Shown: positions 1 through 64,000 of the stretch, in pieces
Position numbering within the stretch: position 1 is the stretch's first letter
Layout of the letters: the number at the start of each line of letters is the position of its first letter
From: Podarcis melisellensis
Taxonomy: Eukaryota
Length of the DNA: 64,000 nucleotides
Assembly: GCA_964234715.1 (NCBI GenBank)
Contig: OZ174284.1
Strand: one strand, 5' to 3'
Notes under the pieces: model-generated
The model's database searches: none
What the model was told of the DNA's origin: nothing
What the model saw: only the letters and a program-made list of their open reading frames with translations
Translations under genes and position numbers: made by a program

Positions 1-158
1 TCACTTATTTATGCTAATAGTTTTTCTCTCTTAGCCCATTCTGTTGTATTCCCCACTGAATTATTCTTAATAATAAATATATCTTTTCTCATCTAAATTC
101 CTTTAACAACACCTCTGACTCTTCCTCTTAGACCAGCCATCTTTACTCAGCATGCAAG

Positions 159-216
159 GAGTGGCTGGGGAAACCCAGGCAGATGGGTGGGGTATAAATA
201 ATAAATTATTATTAAA
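159..216 (+). mobile_element. 3' tail of a LINE/SINE family (also minus at 21725-21784 and 52304-52371)
   Basis: GGCTGGGGAAACCCAG..AGATGGG(C/T)GGGGTA + (ATT)n tail recurs three times in the window. Confidence 0.65.
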
Positions 217-2618
217 TTATTATATTGCATAGCTTTTTCTATATTCATACCTACTTCCACAGATGACTTACTGGTTCCCAATAGCTTGGAGAAAGATGGA
301 GACTTTGATTGAAGTTGTATGAAAGCATTTGTTTTCAGCATTGGGATTTTTTTTTTTTTGCAACAGTCCCAATTTAATACTTTTTATTGGCTCCCTCCCA
401 AGATCAAGCTGATGCCTTTAATATAAAGTTTTTGTTGTCAGCTGAAAGTGTTTCATTTCCTTAGAGCAATTTGTTGAAACGTGCTGAATTTGGGAGTTGT
501 GCCTTAAATGTAATTTGTGTTAGGTTGGCTTTTAGATGCTATTTTGAATGGATGGGTTATAGATTCTTAATTATACATTGCCTTATATGTGCAGTATTGA
601 GATAGAAGGAAGTCTCAAAGATTAGAATACAATTGTGAAAAGGATCAAAAAGCCTAACTCCCAGGCCACTATTTTATTATGTTTATACTTTGCTTTTTAG
701 CTAGGATTCGCTCCCAGATAACTATAATGCACATACTGCTGTGAAATGAGCCAGAGTCTGGCACCTTGTTATGTCTGAACCTGGGCTTGTGGTTTGCTTC
801 TCTCCAAACAAACTGGGGGTTGTAACCAAGGTTTGTTCTTGGTTTCTGCTGGTGAGTGAAAAACCTGTCTCTGGAGCTAGATTGTGATGGCTGTTCTACA
901 CATGCAGCTCATCGCTGGTGTTTTGATTCTTTTAAGATCTTTGAGTTAAGAAATTGCAGCACAAGTGGAAGCTTCTGTATTTGGTAAATTTAATTATCTA
1001 GCAGATTGATCAAAATCTATACCAAATGATGTGTAAAAGTTATTTAATTGTCATACACGTGGTTGTTCTGTGAACATGTAGATGCTTTCAAAAATCTGCA
1101 ATATAGTCTTCTATTGAAACTGTAAGTCATTTATATTGTGGACATGGTAATATGAAGGTTTCCAGCCCTCGTGTACTGAGTACAGTAGACAGATGTAGCA
1201 GACCAGCTGTCCTTAAGCTAGACTCAATAAATGCATTTAACCCTTGCTCAGGACATCCTCATGAAAGAAGTAGGAAAATGCGGATTAGGGGAAAAAACCC
1301 TGCTAAGCATGGAGTGTTCTGTTTGTTGAAAAACAACATACAAAGGTCAATCAGAAGGAAATATATCCAGTAGCATCTCATGCGGCCAGTGCTGGAACAA
1401 TTTAGTCCTATGTAGGACTAAAAATTTCACTTCTGTCCTCCACCTGCATGTTAGAGGTAAAGATATATATATATATACATATACATATACATATGGAAAC
1501 TTTCCAATCACCTGGGATGAGCTGGTTAACCTGTCACTTTAGGCTGTGATGCACTGGGTGAAAATAGTGGCCAGTTCACTTCTTTCCCACTTCTGCTGCA
1601 CTGCAAGGGCCTAAACCATGTTTTGGCTTAGTGTTGTACCCAAACCCTGGTTCATGGTTTGTTTTTCCCAAACAAATCACAAGCATTTGGTTTCAGCCTG
1701 TGGTTTGTATGGAGAGAGACAAATCTTGAGTCTGGGTTTTGAGGTAACACTATGCCAAACCATGGCTTAGCTCCCAGAAGCAGTGGAAGAACAAACTGAC
1801 CACAATTTTTGCTCCATGTACCAGCATACTGCATGTTTTACTTTTAAAACATCCTTAAGCTTAACTGTGATTTAAAGGTAATATCACTCTTACATAGTTT
1901 AAGCAGCTTGATCCTGTCCTTATTTAGATGTGTTTAGTGGGGCTACTTCCAGGTAAGTGTACATAGAATTGTGACATATGCACACAGTAATGGGAGTTTC
2001 TCCTCTCTCTCAGATTTTGCATTCAGTCACATGTTCAGTAGGTGGGCAAGAAAGAATTGTTACTATATCTTAGTATCCAGTCAGCAGACCAGACCCAGAT
2101 CTTGCCCACCTGTTAATCACCTGACATTTTATGACACAGAATAATTCAGACTTGAAAATAACAATTGGGAGTGCAATCTAAGTGGACTCCCAGTTCTCCC
2201 CTTCAGCTGCAAATATCTTGCTGAGCCATCCCCACAGAAATTGGGCCTTGCAGTTGCAGTGTAAGCACCTGCTCAGACACCACTGGCTCTGGTTTTGGCT
2301 GTGCCTCAACAGGTTTCCTGATTGCAGCCATCCCATGGAAGTCACTGACCACAATAAAAGTAGTACTAAGGTGGCAACTCCTCAAGGAGTTCAGCTGTAG
2401 TATTCTAGTATTAAGTTTTTTGTCAGTTGTCTGCATGAGCTGATTCAACAAAAATTGCACAAATCATTTCACCAACTCTGTAATCTAATATTACTAGAAT
2501 TGACATATCTCTCTGTGTTACTATTACCATTTCAAGGCTGTGCAGAAACTGTTGAAAAGGAAGTTATGCCTTCTTGTTTTGCCTTTTAAAATCTTGTGTT
2601 TTGGTTTTATTTGTACAG

Positions 2619-2688
2619 ACCAGTAACTTACAAGGAATACAAGGAGAGGACACAGGAAGCATCAGCTCATGCCAGTGGATGGAGCAAG
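2619..2688 (+). CDS. BCL2L13: BCL2-like 13 (Bcl-rambo), internal coding exon (70 nt)
   Basis: ttgtacAG|ACCAGTA...AGCAAG|GTactt; reads (x)PVTYKEYKERTQEASAHASGWSK, matching the BCL2L13 PVTY...HASGWNK segment; ends in phase 0, compatible with the next exon. Confidence 0.93.
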
Positions 2689-3574
2689 GTACTTGCCAAA
2701 TCACCCTCACTTTGAATTGACTAGATATCCATTATAGACCTGTGCCAATTTAAGGAATCAGTACTCTGTTTTATCGGCCTCATCTGTACCGTACTGCATG
2801 TTCCAGGTTTTATTAGCACTTAAGTATAGGAGTAAGTGTAGTTGGTACATTATTACTATGATATTTAATATGATTCTGCAGTCAAACAGCAAACAGAAAG
2901 TCAGTATATGGAGGTTCTCCTCTTTCTCTTTTTAAAAAAGCAAAATTCTAGCCCTTTTTGGTGGTAAAGGGCTAGAATTTGGTGGTATGATTGTGTGTCA
3001 TCTATGTAGCGAAACACCATGAGAGGGGAGGCTGAGCAACATTTCAGGTAGTGATGATGGGTAATACCTCAGTTTTGTTTATAGGACTTTCTTCCATAAT
3101 CGTTAGAACCAGAATAAATAAAATAAGCAAATATATGCACATACTGAATTTAGTTATTCAAATTTCTTTTCATAATAGTGGATCTGAGTTACTTTCTGGC
3201 AAAACCTGCTTTACTTTGAATAGAGAGTGACCATGGTCTCTCTTGTAGGACAGATTTACAGGCAGAATTACTTTTGAAAGCTCAAATAATAGTAGTAGTG
3301 ACTTGGAGCACTTTATCCGTTTACATCTGATAGGCTAGGCCACATTCCTTCCTAGAAAACTGGCTTTTCATCTTCATGTCTTTTTGGGTCTCTGGGATCA
3401 GCTTAAGCCATGTTCTTGATGTTGGGCTTCCACTGAAAGAAGTTGACACTGCAACATGGTTGCTTGCAGACTTTAGGGTGATGCCAGTGTGCCATGCACT
3501 TTATTGGCTGTCTCTTGACTCCAAGTCTGCTGCTGGTGTTCTTAGGAAAAGCAGCATTGGTCCAGCATAACTTT

Positions 3575-3910
3575 GGGAACATTTCCTCCTGTATAAGGTC
3601 CCTTGCTCTTCTTGATCAGCTTTATTGGATGTCCATTCTAGTGTTATGCGAAAAGAAGAAAAAAATTTCTTTACTCACTTTCTACCTTCCCATGCATAAT
3701 TGTACAAACTTCTGTCTTATCACTCCATAGTCACCTTTTTTCTAACTAAAAAGTCCTAAAATGCTGCAACCTTTCTTCATACAGGAGTTGCTTCGTCCCT
3801 TTGATCATTTTGGTTGCTCTTTTCTGAACCTTTTCTAATACTACAATATCCTTTTTGAGGTGACCAGAACTGTACACAGTATTCCAAATGTGATCACACC
3901 ATACCTCTAC
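3575..3910 (-). mobile_element. CR1 LINE 3' fragment
   Basis: Degenerate ORF2 C-terminus HLKKDIVVLEKVQKRATKMIKG...YEERLQH, diagnostic of CR1. Confidence 0.9.
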
Positions 3911-6489
3911 CAGTCTTTTTAGAAAATGCAGTGTCTGCAATTTATAGACTTTTCTGTAACATCTTTTTGACTACATACTCTAACAATATGATTGCTGATG
4001 CAGATAAAGCTTGCAAAACAGGTTGCGTTGAAAACAATCTTTATTGGAATTACCACTTTTACCCAGTGGCTATTTTTCTTGAAAACCTGCCCTTTAACAG
4101 AGGATTTTGAAGGGAAATGAAAAGAATTAAGAACCCTTCCATCCTATACAGTTTCTAAACTGATAAACTAAAGGAGAATACAAAGGTCACCATGAGAAAT
4201 CTTAAAAAGTTTTGAACTTACCTTCAAGGAGCTAAAAATGTCATTTGCTTTCTTGCAAACCAAATGTTGATTGGATTTTTTTATTGAGTATCTTCTAGGT
4301 TGAAAGGAAGTAAAACAGCTATAGTTGGAAGGTGGCAAATGTTCCTCTTTTTTCAAAACAACAAAAAACACTTCATTCTGATAAAATCTTTTCCTACTGA
4401 GTTACAACTTTTTGATACCAGAGCTGGAATCCAAAGAAATACTTTGGCTCACAGAAAGGGTGGTGTTAGTCCAGTGGAATTTTTCACTTTCAGCAACTGA
4501 TAACCGTAACACATCAGAGTAGCTTACAAACTCTCCTTAGTTTCAAAATAAGGTCACTTGATATAGGGAGCTATTGTTTAAGGAAACAAATTGGGCCTGA
4601 AAGCACTTTCGGACTCATGGAACTCGTTTACGGTTATTGGAACCTGGCCTAGGAAACTCAAACTGCTCTTATGGCTCTGAACTTCTTATGGCTCTGAACT
4701 TGTAAGTACTGTATAATTCTTTTATACAGCATCCACAACAGAAATTGAACGTGACATTTTGCATTAAGGAAAAGGAAATTTGGTGTATGGGTGAGAGACA
4801 AACCTTAGACTGAGCAGGAGGAGGCAGAGATGCAGATGGTTTTCATTCTTTCCTTTGTAGGGGATAGGGTTCTCCATTGGTATAGTAGTGGGGCTGATGG
4901 GTGTATCTCTATTAGTGCTCAAATTGCATTTTCAGTAGCATTTTTCTTCCCACCCCAGCACAGACTTCTACAACTTTATCCATGTCCCATATCCACATGG
5001 ATCTCCCTTTGCCAAGCATTTGGTGTTGTTGCTGTGGTTTCCTTCCTCTCCCTATAATCCTTCAGGTCATGGTTACAGTCCAACATGGTGTGTATTTCCA
5101 TAGAAGTCAGCTCTGGGGTATTCTATGGGGGTTACACCCATGTAAATGTATACAGGATGACAACTTTCCTGAAGACATGGGTTCCAAATGCATTCAGAGA
5201 GAACAAATCACGACTATTTCACTCTAAATGCATAGTACAGAAGGAGCCAGTTGTATCCAGTTTTCTGTTAACAGAAATAAGCCCATCTTTTTCCTTGTGA
5301 AGCACTCATAGACATTTCAATCTCATAGAAGCTGCCAGGTTCTTAAAGGGTTAGACATACAGTACATCAATTAGTTTTTAATGAATGTTTTCAAATAGAT
5401 TCTTTTCAGCCCATCAGATATTTATTTCAGGTACTAATTGTTCCAATTCTATTTTATGATTGAATGGAAAAGATACTGTCACTTGGTGCTATGCTTGCTA
5501 AAAGCCCGTAATGAAAGGGCTTAGTATCTTGGTGGCCCTATGGGAGAGAGCCATAGTTACCACTTGTGTTAGGGAGCTTATTTGGAGTAAAGTGGACCTC
5601 TCTGCGTTGAAGCTTCAAGACTCCAAGACAGCATTGACTTTCTCTCATCACAGATATTCACATAAAAATACCCTTTTAGGTGCTAGCTAATTTCTTTCAA
5701 GTCTATTGGAACATCTTGCAAGAGAAGATAAATCAGTATTGACTCTTCTTTGGGATAAAGTCAAAAATAGAGAGTGGTATCGCTTGGTAATTCCAGAAAT
5801 TTGATCAGATAGTGGTGATTTAATTGAAAAGTCACTGTTAAAGAAGGTACAGAATGTTACCCTGTTGCCAGTAATGCATTCTTTGCATTTGAAAGTCCTT
5901 GAAGCTGATACTGAAATTGTTTTTCTTGGTGTTGTATGGAGTGTTTGAAGATTATAATGTTGCACAGCAGCAAAACTTTCCAGTCCACTTTACGTTGGGT
6001 CACTTGAAGAAGGGATACCTAGGTCCATTATTCTCCTCCCTTTCAAATTGCTGTTACCATCCTGACTGCCTGTTCATTTTAAACAGTGGAGACCCTGCAA
6101 CAGTAGCAGCAACTCATTTACCTGCCCAAGAAGTAGTGAGAGGTAGGGAATGATGAGTTGAGAACTCATTGCCTGATTCTTGAGACTAGATTGATCCACT
6201 GACTAATCTGCTTTTTGGCCAGGGTTCTGTGTTCTATGTATTCTCTTTCTTAACTGAGTACTTGAAAAAGATTATTAATATTTATATTTATATGGGCTTA
6301 ATGTTGCCTCCTTCAAAGCTGCCCTCCCACCATGCTTGTATCTCATGTCCATGCATGCAAAATTAAAGTACTTACGCAATAAATATATTTAGCACTCTTT
6401 GGCGCAGTGGCAGGATTTTCTTCCAAACTACTGCAATTCCTGATCATGTCTCTTCCTCGCCTACCCTTTCTTCACTCTTTACTCCCAAG

Positions 6490-6633
6490 GTTTTAGTGCC
6501 TCTGGTGATCCTTCAGCGATTCCTGATGGAACTGACAAGACAGGGCAAAGAACCACTTGGGGCACTGCTGAATTTTGGAGTGACCTACCTGGAAGACTAT
6601 GTTGCAGACTATATCATCCAGCAAGGTGGATGG
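6490..6633 (+). CDS. BCL2L13: BCL2L13 penultimate coding exon (144 nt, ends in BH2-type QGGW)
   Basis: Pyrimidine tract + AG at 6488-6489, GTAAG donor at 6634; VLVPLVILQRFLMELTRQGKEPLGALLNFGVTYLEDYVADYIIQQGGW. Confidence 0.96.
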
Positions 6634-8468
6634 GTAAGGAAGTTAAATGTCCAACTGTATCTTCCTCCAGGGTTGATGAACAGATATGTGCATCTCTCTG
6701 TACAACAGTTGTATTTAAGATTTACTAACTGTTCAAAGGAAAGCAGTGTTGATTTTTTGGTCCATAGCAGAACATATAGATATTATTTAGGATAATGAAC
6801 AAGAACAAAGGTAACAGCATTATTTTTAAATTGATCTTAATTAAAATGCATTGGTCTTCATATGAGTTTAGTTCTGTTTTCGTGGGGCAGCAGACTTGAG
6901 CTACCTCACAGTCATGAACAAATTCAGGTTATGCATTTAGATTGAGCTTGTTTTAATTTTATTGAATTTCTCAGAGTGCTTTAAGTTGTATTTCTCTAGA
7001 TTCCTGTGTGAAATGGGTTCTACTTAAAGTGCTATTTGAAAATTGTGTTTTGAAGGTACAACGAAACCCTCTAAGAATATCCAGGCCCCCTCCCTCCCAT
7101 CTGTTTCTTACAACTTGATAGTTGAACTGGAGCACAGTGAGCATACAGATTATTCCTCTCTGGGAGATAGAACACTGCCAGATTTAAACAGAATTAATCT
7201 GGGATTAGTGAAATGACTCCCAAGTTGTTTTTATTCTGAAAGTAAAGCTGTTCAGTGGTTAGAAAATCTAAATAGCAAAAACATACTAATAACCTTTAAA
7301 ATTATATATTTTTCATATTTTGATTTTGTAAAGTGTACTAGTAGGGTGCAATCAGTGCTTTTACCAGGGGCTTTCCCCTCGCCCTCATCTCCTTTGTGCC
7401 TTTATTTTCTCATACGAATAAATATGTTTCTTGACTGTACAAATTTCATATTTGCCTGGTGCAAGAGCTGGTGTTTAGATTATGCCTTTATGACTTCCAC
7501 TTCCTGCAGAATAAACAATGACTCCTACATCTGGTTATGCTTTGGGCCTTGATTTAATGAAATGTCTTAGATTTTTTGTTTTTGGCCAGTAGATAACGTC
7601 TTGCATTGTGCCGTCCTGTTTCTTTTGATGTTTTGGTACCCTCAGAAGACTGTGTTCCATACCTCAACGACTTCTGTAAAGCCTTTTATAAACATGCGTG
7701 TCACAATGCATAGTTGCTTCTGAAAACACACAGCAGCCTAGCTGTGTCTAAGAGGGAGGGAATGTTCACTGTGTGACTGTTTGTAGTTGACTTGGCAGTT
7801 CCATGAACCATGCACTTATCTATTCACCTCTAGCCAGGCATAAAATTGGACTGACAGAAGCTGCATAACCAACAGGGCAGAGCTATTTTTGAAATGGTGC
7901 AGGAAAGGTGAAGAAAGAATTGAAATGGTGATAATTTTTAAACTGAATAAAAGTTGCCATGATTAACTACTCTGTGGTTAAGAGTAAGATCTTGGGTATT
8001 TTGATCTTGATCTTCATGTCATTATGCACAAGGTTCAGTTTTGTGGCTGGTACCTAGTCTTATTTTGATTTGGTTTAACAAATTTGTGTTTTAAGAAACT
8101 GAGACTGCAGTATTTCAAGTTTTCCTGAAACATGGTACTACCATTAAGCAATGCTTTTTGGTCATGTTTAAATACTTGAATAGGGAAACTTCAAATTAAT
8201 TGCTCTGTTTGGAAGCTCAGAATGCACAGCAAATGTTCTTGCTGGTCTTCACTAATGGTAATACAGCAGAATTGGAGAATTAGCTGTGGTACTGCCCCTG
8301 AGCTGCTTAATCCCAATGTGTAAGGTTCAGCTAGACCTCCTAAATTTCCAGTCATGGTGAACCTGTCCAAGGAAGAAGAAACAACAATGTGTATTGGGGG
8401 GTAGGAGATAGCTTAAAAGCTGTTTAAAGACTAAAATCACTTAAATATTCATCTACTCCAGCAGAGAC

Positions 8469-10885
8469 AAGGAATGGATTAGTTAAGAGTGTCTTAACTC
8501 TCTGTGTTCCATTAGTCATGAAAGAGTATGTCATGAGGGTCTCCCAGTTCCTTGCACAAAAGTCACAAATAGTCTTTCTATAGATTTAGAACTTTGTGAA
8601 AACATCAGGTCTTTCTACAGAGGAAGCAGTGGCAAAAACGGTACAACCTCAGGAGCTTTAGTAAGTGGAAATAATCCAGACCGAATGAGCTATTTTGTAG
8701 ACTAGGAAAATAATTAGACTGAAGTAAAAAATAGTCATGCAACATGGAACACACTTGGAGCAATAAGATACTACAAACTGAATATATAGAATCTTAATAT
8801 TGGATTCATCACCCAGTGCCATCATTGTGTAATGGAACGTCAGTCAAGAGTAGATTTCCTGATATTTGGAGGATTTTTGCAGAAATGGCAACCTTTAAGA
8901 AGAATATTGGTTCTGGGAATAAGTCCCGCAGAACTCAGCTGGGCTTGTTTCTAAATAGACCTGCATAGGAATATGCTGCAAGACTATAAAAGTTAAATGT
9001 TGCACATTTAAAAAGGTAATGCCCTCCTTTTCATTGTTCTGATGGTTTCCAGACATTTTTTCTATGTTGCTTTTCCTTTTCTAATGAGAAGTTGTGTTGC
9101 ACACATTTTGAGTGTGAGCAGTGAGTAACGAGTAACGTTCTTCAGTGAAATCTGCATTAAGTCTGCTTTTGTAGTAATTTCAATATCAGGAAGAATCAAA
9201 ATGCAGTTGCAGTTTCTAAGTTCTCATAAAGTTTTGCATATGTAAGCAATAGCTTCTGACCTAAAAGAAACAGAGTCATGCAATGTTGTTGGTTACTGAA
9301 CTTGAAAAGGATTATAAGAACAATGCAGAATATATACTTTTGCTTTACTTCTCTTCTTGTAAGGCAGTAGATTGGTTTGCTTTGAATTCATTTTCAAGGT
9401 AGCAGTGTACTTCTTTAATCATAAGAGGCAGAGATCTAGCTCTGAGCATTTTTGTAGACATAGCTTGCTCTCTAGACATTGTTGATGGAAACCAGAAGAG
9501 TCACAGAAAGGTTCCATGTTTTCCACTGGGTCAAAACAAAAAACGTTCATTCTAATTTGGCAGCAGCTTAGCTCTACAGCTTGCCCTGAAGCTGTATTAG
9601 GGCACAAACAAATTGATGTGCAGTGCGCATACTCCCTCCCCTTTCTCTATTCACTCTCCCTCTGTTTGCTGTGTCTGCTGCATCAGAAACTTCTCTTGGA
9701 AAAGTGCAGAGTAAGAACAGTCAGTTTGGGTAAGACTTTACTACTGAAGTAGTATAATTATGCTTTAAAAGTGTCAACCTTGTCCTAATTTCCAGTGTTT
9801 CATCCACATTGAAAAGGACTTGTGGGAGATCTGAGAAGAATAGAGATGACTAACTATTTTTGCTTAAAAGTTGTTATTCTGCTTTGTCACCAGTTTACAT
9901 GCTTGTGGCTTGCTCTGCTTTAATAATCTCTGCATGAAAGTATAATTAAGTGTCTTCGGAAACTTGCACAGCCATTTGACTTGTAAAAAGCGAACTAGAA
10001 GCTGCAATGCACAATTAAAGTCTAAAGTATTGCTTTCCTTGCCATTGTGATTGTGATTGAGTTTATAGAATGATACGGAAAGCAGGATACTTCCCCTAGT
10101 GCTTGACTCTGGGTTTTATTTTCAGTCTTGGCATTGTTGTTGTCTTTAGAAGTGTAAAGTAGTCGTTCAGTTTCTAAAACTGAAGTTGGTGGTAAGTAGC
10201 TGTGTTTTATACTCTGATGGTAGTTGTATAAGAACAAACTTCATTTCCGTTTTGAACTTGATTTGTCATTCTTATTAGAAAGACAACCAGGATCTTGCAC
10301 CAAGGTTTGTTTGCTTAACAAAATTTATATTCTGCTTCAGTGTAGTAAAACCTCTAAGCATCTTGCTCTTCAGACTATTAATAGTGGCATACTTTCAGTG
10401 AAAAAATAAAATTTTCTGGTTCTTTATTCCAAGATTTGACTCTGGATGACAAGGGAGAAATCTTTAGGCAATGTATTAAAATAGCAGCATGCTTTGTTGG
10501 AGAGTTCGTTTTGTAAGAGAGTAAAAGAATGTACCTTTATTCAGACTTCACTTGCTTACAGAAGTGAGATAATGGAATCCAGGATAACATAATGGATGGT
10601 GTAATTTAAAAATAATAATTGCTGGAAGGGATATATCAATAAATGCTAGCTGGAGATTTGTAGGCTTGTGAGACATTATTGTCTTTTATAGAGGAGTCTA
10701 CTGCAGATTTCAGTATCAGATAACAATTCCTGTTTTAGATGGCTTACCTCTTGACTTAGTTCCTCCTCTCTGCTTGAAAATGGAATATTGTGGACTGTAA
10801 TATGTAGTACATAACATTGTATTTGACAAGGGGAGGTCCTATTTAATAGGTTAGTGTTAAGACACTCTTAACTAATCCATTCCTT
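8469..10885. repeat. Perfect 30-bp inverted repeat pair (8469-8498 and 10856-10885)
   Basis: AAGGAATGGATTAGTTAAGAGTGTCTTAAC and its exact reverse complement. Confidence 0.92.
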
Positions 10886-11767
10886 TTGTATGCATTTCTA
10901 AGTGAAATGAGCAAGTGTTTGTTTTTAGCAGCATGGGTAGCGTGACTGATTAATTTTAGATCTACCTGATACTTAGCATTTTTACTCTTGACTGTTTTGA
11001 AATACTAAAACAAATCATTGGGATCCTGCATATGCAGTTTAAATTTGTTTATATTTGTAACCTGTTCCTATGTCCAAAGTCAGTGAATGAAAAGCATAAG
11101 AATCCTATTAGGACAAAATAAAGTTGGGCTTAGAGAAGACTCCATAACCTTCAGCACTCTCTTGCTTCACTGCATACTAGAGACAGCTTCACCCACCTTC
11201 CTCGGTGCCTGCTATCCCACACACTTACACTCTTCTGTGTCTCAACCCCTTCCATAGTGTCTATTTCTCCCTCTTATTGAGGTTGTTCCTACTCCTTCAG
11301 CTGACACCTAGGGGAGCAGACTCTTAACCTATTCTTCTCCCCACCACCCCCAAGCCTGGAGAGCCAACCTCTTCAGGAGCCTGTACTCTCAAATTTGAGA
11401 TTGTCTAAGATGTCTTTTCCTTCATTGCTACTTAATATTCCATGGCTCTATCTTTTCCATTATTTCTTTTTTTAACTGCTAATTCCCGACACATTTGAAA
11501 GCTGTTAAACTGTACTCTGAAGACCTTTGTGTGACCTTCAGATAAGAACAGCACTGTTGATGTACAAAGATTAAGTATAACACCTCAAGTGGCATAAATT
11601 AGCCTGTTCTGTGGATCATGTGGTACAGATAAAAGGATTCTGTAGCCTGTGGTGCAGTTTGTGCTGAAATTGAGGTAACAACAACTTTCCTTCATGAAGC
11701 TAAGAAATCTCTTTGAGTAGTATTGCTGGCTAGATGTAACTGAGAATTCCACACTCATTGTTGGGGA

Positions 11768-11884
11768 AGGGCTGTAGCTCAGTGGTAGAGCACATGTTCT
11801 GCGTGTAAAAGTGAGTCAGTGTCAACAGTACTAAGAAAGATGGACCCAATGATCTGACTTGTTATAAGGCAACTTACAATGTTC
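11768..11884 (+). mobile_element. Internally deleted tRNA-derived SINE
   Basis: GGGCTGTAGCTCAGTGGTAGAGCAC head, GATGGACC..ATGATCTGACT..TATAAGGCA tail. Confidence 0.65.
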
Positions 11885-13043
11885 TCATTTGTAGTATACA
11901 CAGCTTAATGTTATTCATCTTGGGGCATAATCTTTCAGTTCAGATACTAGATTATTTAATGAAACTGCCTAGGTAATTGCATCAGAGTGTCTGTCTTCAA
12001 AAATTAGCCAATTTTTTTTTTTTTTTGCAGAAACTTAGTAATTGTAGAATGATCTTCTCTGGGCAAGTTTTGTGTCCTCAATTAAGTAAAATACGGGGCC
12101 AAAAAGGTTAAGTTGTATGAAACAATATAAGCGGAATGACACTGGGAGTAATATTAACTCAACTCTCTAGAACTAATATTTCAGAAGTTAGGCCTCTGGT
12201 GCCTAACACATTTTTTATTCTTTCTTAGTATTGATTTATTTTAAAACATACTCTACTTGTTTTTTTTTTTTTAAAAAAAACCTACTAAAATATCTTTGTT
12301 GGCAAAACTTCTTTGCTGCTACCTGTGCAGATCTCTTCTCAATATTCCTTTGGTTTTCTGATGCAGGGTCATTCTTGATTAGAATATCACAAACATCTGA
12401 TGGGAGGGCCTTTCTACATTATGGTACTCTGTGTTCTGATTTTTGTTTTACATGACTCTGGTGCTGAAGCAAGGGTGAATAGTGCAAGCTAGCCTGGAGC
12501 TATGGAGAGGGCAGAGGAGTGGGAACAATTCATAGCAGAATAACATGTACTCTTCACCATAAAGCTCCTGAGCTCATGAGACAGCTTGATCAGCACGGAA
12601 AGAGGGTGGATGGGGATTTACTGAGTAATTACTTTCTGTGTGGCGGCAGTCCAGCCCCTGATGCAGCTTTCTGCATGTGCCACATTCCATTAGCACAGAT
12701 GGATAGTTGTGAAAGGCAGCCATCAACAGAAGCTCTGAGAGCTTTGCTTGAAGGATGCCTGAGTGGTTCTGGTTAGCAATGCTTCAATATTCTTTGTATT
12801 ATAACATTATCTCTCTATACAGATACCAGATTATTATTATTTTTTTAAAAAGTTCAATTAATTCAAATTGGCTTTGAATTTTTATAAGTTATGAAGAAAT
12901 TGTGATATGTGTATGGGTGACTCCTGAGGAATAGATTTCTAGAAATAAAAAAGTAACTCCTATGTAGTACAATTTCAGTTGAGGCACTTTCCTAATAGAA
13001 TCAACACTCACCATAGAGTATGTGATAGATTGCTACAGAACTA

Positions 13044-13138
13044 CAGTTGTACTTCGGAAGTCAAACGGAATCTGTCCTGGAAGTCTGTTCAACTTCCAAA
13101 ACGTTCGGGAGCCAAGGCACAGCTTCCGCTTGACTGCA
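13044..13138 (+). mobile_element. Truncated copy of the 51.5/59.4 kb MITE family
   Basis: TA|CAGTTGTACTTCGGAAG...GAAGTCTGTTCAACTTCCAAAAC left end only. Confidence 0.75.
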
Positions 13139-13590
13139 TGTGTATTGTGAAATAATGTACATCAGATTCATGTGTTATGCTCATAACAGTCCTGTGAAAT
13201 AGGTTAGGGTGAGTGATCCTGACTTTTGTGTGCATGCACACACATAGAATTTCATAATAGTAGAGAACTGAATCCAGGTCTCTTTCCCATATCTAAGTAC
13301 AATACTTTTGTCTCAAACCAGACAGAAGACAAGTACTGTTCAATACTTAGTTTTGACAATATGCAAACCTCTTTAAGTATTAAAGTTTTGTTGCCTCCCC
13401 GCCCCCCGCAATAATTGCATGCAACTGCACTCTGATGGAAACCTGTTGTATCCATTGGCTGTTCATATATGTAGCAATTATACGTTCTCTGGGTCGTTCT
13501 GAATTAAGGCTACCATTCTTCTGTAATGTGGTTGTATCATGTAAAATTAAGTTCTGCTAACTTCGTTGATTATGTGCATTTTTCTTCTAG

Positions 13591-14403
13591 GGTACTGTTT
13601 TTAGTTTGGATTCTGAAGAAGAGGAGTACCACGGAATAATTGCCGAAGATAGCAATGACATCTACATCCTAACTAGTGACAACTCAGGCCAGGTGAGCCC
13701 TCCTGAGTCACCTACAGTGACAACATCTTGGCAGTCGGAGAGCTTGCCAGTTTCTTTGTCAGCTAGTCAGAGTTGGCATACTGAGAGCTTACCTGTCTCG
13801 TTGGGGCCTGAGTCTTGGCAGCAAGTGGCTATGGATCCTGAAGAAGTGAAGAGTTTGGACAGCAATGGAGGTGGGGAAGAAAGGAGTGAAAATAACTCTT
13901 CAAACTCTGATATTGTTCATGTTGAAAAGGAGGAGATACCAGAGGGGGTTGAGGAAACAGTGGTGTCAGAAGTGGTCCTGCAGGCTGACCCTGCAAGGTC
14001 TGCTTCCCCAGAACCTCCAACTGCATTGCTGGAACCAGAAGCTGAAATTGTGTCTCTTAAAAAGCCAGGCCCCTCTGCACCTTCACATAAGGAACACCAG
14101 AAAGAGGGGAAAGAGGTGCTGCTGCCAGAACCTGAAGCTCCAGCCTTGAGTAAACCTGTGCAGGAATTAATTCAGTCAGAAGAAAAAGCTACCCCCAAAC
14201 CTGAAAGAATACTGCCTCCAGAAGAAGAAATAAAGACCAGAAAAGGAAGCTATTCTGAAGAAAAGGAAGAGAAGACTCCTGCTGGAGAGGAGAAACCCAT
14301 CCTCTTACCAGAAGGCAAATCAATTCTACTTTATGGTGGGGCAGCTGCAGTGGCCATTCTAGCTGTGGCAGTAGGTGTAGCACTAGCATTGAGGAAGAAG
14401 TAG
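13591..14403 (+). CDS. BCL2L13: BCL2L13 terminal coding exon (BHNo region, LIR, C-terminal TM anchor)
   Basis: tttcttctAG|GGTACT; GTVFSLDSEEEEY..., duplicated SWxxESLPVSL motif, WQQV LIR, TM ILLYGGAAAVAILAVAVGVALALRKK, TAG 14401-14403. Confidence 0.97.
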   Translation, partial: GTVFSLDSEEEEYHGIIAEDSNDIYILTSDNSGQVSPPESPTVTTSWQSESLPVSLSASQSWHTESLPVSLGPESWQQVAMDPEEVKSLDSNGGGEERSENNSSNSDIVHVEKEEIPEGVEETVVSEVVLQADPARSASPEPPTALLEPEAEIVSLKKPGPSAPSHKEHQKEGKEVLLPEPEAPALSKPVQELIQSEEKATPKPERILPPEEEIKTRKGSYSEEKEEKTPAGEEKPILLPEGKSILLYGGAAAVAILAVAVGVALALRKK

Positions 14404-16285
14404 TGAATGCCTCTCCTCAAGGAGGTAGCGCCTGAATCTACACTTGGTTGCATTGGCTGAGGGTTGTGGTGCCTGCTGTTAATGGGAAATTCATGTAGCA
14501 AAAGGGTGATGGGGCAAGGGTACACTATAAAGCTAAGCCTGGGGACAATCATGTTTTTAGTGGACTGGTATTGGATCTTCCTGTTTAACATATAGGGGTG
14601 TCATTTTGAAAACCCCTGCACATTTAATATGTATGTATAACACAGAAATGGGGATGCTTATACACTGGAAACCGGCACAGAACATTCCAGGGGAAAAGGA
14701 AAGTTTGTTGTTATCCCTGGAGATTTCCCTTCCATAAGCTGCTCTTGCAGCTTCTTGGTTCCCCTTTAACCTCTTGAATGAGAGGCTCAGTGTAGCATGA
14801 GGTTGGTAGCTCTTTTGTCTTGGCTTCCTCAGGTATTGCACAGCTCCTCTTGACCTCCCAAATCTCTTTTCAACCCCAGTGGGTTAGTGCTTCTTCAATA
14901 CAGTGGTACCTTGGGTTAAGAACTTCTTTCTGTCTGGAGGTCCATTCTTAACCTGAAACTGTTCTTAACCTGAGGTACCACTTTAGCTAATGGGGCCTCC
15001 CGCTGCCGCCGTGCCGCTGCGCGATTTCTGTTCTCATCCTGAAGCAAAGTTCTTAACCTGAGGTACTATTTCTGGGTTATCGGAGTCTGTAACCTGAAGC
15101 GTCTGTAACCCGAGTTACCACTGTACCTCTTTGCTTTATACCTTTTCTACCCCCTCCTATATATTTAATGAAATTCTTAAAGCTCTTTAATGTTGGGTGG
15201 GTAAAGCAATAGTCTCCCATGCAGGGATGAAATTATAAGAGTTTGGTGGGAAGACATATTCTTTGATCCCTCATGTGTATCTGATCTCTGCTACTTTTGT
15301 GTTTTCCCTCTCCCTTTGCCCTTTTAATGCATCCTGTTTTTTATATCTGTTTAGTTATCAAAGAGACCCTTTTATCATTCTGATGAATAAAAAGGAGAAA
15401 TGTTCAGCAGTTGTAAGCTGAACTGGCACTACTTGCAAAGTCAAAATATAAGCACCTGCTTTGGACATCTTTTCCCTCTTGTGTTTGTACAAATTCAAGA
15501 GTGAAAGATGCTTAGCCTTAAATTGACCTTGACCACTGATAAAAAGCCAAGCACAAGGTCTTCAAAGAAATGAAGTCACGTAGTTCAACCGAAGCAGCAT
15601 TGTGCTGTCCCTCCCAGTTGTTTGCCTGGTTTTGGCTGTAGAGTGAATGGTGACCTGAAAACCAGTAAGTCATGTAAACTTGCCAGATAATAGCTACCTG
15701 TGGAAAGTTTATTTTTAATCCAGCCAGGTATGATTTCTACCCAAGAGGAATGAAATAAGATATGTCTTATCAGTGTTTGGTGCTCTGTGTGTGATGGAAA
15801 CAAAATTTAAATATTACTCTGTTGGTGTTTGCTGGCTCTATGGAGTGGAAGCTCTCATGTCCTTCAAGCGATTGCTGCAGCTTGTTTGGGCTGCTGAGAT
15901 GTGTATAAATCAAAAGTTAAAAAAAGACCTTTTTCAAACTTTTTAAAATATCCAAGCTCCACCATAGTACGACATATTCAAACTTTCCCCCTCGTTATTC
16001 TGCTAACCAAAGGATGCCGAATGAACCCCTCCCCCCCTCTCCTGGTGTACTAATTGGATATGATTACCTGTCTGGCAATCAGGTACCTCTTTACTATAGT
16101 GCTATTTAGGAATGTGAAAGTGTTGAGTAGTGGTTTTCTCTAGTTCCTTGCCATAGCTGCCTTTTCCAGTTACCCTCTGCAGAACAGATGATCAGGAAAT
16201 TCCTAAGATTCCCTTCAACCACATTTGTAGGCTGAACTTCTCCATTCATGTATTGTAAATAAAAGAATCATCATCTCAAATTAAC
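14404..16285 (+). other. BCL2L13: BCL2L13 3'UTR (probable extent), candidate poly(A) signals at 15386-15391 and 16258-16263
   Basis: AATAAA hexamers downstream of the stop; the distal one overlaps TGTAAATA; exact end inferred. Confidence 0.6.
14901..15123. mobile_element. Tc1/mariner-type MITE in the BCL2L13 3'UTR
   Basis: Imperfect TIRs CAGTGGTACCTTGGGTT / AACCCGAGTTACCACTG, TA on both flanks; same family as 36240-36462. Confidence 0.88.
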
Positions 16286-16600
16286 ACATGTATACTCATC
16301 ATGTGGCAGTGGTGATTTTCTTCTTCTCCAGTGCTTGTGTTAACACGTTACATTTTGGAGGCAATGTCTTGGCAACATGTGGCCTATTCATTATGACCTG
16401 TGTTGAATTTTTTTGTTGCAAAAATTCTGAAAGGCTAAATTGCTTCTTAACAAACAAAAAAACAATTTCAATTCATTTTAGGGGTGTGATAGTAAATAGA
16501 ATATGCTCTTTTGCCACAGGAAGCATCCTATAGCCATTCCTAGAATTCATAGACAGACTATGTAGCAAATTGCTACAGGTCTCAGTGTATGTGATGCAAG

Positions 16601-16932
16601 TAAAAGTAAAAGTAAAGGTACCTCTGACCGTTAGGTCCAGTCGTAGACGACTGTGGGGTTGCGGCGCTCATCTCGCTCTGTAGGCCAAGGGAGCCGGCAT
16701 TTGTCTGCAGACAGCTTCTGGGTCATGAGGCCAGCATGACTAAGCCGCTTCTGGCAAACCAGAGCAGCGCACGGAAACACCGTTTACCTTCCCGCCGGAG
16801 TGGTACCTATTTACTTGCACTTTGACATTGACTTTACTTGCTAGGCAGGCAGGAACTAGGACCGAACAACGGGCGCTCATCCCATTGTGGGGATTCGAAC
16901 CACCAACCTTCTAATCGGCAAGCCCTAGGCTC
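16601..16932 (-). mobile_element. Sauria SINE (slightly 5'-truncated)
   Basis: GTTCGAATCC B-box, GGAAGGTAAACGG core, (TTTAC)n-type tail; homologous to the copy at 39.4 kb. Confidence 0.9.
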
Positions 16933-19900
16933 TTAATTAGATGCAATTTAAAGGGAAAGTAAGGTGAAAGACTCTTAAGAGTCTTTGAGCTTTAGCCTAG
17001 TTTCATTTTTAATCCATTCACCTTTCGAAATCTCAAATTTATTATTACTTATTTCATGTTGTTGTAATTGCTATTTACTCCTGAAACTTTACTGGGCAGG
17101 CCCTTATTCAGTGTAGTTTTGATTTACATTTCATGAGTGATAGTTGCCACTATGACAGTCTGCATTCCTGTTTACCATAAAACTGTCTTCCATCTTACTA
17201 TAATGGTCACTTGATTGTTTGGAGCATCCAGGATGTCTAATGGCAAAAGTAATTGCAGTCAGCTGTAGTTTTAGCACAGTAGCCAAGTTGATGAGGGTTT
17301 GGCTCTAATGATTGTGAAGTTGGGAGGAAGTATCCTTACACACGTTGTGGTAGAAAGCCTTGGTTTACTATCGGTTGGCTGTTTGAGAGGAAGCCACTGC
17401 CAGTCTCGCCTCCCTGGTGAGTATGCATGTATAATACATAGTTTGTGCACACAAGGGGTTATCTTCCCACATTACATGCACACCTACAAATGTTGTATGT
17501 GAAGTGTCCTCTAACCATATGGGAATTTTTGCTTTTTGATTCAGCAGGATGGGAACTTTGCCATGGCGGTTGGGAGTTGCTGGTTAGGTAATTTCCAATG
17601 CTTTTTTCTAGTGCTGTCTTTGTTACCCATTTTCCAGAATAAAGTGCCTCAGTGTATTCCAGTGGGCTTTAACAGTTTTCCTTTTTTATATTTGCCTGCT
17701 TTCTATTTTGTAGCCCTATTGTCCAATAGTGAGTATTCTTGAGCTATAGCTCCAAAAGCCTTTGGGGGAAAACCTCCCATGCTGGAGGAAGGTAAAATAA
17801 ATCATAGCTGCTATGTCATTAGATATTAGCATTGTTGCTCAATAGTACCATTTTTGGTTCTCAGTATTTAGAGATGCACTAGTATTAGACCAATTCAACC
17901 GATAATAGATGGGAATGGTCTATAGCTCTCAATAAATTTGATGGTTTGAAATGGATGTTGTTTCATCTGCGTGAATAATTGCAAAACTCTTCTTTCTCCA
18001 CTACATACCCTCTTAAATATGAGTTCTGCATGCTTTGAAATAAGCCCCTCCCTTATCTGCTAGGGCTATTGCCAATACAAATTCTCATTTTTCTAGTAGG
18101 CACTACAAATTAATTAGGATAAACCGGTACTGTTTTTCTTTTTCCAATACTAAGGTCATGTGTTTGGCCCGGGGGTGGGCAAGAGAGACAATGGGCAACT
18201 GTAGATTGGTATTCTTCACCTGTTAATTTCACTAGTTTCAAAATGCTAAAAAGAACGTTAGATGAAAGATTAAAGGGTGTAGAACTGTGAACTGCCACTT
18301 TCAACCATTGACCAGTAATAATCTGTTCTATTTTCTGTAGATTTCTGAAATAAGTGTGTGTGGGGGTAGTCTTTTCCTGAAGATATTAGGGCTTCAAGAT
18401 GAAATAGGACTTGGTAAAGGTGTCTCATACGATAATTTCTCTTATTCTGTGATATATAGTCATACATTTATTTAGTTGGTTCAGATGAATGTCTGTTTTT
18501 AGCAGTGAGATGGATGCTTTGAAGCAGTGTTATTTCACAGCTTTTCTTGAAGCATCACTAGAGAAGGGCTAGTTTGTTTATAAATTAAAAACTAACATTC
18601 TATACTCTGGCAACAGTACTTCTCAGGGTTAATGTTCATATAGCACAGGCAACAGGCTGGAGTCTATATGGTTTTTGGAGCTGCAAACAATAAACTATTT
18701 AGGAGAAATCATGAACATATGTGTTATTGTGTTAGCAGTAACAGGCATATAGGTGGACTTTTAGAACTGTATTGCATGTGAAAGTGTGTCACCTAGAGGT
18801 ACCCATTTATATACTGTACTATTTATGAGCAGGGTGGTCTACAATTCTGCATTGGAACACCTAAAGTTATTAGACTGTACCATACAAACCAAGCCACAAA
18901 TGCACATTCAGACAACAGTGTGGCAGGTGACTGCCATTGAAAACCTCTTTCCACGGCTAGAAAGCTGAGTTTGATTGCATTGTTATTCCTTAAGTGATGC
19001 CCTCTAACTACTGATTATGAGGACTTAAAGCAAATTTTGTCTAGGAACTGTCCTAGCAGTATAAACTGTTACAAACCAATGCAGACTTTCAGACATTGCT
19101 CATTAAGTAGAACCTATTTTACCCCTGATAATGCTTTAAGTTATGTTGGAAGAGATTGAAACTTGGTTGCACTCTAAAAGATTATGGATTTTGATTGTGA
19201 GAGCAAAAGAGATGAGATAAACGAAAGACTATGTAACAAACCACAATTTATAAAACCGTAAAAGCAACTCATCAGCATATGGGTTAAAAGCCTATTTCAA
19301 TCCTGTTCATACAAAAGCATAGAGGGTTTGAGTTATGACTAGAGGTATTAGAAAAAAAATTGTTTGCTTCTAGTGAATTCCTAAAACAATTGGTTGATTT
19401 TCAATAATAAGCAAATTTGCATTCTGAAAGACTGATGTGACATGCAAATCAGTTAAGTGTTCAAGGAACTGTATTTTTCTAATTCCTTATGCAAGTACAG
19501 CATTTTCAAAATTACTGTCTGAAGCCTTTTGTGCCATTTGATGAATTAAAAAAACTTGCTATTTCCAGTGTTAAAAAGGAGTTACCAGCTCCCCCATCTA
19601 CTGTTTATAAATTGAAGGGGTATGTTTATTTTTTCTCTGCTGATGGCGCTTTGTTGTAAGACCCATGCCCCTAGCCCTCAGTTGCACTTTAATAAAGTCA
19701 GTTTTGAAGAAAAGATGTGTGGTATTTCCTTCTGTTTAGTACAGGTGTGGGAAAGCTGGTGGGCCTGAGGCTTGAATATGGCCATGCACAGCTCCCCATC
19801 TGACACACACAGCACTTTTCGGGCTCTAACCCCCACCCCATGCATGCCCACTACTGCTTTTGCCAGTCTGGAAAGTGTCACATGATGCTTTTTGCTTGTC

Positions 19901-22455
19901 TGGAGAGAGGAGTGGTGGTATAAAACTTTTTGATTTTTCTGTGGTACGGTAGCTGTGTTCGAGCCACAGGAGTTGCACCTGTTATTCCACCCACTTTTCC
20001 TCTAACACCAATATTAACACACTGGCTGCTGGTAATGTCTTCCCTTTAAATTCTGAAACAAGAACTGCAGCTAGAAAGAAAAGGGATTAGGAATACAGGA
20101 TCAATTTTTTAGATCTTAACCTTTCATCTCAGTATTTTATCAAAACCACATTCCCTAGCACTCAAGTTTTGACAAAGGGTCAGCATAAAATTCCAGCTCT
20201 CAAAATATTCTTCCTGTGCTGCCATAAAGAGCTGAAGTGAAAGAAATAAAAAAGCAATTTTAGCTCCATAGGCTAACCTTTCCTTTCCTTAATAAAAGAG
20301 CCATGTTTTACTGTTGGACTTCTTGGAACTCCTCATGTGGAATACACATTTCCAAAATTCCAAATTAGTCCATAGTTGAACTACATTTTACTTTTTTCCA
20401 AGTCAAGTAAATTTGGCTAAAATTGAGAACTACTAAGGCAGTACTCCCACATACACCCTGTGTACACTTTCTCAACCCTTAATGCTGAATCAAAATTTTA
20501 TTCAGGATTATAGGGTGTGGTCCAATAGGGTGGGGGGGACACCTTTTCAAATTTAGCTGGTGGTGTAAGGAGAAGGCCAGCAATCCACACACATAAACAC
20601 AACCCCCCCTTGCAACTATGTCAGATTTATAAAGCGATACCAACAGCTGGCAAGTTTACAAAGAAAGAGCCCAGGGCTACCTAATCTATTATGAGCTGGA
20701 AATTCCCAAGTGCAAATAAAACACTTGCATGACAGAGCAGAACCCACCAATCAAGCAACCTTAAGGGATTTTTATTGGACATCACAAGGCAGCTTCATTT
20801 AAAGCAAGAGTGGGTGGCCTGTGGCCACAGCATTCCTATTCATTTAGGCTGGTTGAGTGGTCCAGAAACACATGCTACCAGGGCAACAGGTTAACCACCT
20901 CTGCTGTAAAATTTGCTGCCTAATGTAAAAAGAAAACAGGAACAATTTTCATTTTTGAAATTTTACAAACAGCAACACAAATACATATATCAACTACTTG
21001 AATTAACAATGATCTGCTAAAAACTGGACAACAACTGGCTCTTTAGAGCCAGTTTCCAAGACAACTGGAAAAATGAAGCTGCTCCAAGGCTAGGTACCAT
21101 GGGGCAATAGCAGCATACATAGCCAGAACTGTTCCCCCAAGCTAAGGTTTTTTTCACATTAGTGCAATTCCTTTCACTGATGCCCAAGAGTGATGTCCTT
21201 AGATGGGTTGGAGCACCTGCTATTGCTCATTAAGGCTTTGTAGTTTTATAAGTGATCCCAAACACTCCAATCCAGTTGGCAACTGGCAGAACAGAACATC
21301 TACCCTTTGCTCCAAGCTTGTCATTTGCAAGGAATGACGGACTGCTCCCGCCATGACCCCAAGAATAATAGCCACTTGCCTCCTGAGATGTAGAGCAGGA
21401 CCAAGTATTTCAAGTAGAAAAAAAATGTCATTCATAATTCATACTTTAAAGCAAGGTAAGCAGCACAATGGAACTAATTACTATTGGTAAAAATTGCAAG
21501 CAAAGCTTAAAACAGTTCCTTATAACTGTTTCCTGGTTTTTTTTAAAAAAAGATTTTTTAAAGGTAGACATGTTGTGTTCCCTTCATTCACCTCTAGAAG
21601 AGAAAGAAAAGAGGGAGTTATGTTCAGTCCACTACAGTTATATTCAATGGTCCACATATTTAGGTATTTCCCAAAAAAGTGAACGCCAAAAGGCTTTTTC
21701 TTTCATACACGCCCTGCATGTATGAATAATAATAATAATAATTTATTCTTTATACCCCGCCCATCTGGCTGGGTTTCCCCAGCCCATCCTTTAGGGTCCA
21801 ACTGAAGGCAGGTTCACATGTCAGAATACATATTGCCAACATGGCATCTCTGGACACACATGTGCCTGCAGCAGCCTTCCCTAACTCCTCCCTGCTGCAA
21901 CTGAAATCTTGGAGTTGATGAAACAAGCTTCAGGGGTCTCTCTGTGTGTTGCTAACAATGTTTTCTCTGGTTTGCAAGCCCCCAAAATTTTGTGATCTTG
22001 GAAAGGCTAACACACCAAACAGAGTCAAAAATGCTCAATTTCCTCACCCTAACAGAGGAAACGTATGGAACTTCAGGCCCTTGGGATTTCCCCCAGTCCA
22101 TTTCCCCTGTGGGCCCCCCTGTGCACCCTCAAGTCCTCTTGTCTGGCTGGAATGTGTCACTTGAACTGCAGTGACTGCCTCTTGCATGTGAGGATGCAAG
22201 ATGGGGAGGCTGTATAGAAGTCATGCCCCATTGTTTTGTCTCTGGCCACAAGCAGCAGCACTTGCACATGGGCCCCAGTTGTGCATCCTATTCACACATG
22301 ATGTAAAATCAGGGACCCAACAAACCCCTTTCCTACAACATTTCACACGGCCTGAATAACCACTCCTTTCCCCCCTAGCTTCCAAAGTAGGGCTGAATTA
22401 TTCACTGGGCATGGAGATAATTAAATAGCAACATCTGGATTTTATTTTATATCAC

Positions 22456-22668
22456 CTCAGGTTCCAAGTTGTTCACATAATCACGGAGGTTCTGGTTGAT
22501 GTAGTTCACGGTTGTGCTGAACACTTGTTGTAGAAGAGATGGCACAGTGTTTGCTACTTTTTTGGCTAAAACCATAGCTACCACTAGCATGGCTCTCTCT
22601 TGCTCCATTTCCAAAGGCATCCTTCGCACAACTTCCTTCACTACTTGAGACAGGTGATTGGTTATTGC
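22456..22668 (-). CDS. BID: BID coding exon (213 nt, C-terminal helices)
   Basis: Minus strand ttttttttAG|GCAATA...CCTGAG|GTgata; AITNHLSQVVKEVVRRMPLEMEQERAMLVVAMVLAKKVANTVPSLLQQVFSTTVNYINQNLRDYVNNLEPE, clear BID homology (LAKKVA, TTVNYINQNL). Confidence 0.95.
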
Positions 22669-23582
22669 CTAAAAAAAAGAGAGGGGAAAAATGTACCTCT
22701 TTGAAATGCTGCCCTTCTGTTCCTCTCTACTCCAATCCCTCACAAATAAAACCTATTTTCTCTTCCCCCTTGTCCCCACACAATGCAAGGCATTTGGCAG
22801 ATCTTTGTTTTGCTCCTTTGCTGTTTATATTACAATAGTTCCAAACATCAAAGATCAGCGTAACAATCATTAACATCCACCAACGATAGATTAATTTAAA
22901 AAAAAATCCAAATTATACATGGGTTCATTTATGTACGGATTTCAAAATTCAACAATCCAATAATATGTCAATAGCAAAGTAACTCCTCAAAGAAGACAAA
23001 ATACTTTTAGATTATAATTTGCAGGTGTCAACTGTTTATAAGCCTTTACCACTGAAGCTTGAGTGGCATTAAGTTGCATTCTACTTTTTTATAATCATGC
23101 ATTGGCCACCCACTTTAAAATAATGGCAGCCTCCTCCATTTATAGCCATATTTCTGGTGAGTAACCTAATGCAATTTATTGTGGGGGAGATCAAAATGGA
23201 AATACACCTTCTACATAAATGAAAGCAACCAACCCCGCCCCCGGCCAAATGAACCACAACACGGGGCAATTTTGCTTTGCTTGCTCCACACCTCCAACAT
23301 CTGTTGTTAGTAGGCTCTCCTTTGCTTAACGGACAAATAATTCCTCTTAAAACAATTCTCACCAATAGATGAAAAAACAACAGCTGTACCTCTTCCATGT
23401 TTTAAATTTTCTTTAAAACATGCTCCCACCACAACAGAAGTACTGTTACAGATTACAGTCATAGAATCAAGATTCTCCTCCAATGAAAAATGATGTTCTG
23501 TTTGCAAGGTTGTGCCTGCTTCATCACACATATGGGGAGACTGCTTTTATGAGAACACCCTCGACATAAATAATGGAAGTCT

Positions 23583-23732
23583 GGTGACATAGCTCAGTTG
23601 GCAGAGCATGAGACTCCTAATCTCAGGGATGTAGGTTCAAGCTCCATGTTGGATAAAAAGATTCCTGCTTTGCAGGGGGTTGGGCTAAATGACCCTCATG
23701 GTCCCTTCCAACTCTATAATTCTATGATTCTA
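23583..23732 (+). mobile_element. SINE with tRNA-Lys(CTT)-derived head and CR1-type 3' tail
   Basis: TAGCTCAGTTGGCAGAGCATGAGACTCCTAATCTCAGGG..GGTTCAAG matches tRNA-Lys; tail GGTCCCTTCCAAC...ATTCTATGATTCTA is the CR1 terminus. Confidence 0.85.
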
Positions 23733-24243
23733 CCTTCTAGGGGGAGGGACTTTTATCACCCCAAGGGAAGCAGTGGGAGCAAGCCTTGGACTCGCCTGCT
23801 TCGTGGAACACTCTTGTGCCCCAATGCCAGTTTTGCAGCTAAGTTGGCTGCAAGACTACAAGTCTAGCCTGTTGCTGGTGGACAGAAATTTCAGCTATGG
23901 AAATGAAGCTGAATGCCTTGTTGTCCTCTGTCCAAGAAGAAGCCATATCCCTGCGTTCCTGAAGTAGAAATCACTGCCTTTTAGCTCACGAGATTGTAAG
24001 AGAATCCACAGCAAAACATGCCTGAACTCTCTCTCCCAACTCCAATTTTATGTTCCTCAGTCCCAACAGTAAAGCTGAAGTAATTATTATACATCCCATT
24101 GACCAAGTCACCTCTGCAAGAGAAGCATGGACTTTGCAAGGGTTCCCAGAAAAATCACACAGCACTTATTTGGATCCAGGATTTCACTTATCATGGTAGA
24201 TGAAACTCTGAAGTAAGCCTTAGATTTCATTCCTCTCAATCAC

Positions 24244-24392
24244 CTCTTTGGACATGTTCTTCGCCATAAACTGCCGCACAAGATTCTGTATGAGTGATGG
24301 GTCAATCTCGGCAGCCAGCTGATCTCCGATTTCAGCCAGCTGAGCTCCAATAATCCGGAAAATTTCCTCTTCATCTGAATTTGGATATATGA
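24244..24392 (-). CDS. BID: BID coding exon with the BH3 motif
   Basis: tttttcAG|TCATA...AAAGAG|GTgatt; (I)IYPNSDEEEIFRIIGAQLAEIGDQLAAEIDPSLIQNLVRQFMAKNMSKE; BH3 core LAEIGDQL; a second in-frame AG would start the exon at 24374. Confidence 0.92.
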
Positions 24393-24611
24393 CTGAAAAA
24401 AGATTAAACAGAATGGAATTCTCTGCTCACTCTTCCTCTCTGAACTTCCAGGGCCTACTGAAGGCTTTTTTATTCCAGCAGGCATTTTAACTGATGTTTC
24501 GTTTTTTAGTGAAAACTGGTTGTTATTCTTTGTATTGCACCTTTGGGGAAAAAAAAATCACTGAAAGACTACTGTACCTAAGTGGTATATAAATTGTTCA
24601 AATAAATAAGG

Positions 24612-24783
24612 GGCATATCCACACCACATAGGTAAAGCACTACCCAGCACTCATTTAAAGCAGGACTTCCCCTAAAGAATCCTGAGAACTGTAGTTTCCC
24701 ACTCACAGGGCCCTTTACAAACTACAGTTCCCTAGATTCTTTGGGGGAAGTCATGTGTTTTAAAAATGCACTGGATGTGCCCA
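24612..24783. mobile_element. Palindromic non-autonomous DNA element
   Basis: Nested inverted arms GGGCATATCCA / TGGATGTGCCC, GACTTCCCC / GGGGAAGTC, AACTGTAGTT / AACTACAGTT. Confidence 0.65.
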
Positions 24784-24849
24784 AGGTTGAAGTTAGGTTC
24801 CAAACAGACAGCTGAGGAGGACAGCACAGAGGATTTGCTACAAGTGTCC

Positions 24850-25035
24850 ACCGTAGCATGGTGGTTACAGCACTGAATTTATGGCCAGGGTTCAAATCCC
24901 TGCCACAGAGCTTGCTAGGAAACCTTAGGGTAGCCACTGCCTCTCAGCCTAATCTACATCGCAGGGCTACTGAGAGAATTATGTGTGCAAGGGGTACACT
25001 GCTCTGAGCTGCTTGCAGAAAAGAAAGGATAATAA
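24850..25035 (+). mobile_element. Old CORE/MIR-like SINE
   Basis: GGGTTCAAATCC B-box, CTCTCAGCCTAATCTAC core as at 35.7 kb. Confidence 0.6.
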
Positions 25036-25229
25036 TGTATGTTTTTGCATGTGTGCTTTTAAATGGCCATAACTGTCAGCAGAGCTATTTTTAATAGTGT
25101 TATTTATTTAACTGTTCTTAAAATATTGCATATTTGTAGTTCTGTGTGTTTAAATTCATGCTGCACTGAGGGAAAAGCCAGGGTATCAAACAAACAAACA
25201 AACTTGTTTGCTCAAGATAAAATACCTAC

Positions 25230-25416
25230 TGTCCTCAGGTTGCCCAAATCTGTTGCCATCTGTCTGAAGCTCGTCATCATCGTCCTGCTCTGAAACCAAC
25301 TGGTTTTTCAAAGCACAAAGCTCTGAAGCAAAAGCACAGTCGGAAGACTTCTCCAGAAAGGAGTAGAGGAGAATCTTGGTTAGCTGTGCCTCCTGAAAGG
25401 GGCTATTATAATCACC
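25230..25416 (-). CDS. BID: BID coding exon with the caspase-8 site LQTD/G
   Basis: cccattatAG|GGTGAT...; GDYNSPFQEAQLTKILLYSFLEKSSDCAFASELCALKNQLVSEQDDDDELQTDGNRFGQPED; the phase-1 donor ACA|GTAGGT is needed to keep frame. Confidence 0.92.
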
Positions 25417-25869
25417 CTATAATGGGGGGGAGAGAGAAACAGAACAGGTATTATTTATGATAGACAAGCATGCAGACAACTTCATTTAATGCTTATTTAA
25501 AATTATTTATAATAGCAGTTCTAGTGCATGAAATCCTGTATCATCTTGATCCAGGGGTTATGCATATCTATAATCTTACCCTGTGAAACCGGAGAATATC
25601 AGTTTATATTTAAATACAAAAAAGGGGAAGTTAGCAGCTCTTAAGATACTAAAAATACCAGGCACTGTCAAACTCTCCAGAGTGAGAGCCAAGTATGGTT
25701 TCTAGTGTCCCAGGGGCAGTTATTTTGTAACTCTGATGTAGTGCATTTCTTTTTCAACTCTGCACTGTCTTCGAATCACCATCACACCATTGCTAATAAG
25801 GTGATCTTGGCATCTTTTAATTCACACTTGATGTCTGAAAAATGAGATTAAGGACCAGCCTGACTGAGC

Positions 25870-26015
25870 CTTGTGCCAGCATTACTTTTCGTGGACTACA
25901 GTCCATTTCATCAGGCGATGTCTGTGGAAGTTTATGCTATAATAAACCGGTCAGTCTTTTAAGGTGCCACAAGCCTCTTTGCTGTTTTTTGTCGCAACAG
26001 ACTAACACAGCTACT
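25870..26015 (+). mobile_element. Penelope-like retroelement terminal fragment (a second, inverted remnant near 56955-57012)
   Basis: AGTCTTTTAAGGTGCCACAAG...ACAGACTAACACAGCTAC motif; family assignment from memory. Confidence 0.5.
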
Positions 26016-26365
26016 CGGGACTGAATTCTCAAGTGATTCTGAGCTACCTTACAAGGGCGGTGCTTTCCACAAGAAAACACTTATCTAAACATATGGGATC
26101 TGTGCTTGTGCACTGCAGCAATTTGTAAACTTTGAGAACTTGGAAGAGACGGGGACCTCCACTCCTAAGCAGGGATTCCCTATGTCTCTACATAGCTCAG
26201 GGGTGAGTGAGAGCCACAGCTTGCTCCTTTGTTCTGCTGAACAGTTTTAGGGGGAAAGGGGGCAGGGGCTTCTAGAAAAGGTGACTCAAAAATAACTTTT
26301 CTTGGACAAACAACTCAACATTTCTTCAGACGATACAATTATTTGAAAATAATTTCTGATCCAAC

Positions 26366-26374
26366 CTGGTCCAT
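26366..26374 (-). CDS. BID: BID start codon segment (MDQ) in exon 26366-26428
   Basis: ttcttttgcAG| 54 nt UTR, gcaATGG in strong Kozak context, ATG GAC CAG|GTtgga phase 0; same short-first-coding-exon layout as mammalian BID. Confidence 0.85.
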
Positions 26375-26689
26375 TGCTGATGCTGAAGCCAGGTTACTTG
26401 TAATCTTCGGAAATCACAGGGCTTCTACCTGCAAAAGAAGAATTGCGTGTGACTTCTTTTCATCTCTTGGTTAATTCCCTCTCTGCAGCTCAAGCTTGCC
26501 AGTATATACCCAGCAATTACCATCTGAAGATCATAGAGGCCTCCTTGACAGATATTTCACACCAGAATTTTATATCTTTCCACAGACTGGGGGAAAGGGC
26601 AGAACTTCTCAAGATATTTTATTTGCACATACTGCTGCTGGTGTTTTCGTTGATGACAAATGGGTTTTTATAGAAATGTGTTTATTTGA

Positions 26690-27235
26690 CACTTCACTGT
26701 GTGGGGGGATGGTCCCTGCTGCATTGAAACAGGCAGTGATGCAACAGCTCCTGAAGAAACCAGCTCTGGACTGGAACAACTACTGACCAGTTGCAAATAC
26801 TCCCTCTTTTGGGGGAAGGTAGTGAAGAGGTCTGTGGTGGGGCAGATGCAAGCATTCTTAGAGGACCTTTGCAGATAGGAGGAGTGCAACCTTGCTCCAG
26901 CTTCTTGATCTCTCATCAGCAACCTCCTGGACCGGCTCCAGGGAATGGAAATTGGGGGCTGCAATCGTACTTCAGGACCAAGTCCAGAGAGTAGCATTGG
27001 AAGAGTGCCTTTTGGCCTCCTGGCAGCTACGCCATAGGGGACTCTCTTATCTCCAGTGCTATTTATTATCTACACGAAGCCATTGGGAGTGGTCATTAGA
27101 AGTTTCGTGGCAAGGTGCCGTCAGTGTGCTCATCACACTCAACCATATTTCTCCATAACATCTGAGCTAGGAAAGGCTGTGCAGTCCCTGGGACACTGCT
27201 TGGATGCAGTGGTGAAAATGATGAGGAAAATCATT
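26690..27235 (+). mobile_element. Degenerate L2/CR1-clade LINE reverse transcriptase fragment
   Basis: Frameshifted RT motifs: G-MVPAALKQAV..LLKKPALD..NY*PVAN, LQSYFR, LFIIYTKPLG-VIRSF..CRQCAHHTQPYFS (decayed YADDTQLY). Confidence 0.85.
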
Positions 27236-27657
27236 CTCAAAAAAGGAAGTGGCCCAGGACTCAGTTGTAAAATGTTAAGGGCTTTCAGGTAGCAGAGCCC
27301 AAGGCTTGTGGGGCAGGCATAGGAACCAATACCGGGATAGATGGACCAATGGTAACAAAACTTTCACAAGTCAGAAGGAAATGCTGGGAATGATTTACTC
27401 TGCCCCACCCCTGCTATCAGGAACCCCAAAGCTTTTCATCTCCAAACTACAACACCTTGGGCTGGCTTAATTAACATATCTGCATGCTCCCTTTCATGCA
27501 TAATTTCCAGATGCTCAATGCAGCCAGACAACAAAGTCACTGATGTTACATGGGATGGAAATGTTTTCAATGATTTATTTCTTTAATGGAAAATACCTTG
27601 AATTATTATTACAGGTTGATTACTGCTATTGGATGTATGGCAACGTAACAAATAAAC

Positions 27658-27793
27658 CAGCCACAGGCAAACTTGCCCCTACAGATGTTTTGGGATTACA
27701 ATTCCCATCATCCCTGGCCACAAGTCCTGTTAGCTAGGGATCATGGGAGTTGTAGTCCCAAAATATCTGGAGGGCCGAGTTTGCCTATGCCTG
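27658..27793. mobile_element. hAT-type palindromic MITE, 8-bp TSD
   Basis: TSD AAATAAAC at 27650-27657 and 27794-27801; internal ACAATTCCCAT / ATGGGAGTTGT inverted arms. Confidence 0.88.
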
Positions 27794-30700
27794 AAATAAA
27801 CAGCTTTTTCACAAGCTAAAATTAGTGTTCGTAGGCCTCAATGCTTTCCTTTTCTCCCCACGTAAATTGTAACAATGAAAATCAATGCCTGCAGTCAAGC
27901 TGTCATGAGCTTAACTACTTCCATGTACTCAAATTAAAATTATTTCCAAGCAACACTCCAAGTTTGACTTTAATTTAAATATATATGCAGGGCATTCCTA
28001 TGTATGTTTACTACCCAGGTAGGTGGTAACTTCCACACTGGATTATTGCACTTTCTTTTTTCTTTTACCATCCCACAATGTCTGCCTGAACACTCCACTG
28101 CAAATCTTGCTGCTCTTTGCCTGTGCAGTTTAAGCACAATTAAGCCTAGCTCAGACAAGGAGAATGAAAGCAGAGTACGAAGGAAGTGGGGACGCTGAAC
28201 AATAAACTCCAAAGGGGAAACCTCAAAGGAATAGGAAATCACTAAGGCAGACCAAATTGTTTTAACTTGGCAATAAAAACCACAGGAAATAAGTATCGGT
28301 CTGCGGCTCAGGCTCCAATTATCCACTAACAACTGGAAATGTATTCTTATTATTATAACCAGTTTATGGCCTGCCCGCCCACCACCCTAAGTCCCAGCAT
28401 GGGTTGCAACAACTAAAGCACCATGTTAAATATAGTTTAAAGCCACTTACAACCACAGAAGTAAGGTGCGTCCAAAAAGCATACATCTCAGGTGTCCAGG
28501 AGAGAAGTGTGTCACTTATCACCTACTGCAAGCAACCAGTGGCTGCCCTGATGCACAAGTATCAGACATGGTGGTCGGGCTCAATGGTAGCTGGAGACCA
28601 GCATCACCTGGAGGGATACAGCCTCTCCACACCTGCCTTAAGCAAAGCAAGCTGCAGTACTGTTGGTTAAGGTATGGCTGCCACGCAATCTATGTGACTG
28701 TTTTATACATGCTTTTAATATACTGTAAATCCCCTTGGGATGCTCCATGGGAAGCAATTATAAATGAATTACTACTCCTACTCCTACTACGAGTTCCCAG
28801 TCCAAAACCCAGGCTGCATATATTAATCTGTGGAAATATTGTAGATTTTATACTTCACAGAGCCTGCAGTGAACTTTAAATGAAGCCTTAAAGTTCAAAG
28901 CTTTGGTAAATCTGTTTGTTTTAATTTTTGCATGCGGGGGCAATCACAAAACGTATTATGTTGTACAAAAATTAGGAGCAATCCTATACTGAATGCAACG
29001 TGTGCAGAGAAAATGTTGGTCGAATATAAGAAAAAAGCTTAATTGGTTAAATGGAGATAACAGAACGTATGTAACCGAACTATAAAATGATTGCAATGCT
29101 TACTGGTGCCACCTAGGGATTGCCACCAAACTTCCAATACAAAACAGTGCAGACATTTGTCAGAACTGGGAAAGTGAAGTAGCTTTAGTTGCAGAGGTTG
29201 CAAAATATACCAAAGTATTTAATTCATAGATTGGCAAGGGGATACAAAACCCCCCAACTTTTTTGTGGGGGGAGAGAAGGCACAATAAACACTCAGAAAT
29301 CAAATTTATATAAGGCTCCACTAAAGGAAAGATGCCAAAGAAACTGAATTTTCAAAATGCAAGGGAAGATAAATGCCTTTGCATTACTGATTCATTCATC
29401 CCATACTTTTGACTACACTTCTCCATCACTTTCCTAACCACAAAAAGTCACTTCCTTTTTTAAAAGTAGACCTGTTGCACTAGGGTGACTACTTTAACTG
29501 CTGAAACCTCAGGAAAGAATTCAAGAGAAAGGAAAGAATTTTAAGAGAAATGTTCCATCAGCACAAACAGTTCAGCATGTCAAATGGAATAATTTCAGGA
29601 GGTGGGCAAGGAGAGAAGTCCCATTGTGCAAGCAGAAATCCTCAGGGTGGGGTGGGGGGGGGCTTCTGCTGATGGGACACATTAGGTGAATCTCACCCTA
29701 AACTTTCTGGTACGCACTTGAATCGCCAAGTAAAGATATGAAGGGTGTCAATTATATAAGGACAACAGTCATCATAATATCATCGTCACAGCCATGGAAA
29801 AACATATGTTCAAGTCAACAACCTAAAAAAATGACTCATGTTGCAAAGGTCATATTTATTAAGGAAGTAGCTGTCAACATCAAATTCTCAGCTCCCAAGT
29901 TCCAGGAAACACAAAACATTGTACTTCCGGAAGCAGGAGTGAATGACAGTAGTTCTCTAGGTGGACTTTTTTGGTCAAGTTGAAAAGCAGAATACTACCT
30001 GGCCATCTATTAATATTGGATGTGCTCCCTTTTAAATTTTTTGCTTTGTAGGCAATTACTTACACTGATTGCTTGCTCACCTCAAACTCCAATAGTAAGA
30101 ATGAAGTCTTTGGTGATAATACCCCTTAATTCCTTTAGTTGGGTATGATTCTTTTATTTTATTTTTAGCAGTTCTCATTGTCTGTTCAAGTTTCCAGCTG
30201 CTAAGTATCTGGGATGTAGGTTTGACAAGAGCCCTTTTTATTCCTGTTGCTTGTGGGAATTATCTTGTACCTCTAGCAGAGTTTGAAATTTCCCATGTGC
30301 CAGGCTCATTTTTCACCTGGCTATCGGTCACTTGTGACCACGTGAAGCTAGGAGCCAGAATGGCATCTGACGTCTCCACCCATCCTTGGATCTTGCCTGT
30401 TTTCACACACCAACAACACATCCTGTAGAATTCCGTCAGTTATTTTTATCTGCACAATCAGAATGAATTCAAGAGTTGCATTGAAAAATATGCTTTTGAG
30501 TTATCTGCCCCCTAAATGGCAACTAAACATTTCATTTTGGCGACTGTAACCCTGGTTTAAGGACCCACCTGGGTCCTTATATCTGAGTTTCTAACAGTGA
30601 CTCTAGACTGTGATTTAGGGGGCTTGCAGTGTTGTTTTCATTTATGATTACATTCACAGTGTCTAATCACAGGCTCACTAGCACAGAGTTAATTGCTCAC

Positions 30701-31045
30701 AGGAAAGAGACCTACCCATGTGAACCATTGAGTGAAGCCTGCCAAATGCGGAGAGGTGTTTGCACAGAGGACAGACAGCCTGAACAGCTCACGCGCTGCC
30801 AACTTGCAAAACGTTTTTTTTTTTTTTTTGCCTCAGGTAGTTTAATTGTCAGCTGCACACCTAAAGATAGGTGGTGGTGGAGAAACAGATAAGAGATATA
30901 GAAAGTAGATGCTGAAAAAAGTCTCACTGTTCCAAATGTAACAGAGACCAATCTTATCCAAACCCACAGGAGACTCCAGATTTTCAGAGGGTAACAGGAG
31001 CACACATGTGTGCAAATAATTCACACAAGCACGAAGTTCCTATGG

Positions 31046-31168
31046 TAAGGTTACCAGATTTTTTCCGATGAATCCAGGGACACTTTTCAGCTTCAACGGA
31101 TTTTGTATGGGGACTGATTTGTAAATCTGGGGACTGTCCCTGGGAAACGGGGACGTCTGGCAACCTTA
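31046..31168. mobile_element. hAT (Blackjack-like) MITE, 8-bp TSD
   Basis: TIR TAAGGTTACCAGA / TCTGGCAACCTTA; TSD TCCTATGG at 31038-31045 and 31169-31176. Confidence 0.88.
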
Positions 31169-32934
31169 TCCTATGGGTTATGGCCTCTATTCTCACATCC
31201 TGGCTCCAGAAGAAGCTTCTTGCAAGACACACCTGCCTCCAACCACAGTGGCAAAAGGGAAATATAATTGAGGCTTCTCAATTTACTCAATGGGTCACTG
31301 GCCAAACATATTATTATTAATAAAAAGAATAATATTCCAAGGTTGAAGTTAGACCCAAATTCACTTTGGAAAAGGAGGCCATTTCCTCCAATCATGAGCA
31401 AACCTGAGGAGGTCCGGCTGCAGGGGTGAGCTCGATTTTCCTCACATTTGCTCTTGTAATGGAACATACAGTCTCCAAATCAAACACAACAGCTCCCTCT
31501 CTAGTGCATCAAGCATGCTGTCCACATTGGTTTTTTATTTCAAGTGCCTTATGTGCATGTTTGTTTCATGCTTTAAAAGAAAAATTGGGGGTGGGGTGGT
31601 GGGTAGAGGAAGAAAATGTGGCTTTGTGACTAATACAAAGGCCAGACTATCAAAGTGGTAAAAATCTGGCTTCTGCTGAAAACTGCTGGTTTACTCCAAC
31701 CAAAATGTGGTGAGGATACTTCCACTGCAGATTGGCTGCAAAAATGATGTACTTCTGTGCGCAAGCTACACTTCTGTGAAACCCACTATCAAATCCGAAT
31801 GCATACAAGAATATTATCACGCTCTGAAAAGTGAGCAAACTCAGCACTGTTCAAAGTTGTAACACAAAAGTAGAATACATGCAACCTGAATCAGGTCCAA
31901 AACACTTGTGTGTATTCTTCGGCACTTACCCCTTTAAAATATTAGCAAGGTGGGAGAAATCCTTTCCTAATGCTGCTTACCTGCATTTTAGAGAAACAAG
32001 CGCCATATCACACACTTCAGACCCCAAGCAACCACTTATGGCCTCTATGGTGGATGGGAAAGAAACCACTCTTCCTATTTCCTTGACAAACCTATTCATC
32101 ACTGAGGCTTCTGCAGCTGTTGTTATGAGAAGCAGGGACTGAATATGACACATGCAATGGCAGCAAGTGAAGCTGGGAAAATGCCTAGAACTCCCTTGCC
32201 TCCCAGTAATCTTGGCAGGCTCCGAGGTACTTTAGCTACAGAAATGCTTGTTCCCAACGTTGTCACATTTAGGTGTGACTGAGGACATGAACATTAAGAT
32301 CAAGCTTGGGCCTAAACATTAAGATGAAGCTTGATTTGGAGAAAAAGCTCAGTGTCACCTCCCTCCAGCTGTGTCCCACTTTATCCTAAGGTAAAGTGAG
32401 TCAATTGTTGCCAGTCATCCTTATGGGTAAAGTATAGCACTGCATTCAGGAATGTGATTGTGATGCAATGTCTCACCCCATTCCACTCTTGATGATACAA
32501 GGTGGCCTTGCACCACTAGGAATATGGGGCAGGTGGGAACAGAAAGTGAGAGGATGTGTGAGATGAACTGCGCTTCCAATATTCAAGTTCTTCCTACACA
32601 CACACACACACACATTGCCTGCCACAATAATTTTTTTTTTTTTAAGTTATAGAAACAAAACCTAATTTCTCGCTTCTTGTTGTTTGGTCACACTGCACTA
32701 GGAATCGAGAACCTGTGGCCCTCCAGATATTTTATTTATTTATTTCAGCATTTAGATACTGCTTAGTAAGTAAATCAAAACAGGGATTTCCTGAACTCCA
32801 ACTCCCATTAGCCCCAGTAAACATGCCCAAAGATCAGGGATGATGTGAGCTACAGTTCAACAATACCTAAAGGAAGAGAAATTGGAGAACTGTCAGGGCT
32901 TTGGCGGGGTGCCAGTTAACTTTTTCCCTAGGCT

Positions 32935-33381
32935 GAGGTATTTATATTGCAACTACAATTGAGAAAAGAAAGGAGAGAGAACAACTGGAGGGACATGGGA
33001 CTTTCTGGACAAATGGATTAACATTTGGCAAAGAAAGAAGAAAAATTATGGACAAATAATTACTACATGCAGTAGCAAAAGGATATAGATCTTCATTTGT
33101 GGACTAATAAATTATTGAATGTGTTAATACAAATAGAAGTTATAAACGTTGCAGCTGCTGAATGGATTATAGAGTAATTACGATTGGAATACAACTGGAT
33201 TAAGTAAGACTTTGGAAGCAGATTTTTTTAAAAAAAAATCAAACCTGTAATTCTAGCACGCAGGGGGTGGGGGCACAAAAATTATACAATTGGGTATTTG
33301 ATTTGGTATTGTGATTTGATATAGATATAATGAGGTGTATTTTGGATTTGGAAACTAATAAAAATTATTGTAAAAAAAAAT
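32935..33381 (+). mobile_element. Possible 3' end of an L1/Tx1-like LINE
   Basis: A-rich biased segment ending AATAAAAATTATTGTAAAAAAAAA; no intact protein motif. Confidence 0.35.
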
Positions 33382-33999
33382 ACAGTTCTACGATGTCTAG
33401 AGCTGGGGTTCCCATGGGCACCCAAAAGACACCCCTGGTAACACTTGCCACGCCCCCCGCAACTCCCTATTTTATATATAAATACATATTAAAGGGGGAG
33501 GTTGTATGTATTTTGAGGCAGTGCAAATGTTTTTGCTTGTTTTGGCAGCTTATGCGAAACGGGTATTTTTTTCATGCTCATGTCTGTTTCTTAGATTTCC
33601 AAAAGTGCTTTTGGGCTAGAAAGATTGGGGACCCCAGATCTACAGGACCTGCAGTACATCCTCCTGTCTGCATTTGGCAAATGCAGCCAGGGCACCACAG
33701 CCATACAGGGTTCTCCCTCTGGACCCAACCAAGGAAAGTAAACAAGTTGCGGCAGCTGCTGTTTCTGCATCTCCTGGCTGCTGACTTTCCTGCTCCATCC
33801 ATGCTTGCAGGGAGAGGGGCACTGGCAGCAGGGAACTTTGCCCCATGAAGGGAGCCCCCAAAGCCCAAGGTCCTGGCTGAACATGCCATTGTGGGCATCT
33901 CTCTAGCAGCCAATGAGGCCTCCTGTTCCCCCAGCTCGGCCTGCCCAGCCAAGGAGCCGACAAGGCGCCCCAGGCCTGCCCTACCCCTGACCACCATCA

Positions 34000-35150
34000 C
34001 AACCACGGTTATTTTCGGACACCCCCAGTGGGGAATTTTTTGGGCAACGTCTGCCTGGGACGTGCGCGTGTCCTGCAAATACCTCCAAATGGGAGAAAAA
34101 ATAGGAAAACCGCGCAACAAAACACGAGGCGGGAAACCCAGAAAGAGCAACCGCACCCACCCAATGGTAAAAACAGAATAATAAACCGAATTAATCGGCT
34201 GTCCTCTGTCTTTTCATGGCTCTTCGAGGAGTCTCCCTCAAAAGCGCACACACAAAAGCCCTCAGGAAGGGAAGACCAGACAAGGAGCGAATGCTTAAAA
34301 AAAACGGCGCGTTCCCTTCGGCAATACTTTCCAAGCGTAGCTGCGGGCTAATAGTCTTGCCACGGCTACTGAAGACGAAGAGCAACATTTGCAGCAACTA
34401 TATGCTACTGCCACAGAATCGGGTTGCGCACACAGAGGGGGAAAAGCCACGAGGAAGCGCGGGGAGGAGGGGATTCCAGTCAGTGCCTTCTCAACATTCC
34501 CAAGCATTTTGGACTCTCTTTTTAGGCCGGAGATTTTTCGGCGAGGGGTGGGGGGTGAGGGAGGGGGCGCTGCCAACCGCCCGCCAGCAAAGCCCCCCCT
34601 TGCGACCACACCCTAGCGCGCGTCGGGGAAAGACGGGCTCTCCAAAGCCGGGCGCGGGAGAGGCGGGAAACCCCGCTTCTCCGAAGCCACTCACCATGCA
34701 AAGCGGCTCTGCCCAGCTCAGGTCCCGCAGCCCCGCCGCCTGCTCGCTCGCTCGCTCTCTTTCTTTTTTCGTCCGCTCCGCTCCGAGCAGCGGATTCGCC
34801 ACCGCGAGACTGACTTCACTTCCTCCTCGCGCCGCTTTTCGCGGTGCGCTCCTCCCCTCCAAATCCCGCTTTTTAAAGCGCCACGGGCCCTTTTCGCGAG
34901 CGGGCCTTTCCCACGAGTTGCACCTTGGTCTAAGGAAGAAGTGCTGGCAGCGGGGCGGCGACGGGGATTACACATTTCTGATTCAGCGACGTCCAGCCAA
35001 GGCGCTGCTCGGCGCTGCTTCTGAGAACAAGCTTTCCAAGAAGCGACTTGCCCGTCGCCTCCCGTCCAGCGCGCCGCGTTATTCGGACTAGGGCGCGCTT
35101 GAAGGCAGCCTTCTGATCGCGGGAGCTTTGACCTTCTGGCCCAAGTTTTA
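34000..35150. promoter_or_regulatory. BID: CpG island / BID promoter
   Basis: Only strongly CpG-dense, GC-rich kilobase in the window; contains GGAAGTGAAG ETS-type motif (minus, 34814-34823), TTTCGCG E2F-like motifs (~34837, ~34892) and kB-like GGGAAACCCC (34665-34674). Confidence 0.88.
34695..34850 (-). other. BID: BID first exon (5'UTR); TSS approximate
   Basis: Strong donor ATG|GTGAGT at 34694 inside the CpG island; TATA-like TTTAAAA at 34877-34871. Confidence 0.7.
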
Positions 35151-35442
35151 AATGCCTCCTGAAACCTTTCCTGCTCCGCCAGGCCTCTGCAGTCAATTAA
35201 GAATCCGTCCTTCCACAGTGCTTAACTGACGTCTGCTTTTAACTTCCCTACGGTTTTTAAGCTTTATTGTTGTAAACTGCCTTGTTATATTTTTAAATGA
35301 CACAGCGGTATATAATTTTTTTTAATATATGACCAAACATATGATTAATCAGATAATTCTGCATCAGTTTGCATAGTTTATTGCAGTAATGGTGAGGTGA
35401 GCCAGAATACCCGTTTTTAGGTGTCACACTCACAGTTATGGC

Positions 35443-35725
35443 CAGTGTGGTGTAATGGTTAGAGCAGCCTTCCTGAACTTGACGCTATCCAAAAGTTTTG
35501 GACTCTGCAGCCAACATGGCCAGTGGTCACGGAGAATGGGAGCTGTAGTCCAGCAACATCCAGTGGGCACCAAGACATGGGGAAGTCTGGGTTAGACTAG
35601 GCCTAAGGAGACCCAGGTTAAAATCCCCACAAAGCCATGAAGCCAACTGGAAGACTTGGGGCCAGATGCCATCTTTCAGCCTAACCTACCTTACAGGGCT
35701 GTTGTGAGGATAAAATGGGGAGGAG
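35443..35725 (+). mobile_element. tRNA-derived CORE/MIR-like SINE interrupted by the hAT MITE
   Basis: A-box TGGTGTAATGG, B-box-like GGTTAAAATCC, core CAGCCTAACCTACCTTACAGGGCTGTTGTGAGGATAAAATG. Confidence 0.75.
35465..35589. mobile_element. hAT-type MITE nested in a SINE
   Basis: TIR CAGCCTTCC / GGAAGTCTG; TSD GGTTAGAG / GGTTAGAC. Confidence 0.8.
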
Positions 35726-36239
35726 ACTCACATATACCATCTTCTGCTTCTTGGAGGGGGCACAGGAAGTAAATGGTTAATGATGGGGTAAACTTCCCCC
35801 CTTTTTGTCAGTGGATTGCATTTTATTGATTTATAAGTTTTATAAACTGCCTGAAGGACTTAGTTGATGGACAGAATAAAAATGGCATAAATAATACTTT
35901 GAAAATAAACGAATGTTCACATAAAGCAATATATTGGAAGAGGCATTCCCTCCAAAGTGTGACATACGGTAATAATAATGAAACTCTTCTAATGCACAGC
36001 TGTCACCCACAGACTTTGAAGTAGCAGCAAGTTACTTTAAAAATGCCCAAAGTTGGCCTGCCATGCCTTATACTTTAACGCTATCTGCTCTGGAAACTTA
36101 GTTTGAAAACAGTTCTAAAAACTGTAATGAAACTGCCTGAATCATTGCAGCAGGTAAGCAAGGTGGGAGTGCTAATCTGCAAAAAGATGAGGCAGCCGGT
36201 GTTTTGGAGGCAGGAAGTGGTAGGGAAAGAAGGAGTGTA

Positions 36240-36462
36240 CAGTGGTACCTCAGGTTAAGTACTTAATTCGTTCCGGAGGTCCATTCTTAACCTGAAACTG
36301 TACTTAACCTGAAGCACCACTTTAGCTAATGGGGCCTCCCGCTGCTGTTGCGCCGCTGGAGCCCAATTTCTGTTCTCATCCTGAAGCACTATTTCTGGGT
36401 TAGCAGAGTGTGTAACCTGAAGCCTATGTAACCTGAAGCGTATGTAACCCGAGGTACCACTG
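36240..36462. mobile_element. Tc1/mariner-type MITE
   Basis: TIRs CAGTGGTACCTCAGGTT / AACCCGAGGTACCACTG, TA TSD. Confidence 0.9.
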
Positions 36463-36488
36463 TATGTGAAATCTGCCTGTGTATCCTC

Positions 36489-36710
36489 AGAGCGGTGGAC
36501 TCGTAATCTGGGGAACCGGTTCGCTTCCCTGCTCCTCCACATGCAGCTGCTGGGTGACCTTGAGCTAGTCACACTTCTCTGAAGTCCCTCAGCCCCACTC
36601 ACCTCACAGAGTGTTTGTTGTGGGGGAGGAAGGGAAAGGAGAGTGTTAGCTACTTTGAGACTCCTTAAGGGGAGTGAAAGGTGGGATATCAAGCCCAAAC
36701 TCTTCTTCTT
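36489..36710 (+). mobile_element. tRNA-derived CORE-type SINE with (CTT)n tail, 5'-truncated
   Basis: GGGTGACCTTGAGCTAGTCAC core, CTCACCTCACAGAGTGTTTGTTGTG, tail CTCTTCTTCTT. Confidence 0.75.
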
Positions 36711-38211
36711 TAGCTAGCCTTCTGCTCTCAGGTGACAGTGGCAACACTGGCATCACCAATGTAGAACTAGGATTTAAATGCCTCTCCAGTTGGGTATTGT
36801 ACATGGAAAACAGCAAAATACGTTGTGAGGCTGAGAAGAAGCAGATTGCTTAAAGCGACCTGTTGAGTTGATGGCAGATAAGAGATTTGATTTGGTTTGT
36901 TCAGTTTGCAACCCTGTGCAGTCTTACGCGGGAGTAAGTTAGACCTGATCTCTGTTCATGTGATTGCTAAGGAAATGAAGCACCCTGCAGATGTTCTCTA
37001 GAGAACACAGGCAGAGTGAGAGTCTGGTGCTTCCTTATAATGGGTGCATTGGCTGTGGGCTCAGCTGTTTTAGCCAATGCCGTTTCCCCTTCCTGAAGAC
37101 GGGTAGGTGTGGGCTCAGTGGGGAAGAATTTGGGAATTCCCCTGCTGAACAGGTGAGCTGGGACACTGGGGGAATCCTCTGTTTCTGCCCCACTGAAAGA
37201 ATGAAACGTCTTTAAAAAGTAATGCAATGAGGTGCTTTCCTCACTGACTCATACTTTGTCTCGTGGTGCTGCAGGAGCATGCGGTTGTTATGCTGCATTC
37301 CCAAGACTGCCACACATGGAAAAGCAAAGGTGCTATCGATGGCTGTGTGCCTCTGGAGAGGTGGGGAGAGAGAGTTGCCATCTCTTCTCTAAAGTCACAG
37401 TTGTCAAAGTGTGCAAGAAGTGCAAGATGGACCCCAAGGTAACAAAGGCAGGAAGAGAGTTCTGCTTTGGTTTCTGCTTGTCTTTCTGCTTTTATCAAAG
37501 GAAGCCCCTTTTCTGAAGAACTAATAAAGCGTCTACATGACATACCTACCATCAAAATGACAGCCTGTACTTCCCACCCCTGCATATGTAATTATAAAAG
37601 GATGGGGGGGGGGAATGAGTCCTTTTAGGCAGGTTCTAGATCTGGCATTCAAAGCAGTTGCCCTAATGGTTTCTTATCTCTGCTAAGGAGAAAAAGTAGG
37701 TCTTTCAAATATACCCCCTAGTTTAATAAATCATGATAAAAATATAAAAACTGCTCCTTCTTAGGAATGCTTCTTTGTACACTGTGACATAGCAACTTTA
37801 AGACAAGGGACTGTGCCAGTTTTATCAGCATGTAGTTCAAAGGGTTCATTTGCTTGAAATAGAAAGGGGTGGGGCGAGAATGTGGCAGACTTGAACTGCA
37901 GATTCATACATTTCAAAATCTTCCCCACACTGTCTTCTGAACTTCCTCTTTCCTAGCAATAGAAAGTGAAACTGACAGCTGTTTTTAGCATGTCTGAACT
38001 GAGAAGTTATGAACTATGTATGTATGCTTCACTCCAACTCCTATCTGATAACAGTACTCACAACTGCCCTGCCACATAGGCTGTGTCTCAAGGTCACCCA
38101 GGAAGCATCAGGGCTATCTATCTACGAATCTGAACTTGGGTCTCCTTCAATACTTAGTGCCAATGTCATATTGCCTGAACTGGCAGTATATAAATGCAGT
38201 ATATAAATGCA

Positions 38212-38215
<4 letters not shown>

Positions 38216-38256
<41 letters not shown>
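38216..38256. repeat. (AT)n microsatellite
   Basis: About 20 perfect AT units. Confidence 0.95.
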
Positions 38257-38259
<3 letters not shown>

Positions 38260-39398
38260 AATGTTTTAATTTTATTTATTAAATAGTTATTCTGTCCTTC
38301 CTCACCAGAGGAGACCAGGGAAGCAAAAACAGGCGATAAAGCCATAAAAACATCTTACAGCTCATTCCAGTACAGATGCAGACAGTGAAAGATCTCAACT
38401 TAAAAGGCTTGTTGGAAGAGGAAGGACTTTACTATTCAAGCGGAGGGGATTCCAAGGGTGGGTTCCACAACTGAGGTGCTGGAAACTGAGTTCCAGGGAG
38501 TTCCAGCTGAAAAAAAGCCCTGGCTCTGCAGATTCATGTATCCGAATATCCGGCTTTCTTACTTACTTTCTTGGTTGTTTCTGCTGTGCTGGTCAGTGGT
38601 GGCCATTTTCAGGCAACAACTATGGAAGAGGGGACTGATAGTGGACGAATCAGAGAGCGGGGGTGGGTGGGAATCAGACAAATCAGGGAGCAGGAGAAAT
38701 CAGACAAATCAGTTTGGGTTTTTTTGTTTTCACTTTGTCTCTCTTTTGCTGATTGGCTGTAGTGATTTCAGGAAGAAACCATGGTCAGAGGGATGGGGTT
38801 GAGGAGAGACATAGCAAACCCTGCATTACAAGTGTTCCCATAAGAAATAATGGAAATTGTGGGCTCATTATGTGAACAATTTCCTGGGGACACATTGTGT
38901 TTGTTAAGCAGAAGTTGCATGTATATGCTATTTACATGATTTATTATATTTGTTTTGATATGCTCTGAAGGCAGCTTTTAAGTAAAAAATTGGCCATAGC
39001 ATGTCAGGCTGCTCTGAAAACAAAATATTTTTTTTCAGCATCTTGAGATACATCCTCTTTTGCTTTGGGGTATTATATATATATAAATGAAACGTCCACC
39101 ATGTTATAGAACTTAAGCCACCAATGAAACACTGGAAACACATCATACGAGTTGTGGTGGATAATTAGGAAAGCAATAGAAAATAAAATTGTCAATATGG
39201 TATAACGTCTTTATAAAAGTCTATGGTGCTCTCAAACTTGTAATACTGGGTTTGTGCTATAGTGGTGCTATTGACATTCTGCTCATGCAATAGGACTTCT
39301 AATTCCTCTCCTATCCCTGCCCCCCCCTAAATGAAAACGGTTCCAGATGGTTTGCCAACCCCCTAGAACAGATTTTTAAGGGGAGAGAAGGGGCAGTA

Positions 39399-39757
39399 AA
39401 GGTAAAGGTACCCCTGCCCGTACGGGCCAGTCTTGCCAGACTCTGGGGTTGTGCGCCCATCTCACTCAAGAGGCCAGGGGCCAGCGCTGTCCGAAGACAC
39501 TTCCGGGTCACATGGCCAGCGTGACATCGCTGCTCTGGCAAGCCAGAGCTGCACACGGAAACGCTGTTTACCTTCCCGCTAGAAAGCGGTCCCTATTTAT
39601 CTACTTGCACCCGAGGGTGCTTTCAAACTGCTAGGTTGGCAGGCGCTGGGACCGAGCAACGGGAGCGCACCCCGCCGCGGGGATTCGAACCACCGACCTT
39701 TCGCTCGGCAAGCCCTAGGCGCTGAGGCTTTTACCCACAGCGCCACCCGCGTCCCCT
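39399..39757 (-). mobile_element. Full-length Sauria SINE with 12-bp TSD
   Basis: Begins GGGACGCGGGTGGCGCTGTGGG, B-box GGTTCGAATCC, (ACCTTT)n tail; TSD GAAGGGGCAGTA at 39387-39398 and 39758-39769. Confidence 0.95.
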
Positions 39758-39939
39758 GAAGGGGCAGTACTGTTGCACAAGTGTAAGACTTGCAGGAGCA
39801 AAATGGCAGCATTGTGCACAACTGTGTGTACTGCTCTGCATCTCAAAAAGGATAGTGTAGAACTGGAAACGGTGCAGAATAGGGCCGCCAACAATTTGCT
39901 GTTGGTGTGAACCGTGAAGCAAAATCAAATTCCAATGAA

Positions 39940-42900
39940 GTAAGAAAAAATTAATGACTTTATTTTTTATTTTTATTTTTTTAGTTAGTTGGTGACCTGA
40001 GGTGCTAAACTCTCAACACCAACAAAGCAAGTGTGCATAAGAACGTACAGAATGAAATGCAACCAAAAATAGGAAGTAAAACGGGTTGGGATGTTTAGAC
40101 ATGAAAACAGGTACGGTACACAATTTCCTGTTACACTGCACACACACCAACAATAAAACAGTCTGAATATCAGAGTTCCCACCTGTCCCAAGGGGAAGAT
40201 ACCACAGTTCCTTGGGACAGGGTTGTTTCACATACATACTTCTTTATATATATATATATGTATAAAATTAAATTACTGCAATGCCATCAAAACATGACAT
40301 CCCTTCCTCCAATAGCTTTAGTGACATTCTCATCTACCTTCCTTGCTTATGAAGCGCCACTGCTAGTGCTCTTGAAGGCAGCAGTTCTTTGGAAGCCTTC
40401 TGTCCTCTTATCATGCATCGAGAGAGAAATACCCTCCTCTACCTCTTCATATCAAACAGACTGTTTCGTGGTACATTTTTATTGCAAACAATCACAGCAT
40501 TTTCTTTTTTAAACATGAGGTTGGAAAACTAATACACCACTTTCGTCTCAGGGCCCAAATGTAAACATTCTGTTAAATACATTTTCTTAAAACCTTGCGG
40601 GGAGGGTATCAACTTTTTTCTTTTTTTTGGCCATAAAAAGAATTTGTGCTACTGGGTCATGCAACTCTGGATATATTTGTCGATGCTCTAAAATGCCTTT
40701 GACCTGGATGTATTTTAAAAAACAGATTAAAAACCCAGAGGACGCAGCAGGTGTGCTTGTTACTTCTGTATTAGCACCGTGTCATAAAAGGAGGACCAGA
40801 CACTGCATTTAAAGAAACCTCTTGACTGACAGCAGGATCAAGCACAATCAACACAACATATTACAGGAAATGTTAAGAGTGGAAGAGGAAATATGATTAA
40901 TGCTGCTGGTGCTGTCATGGGCTCTAAAACCCCTCTCCTCTCTCTGCAAGGGAGTCTTAGCTGCCCCAAAGAAGTCTGGGCTAACTAGAGGCAGAGCTAC
41001 ACAGCTGCACTGGAGCTGGGAAGAACTTTCCCTTCCACTTTCTCAGACAGACTGTTCTACACTCATTCCACATGCAGCTATAGGCAGCTTAGGAAGAAGC
41101 TTAGCGTGTCAACGTTTTCCTACAGTGAAAAATTCAAAGAACAGATAGAAGTGAGTTAAATTACGACCACTTTACAGAACAATCCCATTTTCTCAGTTCC
41201 ATTATAAATTGCACCAGGCACAGCAAATTTCGATTTGCCTCTTTCATGTGGCTAGACACCAAATTTTAACAACTGAATTCTAGCTCCATCCTAAACGAAG
41301 GGGAGCTTAACTTCCATTTTGCCATACACTCCCCTGTTGGTCTCTATGGATGTCAAAGATGTTGTCTGAGACAACTGAAGTTATATGTTCTTTTTCTTCC
41401 TCAATTAGGGGTGGCTAACCTTTTACTCCCGTTGGACTCCCATCAGCCCCATCCAGCATGCTCAGTAGCCAGGGATTATGAGAATTGTAGTCCAGTAATA
41501 TTAGGAAAGCCAGAGATTAGTCCCCTCTGTTTTGAAAGCTACAAATAAACACCACTTCTAGTGAACACCTCCCCCCAAAGTCTCATGAACCATTAACACA
41601 CAAGTCCTGCTTGTTCTGGGACTATATGTGGTATCAATTTTGCCAGTGTAGCATCACAATCTTTCAATATCTTAATATTCAACAAATGCCAGGCATGGTA
41701 CCCCTTTGGCACAAAATCTTCTGACACTACATTTCAACACATGCTGTTGTTTCAACAGCTTTCTGTTCAGCGTCATCAGTACTGACATTTTATTAAACAA
41801 GGAAGTGGATGGGTGTTTTAAAACCTTTCCCCATTTTCTCTCTCTAGCTTTCCTGTTTTGAAAACACAGCATTTCCTGTTTTGAAACCCAGAGATAAGAT
41901 GGTGGCTGCTTTAAAGGACATGCCTATTTCTTGGGATGACTGCTTCCCTAAAAAAAAAGTTCATTAAAAAAATAGTCTGCACTTTGTTTGGAGACTAGAA
42001 CTACAGCTTTCTTTCTTTAAACTAAGCCCAACTGGAGCTAAAAAATGCGAATGGAAAATTCTGTATGTGGCAGGTCGGCACTTTTGAGAAAGTTATTGTG
42101 AAAGACATGGTGTGCTTATGGAACCTCTCAGCTGGTTATAGACAAGAGTCTATTCTGTGTTATTTCCTATTTGCTACTGCACTGTAAGACCTTTTTCTGA
42201 GCCAACTGAATGAAGGCCTAGGACAAAACCAGTGGGGCTTGTGCTAATCCTTCCCTTGGGAGGCAGATTTTTACAGAGCCAGCATGTGTGGGGTTTTTTT
42301 AAATACATGGGGTAAAGTGGCAATGCCACAATTATAATTACAAAAACCTTAAACAGCAGTAGTTAAAATAAGCACAGGTTTGCCATTCAGGAACAGAGGA
42401 TATGGAGTGCAGGAGCAAAGTCTGCCATCACCACTCAGCTTTGTGAGCTCTCTTCGTGAGGATGCAGCTTAATTGAGAAGACACCCTACCTGGGAACCCT
42501 GCCTGCATATTTCCTAGGGTTGCCCCTCAAAGTGGTGCAGGGAAAAGTCCAAAGTACATAAAAGCATCTCCTCTCCACATCAAAAGTAGCGTGTAACTGT
42601 AACAGCATTAATAGAACTCTAATAAATAGGTACAGGGAAAGGGAGAACAGCAAATTAAAAATAAGAACAACAAAAGAAAAAGGTTCGGGAATGCAGCAGG
42701 CACACAGATTCACCACTCAAACATTTGCTCACTTCTTAAAAAGGTATAAAACCCAAATCTTTCAAGTATTAAAAAATAAGTTAATAGACATTAAAGGGTC
42801 TAAAGTGACTAAAGGGCCCGGGTAGGTCTTTTGCTTCATTTCCAACGTGCAAAAAATAATAAAGATATATATATCTATAGATATAGATATATACACAAAA

Positions 42901-43843
42901 AAACAAAAACCCATTGAGAGTCCATTCTTGGGGGATTCGAAGCAAGGGGTTTCATCCAAGAGCTCCCGCAAACTGCTTCATAAGTAACCCATTTTCAAAA
43001 TCAGCACTTTCCAGTGTCAAAATTGTCACAAGGTTCACAACAGAGCAGTCTAATGCCAATGGAGACAGGAAAAACTGTGACTTTCAGTCCAGAGCATTGC
43101 ATGGCAGAAAGGGGGGGGGGATTACACACTCTTCCCCTCTTAGAACAATGGCAACTTGTGGAGGCTGCAGCAAAGAGAGCTAGTCCACTGGAGCCCGTAT
43201 CTCCTGTAGAAACCACACAGGGCAAGTATTTCATGTCAGCCAGCCTTCCAAGTCTCCAGTCCTCTCTGAATTCAGGGTTCCTCCATACCCAGACAATAAT
43301 GGCAGCTTCAGGCTTCTTTGGTGAGGAGAACCTTAAACATACACACAGTGTGCTCTGGGGTACAGAGTGGTTTGCTCTCCCGTGGGCTGCTGCAGGGTGA
43401 TGCTTCAGAAGAGAGTAGCCACTTCTCGCCTTTGTATTTCAAAACAAAAACAAGAACACAACCAGCTAAGTAAATATGAAACGGACAAGCTACGGCCCAC
43501 CTGAATTGGTTAAAGTTGTGGTGTATTTTTTTTTTTTTAATAAAATGTTTTCATCTCATTTTTTAGCCTCTCTCAGAGATCACAAAAACTCAATGGCCTC
43601 TTTGCACAGGTCCTTGAGGAAGGCACACAACCTCAGCTGACCACCTCAGGCTTGGGGTTTGCAGGCCTCATACAGGCCTCAGCACTTTTCGATCCAACCC
43701 CCTCTCAGGAAGAAGCACCCAGGCGCTGCAAGAACCCTCAAGAGGTTTCTATGCCAAGGTATCTCCTCCATCCAGGCAGCTCCAGCCAACTTGGCACATG
43801 CCAACTGGACAACGCAGATCGGCAGACGAGTGCGCTGCTAAGC
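39940..43843 (-). other. MICAL3: MICAL3 3'UTR (~3.9 kb, probable)
   Basis: Runs from the stop to a cluster of three AATAAA hexamers; end inferred. Confidence 0.6.
39959..39977 (-). terminator. Triple AATAAA polyadenylation signal of MICAL3
   Basis: TTTATT on + at 39959-64, 39966-71 and 39972-77, followed on minus by a U-rich downstream element. Confidence 0.65.
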
Positions 43844-44028
43844 TCAGGACCAGTTTAAGTTGAATCCCTTGGACAGCATGACTGCCTCTAGGTCCTTGTC
43901 TTCTTCCTTCTCCCGGAGTCGCTGCTCTTCCAGGAGGGCCACAAGAGAATCTCTCTGTTCCACCACCTCTAGCATTTCATTCAGGATCCTTTTCTCTTCT
44001 GACAACTCTTCATCTGTCTTCAGGTGAT
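43844..44028 (-). CDS. MICAL3: MICAL3 terminal coding exon (end of bMERB domain)
   Basis: ttcctAG|ATCAC; (D)HLKTDEELSEEKRILNEMLEVVEQRDSLVALLEEQRLREKEEDKDLEAVMLSKGFNLNWS*, TGA 43846-43844. Confidence 0.97.
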
Positions 44029-44121
44029 CTAGGAAAGAAAGGGACAAGCAGACTTGTCAAACTAGCCAAGGAAGTAGCTGGGGCTTTCTATTGGGAACCA
44101 GAGTACATCGATGAGACTTAC

Positions 44122-44195
44122 CTTCCACTGCCATCCTCTCCCGAAGTTCTTGCTGTAGTCGGCTTTGCCTGTCCTCCAGTTCCAACTCCCGAGCG
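44122..44195 (-). CDS. MICAL3: MICAL3 coding exon (74 nt)
   Basis: ttgcAG|CGCT...GGAAG|GTAAGT; (F)ARELELEDRQSRLQQELRERMAVE; phases 2/1 fit its neighbours. Confidence 0.96.
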
Positions 44196-44793
44196 CTGCA
44201 AGGAGAGAAGAATAGGCAAATGTCTGGTTTGGGTTGTTTCAGCAGCAGTCTAAGCTACTGGCTTAAAAATCTAACATGCTCAGGTAGTAAAGTGTTCCCT
44301 TTCAGTACTGATTGTAAGGCAACCCTTCAGTTGTACTAAGAACCTTGTTCAGAACAACCTCCTTTGATGAACATACATGTTGGTTTTTCACCTAAACCCA
44401 TGTTGCGGAATGGTCAGAAAGGCAGATGAGAAAATAACAGGAAAATGCCAAGTCACTCCATCTGGCCCCTACTGCCCACTGCACATCAGGGCTGAGCTGC
44501 AAGGGATAAGATCTTCCTTCTTACATTGACCTTATTTGGAATCATGAATGCGAAGGAAATGCTAAGAGAACCAGGTCTCAGCAGCAGATCACTTCATCAA
44601 TTTTATAAAATTTTATTTTACTTGGGGTGCCTATGGGTCTCCAGAGCAACAGGATTCCCATCTGTACATTGTCACCACAGCAAAGGTGAAGACAGAAAGA
44701 GGTTCCATAACGTATCTCTGCCTGGGGATAGTTGCCTCGTCTTTCCCCTTCTCTGCGTGGACCAAGCATGCAGAAATTTCTCTCCTTACTCAC

Positions 44794-44893
44794 AATATCA
44801 TGAGCTCCGACTCATAGCGCACTAAGGCATTCTTCTCTTGCACCAGCTTGAACCACTCCTGCATCAGTTTGGGGTCGTCCTTCTTCCCCATGC
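44794..44893 (-). CDS. MICAL3: MICAL3 coding exon (100 nt)
   Basis: ggcAG|GCATG...ATATT|GTGAGT; (G)[32 protein letters not shown]. Confidence 0.96.
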
Positions 44894-45712
44894 CTGCCAA
44901 GAGAACAGTTTAGGTCAGCTTGGAGAAAGATTCCCGCCATTTCCATAAACCCAGCAGGCAGGCAGGCAGGAACAAAAATGGGAGTGGGGCAAAATGTGCA
45001 AAGAAAGCTGAGCTAGATGCTGCCAGAGCACTCTTGTCAGATCTGCTTGTTTAGTTTGTCTATGGCACACAGGAAGGAGGGTCACCTCCAGTAAAAGAAA
45101 CAAAAAAAACCCCACTGGATCCATGTGCCCTGAATCTATCTTCCCCATCACATCTCCCACCAAACCAATAGCCATAATTACAGTCTCTTTTCAGTATTTT
45201 TCTTCTGTTGTCCTTTTCAATTTGGACACTTTCAAACATAGGTCTGACACTTTCCAACACTTTCCAAGAAAGCCTACCTGTTTCAAGCCATGTTTTCTCA
45301 CTCACACCTTACTCAACACCCATTTGTCCACTTTACATATAACTGTAGAGCAATTAGTGAACAGTTCCTTGGTGGGCTGTTTCAGAGTTGATTCTGGCTC
45401 CTACCAGTATTGTAGTCTTATGTGCTGTACTCTCCCCTTTTCAAGTCACCTGCATTAACTTAATGACGGAAAGCAAACAGTTCCTGACCACTGCTATCAA
45501 TAATTTCCCTTCCTCTTGGCTTTATCAGTCACATCTGCCTCAATGTGTCTGCTAGAGATCCTTCACTTAAACAAAAAAACACGTATTGTGTGGCATAAAT
45601 GTGGTTCAATCAGTTGAAGTTCACCAGCTCAAGACCACTAGTTCATGGTAGAAAAGCACAAGAAGAAAATCTGCTCACATAAAAAAGAGGAAGCATGGTA
45701 CTTTCCCAGGTA

Positions 45713-45945
45713 TAGTCACACCTCAGGTTGTGAACGTAATCTGTGCGGGAGGCACGCTTGCAATCCACAATGCCGCATCTGCGCACGCATGTAAAGCAAT
45801 TCAGCGCTTCTGCGCCTGGGATCATTTTGCGCTTCTGCGCATGCACTGAAACCTGGAAGTAACCCGCTCTGGTACTTCCAGGTGCGGCGCGGTCTGCAAC
45901 CTGAAAACACGCAACCCACAGTGTTCACAACCCAAGGTATGACTG
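45713..45945. mobile_element. Tc1/mariner-type MITE (different family)
   Basis: TA-flanked imperfect TIRs tAGTCACACCTCAGGTTG / CAACCCAAGGTATGACTG; CpG-rich interior. Confidence 0.75.
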
Positions 45946-47795
45946 TATTTTAATAAAAGCTTAATCAATGAAAACCAAGCTAGTAGACCCAGTAGAAAAG
46001 CCTGATATGAAATAAACAGCATAGCCATTTTATGCTATTTTAGAGAGCTACATCCACAACCCATATCTAGTAATGAAATATGCAGCTCTTTATGGGTAGC
46101 TGTTTGGATTCAGATCCTAAAAATCAGTTTGGAAGCAAGTGAAGCCCTGGTTATGTGCTTCTGATGATCAGGGTCTTGGCCTAACCACTGTTGGCCCAGA
46201 GGGATTCCAGCTGTTTCCTGCACCAATCAGATTTCACCATCCTATCAGAGGTGTCGATAGTTTAGGAAACTGGTACATGGCAAGAACACAGTCAAGTTGC
46301 AGACAGGGTTAACTCCTGTTTCTCATCCATACCATAGATGAGTTCTCATCTCATATAAAACTAATGGGAACATTTATTCTAAGGAAAATATGATGCAAAA
46401 TCTGTTCCTACTTATGTGCAAATGACAAAATATTTGTATTAGACACTATTCTAATTATTCACAAATGCAGACTCTTCTTATGGGGCTATGGAAGCCCAAG
46501 GGAGACACTCTAGAATGGGGATGGTCAGCTACCAAGTCAGATCCAGCTACCAAAAGCATTATTATCTGTTCCTGGTAGTGCTTATCAGTACTGGATGGCA
46601 CTGACTAATGCGTCATTTGTAATTGAGGATGTCTTTATGCAACAAGACATTATTTCCCATCACGGTCAAGAAAACAAAGTGGTCCAGAGGTTCTTGGTGG
46701 CCCTGTTCCTACCACTTATTCTCAGGTAACGAGAATTCTCCTCCTCTTCCAAAACCACCAACACAGCTCCAGAACACAAGAAGCAAACAAACACAGTACG
46801 AAAATCTCACCCTAGCCAATCATGGCTGTGGATGGCTATACCTATCCATTGCTTGGTCCCAATTAAGCCTCTCTGAGCATCTCTGCACAAGGTGCCCTCA
46901 TAGCCATGGTGGAAAGAGAGAAGAAGCTTACACATGCAGATGCCCAGTGCATTGGAGCCATGAGAAGCACTGGGAAATCTCCCCACCCTTTCCACTGTGA
47001 GGATAATCAGAAAAGAAACTTCTGCACAAAACAGCCAAATACATGTCAACACTGACCTATGGAAACTTTTGTTCATTTGTGGGATGTAGATATATTTTAT
47101 TATTATTATTTTTAGACAGCCAATGAGCAGAGGGAGAGGCAGGGGTGGGGAGGAAAGATGAACACTTGATGAAAGCACACCATGAAAAGCAGAGAGAGTG
47201 GTTAGCCGAAGTTATACATGGCGGTCACATTCCACCCCTTTCCCCCCATGCCTTGGGAAATGGAAACACTTCAGTGGGAATCTGGTTCCACTTGGGATAA
47301 AGAAGATGCTTAGCAAGATACGGACTGCAGGAGACCAGTATGGATTATGGCAGATCAGGAGGTTGCCTTTTCAAAGTCAAGGGTTGTTGGGGAAACCAGT
47401 CATTACAAAAGACAATATGCCTTAACCCATGTGTATTATTTTTTTTAAAGGAAGTAGACTCACACCCCACTCCCCTGCAAGATCATCCAACATGCCAAAC
47501 AGAACCCTTAAGGCATGAAACTGATGCCACTACAGTCATTTCTGATCAATTGCGCCAATAAACTTCAAGACTATCCTTATCCCCACAATACACAGCTGAA
47601 AAAAGGATACTGTACCTTTACGATCCTGCCAGACACACTTCATAACAAGGTTGTTATAGAGGGTTTCTTTGAGATTGAAGGAAAGAAAAGTTTGGCGGTG
47701 AGCCACTTGATATTGTTGCTAGCTCACTAGTGTCTCTACACCAATCCAATGGCGGTTTGGGAACGGAATGGAGGGAATGCAAGAAATTACATTAC

Positions 47796-47861
47796 CTTCA
47801 TGGGCACAGCAAGGGCAGAAGGAGAGAGGTCTACGGCGTGGTGTCCCGGCATTGGGCTCAA
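47796..47861 (-). CDS. MICAL3: MICAL3 alternative cassette exon (66 nt, phase 1-1)
   Basis: ttgaAG|TTGAG...TGAAG|GTAATG; (V)EPNAGTPRRRPLSFCPCCAHE; frame-preserving, preceded by ~200 nt pyrimidine tract; resembles an insert I recall from vertebrate MICAL3 isoforms (not verified). Confidence 0.8.
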
Positions 47862-48479
47862 CTTCAATAGAACCAAAGATGGGAGAGGAAGAAAGGAAGG
47901 GAAGAGGAAGTTGGAAGTGGAGAGGAAGAGAGGAGGAGAAACAGGGTGAAAATAAACAGACAAGCAAAAGGACAAAAAAGCACAAGAGTGAGAAAGAAAG
48001 GAAACAACAAGAAGAAGTAGAAAAGAAAATAATAATACAAGAAATGGAGAAGCAGAAACAAGGGGAACAGTCTACAGATGGAACATCCTTTGCCAACACG
48101 AATAATGGAGAAGAGCAGACTGTGGCACTGGGAGGGGAAACAGTGTGGGCCACAAAAGTTACTGGGATAATGGGGAAATGCCAACACTTGACATTTCTTG
48201 TGCTTGGTGACTTTTCACCCTCCATGTCACATGGTGCAGTTAAGAGATAAGAGCACTAAGAGGAGGGTGGACAACATTAAGTTTCTAAAAGACCAGGAGA
48301 GCAAATAGGTTTTAAAAGGCCATCTTGAAAATTAGCTTGGCACATTCCATGTGGTTTTTTTGTGACATTGTCCAAGGAAGTAGGTTGACAGTGGCAAGTA
48401 TGTGTTCAGTAAACAAAGGCAGATCATGGCGCAAAACAGGACTGACTGCCTATGATGGGCAAACAAACCAAGAGTAAAC

Positions 48480-48615
48480 CAGGGATACAGAACCTGTTGT
48501 CTCCCTGCCCCAAAAGATTTTGGATTCTCATTCACCCCAGTCAACATGGCCATAGTCAGGGTGATGAGAGCTGTAGTCCAGCAGCTTCTGGAAGGCCAAA
48601 TGTTCCCCTATCCTG
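48480..48615. mobile_element. Degenerate hAT-type MITE (related decayed copies near 32700-32870, 41405-41530, 50120-50255, 56490-56592)
   Basis: Shared CATGGCCA..GTCAGGG..TGAGAGCTGTAGT signature, CAGG...CCTG ends. Confidence 0.6.
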
Positions 48616-51458
48616 GGTCTAACCAAAGCCTTGACCGGTATTTTACACATATTCATGCATAGTTTGTATTTCTGGCCCTGCCAATATCAAGGGTAGACAG
48701 AAAGTTGAGGACTATGCCCCACTGGTATGTTTGTTTGTTTGTTTGTTTGATGGATGGATGGGGGGGGGGAAGTTTGAGTATGTGGCAATTAATTAGATAT
48801 AACACAGTAAATTAACATTTCCCAAATTTCTGATAAAAGAGGTAGTTTGTATTAAAAAATAATAAAATGGGAGGAATAATTCTCAAACTTACACACTCTG
48901 ATGCAGAGAATAGCCTCTTCCTATGGGTTGGCACTTATGGGAACCATCAATTATCCAATGAATTCCTCGGTTTGGGAATTATTGCGGTAGATTATACATA
49001 AAGAGATGAATAATCTTATAGAATAGGGATGAGGAACCGGGTGCTGCTGTGTACAGAAGCCCCAGCAACCAGCTGATCATTGGGGCTTGAGTAGTGCAGT
49101 CCATGATGCTTTGTTAACCCCCAGTGATCTATATATTACAGAAAGACCTGTGGCCCATTGACTAGTCTGTGAGTAGAACGGAAGTGAAAGAAAAATGCCA
49201 CTGTGTAATAAGGAGCGGCTGAATTTATAAAAAAGAGGACATTCATAACCCACTAGAATCAGATCTACATGCACATATAATGGTGAGGGAAAGCCTCAGT
49301 TCTCATTTACGAAGATAAGGTCTGGGAAGGGAACAGCTTTTAGAAGGGACCATCACAGAACTAGAGCAGTAACACACAGGACAGACCAAAGTTAAAAGGG
49401 AGGAGGCACATCAGTTTGCAAATAGTGTGTGAATGAGCAATGTGAATCTCTCAACAGGAAGAAACATGTATACTCAGTGTGAAAAGGGTTAAAAGTGCAT
49501 CACATATACATGTTACATGGTGCCCATCTGTATGTGAAGACTCATCTTCTTTGAAGACATTCCATAGTATCCCCAGACAACTTTTCTCTCTCCCCCCCCC
49601 TTCCAACAAAACCAAACAACCAACAAATTGAATGCCTTAAAAGTATTTTTGTCGCTTGGGAAAGAGATCCATGAAAATCCATGTCGTGTAACAATGCACA
49701 CAGGTTTTTCTTTAAAGTGGCAATGCAATGGTGCTTTGTTTTTACTTCACAGGTCTCCTTCAAGGCCTAGTCTTGGATAGATATGTATTCCATTCTTAGT
49801 ATGTGTAAAAAATACAAGAATACAAGTGGGTTGCTTGGATTAAATAGTTCTAAAATGCACAGTCAAGCTGTACACCAAAGGAAATACTCTCTGAATATTC
49901 TTGCATTTGCTGAAGTTCTTCCTCAGCCATGATTAAGGTTAAGATGACCTTTATGTTTTGCTTTGAACTGGGTGGATCCCATGGTGTACTGCGCTGCTAC
50001 TAGACCAGGCTTCTATGCCGATTCAGTGTGTATCAAGGCTATATATGGAGCTACTACCACTTCCATGGTTGCAGCAGCCTAGTTCTAGCTGCCACACTCA
50101 GTGATACAGATCCTGAATGAGTGGTGGGAACTTGTGGTCCTCCATATGATGTTGGGCTACAATTCCCATCACTCCTGACCACTACCCATGCTAGCTGGGG
50201 CTGATGGGATCTGTAATCCCACAAGATCTGGAAGACCACAGGCTTCCCATTCCTGTCCCACATGCAGATGCCAGTTCACATAACAGTACCTCTATGCAAG
50301 CACAGACCACCTCCCAATTTTGAAGGCCATTGCATGGGATCTCACCTGAAGATTTCCAGGTGAGATAAGAGAAAATTGAGCTTGGAGGCAAAACCACTGC
50401 TAGTGCAAACCATGGTTCAACATAATATCTTAAGTGTCTCCATGGAGCCCCCCGACAATCCCCTCCATCTATGGTGTAACTAAGTCAGTTGGAACCACAG
50501 GATACCCTTGCTCCCAGAGCTTGATACTGGAGTAAGCAGAGACGGGTTTCAAGAGATAAGGCAGACTGAAATATCAACTATGGAGGGTGGAGATTCTTGG
50601 GCTTATTCCACCACATAGGCAGGCCTCTTGCTACTATTGTCAATAAACCTATATCCAATAGCTACAATGTTTTCCCCAACAGTACCTGCAGCAGAACCTG
50701 GACCATTAATAGAATGTCTTATCCAACTCCATGGATAATCCTCAGAGACTAGTCATAGCATCCGATTAGTAAAGATGTGTTGAATAGTCCGTTATGTATA
50801 CAGATAGTTCAATAATATAAATGGATAAATCCTTTCTCCGTATCACTGAACTTGAAGCAAAAAAAGATCACAAAGGCTACTAGACAGCAAACATTTCTAT
50901 TGCTCGTCAGCAAATGCCTATATGAGCAAGTTATGTGTAGCACACAGACCACCTGAAAGTACACTCAGAACAAAATGTCTAACAATTTATAAAAGCTCCC
51001 ATTGCCAAGAGATGATGATTCACCACTGCTAACTGACTAGTGAGAGACTATTTAAAAGCCTGCAGCAATTTATGAAATACATATCTTATTGAAAAACTAG
51101 ACTGATCCTGATCAACTTTTTGCTAGGCCAACTAGGATCAAGCAGCAACTCAACTCACTTTGGGTTTGGTCAAGAAATGCCTTCAAGTACCATGCAGCAA
51201 GGCATGAAACTTGAACATGATCACACCATCCTTTTTGTTTTGCTTAGGACATGAACTGAAATAGATCTTATGTAGCTCAGATACTTGCAGAGTTCCAACA
51301 CAAAGAATACATCCAGCAAAAGATCATTATTTAGTGTATGTTTCCCAAACACGCCCAAGCTAAATGAATCTTGGAATCCAGTTCTATGCATGTTTGCTTG
51401 GAAGTACAGGTGCCTAAGTTCTGATGCAATGCACAGTCATCTTGCATTAACTGAACTA

Positions 51459-51692
51459 CAGTTGTATCTTGGAAGTTGAATGGAATCCATTCTAGAAGTC
51501 TGTTCAACTTCCAAAACCAAAGTGCAGCTTCTGATTGGCTACAGGAAGCTCCTGCAGCCAATCAGAAGCTGCGGAAGCCCTGTTGGACATTTGGGTTCCA
51601 AAAGAACATTCAAAATAATCACTTCCAGGTTTGTGGCATTCGGAAGCCAAAACATCTGAGTTCCAGGGTGTTTGGGATCCAAGGTACAACTG
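51459..51692 (+). mobile_element. Tc1/mariner-type MITE with internal CCAAT palindrome
   Basis: TA|CAGTTGTATCTTGGA...TCCAAGGTACAACTG|TA; internal 23-bp-arm hairpin at 51524-51572. Confidence 0.88.
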
Positions 51693-52300
51693 TATTACTA
51701 TTGCAAAAAAAGTTGACAGTAAGACGCATGAGACCCAAAGATGTTACTTTATTACTATAAATGTCTCCCTTTTGTTTAAGCACTAGGTACAGGTACATCT
51801 ACAGCTTACAGTGGATTATTATAGGGTTCCATATGTCTGGATTTCATGGACACCACGTTGTTTTGGCATTTTTGTAACCAGCTCCTGGTTTTTGAAATAT
51901 GGTAACCCTAGATTATTGCAGCACTAAAATAACTTTAAAACAGATAAACCCACTGTACAAATGCATGCACACATATGTGCACTGGATGCTAACACTGGAA
52001 ACAAACCCAAATTCCATACATTTGGCTGCAGTTAGTCTTCTGCATATGATACCGTATGCGATATGTAATAAATATGAAACACCCCTTCCCCCCTTTTCAC
52101 TGGATATTGATAATCAGCCTATAAGCGTGATGTATTCAAATCAGCATGCATAATGGCATCATATGATCACTTAAGCTTGGCATCAGATGTTCCAAAACTC
52201 AAGAATTCACTCAAGAGCTGGAGAAGGGTGTCCTGTATTATGCATCACCAGGCAAAAAAGTCAAGTCAGGGAACTGAAGCAAGGGCGACTGCTGAACCAT

Positions 52301-52303
<3 letters not shown>

Positions 52304-52346
<43 letters not shown>
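52304..52346. repeat. (AAT)n microsatellite (expanded retroposon tail)
   Basis: About 14 AAT units abutting the retroposon 3' end. Confidence 0.95.
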
Positions 52347-52347
<1 letters not shown>

Positions 52348-54254
52348 TTATTTGTACCCCGCCCATCTGGGTAAGGTGAATCCAGAGAGAAGTGGGGAAG
52401 TATAAATTTCTATTTGAGCCGTGTTTGACTCTCTGCATTTTAGTCTGAACATCTCTCTTGTGAACATCTGTCAGACCTGCCCCTCCATCTCTGATCAACT
52501 CTGTTTTATAATCAATTATACCTCCCCTTTCTTCCAGTGCAGGATTACTCAGCCATAAGCCTGGCATTGGCATCAAATGCTGATAACCATGTTTTCCACC
52601 TGCTACAGAGTCCTTGGAACTGACTCCTTACATGCCAAGAGACCAGTACTGCCTCTACACTCCTTGATACTGTTGGCTACACAACTGCCTTTTTTTGCCC
52701 TGGTTTGCTAGTGCTTAAAAATAATTATTCCAATATCACTTAGAGACATCCAAAAAAATTCTGGTGACTGGATATATTTTACTATTACACAATGAAACTG
52801 AAAATTAATTTGCTGTACAAGCTAAGGATAAAAACAACATGCATTCAACCCAATATCAAGACCTCCTGATCGTTGACCCAAGGTGAAATATTTTCCCCCA
52901 CCTCCATAATAACAGTTCTGAAGCCCCTGGTATACCAGAAGGCCTCTGCCTAGGCTTACTACTAGGGGATGCTCTGAAAGGACCTTGCAGTGTGTTCCTG
53001 AGCCACCCCTGGCAGAGAAGCCCAGGCAAAGTCAAAGGGGGAGGCTGAATCCACCCCTCAGGCTTCAAAGACATTGGGACCCAGGCAGTTAGTCAGTGAG
53101 CGCGTGCACACTTGGGAGTGCAGTGTTGCTGTGTAATTATTGAGTCAAAGGCTCATTGTAGCTAACAAAACTCAAGAGCAAAGGCTCTTACGGCAGACTC
53201 AAGCACCAGAAGCTGGTGATGGCATGGTTTGGGAGTCCAGGCTATATCAGGCTTCAGTTGGAGTCTGCTGCTTGTTGAAGACAATCCACCATCCAGCTCC
53301 TTACTTCTGAACCTGACTCCTTTGCCTCCCCCTGCTTCCTTCTTAGAGCTCATCAGTTGCTGAACCCAAGCTTACCAATGCTGCCCTGGATTACTTTTGC
53401 CTAACCCTAACCCTTCTGACCTTGGTTTGATCCTGGCACAGCTTTCCGGACTCCCCTTGCTAAGGTCTGGTGATACCATGGCTGGGCTTTATTGTGCAAT
53501 CTGCCTCCATCTAACCCACTGACCCAGCTGGAGTATGAGTCTGACCAAAGGGTTTGGAGCTTAGCACCGATAGCCCTGAATATAAACCACTGGAATTTTG
53601 CTTCCAATGATGGATATTGGAGTCCAAACCAAGAATAATGGGAGACACCTTCATGCCAGCACCCGAAATTGCTGCTGGCGCTGAACACCTAAAGTGATGA
53701 GAAGGAAATGCCTGAACTAAACCCCTTCTCAGCACAACATCCTTCTCCTGTACTCACCAGGTGATCAAGCCATGACTGCTGAACATTTCTTAGGCCATGC
53801 ATATGCCATACAAGAACATGTGCAGGCACTTACGGGTGTGGCATATATCTCTGACATACATAGCAACTGTTTCTGTAGGGGTCGTAAGAATACAACTGCA
53901 CGCTGAATCTCTCTCGTATCAAAGCAAGAGCATTTAGTAGCCGGTTCGCAAATGAACATATGCCCAGGGAATAGCAAGAACGTGGCTGGAACATGTTTCC
54001 TCCTTTATCTTGAGCAGAACCCATTGTGAATGCAGAAGTCAATTCAGGTTGAGACCCATTGGTTACATTTACTGGCAAGATGAAGGAGAGGACTTTCTGT
54101 CAGCGCCTTTAGAAGTATATATAAATTTTAGCATTTATGCAGTGCTTTGTGAAGTGCCTTGGCTATTCAAACCAATCATCCTATTATATCTATTACAACA
54201 GGCATAGAAATGTATTATATGCAACCATTTAAGGCAGCCATTATTAAGCCCATA

Positions 54255-54347
54255 CTTCCCCAAGGTGGCTCAGTGAGAACAGCAGAGGTGAGGTTTGAAC
54301 CAGGGATTCCCTAGCTCACAGTTCAGCCTCTTAGCCCCTACGCTACA
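54255..54347 (-). mobile_element. Old CORE/MIR-like SINE fragment
   Basis: Minus strand TGTAGCGTAG..CTAAGAG A-box-like, GGTTCAAACC B-box, CACCTTGGG core. Confidence 0.5.
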
Positions 54348-57300
54348 GTGACTCTTGAGCACTCTGGCAGCCCTGTGAGGAAGTACTGAAGAAACACCAG
54401 TCACAGAGGAGTATAAAAAGAACTAACACTACAAAGCCACGTGTGTCTTTTTCTGCACACAACACTGCATTTTATTTAAAGGGATACTGCCAAGTAGTGA
54501 AGTTTTCTGCTGGGGATTAAAAAAGAAATAAAGAAATCAAGACAGATTAAAATAATAATGATCTTCCATTTGGAATTGTGAATTATTACCTCTATCTGGG
54601 CTGGAGTTGAAACTAGCAAAAAAAAAAAAAAAAATGCCTTTAAAACCCCAAAAGTGTAGGGGAGAAGTAACCATGGCTAATATTGCATACATTTATCCAA
54701 ACAGGAAATGTAGGGAACCAAAGTATATAATCGTGAGAAGCAAATGAGATTTATTAATTTACTTATGCTAGTTCTTTATGACAGAAAGTGAGGTTAGTTA
54801 ATGTGAAAAACGACAGTGTCCCTTTAAATGACTCCGATGACTACTTTTTAAAGCCACTGTTAGCAAAAATGACAAGACTGCTGCCTTCAAGAGGGAATTA
54901 GGAAGGGAAGGGGGGGGGAGGAGGAGAAGGAAGTGTGGGAGCTGCATCAGCTAGGAGCAGGACCTGTTAGGTGTAACTTTGCATTAACCCTTTTACAGCT
55001 CTGTCTGTGGGCACACAATGCCCCCTAGCGGCACACTCGGAAAGAAACCCCACATAGGCAGAGCACTGGCCTCCAGAGAGGAGCCAGCAACTCTTTCTAG
55101 CAGGGATGTGTCATTTTGCTTTGAGCCAGGGCTGGAGAGCCAACAGCATTTGCTCCACCTACTGATTGACTCCAGGTGAGTGGAGGCATGGAGAAAGGAC
55201 CTGAATCTTTCTGTTATCTCCCACAACATGTTAAAACAAGAAACAGTTTGGTGGCCAAGCACCTCAGGCACTTAACTCTCCAAACTGACCTCTGTATTTG
55301 GCTGCTAAAGTATGGAGGGAGAAAACTGGCAGAGCATTTTGCTGCTCACAAAGGGGAAGAAAGGGTCTATGTCTCCTTTGCACGGAGGAAAGGTGCAAAA
55401 TAATGAAAGGGGGACCCTTTGAGATTTGGGACTATGATAGGGTCAAGTTAGGGAATTCCTGGGGGCCTATAACTTCCTGGGCTACCACATACCTATTTCT
55501 AAACTATGAGGATTGAAACCACAAAACACTGTTGATCTCCTTAACCTGCAAACTGCCAGTCTGAAGAACACGGGTAGCTTGCTTGATTTTTATGGAAGTG
55601 ACGCAGCAATAGTTCAAAAACATTAGTGATATACAAAAGTCACCTTGAGGAGACTTGGCAATACATCCTTCTGCCACCAACTCCCAAGGAGTAAGGACCA
55701 GAATTTAAGACACCTTGGAAAACAGCTGTAGTACCAAAGATGTGTTGAATCAGTCCTGCATGACTGGTAACCCACCATGTCAAAATGTAGCCCACCAGGG
55801 TTTCAAGCAACACCTGATGTTTTGTTTTGCCCTGGACTGCAAAAACAGGAAGGCTATCAAGTACCTGCAATGTCATAATACATGACCAGTGAGCTTGATG
55901 GGACACAATTTGTGCTGGCCTGTGTTAAAGTTGTAATACTACTGCAGAGTGGGGGGTGTTATTCATAAAAAAGTCACTATACATGGGGGTGGGGGGTAGA
56001 AAGACAAAAAAAGAGAAAAGAATAGGAACTATATCATGTTGGGGTGATCTTTGAGGATGAACTTTACACAAGGAAAGAGAAAGAGCCTGTGAATACCATC
56101 TGAGGGCTTGTTCAAACTCTTTTTTAATTTCAGAAATGACAGGGCATGTGTAACATTTGTGTGCTCTCCTGGCCACCCATCCATTTGCAGGAACTCTAGC
56201 ACTCACAGTTTGGCAGTGCGGATTAAGTGTGATAATCTGTACAATTTTCCCTACAGTAACAGGCAACAGTATTTAAAGAAGCATAGCAGTTAAAAAGAAA
56301 ATATAGTCCTTATAAAGTGTAACAAAGTGTGTTGAGGGGGCAGCTGTCACTGCTTTGAGGGTGGGGTACAATCCTTGAGGGAGAATAAAGTATATAAGTG
56401 CTAGATTATCTTTGGGAAGAAAAATCTAATCAATAGTTTGGATTTACTTATCAACAAAATGCACAGCACAACTAAGTTTAGGGGCTAAACTGGAGGTGGC
56501 TAATCTATGGCCCTCAATCAGTCCCAGCCAGCATGGCCAATAGTCAGGGCTAATGAGAGCTGTAGTTCAATAACATCTCAAAGCTACCCCTGGTTAAATG
56601 ATGAAGTTTGAAAAGAGGCCATGATCCAGAGAGCTCCTTTAGCTAAAGTCTTGTACATGTACCCCAGAGGTCCCTCTGTTTTTCATTACAGCACCACCGC
56701 CTGAAACTACATTCAAGCTACAACTACTTTTCACAGCAAACACTGACCACTGGCAAGAGCAGCAATCCCATGTCTCTCTTTCTCCTCTTCCTGGATGCCC
56801 TGTAATGCTTAGAAATTATAAACATGCAACATATAATATTGCACTTCCTTGTCCCCCTCCATTTCATTGGCTGCCACAAGATTGCAATAATGTGGCACTA
56901 CACATTTTTAAATGCCAGAGGGATAGTCAAATTAGTACACTGCGGCAAAAACATAGTCTTGCGCCACCTTAAATACTAACACATTTTTATGGCATAACCT
57001 TTCATGGACTGAAATTCTTAAATGTCACCAATGGAGAGAGGAGGAGGAGATGACTCAGGGTTTTTTACCTCCATGATTCAGAAATAGTTTCTCCAGTATT
57101 ATTGCGTTGGAGGAAAAAGAAGGCACCCAGCTTAGAAGAGAGTCCCCTGTGCATGCACAGAACTCAGCACATGACACTTTGGATCAGGCCTCCAGTGAAT
57201 CCCAGAATAAAAAAGGAAAAAAATCAAAATGTGTACAAAAGACAATTTGTTGCCAACAAATTTTGAGTATTAAACTTCTTTCTCAGGAAAGGTTATTTTA

Positions 57301-57836
57301 AGTTGTTGCAGAGGTTTATCCTGGTGGAAAAAAGAGTAAAAAAATCAACCCTTGAGAAGGGGTTTAATATTCAAAAAGTGATGAGAAATAAATTCTCTGA
57401 ACTTCTGCACATCTCTTCCACTTTTGTTCCTGGTTTTTTTTCCTACAGGAAACCACAATGGAAACCATTCCCCCTGCCCATCACTGGGGTGTTTTGCAAA
57501 AAGCCTAGACTTCATGTGACATTGCCCAATTGTGCACCTGACTGTTAACTAGACAGCTGGTGGTGCGAGCCCACCCTGGGAAGGCTGTGAGCAGGATTCC
57601 TGCCAACTCTGCAGTTGTGAGATTCTACGTTTCCAAAACACTGCTCATTAAGGACTGCTAGTTCTCCTCCGAGCTGGAAAAGGGGTTGTGCCCTAGCCAA
57701 TCAATTAGGTGCAAGACTGGTTTCTTCTCATTGCTTGTGAGGAGCCAGGGATGGAAAGAAGTAGGTGGAGGGAGAGGGTGGCGGGAGCAGGTGTCAGCAG
57801 GGTTAGTGCCAGCAAAGAGGTTTCTGCCATACATAC

Positions 57837-57887
57837 CACCCAGGTGCAAGTCGATGAGGTCACTGTAATAAGACTCTCCCCAATAGT
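57837..57887 (-). CDS. MICAL3: MICAL3 alternative cassette exon (51 nt, phase 1-1)
   Basis: ccttgttgtAG|ACTAT...GGGTG|GTATGT; (D)YWGESYYSDLIDLHLG; frame-preserving; resembles an insert I recall from vertebrate MICAL3 isoforms (not verified). Confidence 0.82.
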
Positions 57888-59321
57888 CTACAACAAGGAA
57901 TCGGTGAAGAGAGAGAGTTATTGGTTCAAGTACCCACCCCTGCTAGCCCTCCCCACTCCCTGCCCAGGATTCAAAGCACTCTGTAAGAGAAATTGCATAC
58001 ATAAGAGAAGCAAGACAGGGAAAGAGAGAGACAGAAACAGAAGAAACAAGAAACCATGCAACTCTATAATAAATATATACACATACATATATACGGTATA
58101 TACTGTAAAGACACGGGGAGGATAAAGTATTCCCTGGTAAATAGGCAGGGAGGACAGGCAGGCATGGATTTCCAGGCAGAGAAGGAGAGCAGGCTGGATT
58201 CTGTATGAGGATTTCTCACCTATACTGGTTTGTTTCAAGATGAGACACTGCACTGTTATTTTGGGGGACATTAAGGAAGGATCCACAAACATTCTCCAGT
58301 AGGGAGGGAATTCGGGGAACGATACATCTCCATTCAAGAAAGCAGGGAAAGGAGTTGGGCTGGGTTTTCTCATTCCATCCTTCTTTTTATTCAGCTACAT
58401 TGTTTTGTGTCGGCTAAGCAACCAGAAATGTACTAGGGTCTTCACTCTTGCAGCTTCTTTTTGGTAAGTTTTTTCACCTCCGGGGTAAATCCATAAACAA
58501 GCCCAATGGAATCTGGGATCTTGCATGTAAGATTGGTCTTGGGAAGGCTAAGGGCATAGCCAATTCTTTGGTAACTTTTCTCACACATCTACATTCCTGC
58601 AATCACTTTCCATAAATGGCAGATACTGTTTTATAGGATGTTGTGAAAAGTAGGAAACATGAAATGGCCACATGGGCCGGGGGTGTGTGGATTTGGGCAA
58701 GGAACTCAACACCATATAGCTAGGAAAAACTAAGCAGTTGCCATGCCCCTTCTGCAGAATGTAAGGGTTCTTCCCCTAAAATAACTATGTTCTACAAAGA
58801 GTCTCCATTCTGACCCAAACGAAAACCCCTCCAGTTTAAATAGGGCATCCAGTATGCCTAATAATCATGTCAATGTCTGCTGGGAGTATATAACATTTGG
58901 AAATCTTTATACATTCTGGTAAACTCTGAAGAGCCTTATTAAAGCATATGATGTATGCAACAGACTTTAGGGTCACTTAACTCAAGAGAACAAAAATATG
59001 TATGGAAGACTTAAATCCTCTGAACTGCTCATCATAAAGGGTTTCCTTGTGTTTCCAGGATGACACTTTTCAAATTAATTTATTTCTAATCAGAAATAAA
59101 ATGTCAATTGTTACTTTAGTTTCAACCCCTAAGAAGGAAGCACCATGACAGACTCAAGAAAATTGGTGTCAGAGTTGGTTCAATGCTCAAAAATTTCACT
59201 TGGGTCAAGTGTTATGCAAGCTGAACCAGTTGGCCTCAGGTGCCAGGTATTTTGGGGAACACCATTAAAGGCCACCGAACTATAATTAATTATTATTACT
59301 ACCAAGTAGTAAAGGGCACCA

Positions 59322-59572
59322 CAGTCGTACCTTGGATCCTGAATGCCCTGGAACTCAGATGTTTTGGCTCCCGAATGCCGCAAACTCAGAAGTGATTGTT
59401 CTGGTTTGCGAACGTTCTTTTGGAATCCAAACATCTGATGGGGCTTCCACAGCTTCTGATTGGCTGCAGGAGCTTCCTGCAGCCAATCAGCAGCTGCAAG
59501 TTGGTTTCCAAATGTTTTGGAAGTCGTACAGACTTCTGGAACAGATTCCATTCGACTTCCAAGGTATGACTG
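59322..59572 (-). mobile_element. Same MITE family as 51459-51692, opposite orientation
   Basis: Reverse complement aligns along the whole length to the 51.5 kb copy. Confidence 0.88.
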
Positions 59573-61958
59573 TACTTGGATTTTCTGCCTGGAATACCAA
59601 AGTGCATTGGGCTGTTTATGGAATGCACAAAGTATGTTCCCTTGACACATCGCACAATAAGATGAACTTCAGTTTTCAATATATAAAGTAGCATAGAAAG
59701 TGTACAAAAGTGCTCCAGGCAGAAAATCACTTCCTAGGTAAACACAATGTCAAGGGCATTGTGTGCTGTGTGTTTATTACAACATGATAAGCACATACCA
59801 TGTCTGTTTCACCACAAGTGCACATAGTAGGAGAGCTTTTGTGTATTTGTCCCATGTTAAAGTGTGCATGCAATGCTCCTAACAATAGAAGCAGTATCAA
59901 TGTAGAATAAGTCTTGCGTGATATGGACACAAAATTCTAATTAACTCATACACAAGGAAGCTGTTTTAACAATAAAGAATGGGTAGTTTGGGGAAGGTGT
60001 TCTCTTCCCATCTGCATTACCAAAGCAGAAGCTCCTTTTCCAGCAAACCTGTTACTAGCCATTAAGAGAATAAGGCTTTGTAACTGTAGTCTGCAAGGCA
60101 TATCAGTTTGGCCAATACTATGTACACTGCATAAGGCAGTCAAGGTTGTTTGGACAGTATACAGAAATAGGTTACTGCTGATATTAAAGGTGTGTAAGGA
60201 AAAATAGGTTTTAAGGCACATGAAAATCTAAAAAATTAATAATTCTCTCATCTCATGAAACAAGAGCATGCCCCATTAACAGTCCATTTTTCATGGGATT
60301 ACTGAATATGGACATCTTTCAGCTATAAGTCCTGAATTCAAAAGGCAATCATTAATACTCATAGGCACACCTGTGAGGCCCCAAAATAAGCCAACCTTTT
60401 CATTTGTCTCTCCCTCTCCATTTCCCCATCACATTTTAGATATCTAAAGCCATCTCTAATAATTTTCTGCTTGCCAAAGCACCACCACTGCCCATGAAGT
60501 GTGGCAAGTAAAGCCCTCAGTTGTTTGCAAAGCTCCTCGAATTCTGATGACACCACCTATAAGGATGCTGGGGGACAATGAAATGAATGTCAGGTGACAA
60601 AAAAAGAGAGTTTGAGATGGCTGTAGACTGTTGAATGTAGAGGTGCATAATTCTTTCTATTCTTTTAAAACTATATACCTGCATTCATTTTATGAAGCAA
60701 TTTAAACAACAGTATTTAAATAGTTGTAAAAGTATTCCAGGGATTAAGTTCGAGTGAGTACATGATTTGGCCCCAGCTGATGCTGTGAGCTACCACTAGC
60801 AAAAAGCTGCACTCTGCAGTCCTACCAAAACATATTCTCTATAGATTCTCTCCCTTTCAAGTTGGAGGCAATCAAATTCTCTCTGATGCAACAAGAATGA
60901 CTCTGAAAGCCTGAAAAAAGCATTTTCAACCAGATTCAACTGCAGGATAAAATAAGTAAGTTTGGGCAGCTAGTGGTGATGGCACTATCAAAATGTACTC
61001 ATTAACTCAAAAATGTTAATATCTGTATGTAGCTTTAGGGAAGACTGCCTTTGAAAATAAGGAGAAGGTATGATGCTCAGTTTGTGATTGTGGTGCACTA
61101 GATGTTGCTGGTTTCAATCTTAAAGAGATTGAGTCCCACACAGTTCCCTCCCTGGGGCTCCCTTGCAGGTGCCAAGATCACTGTAGGCCACTCTCTGCAA
61201 AGTAATTTTCAACTATAAGGATACATGAGACTTCCCGAGGGCTAATCCACAATTATGGAATTCCTAACCTTTTAAGTTTTGCCAAAACCTGGGTATCTAA
61301 CACAGGTAGGGAAAGCCTCCTGTAACTGGGGTGGCATATGGTGGTCAAGGACAGCAAATAGGGGATTAAAATTTAATTCATTCCTGTGTTGCCTTTGATA
61401 TTGTTAAATCTGTCTCAAATAGGCTGTTATTTACCAGGAGATTTCAGAACAGGGCAGGATATACATCGTAATAAAAAGAAATACATCGTAATAATTAAGT
61501 GTAATGTTCAGGTAGTATCTGTTCTTAGTGCACTGATTGTCCGGTCACTGATAATCCTACCGCATTCCTATTGGAAATTTCAGTGTGTCAATCCAAGCTT
61601 CAAACAAAGCAGAAAAACAATTCTTCCAGGCTGTTTTGAGGAAAGTCAATTTAGTTACATTTCCCTCCCAAATTTAAGGTCAGTATAACAAAAGGTTATA
61701 TATTCTCAAAATTAAGTTAAATTCATTTTCACCAAGTAGGTTGCCTCTTACACCTCTGGTAAATGGATCATGTGAAATAACCTGGGCTTTTGTGTATTTG
61801 CCTCTACTTGTTTCTCAAGGAAGGAGTGGCAGAATATGAGGAAATCATCATCTAACTATGTTCTCTCCCACGGGTGAACTAGACATTATGGCAGACACAG
61901 GGCTACAGGTAAAACAGTATTCTCATTACTATTTCTCGTAAGGTCTAGTGAAACTCAC

Positions 61959-61988
61959 CATGCAATGTCTTGCAGTGAATTCTCTCAC
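61959..61988 (-). CDS. MICAL3: Candidate MICAL3 30-nt microexon / recursive-splicing exon
   Basis: Branch-like CTTGAC, pyrimidine tract, TGCcgAG|GTGAGA...CATG|GTGAGT; phase 1-1, open: (G)ERIHCKTLH; the GAG acceptor is atypical. Confidence 0.4.
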
Positions 61989-62833
61989 CTCGGCACCCAA
62001 TGAAGAAGGATGGAGGCAGGGAAAGTCAAGAGTGACGACATCACGTTGCATAGCAATTTTCACTGGGCATTAAGAAGGGTGTGTGGGCAGAAGACTACAT
62101 GCAGAGTTTGGGGTTTTCAGTAGCAGTCCTGTGTGTGCAGTAACATTTAGTTCTGCTCTTAATGTCTTTCATCTATGTTAATTCCAAGTACCATTCATTA
62201 GACCAGGCCATCAAGTGTAGAGGTTCATTCCATTAACAGCAGATGACGATGACAACAACTGTTTCACATGTTGTATTGAATTTCTGTTTCACACGCCTTG
62301 AAGCTGTGCATGATTTTGCAGAGAGCATGTGGTACTTGCTGGGGCTGTTCTGTGATGGTCCCTTATGAGGGTGCTAATGCTGATTCAAGGCACAGTGAAT
62401 TAAAAAACACAAATTTATATCAATTACTTTCTTCTCTTTTTCATCTTGCTGGGCAAAGTGAAAGCTTCCTTGCCACAACCAAGTTTTATTTCCTAAAGGA
62501 AAGCTAGGCAGATGGCTAACTTATATGCATTACCACCTTTTTGCAATAATTGGACAAAACTTTGTCCTGAAGAGGTGAAACGTATTTTCAGAGCAAATGA
62601 AACCCGGCTAAGGGAACTTGCCATTTAGGTAGCTTCACAGGCAGAGAAGCCCAAGATCTGATAGAGAAGGGAAATGGTGAATTTTAATTCATTTGTTTAA
62701 AAAGATAATTTAATAAAAGAACTTGCAGCTTAGGGAGGGACCAGTCTGTAAAGCTAGCACACAGGTTGTTATGAACCTTTGCATAAAAATGTAGTAAGAA
62801 AAGAAAAACACAAAATGGAAGACTGGAAGGTAC

Positions 62834-62927
62834 CTGCTTCTCCCCTAAGAGCCTTCTCAACAGCGACTCCCCTCTCCTCCAGCTGCCTTTGCTTCTCTTC
62901 TACTTGCTCCAGCTGTCGTTGGATAAT
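62834..62927 (-). CDS. MICAL3: MICAL3 coding exon (94 nt, first part of bMERB)
   Basis: ttttcccatAG|ATTATC...GCAG|GTacct; IIQRQLEQVEEKQRQLEERGVAVEKALRGEA; joins in phase 1 to 44893. Confidence 0.96.
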
Positions 62928-64000
62928 CTATGGGAAAAGAGGGAAAACAGACACATAGGTCCTCATTCTCCTGTGTTCAAATGGCAGGATACTAATTTCA
63001 AGAATCTCCAGTGCTTCCAAAGCAGACCAGCGCCACCTAAGAGCTGTTCCAGAGGCAAAAACCAGAGGGGCCTTAAGGTTTTGTAACTGACGATCAACTC
63101 CTGGGGGAAAAGAGAGCACTGATGTTTTCCAAACAGTGGCCCATCTGGGAATTCCCCCCCCCAAGTACCTGGTTTGGCAACATGCTCTCCATGTGTCCTT
63201 AAAAATGGTGGGTGAAGTATCCAGTGTGTGGACACTATGGGGACCAGGGGCTCGTCTACACATTTGCTTTCCCCCAGGGAAATCTACTCTTTAGCACTGA
63301 ATCAGAGCAAATGTCAATCAGGTTTCCCATGGATTGACCTTGCTCCGATTCAGTGCCAAAGAGTAGGTTTTCATGAGGCAAGCAGCGGGGCAAACAGAAA
63401 AGTTCTCAGACTCATGCTTTCTAGACATGGGACAAGCAAAGTGTGGACAAGCCCTAGATATGTGGGAAATACTCACACACCTTTCCCAAAAATACCTTCA
63501 AATAATTTTGGAATCTTTCTTCCACAACATCTCTTAACCATAACCCCCAACTATATTTGAGTAGTATGAATTTGTGTATATTCCTCCTCTTGCCCCAGGG
63601 TCCACCTTCCTCTTCTTTGTCTCCATTTGGTCAAAATCTAGACTGAAAGCTCCTCAGGGCAGGGATATGCCTTTTTGTTTGTGCTGCTGTGTGAAGTGTC
63701 TTCAGGATATTGATAAGTCACACATTCTCCAGTTACTGTTTTGGATCCGTACAAGGCAGAAGTGTACATAGGTATCTTGCTTGCAGCTGCTCATACAGGT
63801 GTCTTACAAAAGCGGCACTCCAGGCAGCAACAAGAGAGTAATATGTACCGTTGTCAAACCTTACATGTAGGAAGTGCAGTTAAATTATGGGAAAACATCA
63901 GGATCATACCACCAGACAGGTCAATGTAATGTGACCTTCCTCGAGACATGCAGTTTTCTGATGCACACTGCAAAGATGTGCACAAAGAAGGTTATTTTCT

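Follow-up and report, generated by a model that had tools for sequence, protein, structure and literature searches.

Two vertebrate-wide cassette exons of MICAL3 in the lizard Podarcis melisellensis and their predicted insertion at a single loop of the bMERB domain

Introduction

MICAL3 oxidises actin, and its own bMERB domain keeps it off until Rab GTPases bind. The form of this domain that has been studied structurally and biochemically is the one without an insert (PDB 5SZG). The bMERB residues that contact the CH domain have been described in MICAL1 (bioRxiv 10.1101/2024.06.17.599268), and a conserved CH/RBD interface has been described in MICAL3 (PMC11315924). In smooth muscle, a 51-nt cassette of Mical3 is regulated by RBPMS, RBFOX2, MBNL1 and QK (PMC12721327).

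The closest described counterparts of the exons discussed here are database models. Both cassettes are already known from RefSeq and Ensembl-derived models in dozens of species. Annotated MICAL3 isoforms that carry DYWGESYYSDLIDLHLG and/or VEP..GTPRRRPLSFCPCC..E between ...ALRGEA and GMGKK include Hemicordylus capensis X13, Anolis carolinensis X2, Gallus gallus X16/X17, Rattus norvegicus X14, Lampetra fluviatilis X16, and Pongo abelii 'isoform 4' and 'isoform 5'. Exons, junction and phase are as in the lizard, and there is no structural difference from the lizard exons. Literature searches on MICAL3 splicing found no paper on either the 51-nt or the 66-nt cassette.

Here we describe the lizard locus. 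It very probably holds two ancient phase 1-1 cassettes (51 and 66 nt) that give four C-terminal isoforms differing at one bMERB loop, with a function that we infer, while two further candidates of 30 and 54 nt are attributed to chance. No new element is reported; real exons are sorted from chance ones and the insertion point is fixed on solved structures.

Results

The gene and its long intron

The gene in the window, a 64,000-nt stretch of Podarcis melisellensis DNA, is the 3' end of MICAL3. It lies on the minus strand, as do all features below. The first exon (62834..62927, 94 nt) is constitutive and encodes IIQRQLEQ...VAVEKALRGEA, the C-terminal part of bMERB helix 1. It ends in phase 1, with the donor gtacct read from the sequence. 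Hemicordylus capensis MICAL3 isoform X13 (P0299) has the same peptide, and the exon DNA is 82% identical to the sturgeon locus L002. The next constitutive exon (44794..44893, 100 nt) is preceded by cag and encodes GMGKKDDP..., the start of helix 2. This peptide is also identical to P0299 and aligns with PDB 5SZG from chain residue 45. A constitutive exon of 74 nt (44122..44195) encodes ARELELEDRQSRLQQELRERMAVE. The last coding exon (43844..44028) encodes helix 3 (DHLKTDEEL...KGFNLNWS, then a TGA stop) and matches PDB 5SZG with E = 1.5e-19. When the exon peptides of the window were compared singly with database proteins, P0299 matched all four constitutive peptides and both cassettes; elsewhere database proteins were used.

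The intron that holds the alternative exons (44894..62833) is 17,940 nt long, is in phase 1 and splits the GEA/GMGKK junction. The introns 3' of the GMGKK exon measure 598 nt (44793-44196) and 93 nt (44121-44029). A long intron at this junction with short ones downstream, as given in the original prediction, is therefore read directly from the sequence. At this junction sturgeon has an intron of ~12 kb, with the exons in the same order as in the lizard.

Two conserved cassette exons

The 51-nt exon (57837..57887) is phase 1-1, is bounded by ttgtag/...../gtatgt and encodes DYWGESYYSDLIDLHLG, sharing its first codon with the upstream exon. The 66-nt exon (47796..47861), also phase 1-1, is bounded by ttgaag/...../gtaatg and encodes VEPNAGTPRRRPLSFCPCCAHE. 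Both had been predicted at these positions; both are present, open in frame and conserved together with their splice sites. At the DNA level the 51-nt exon is identical to sturgeon at 47/51 nt, with the ttgtag/gtatgt splice sites kept. The 66-nt exon is identical at 65/66 nt to the bird Limosa and at 57/66 nt to sturgeon, with ttgaag/...../gtaaYgtaa kept. Constitutive exons are 85-91% identical in the bird and 66-89% in sturgeon, and the cassettes are conserved at least equally.

The original prediction also held that these two exons probably have counterparts in other vertebrates, and such counterparts are annotated at the same junction from lamprey to mammals. In these MICAL3 models DYWGESYYSDLIDLHLG and VEPNAGTPRRRPLSFCPCCAHE sit exactly at GEA/GMGKK. 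The same or similar peptides are found there in Lampetra, two sharks, many teleosts (mical3a and mical3b), Xenopus, a caecilian, turtles, lizards, snakes, birds, echidna and placentals. R.RP...CPCC..E is invariant across 12 distinct 22-residue variants of the 66-nt cassette. On the evidence of this conservation, the 51- and 66-nt segments are genuine, vertebrate-wide cassette exons.

An extra Limosa segment in model P0003 (FGLVRIAGRHPKTYQVSFLA) was rejected as a model artefact, being intron read-through directly upstream of the GMGKK exon. The extra 17 residues (GLYKGT...KRRS) that precede DYWG in teleosts have no counterpart in the window.

Insertion point in the bMERB domain

The bMERB domain was recognized by a Pfam PF12130 match that spans the inserts (E = 2.1e-41) and by a match to PDB 5SZG (E = 5e-71). 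An AlphaFold model of P0299:1829-2055 (mean pLDDT 79.9) has three helices at 7-65, 116-163 and 172-220. The loop between the first two (66-115) has pLDDT < 50 at residues 75-112. In PDB 5SZG, which is the no-insert form, chain residues 44 and 45 flank the insertion point. The model loop and the 5SZG position agree with the earlier proposal that the cassettes enter at one point between helices 1 and 2, as far as the two real ones are concerned. In an ungapped alignment to full-length MICAL1 (8y6k_A, offset +891) the insertion is at S960/S961. The MICAL1 CH contacts L956/R957 lie before this point and V971/L974/L975 lie after it. Modelling and alignment thus place both inserts where MICAL1 has S960, in a predicted disordered loop that joins helix 1 to helix 2.

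The cassettes would lengthen this loop from 11 residues to 28, 33 or 50 and would leave the helices untouched. In the autoinhibited enzyme the CH domain docks on residues of helix 1 and helix 2, and the insertion point would lie between them.

Combinatorial use of the cassettes

In other species, annotated models and spliced contigs show all four combinations (no insert, 51 only, 66 only, both). Both cassettes are skipped in sauropsid contigs that are too short to contain the intron (P0180, P0182, P0183, P0387). Fish contigs, likewise too short, carry 51-only forms (P0153, P0388), and P0386 is a 66-only form of 248 aa on a 1,804-nt contig, again too short for the intron. Single-cassette models are found in squamates, where Varanus is 51-only and Gekko and Python are 66-only. 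The forms that include both cassettes are mostly automatic gene models, and such models can chain exons that are rarely together in one transcript. Taken with this proviso, the data support combinatorial use, in which each exon would be included or skipped independently; for this lizard the conclusion rests on the RefSeq model and on other species.

It is improbable that the two exons are instead constitutive in this lizard, or else silent, with no isoform switching. The sole model recovered for the matching species (P0299) does carry both cassettes, but skipped forms are present in spliced contigs of close sauropsids and the other squamates named above are annotated with one cassette each. 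In addition, regulated exons typically combine sub-optimal acceptors with strongly conserved flanking intron.

A conserved, nearly all-pyrimidine intron stretch lies upstream of the 66-nt exon (47862..48080). Positions 48080-47787 are 87.5% identical to Limosa over 296 nt in a gapped BLAST alignment, compared with 77% and 76% for blocks around constitutive exons. UCUU/CUCUCU motifs number 11 in 250 nt here, compared with an intron mean of 2.4. The stretch is probably a splicing-control region. Cassette inclusion as a whole is probably governed by conserved flanking intron, with long CU tracts upstream of both exons. Three other intron blocks shared with the bird (55001-54812, 49474-49339 and 47274-46849) contain no convincing in-phase exon.

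As a separate observation, QKI/CAC/YGCY motifs were noted downstream of the 51-nt (DYWG) exon, by motif count only.

The 30-nt and 54-nt candidates

Two more cassettes had been proposed in the same intron, one of 30 nt (61959..61988; GERIHCKTLH) and one of 54 nt (46713..46766; AVLVVLEEEENSRYLRIS). Each is an AG...GT open segment, and neither is supported as an exon. The intron contains 1,454 open phase-1-1 AG..GT segments of 12-300 nt, compared with about 941 in shuffles, so being such a segment is no evidence of being an exon. Splice sites were scored with a crude hand-made matrix, which does not single out the 51- and 66-nt exons and provides weak evidence against the candidates. With this matrix, 13 intron segments score as well as or better than the 54-nt candidate. 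For the 30-nt candidate the acceptor is weak (ccgag, crude score -1.9) and the donor very strong (CATG/gtgagt, score 10.4), and only 2 intron segments match its score pair, compared with 0.2 in shuffles.

The 30-nt candidate has no match in the sturgeon intron. The 54-nt candidate, which lies just past a conserved intron block, shows only background identity to bird and sturgeon, with indels. Both peptides are absent from the ~490 retrieved proteins, which include Hemicordylus, Anolis, Gekko, Python, Thamnophis and Varanus models. The two segments look like chance AG...GT open segments.

There is very little likelihood that the 30- and 54-nt segments are real as well, as young, squamate- or species-specific cassettes that bring the number of isoforms above four. 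Both are open in phase 1-1 with GT donors, neither lies in a repeat within the window, the 30-nt segment has the very strong donor and the rare score pair given above, and exons of single lineages would be missed by a comparison with bird and sturgeon. Against this stand the weak acceptors of both segments, the 13 chance rivals of the 54-nt segment, the lack of conservation in bird or sturgeon, and the finding of either peptide in 0 of the ~490 proteins. Least probable of all is a role of the 30-nt segment as recursive splice site or recursive exon in stepwise intron removal, normally with no mRNA trace: an acceptor AG does abut GTGAGA (...ccgag/gtgaga...) and a second strong donor follows 30 nt downstream, but AG/GTRAG occurs 3 times in the intron when about 2 are expected from base composition, the polypyrimidine tract is interrupted, the motif has no match in sturgeon, and vertebrate recursive sites are typical of introns far longer than 18 kb.

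Chance segments in an intron with two real cassettes therefore remain the preferred reading. Of the 4 to 16 isoforms once envisaged, four stand, as two cassettes are annotated in all combinations. The figure of 16 is unsupported because it required the 30- and 54-nt exons.

Discussion

Proposed function of the cassettes

Two optional peptides, older than the lamprey split, would thus enter the domain 3-4 residues from CH-docking residues and at the position of a MICAL1 regulatory phosphosite. They would act as add-on modules on a permissive loop and not as disruptors of the fold. The 66-nt cassette combines a run of basic residues with a serine and a cluster of Cys (RRRPLSFCPCC). It looks like a patch for S-acylation or membrane contact, adjoining a putative R-x-R-x-x-S-hydrophobic site for a basophilic kinase. 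The 51-nt cassette may be an acidic, aromatic short linear motif for a putative partner. Judged by position and motif content, it is plausible that the cassettes tune Rab binding, membrane anchoring or autoinhibition.

A more specific version of this idea is speculative, and we consider it rather unlikely. The 66-nt cassette would be a splice-switchable membrane anchor within the Rab-binding domain throughout the vertebrates, with CPCC S-acylated and with phosphorylation of R-x-R-x-x-S-F by an Akt/RSK-type kinase releasing or blocking it, and the 51-nt cassette would be a separate partner motif. If true, MICAL3 would gain a Rab-independent membrane seat adjacent to the CH-docking surface, which keeps the enzyme off, and the four isoforms would differ in the place and time of actin oxidation. 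Literature searches found no paper linking MICAL3 to palmitoylation. The phosphomimetic S960D of MICAL1 left Rab binding and MO-CH-LIM binding unchanged in vitro (bioRxiv 10.1101/2024.06.17.599268), so the loop may be functionally inert for these two interactions.

Comparison with known systems

The regulated exon of smooth muscle (PMC12721327) resembles the DYWG cassette in that it belongs to the same gene, is 51 nt long and adds a 17-residue insert near the C-terminal coiled coil. However, rMATS gives it flanking exons of 95 and 111 nt, whereas the exons around the lizard 51-nt exon are 94, 66 and 100 nt. The published exon is therefore another exon, and its identity with the DYWG cassette was rejected. 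The 111 nt fit a 37-codon exon, PRTY...LKRLHRAQ, just before the first exon of the window, so the published insert would be SIYVPH...SSK. This lies one exon further upstream, outside the window and not in the bMERB loop. With the exon identity, the QKI/CAC/YGCY motifs were dropped as evidence of the regulation described in smooth muscle.

EHBP1 provides an analogy for the CPCC cassette, as its C-terminal CaaX box after the bMERB domain (PMC7442826) adds a lipid-anchor motif to a Rab-binding module. The EHBP1 motif is a constitutive C-terminal prenylation box, whereas the Cys cluster CPCC of MICAL3 is internal and optional and would depend on S-acylation.

A parallel in position is the PAK1 site of MICAL1, S960, which aligns with the MICAL3 cassette insertion at S960/S961, between CH-docking residues. 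This position is a candidate handle for regulation of the bMERB domain in both proteins. In MICAL1 the handle would be a phosphosite in a short, fixed loop, whereas in MICAL3 whole peptide modules would be swapped by splicing.

Structure of the 3' end of MICAL3

MICAL3 lies on the minus strand, and the window holds its 3' end. The exon encoding IIQRQLEQ...VAVEKALRGEA (62927-62834, minus strand) breaks off one base into a codon, and the constitutive GMGKK exon, which starts at 44893 on the same strand, opens with the remaining two bases. The intervening intron therefore spans 44894-62833 (17,940 nt, minus strand); with both exon ends read directly from the sequence, the coordinates in the original prediction were exact. 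The next constitutive exon (44195-44122) and the last coding exon (44028-43847, with a TGA at 43846-43844) are also on the minus strand, and the last two introns are 598 nt and 93 nt. The last exon matches 5SZG, the solved structure of the MICAL3 bMERB (Rab-binding) domain, at E = 1.5e-19.

The last intron (44029-44121, minus strand, 93 nt) keeps the frame. It is open in the locus of the bird Limosa lapponica (L001), where it is read through as ~31 residues located between helix 2 and helix 3; several sauropsid-like models (P0001, P0002 and P0010) likewise have it open and read through it as ~31 residues. The read-through peptide has a hydrophobic stretch (GESKRE.F.D..CVFLALC.L.VFDIS.). The intron in the window contains a TGA, so its retention here would truncate the protein. 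The presumed 3' UTR carries a dinucleotide-type simple repeat (42859-42916) that, with the low-complexity filter off, produced spurious BLAST hits by the hundred in simple repeats of the sturgeon locus.

Splice motifs of the candidate exons

Four cassette exons had been proposed in the long intron, of 51 nt (57837-57887), 66 nt (47796-47861), 30 nt (61959-61988) and 54 nt (46713-46766). All candidates (4/4) are AG...GT segments open in phase 1-1. This is a weak criterion for an exon, as the intron holds 1,454 of them in the 12-300 nt range, compared with ~941 in composition-preserving shuffles. Splice sites were scored using a crude hand-made matrix. The 51-nt exon scored 3.1 at the acceptor and 6.8 at the donor, the 66-nt exon 0.6 and 7.2, and neither of these real exons was outstanding. 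On the same matrix 13 rivals in the intron scored equal to or better than the 54-nt candidate, and only the donor of the 30-nt candidate stood out. Splice motifs alone did not decide the matter, so comparison with other species was used.

Cassettes in database proteins

The last exon was searched against a representative protein library, and database proteins were then used as queries. The ~490 retrieved proteins were sorted by their content between ...EKALRGE and DDP.LM. Comparisons were made exon by exon or via database proteins. In annotated models and spliced contigs of other species the predicted combinatorial use was borne out, with neither insert, the 51-nt product DYWGESYYSDLIDLHLG only, the 66-nt product VEPNAGTPRRRPLSFCPCCAHE only, and both among the retrieved proteins. 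The canonical form lacking an insert was found in 43 proteins of the first set, a count that includes contigs too short for the intron. DYWGESYYSDLIDLHLG occurs by itself in Varanus, Chelonia, Pongo 'isoform 4' and many teleosts (both mical3a and mical3b). VEPNAGTPRRRPLSFCPCCAHE occurs by itself in Gekko, Python, Mesitornis, Chelonoidis X2-X5, Merluccius, Pongo 'isoform 5' and a 248-residue protein on a 1,804-nt contig. Both inserts, in the order DYWGESYYSDLIDLHLG then VEPNAGTPRRRPLSFCPCCAHE, are found in birds, Hemicordylus, Anolis, turtles, echidna, caecilian, Xenopus, carnivores, bats, pig, whales, rodents, two sharks, carp and river lamprey. Every window exon peptide is present with zero mismatches in P0299, isoform X13 of Hemicordylus capensis, and on this match the source of the window was taken to be that lizard or one closely related to it. 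Not even a six-residue word of GERIHCKTLH (30-nt candidate) or AVLVVLEEEENSRYLRIS (54-nt candidate) was found in the ~490 proteins.

Some teleost mical3a models (P0159, P0164 and P0399) have 17 more residues, GLYKGT...KRRS, in the stretch from GEA to DYWG. The segment is a third cassette or else the upstream exon lengthened to a donor farther downstream, and it has no counterpart in the window.

Conservation of the cassettes

Orthologous loci from Limosa lapponica and the sturgeon Acipenser oxyrinchus (L002) were compared with the window. The sturgeon locus covers the whole intron (~12 kb) with the same exon order. The 66-nt exon agrees with the bird at 65/66 positions and with the sturgeon at 57/66, and the 51-nt exon agrees with the sturgeon at 47/51. 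Identity in the constitutive exons is 85-91% (bird) and 66-89% (sturgeon), which makes the cassettes no less constrained. Splice sites are retained in both the 66-nt exon (ttgaag|...|gtaaYgtaa) and the 51-nt exon (ttgtag|...|gtatgta). Together, the 66-nt exon and the almost pure pyrimidine tract of ~220 nt upstream are 87.5% identical to the bird (gapped BLAST). Judged from the DNA, this exon bears the signature of regulation.

The 30-nt and 54-nt segments had no match in the two compared loci. The latter lies just past a moderately conserved intron block, and global alignment places it only with indels and at background identity. Two of the four proposed exons, the 51-nt and 66-nt ones, stand on proteins, conserved DNA and retained splice sites, and the other two are probably not exons. 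The 51-nt and 66-nt exons are already widely annotated.

Intron blocks at 55001-54812, 49474-49339 and 47274-46849 (minus strand) are 66-74% identical to Limosa. They contain no convincing in-phase exon and may act in the control of splicing or transcription. An extra segment in the Limosa model P0003 (L001 12296-12362) was rejected as an exon and attributed to annotation artefact; the model begins, in a different frame, within the 66-nt exon and takes in 61 nt of the intron before the GMGKK exon.

A second 51-nt cassette

The only published report found on a 51-nt Mical3 exon describes its regulation in smooth muscle by RBPMS, RBFOX2, MBNL1 and QK (PMC12721327). Its identity with the DYWG cassette was ruled out by the rMATS event, in which the flanking exons are 95 and 111 nt. 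The 111-nt length is that of the 37-codon PRTY...LKRLHRAQ exon, immediately before the window's first exon, and these lengths identify the published 17-residue insert as SIYVPH...SSK. Unlike the DYWG exon, this insert precedes the bMERB helices and lies outside the window. P0299 and P0007 carry it; P0014 and the whale models lack it. Comparison of P0299, P0007, P0014 and P0367 revealed this second 51-nt MICAL3 cassette, encoding SIYVPHALAFKRSYASK, upstream of window position 64000 and just before the exon preceding the window's first exon. Its flanking-exon lengths (95 and 111 nt) equate it with the exon that PMC12721327 describes as regulated in smooth muscle, and not with the DYWG exon.

Position and proposed role of the inserts

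The bMERB profile of Pfam (PF12130) matches P0299:1829-2055 (E = 2.1e-41), spanning the inserts. The original prediction placed them in one loop of this domain, and two structural comparisons agree. The 5SZG crystal construct is the no-insert form, and its alignment is broken exactly between residues 44 and 45. An AlphaFold model from a 49-sequence alignment (mean pLDDT 79.9) has helices at 7-65, 116-163 and 172-220; loop 66-115 holds RGEA, the 17 residues, the 22 residues and GMGKKDD, with pLDDT < 50 at residues 75-112. From this layout and the low pLDDT, the cassettes are predicted to extend a disordered loop of 11 residues to 28, 33 or 50, leaving the helices intact.

The no-insert form aligns without gaps to full-length MICAL1 (8y6k_A) at an offset of +891, which recovers the published residue names L956, R957, W970, V971, L974, L975 and V978 and puts the insertion at S960|S961. 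MICAL1 S960 is a reported PAK1 site, and S960D left Rab binding and MO-CH-LIM binding unchanged in vitro (bioRxiv 10.1101/2024.06.17.599268), which counts against a direct effect at the insertion position. MICAL3 conserves the CH/RBD interface (PMC11315924).

Two independent, ancient cassettes share one loop position, which supports four isoforms and not the up to sixteen at first envisaged. Because the loop is disordered and the paralogue tolerated a phosphomimetic change, we infer that the cassettes would add modules without distorting the Rab and CH surfaces. CU-rich tracts upstream of the 51-nt and 66-nt exons (with 13 and 11 motifs in 250 nt, versus an intron mean of 2.4) suggest PTB-type control. 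PTBP2-dependent Mical3 exons have been reported, although which exons is not stated (PMC3896118).

The 51-nt module has an invariant D.W and mostly reads DYWG[DE]S...[DE]L.LG. It is acidic and aromatic, and would resemble a short docking motif. In the 66-nt module R.RP...CPCC..E is invariant over 12 distinct variants. S-acylation is usually found where a basic run adjoins a Cys cluster, and the consensus for Akt/RSK/SGK is R-x-R-x-x-S with a hydrophobic residue after it. The 66-nt module may thus combine a putative S-acylation patch with a putative basophilic-kinase site. Another bMERB protein, EHBP1, carries a lipid-anchor box (PMC7442826).
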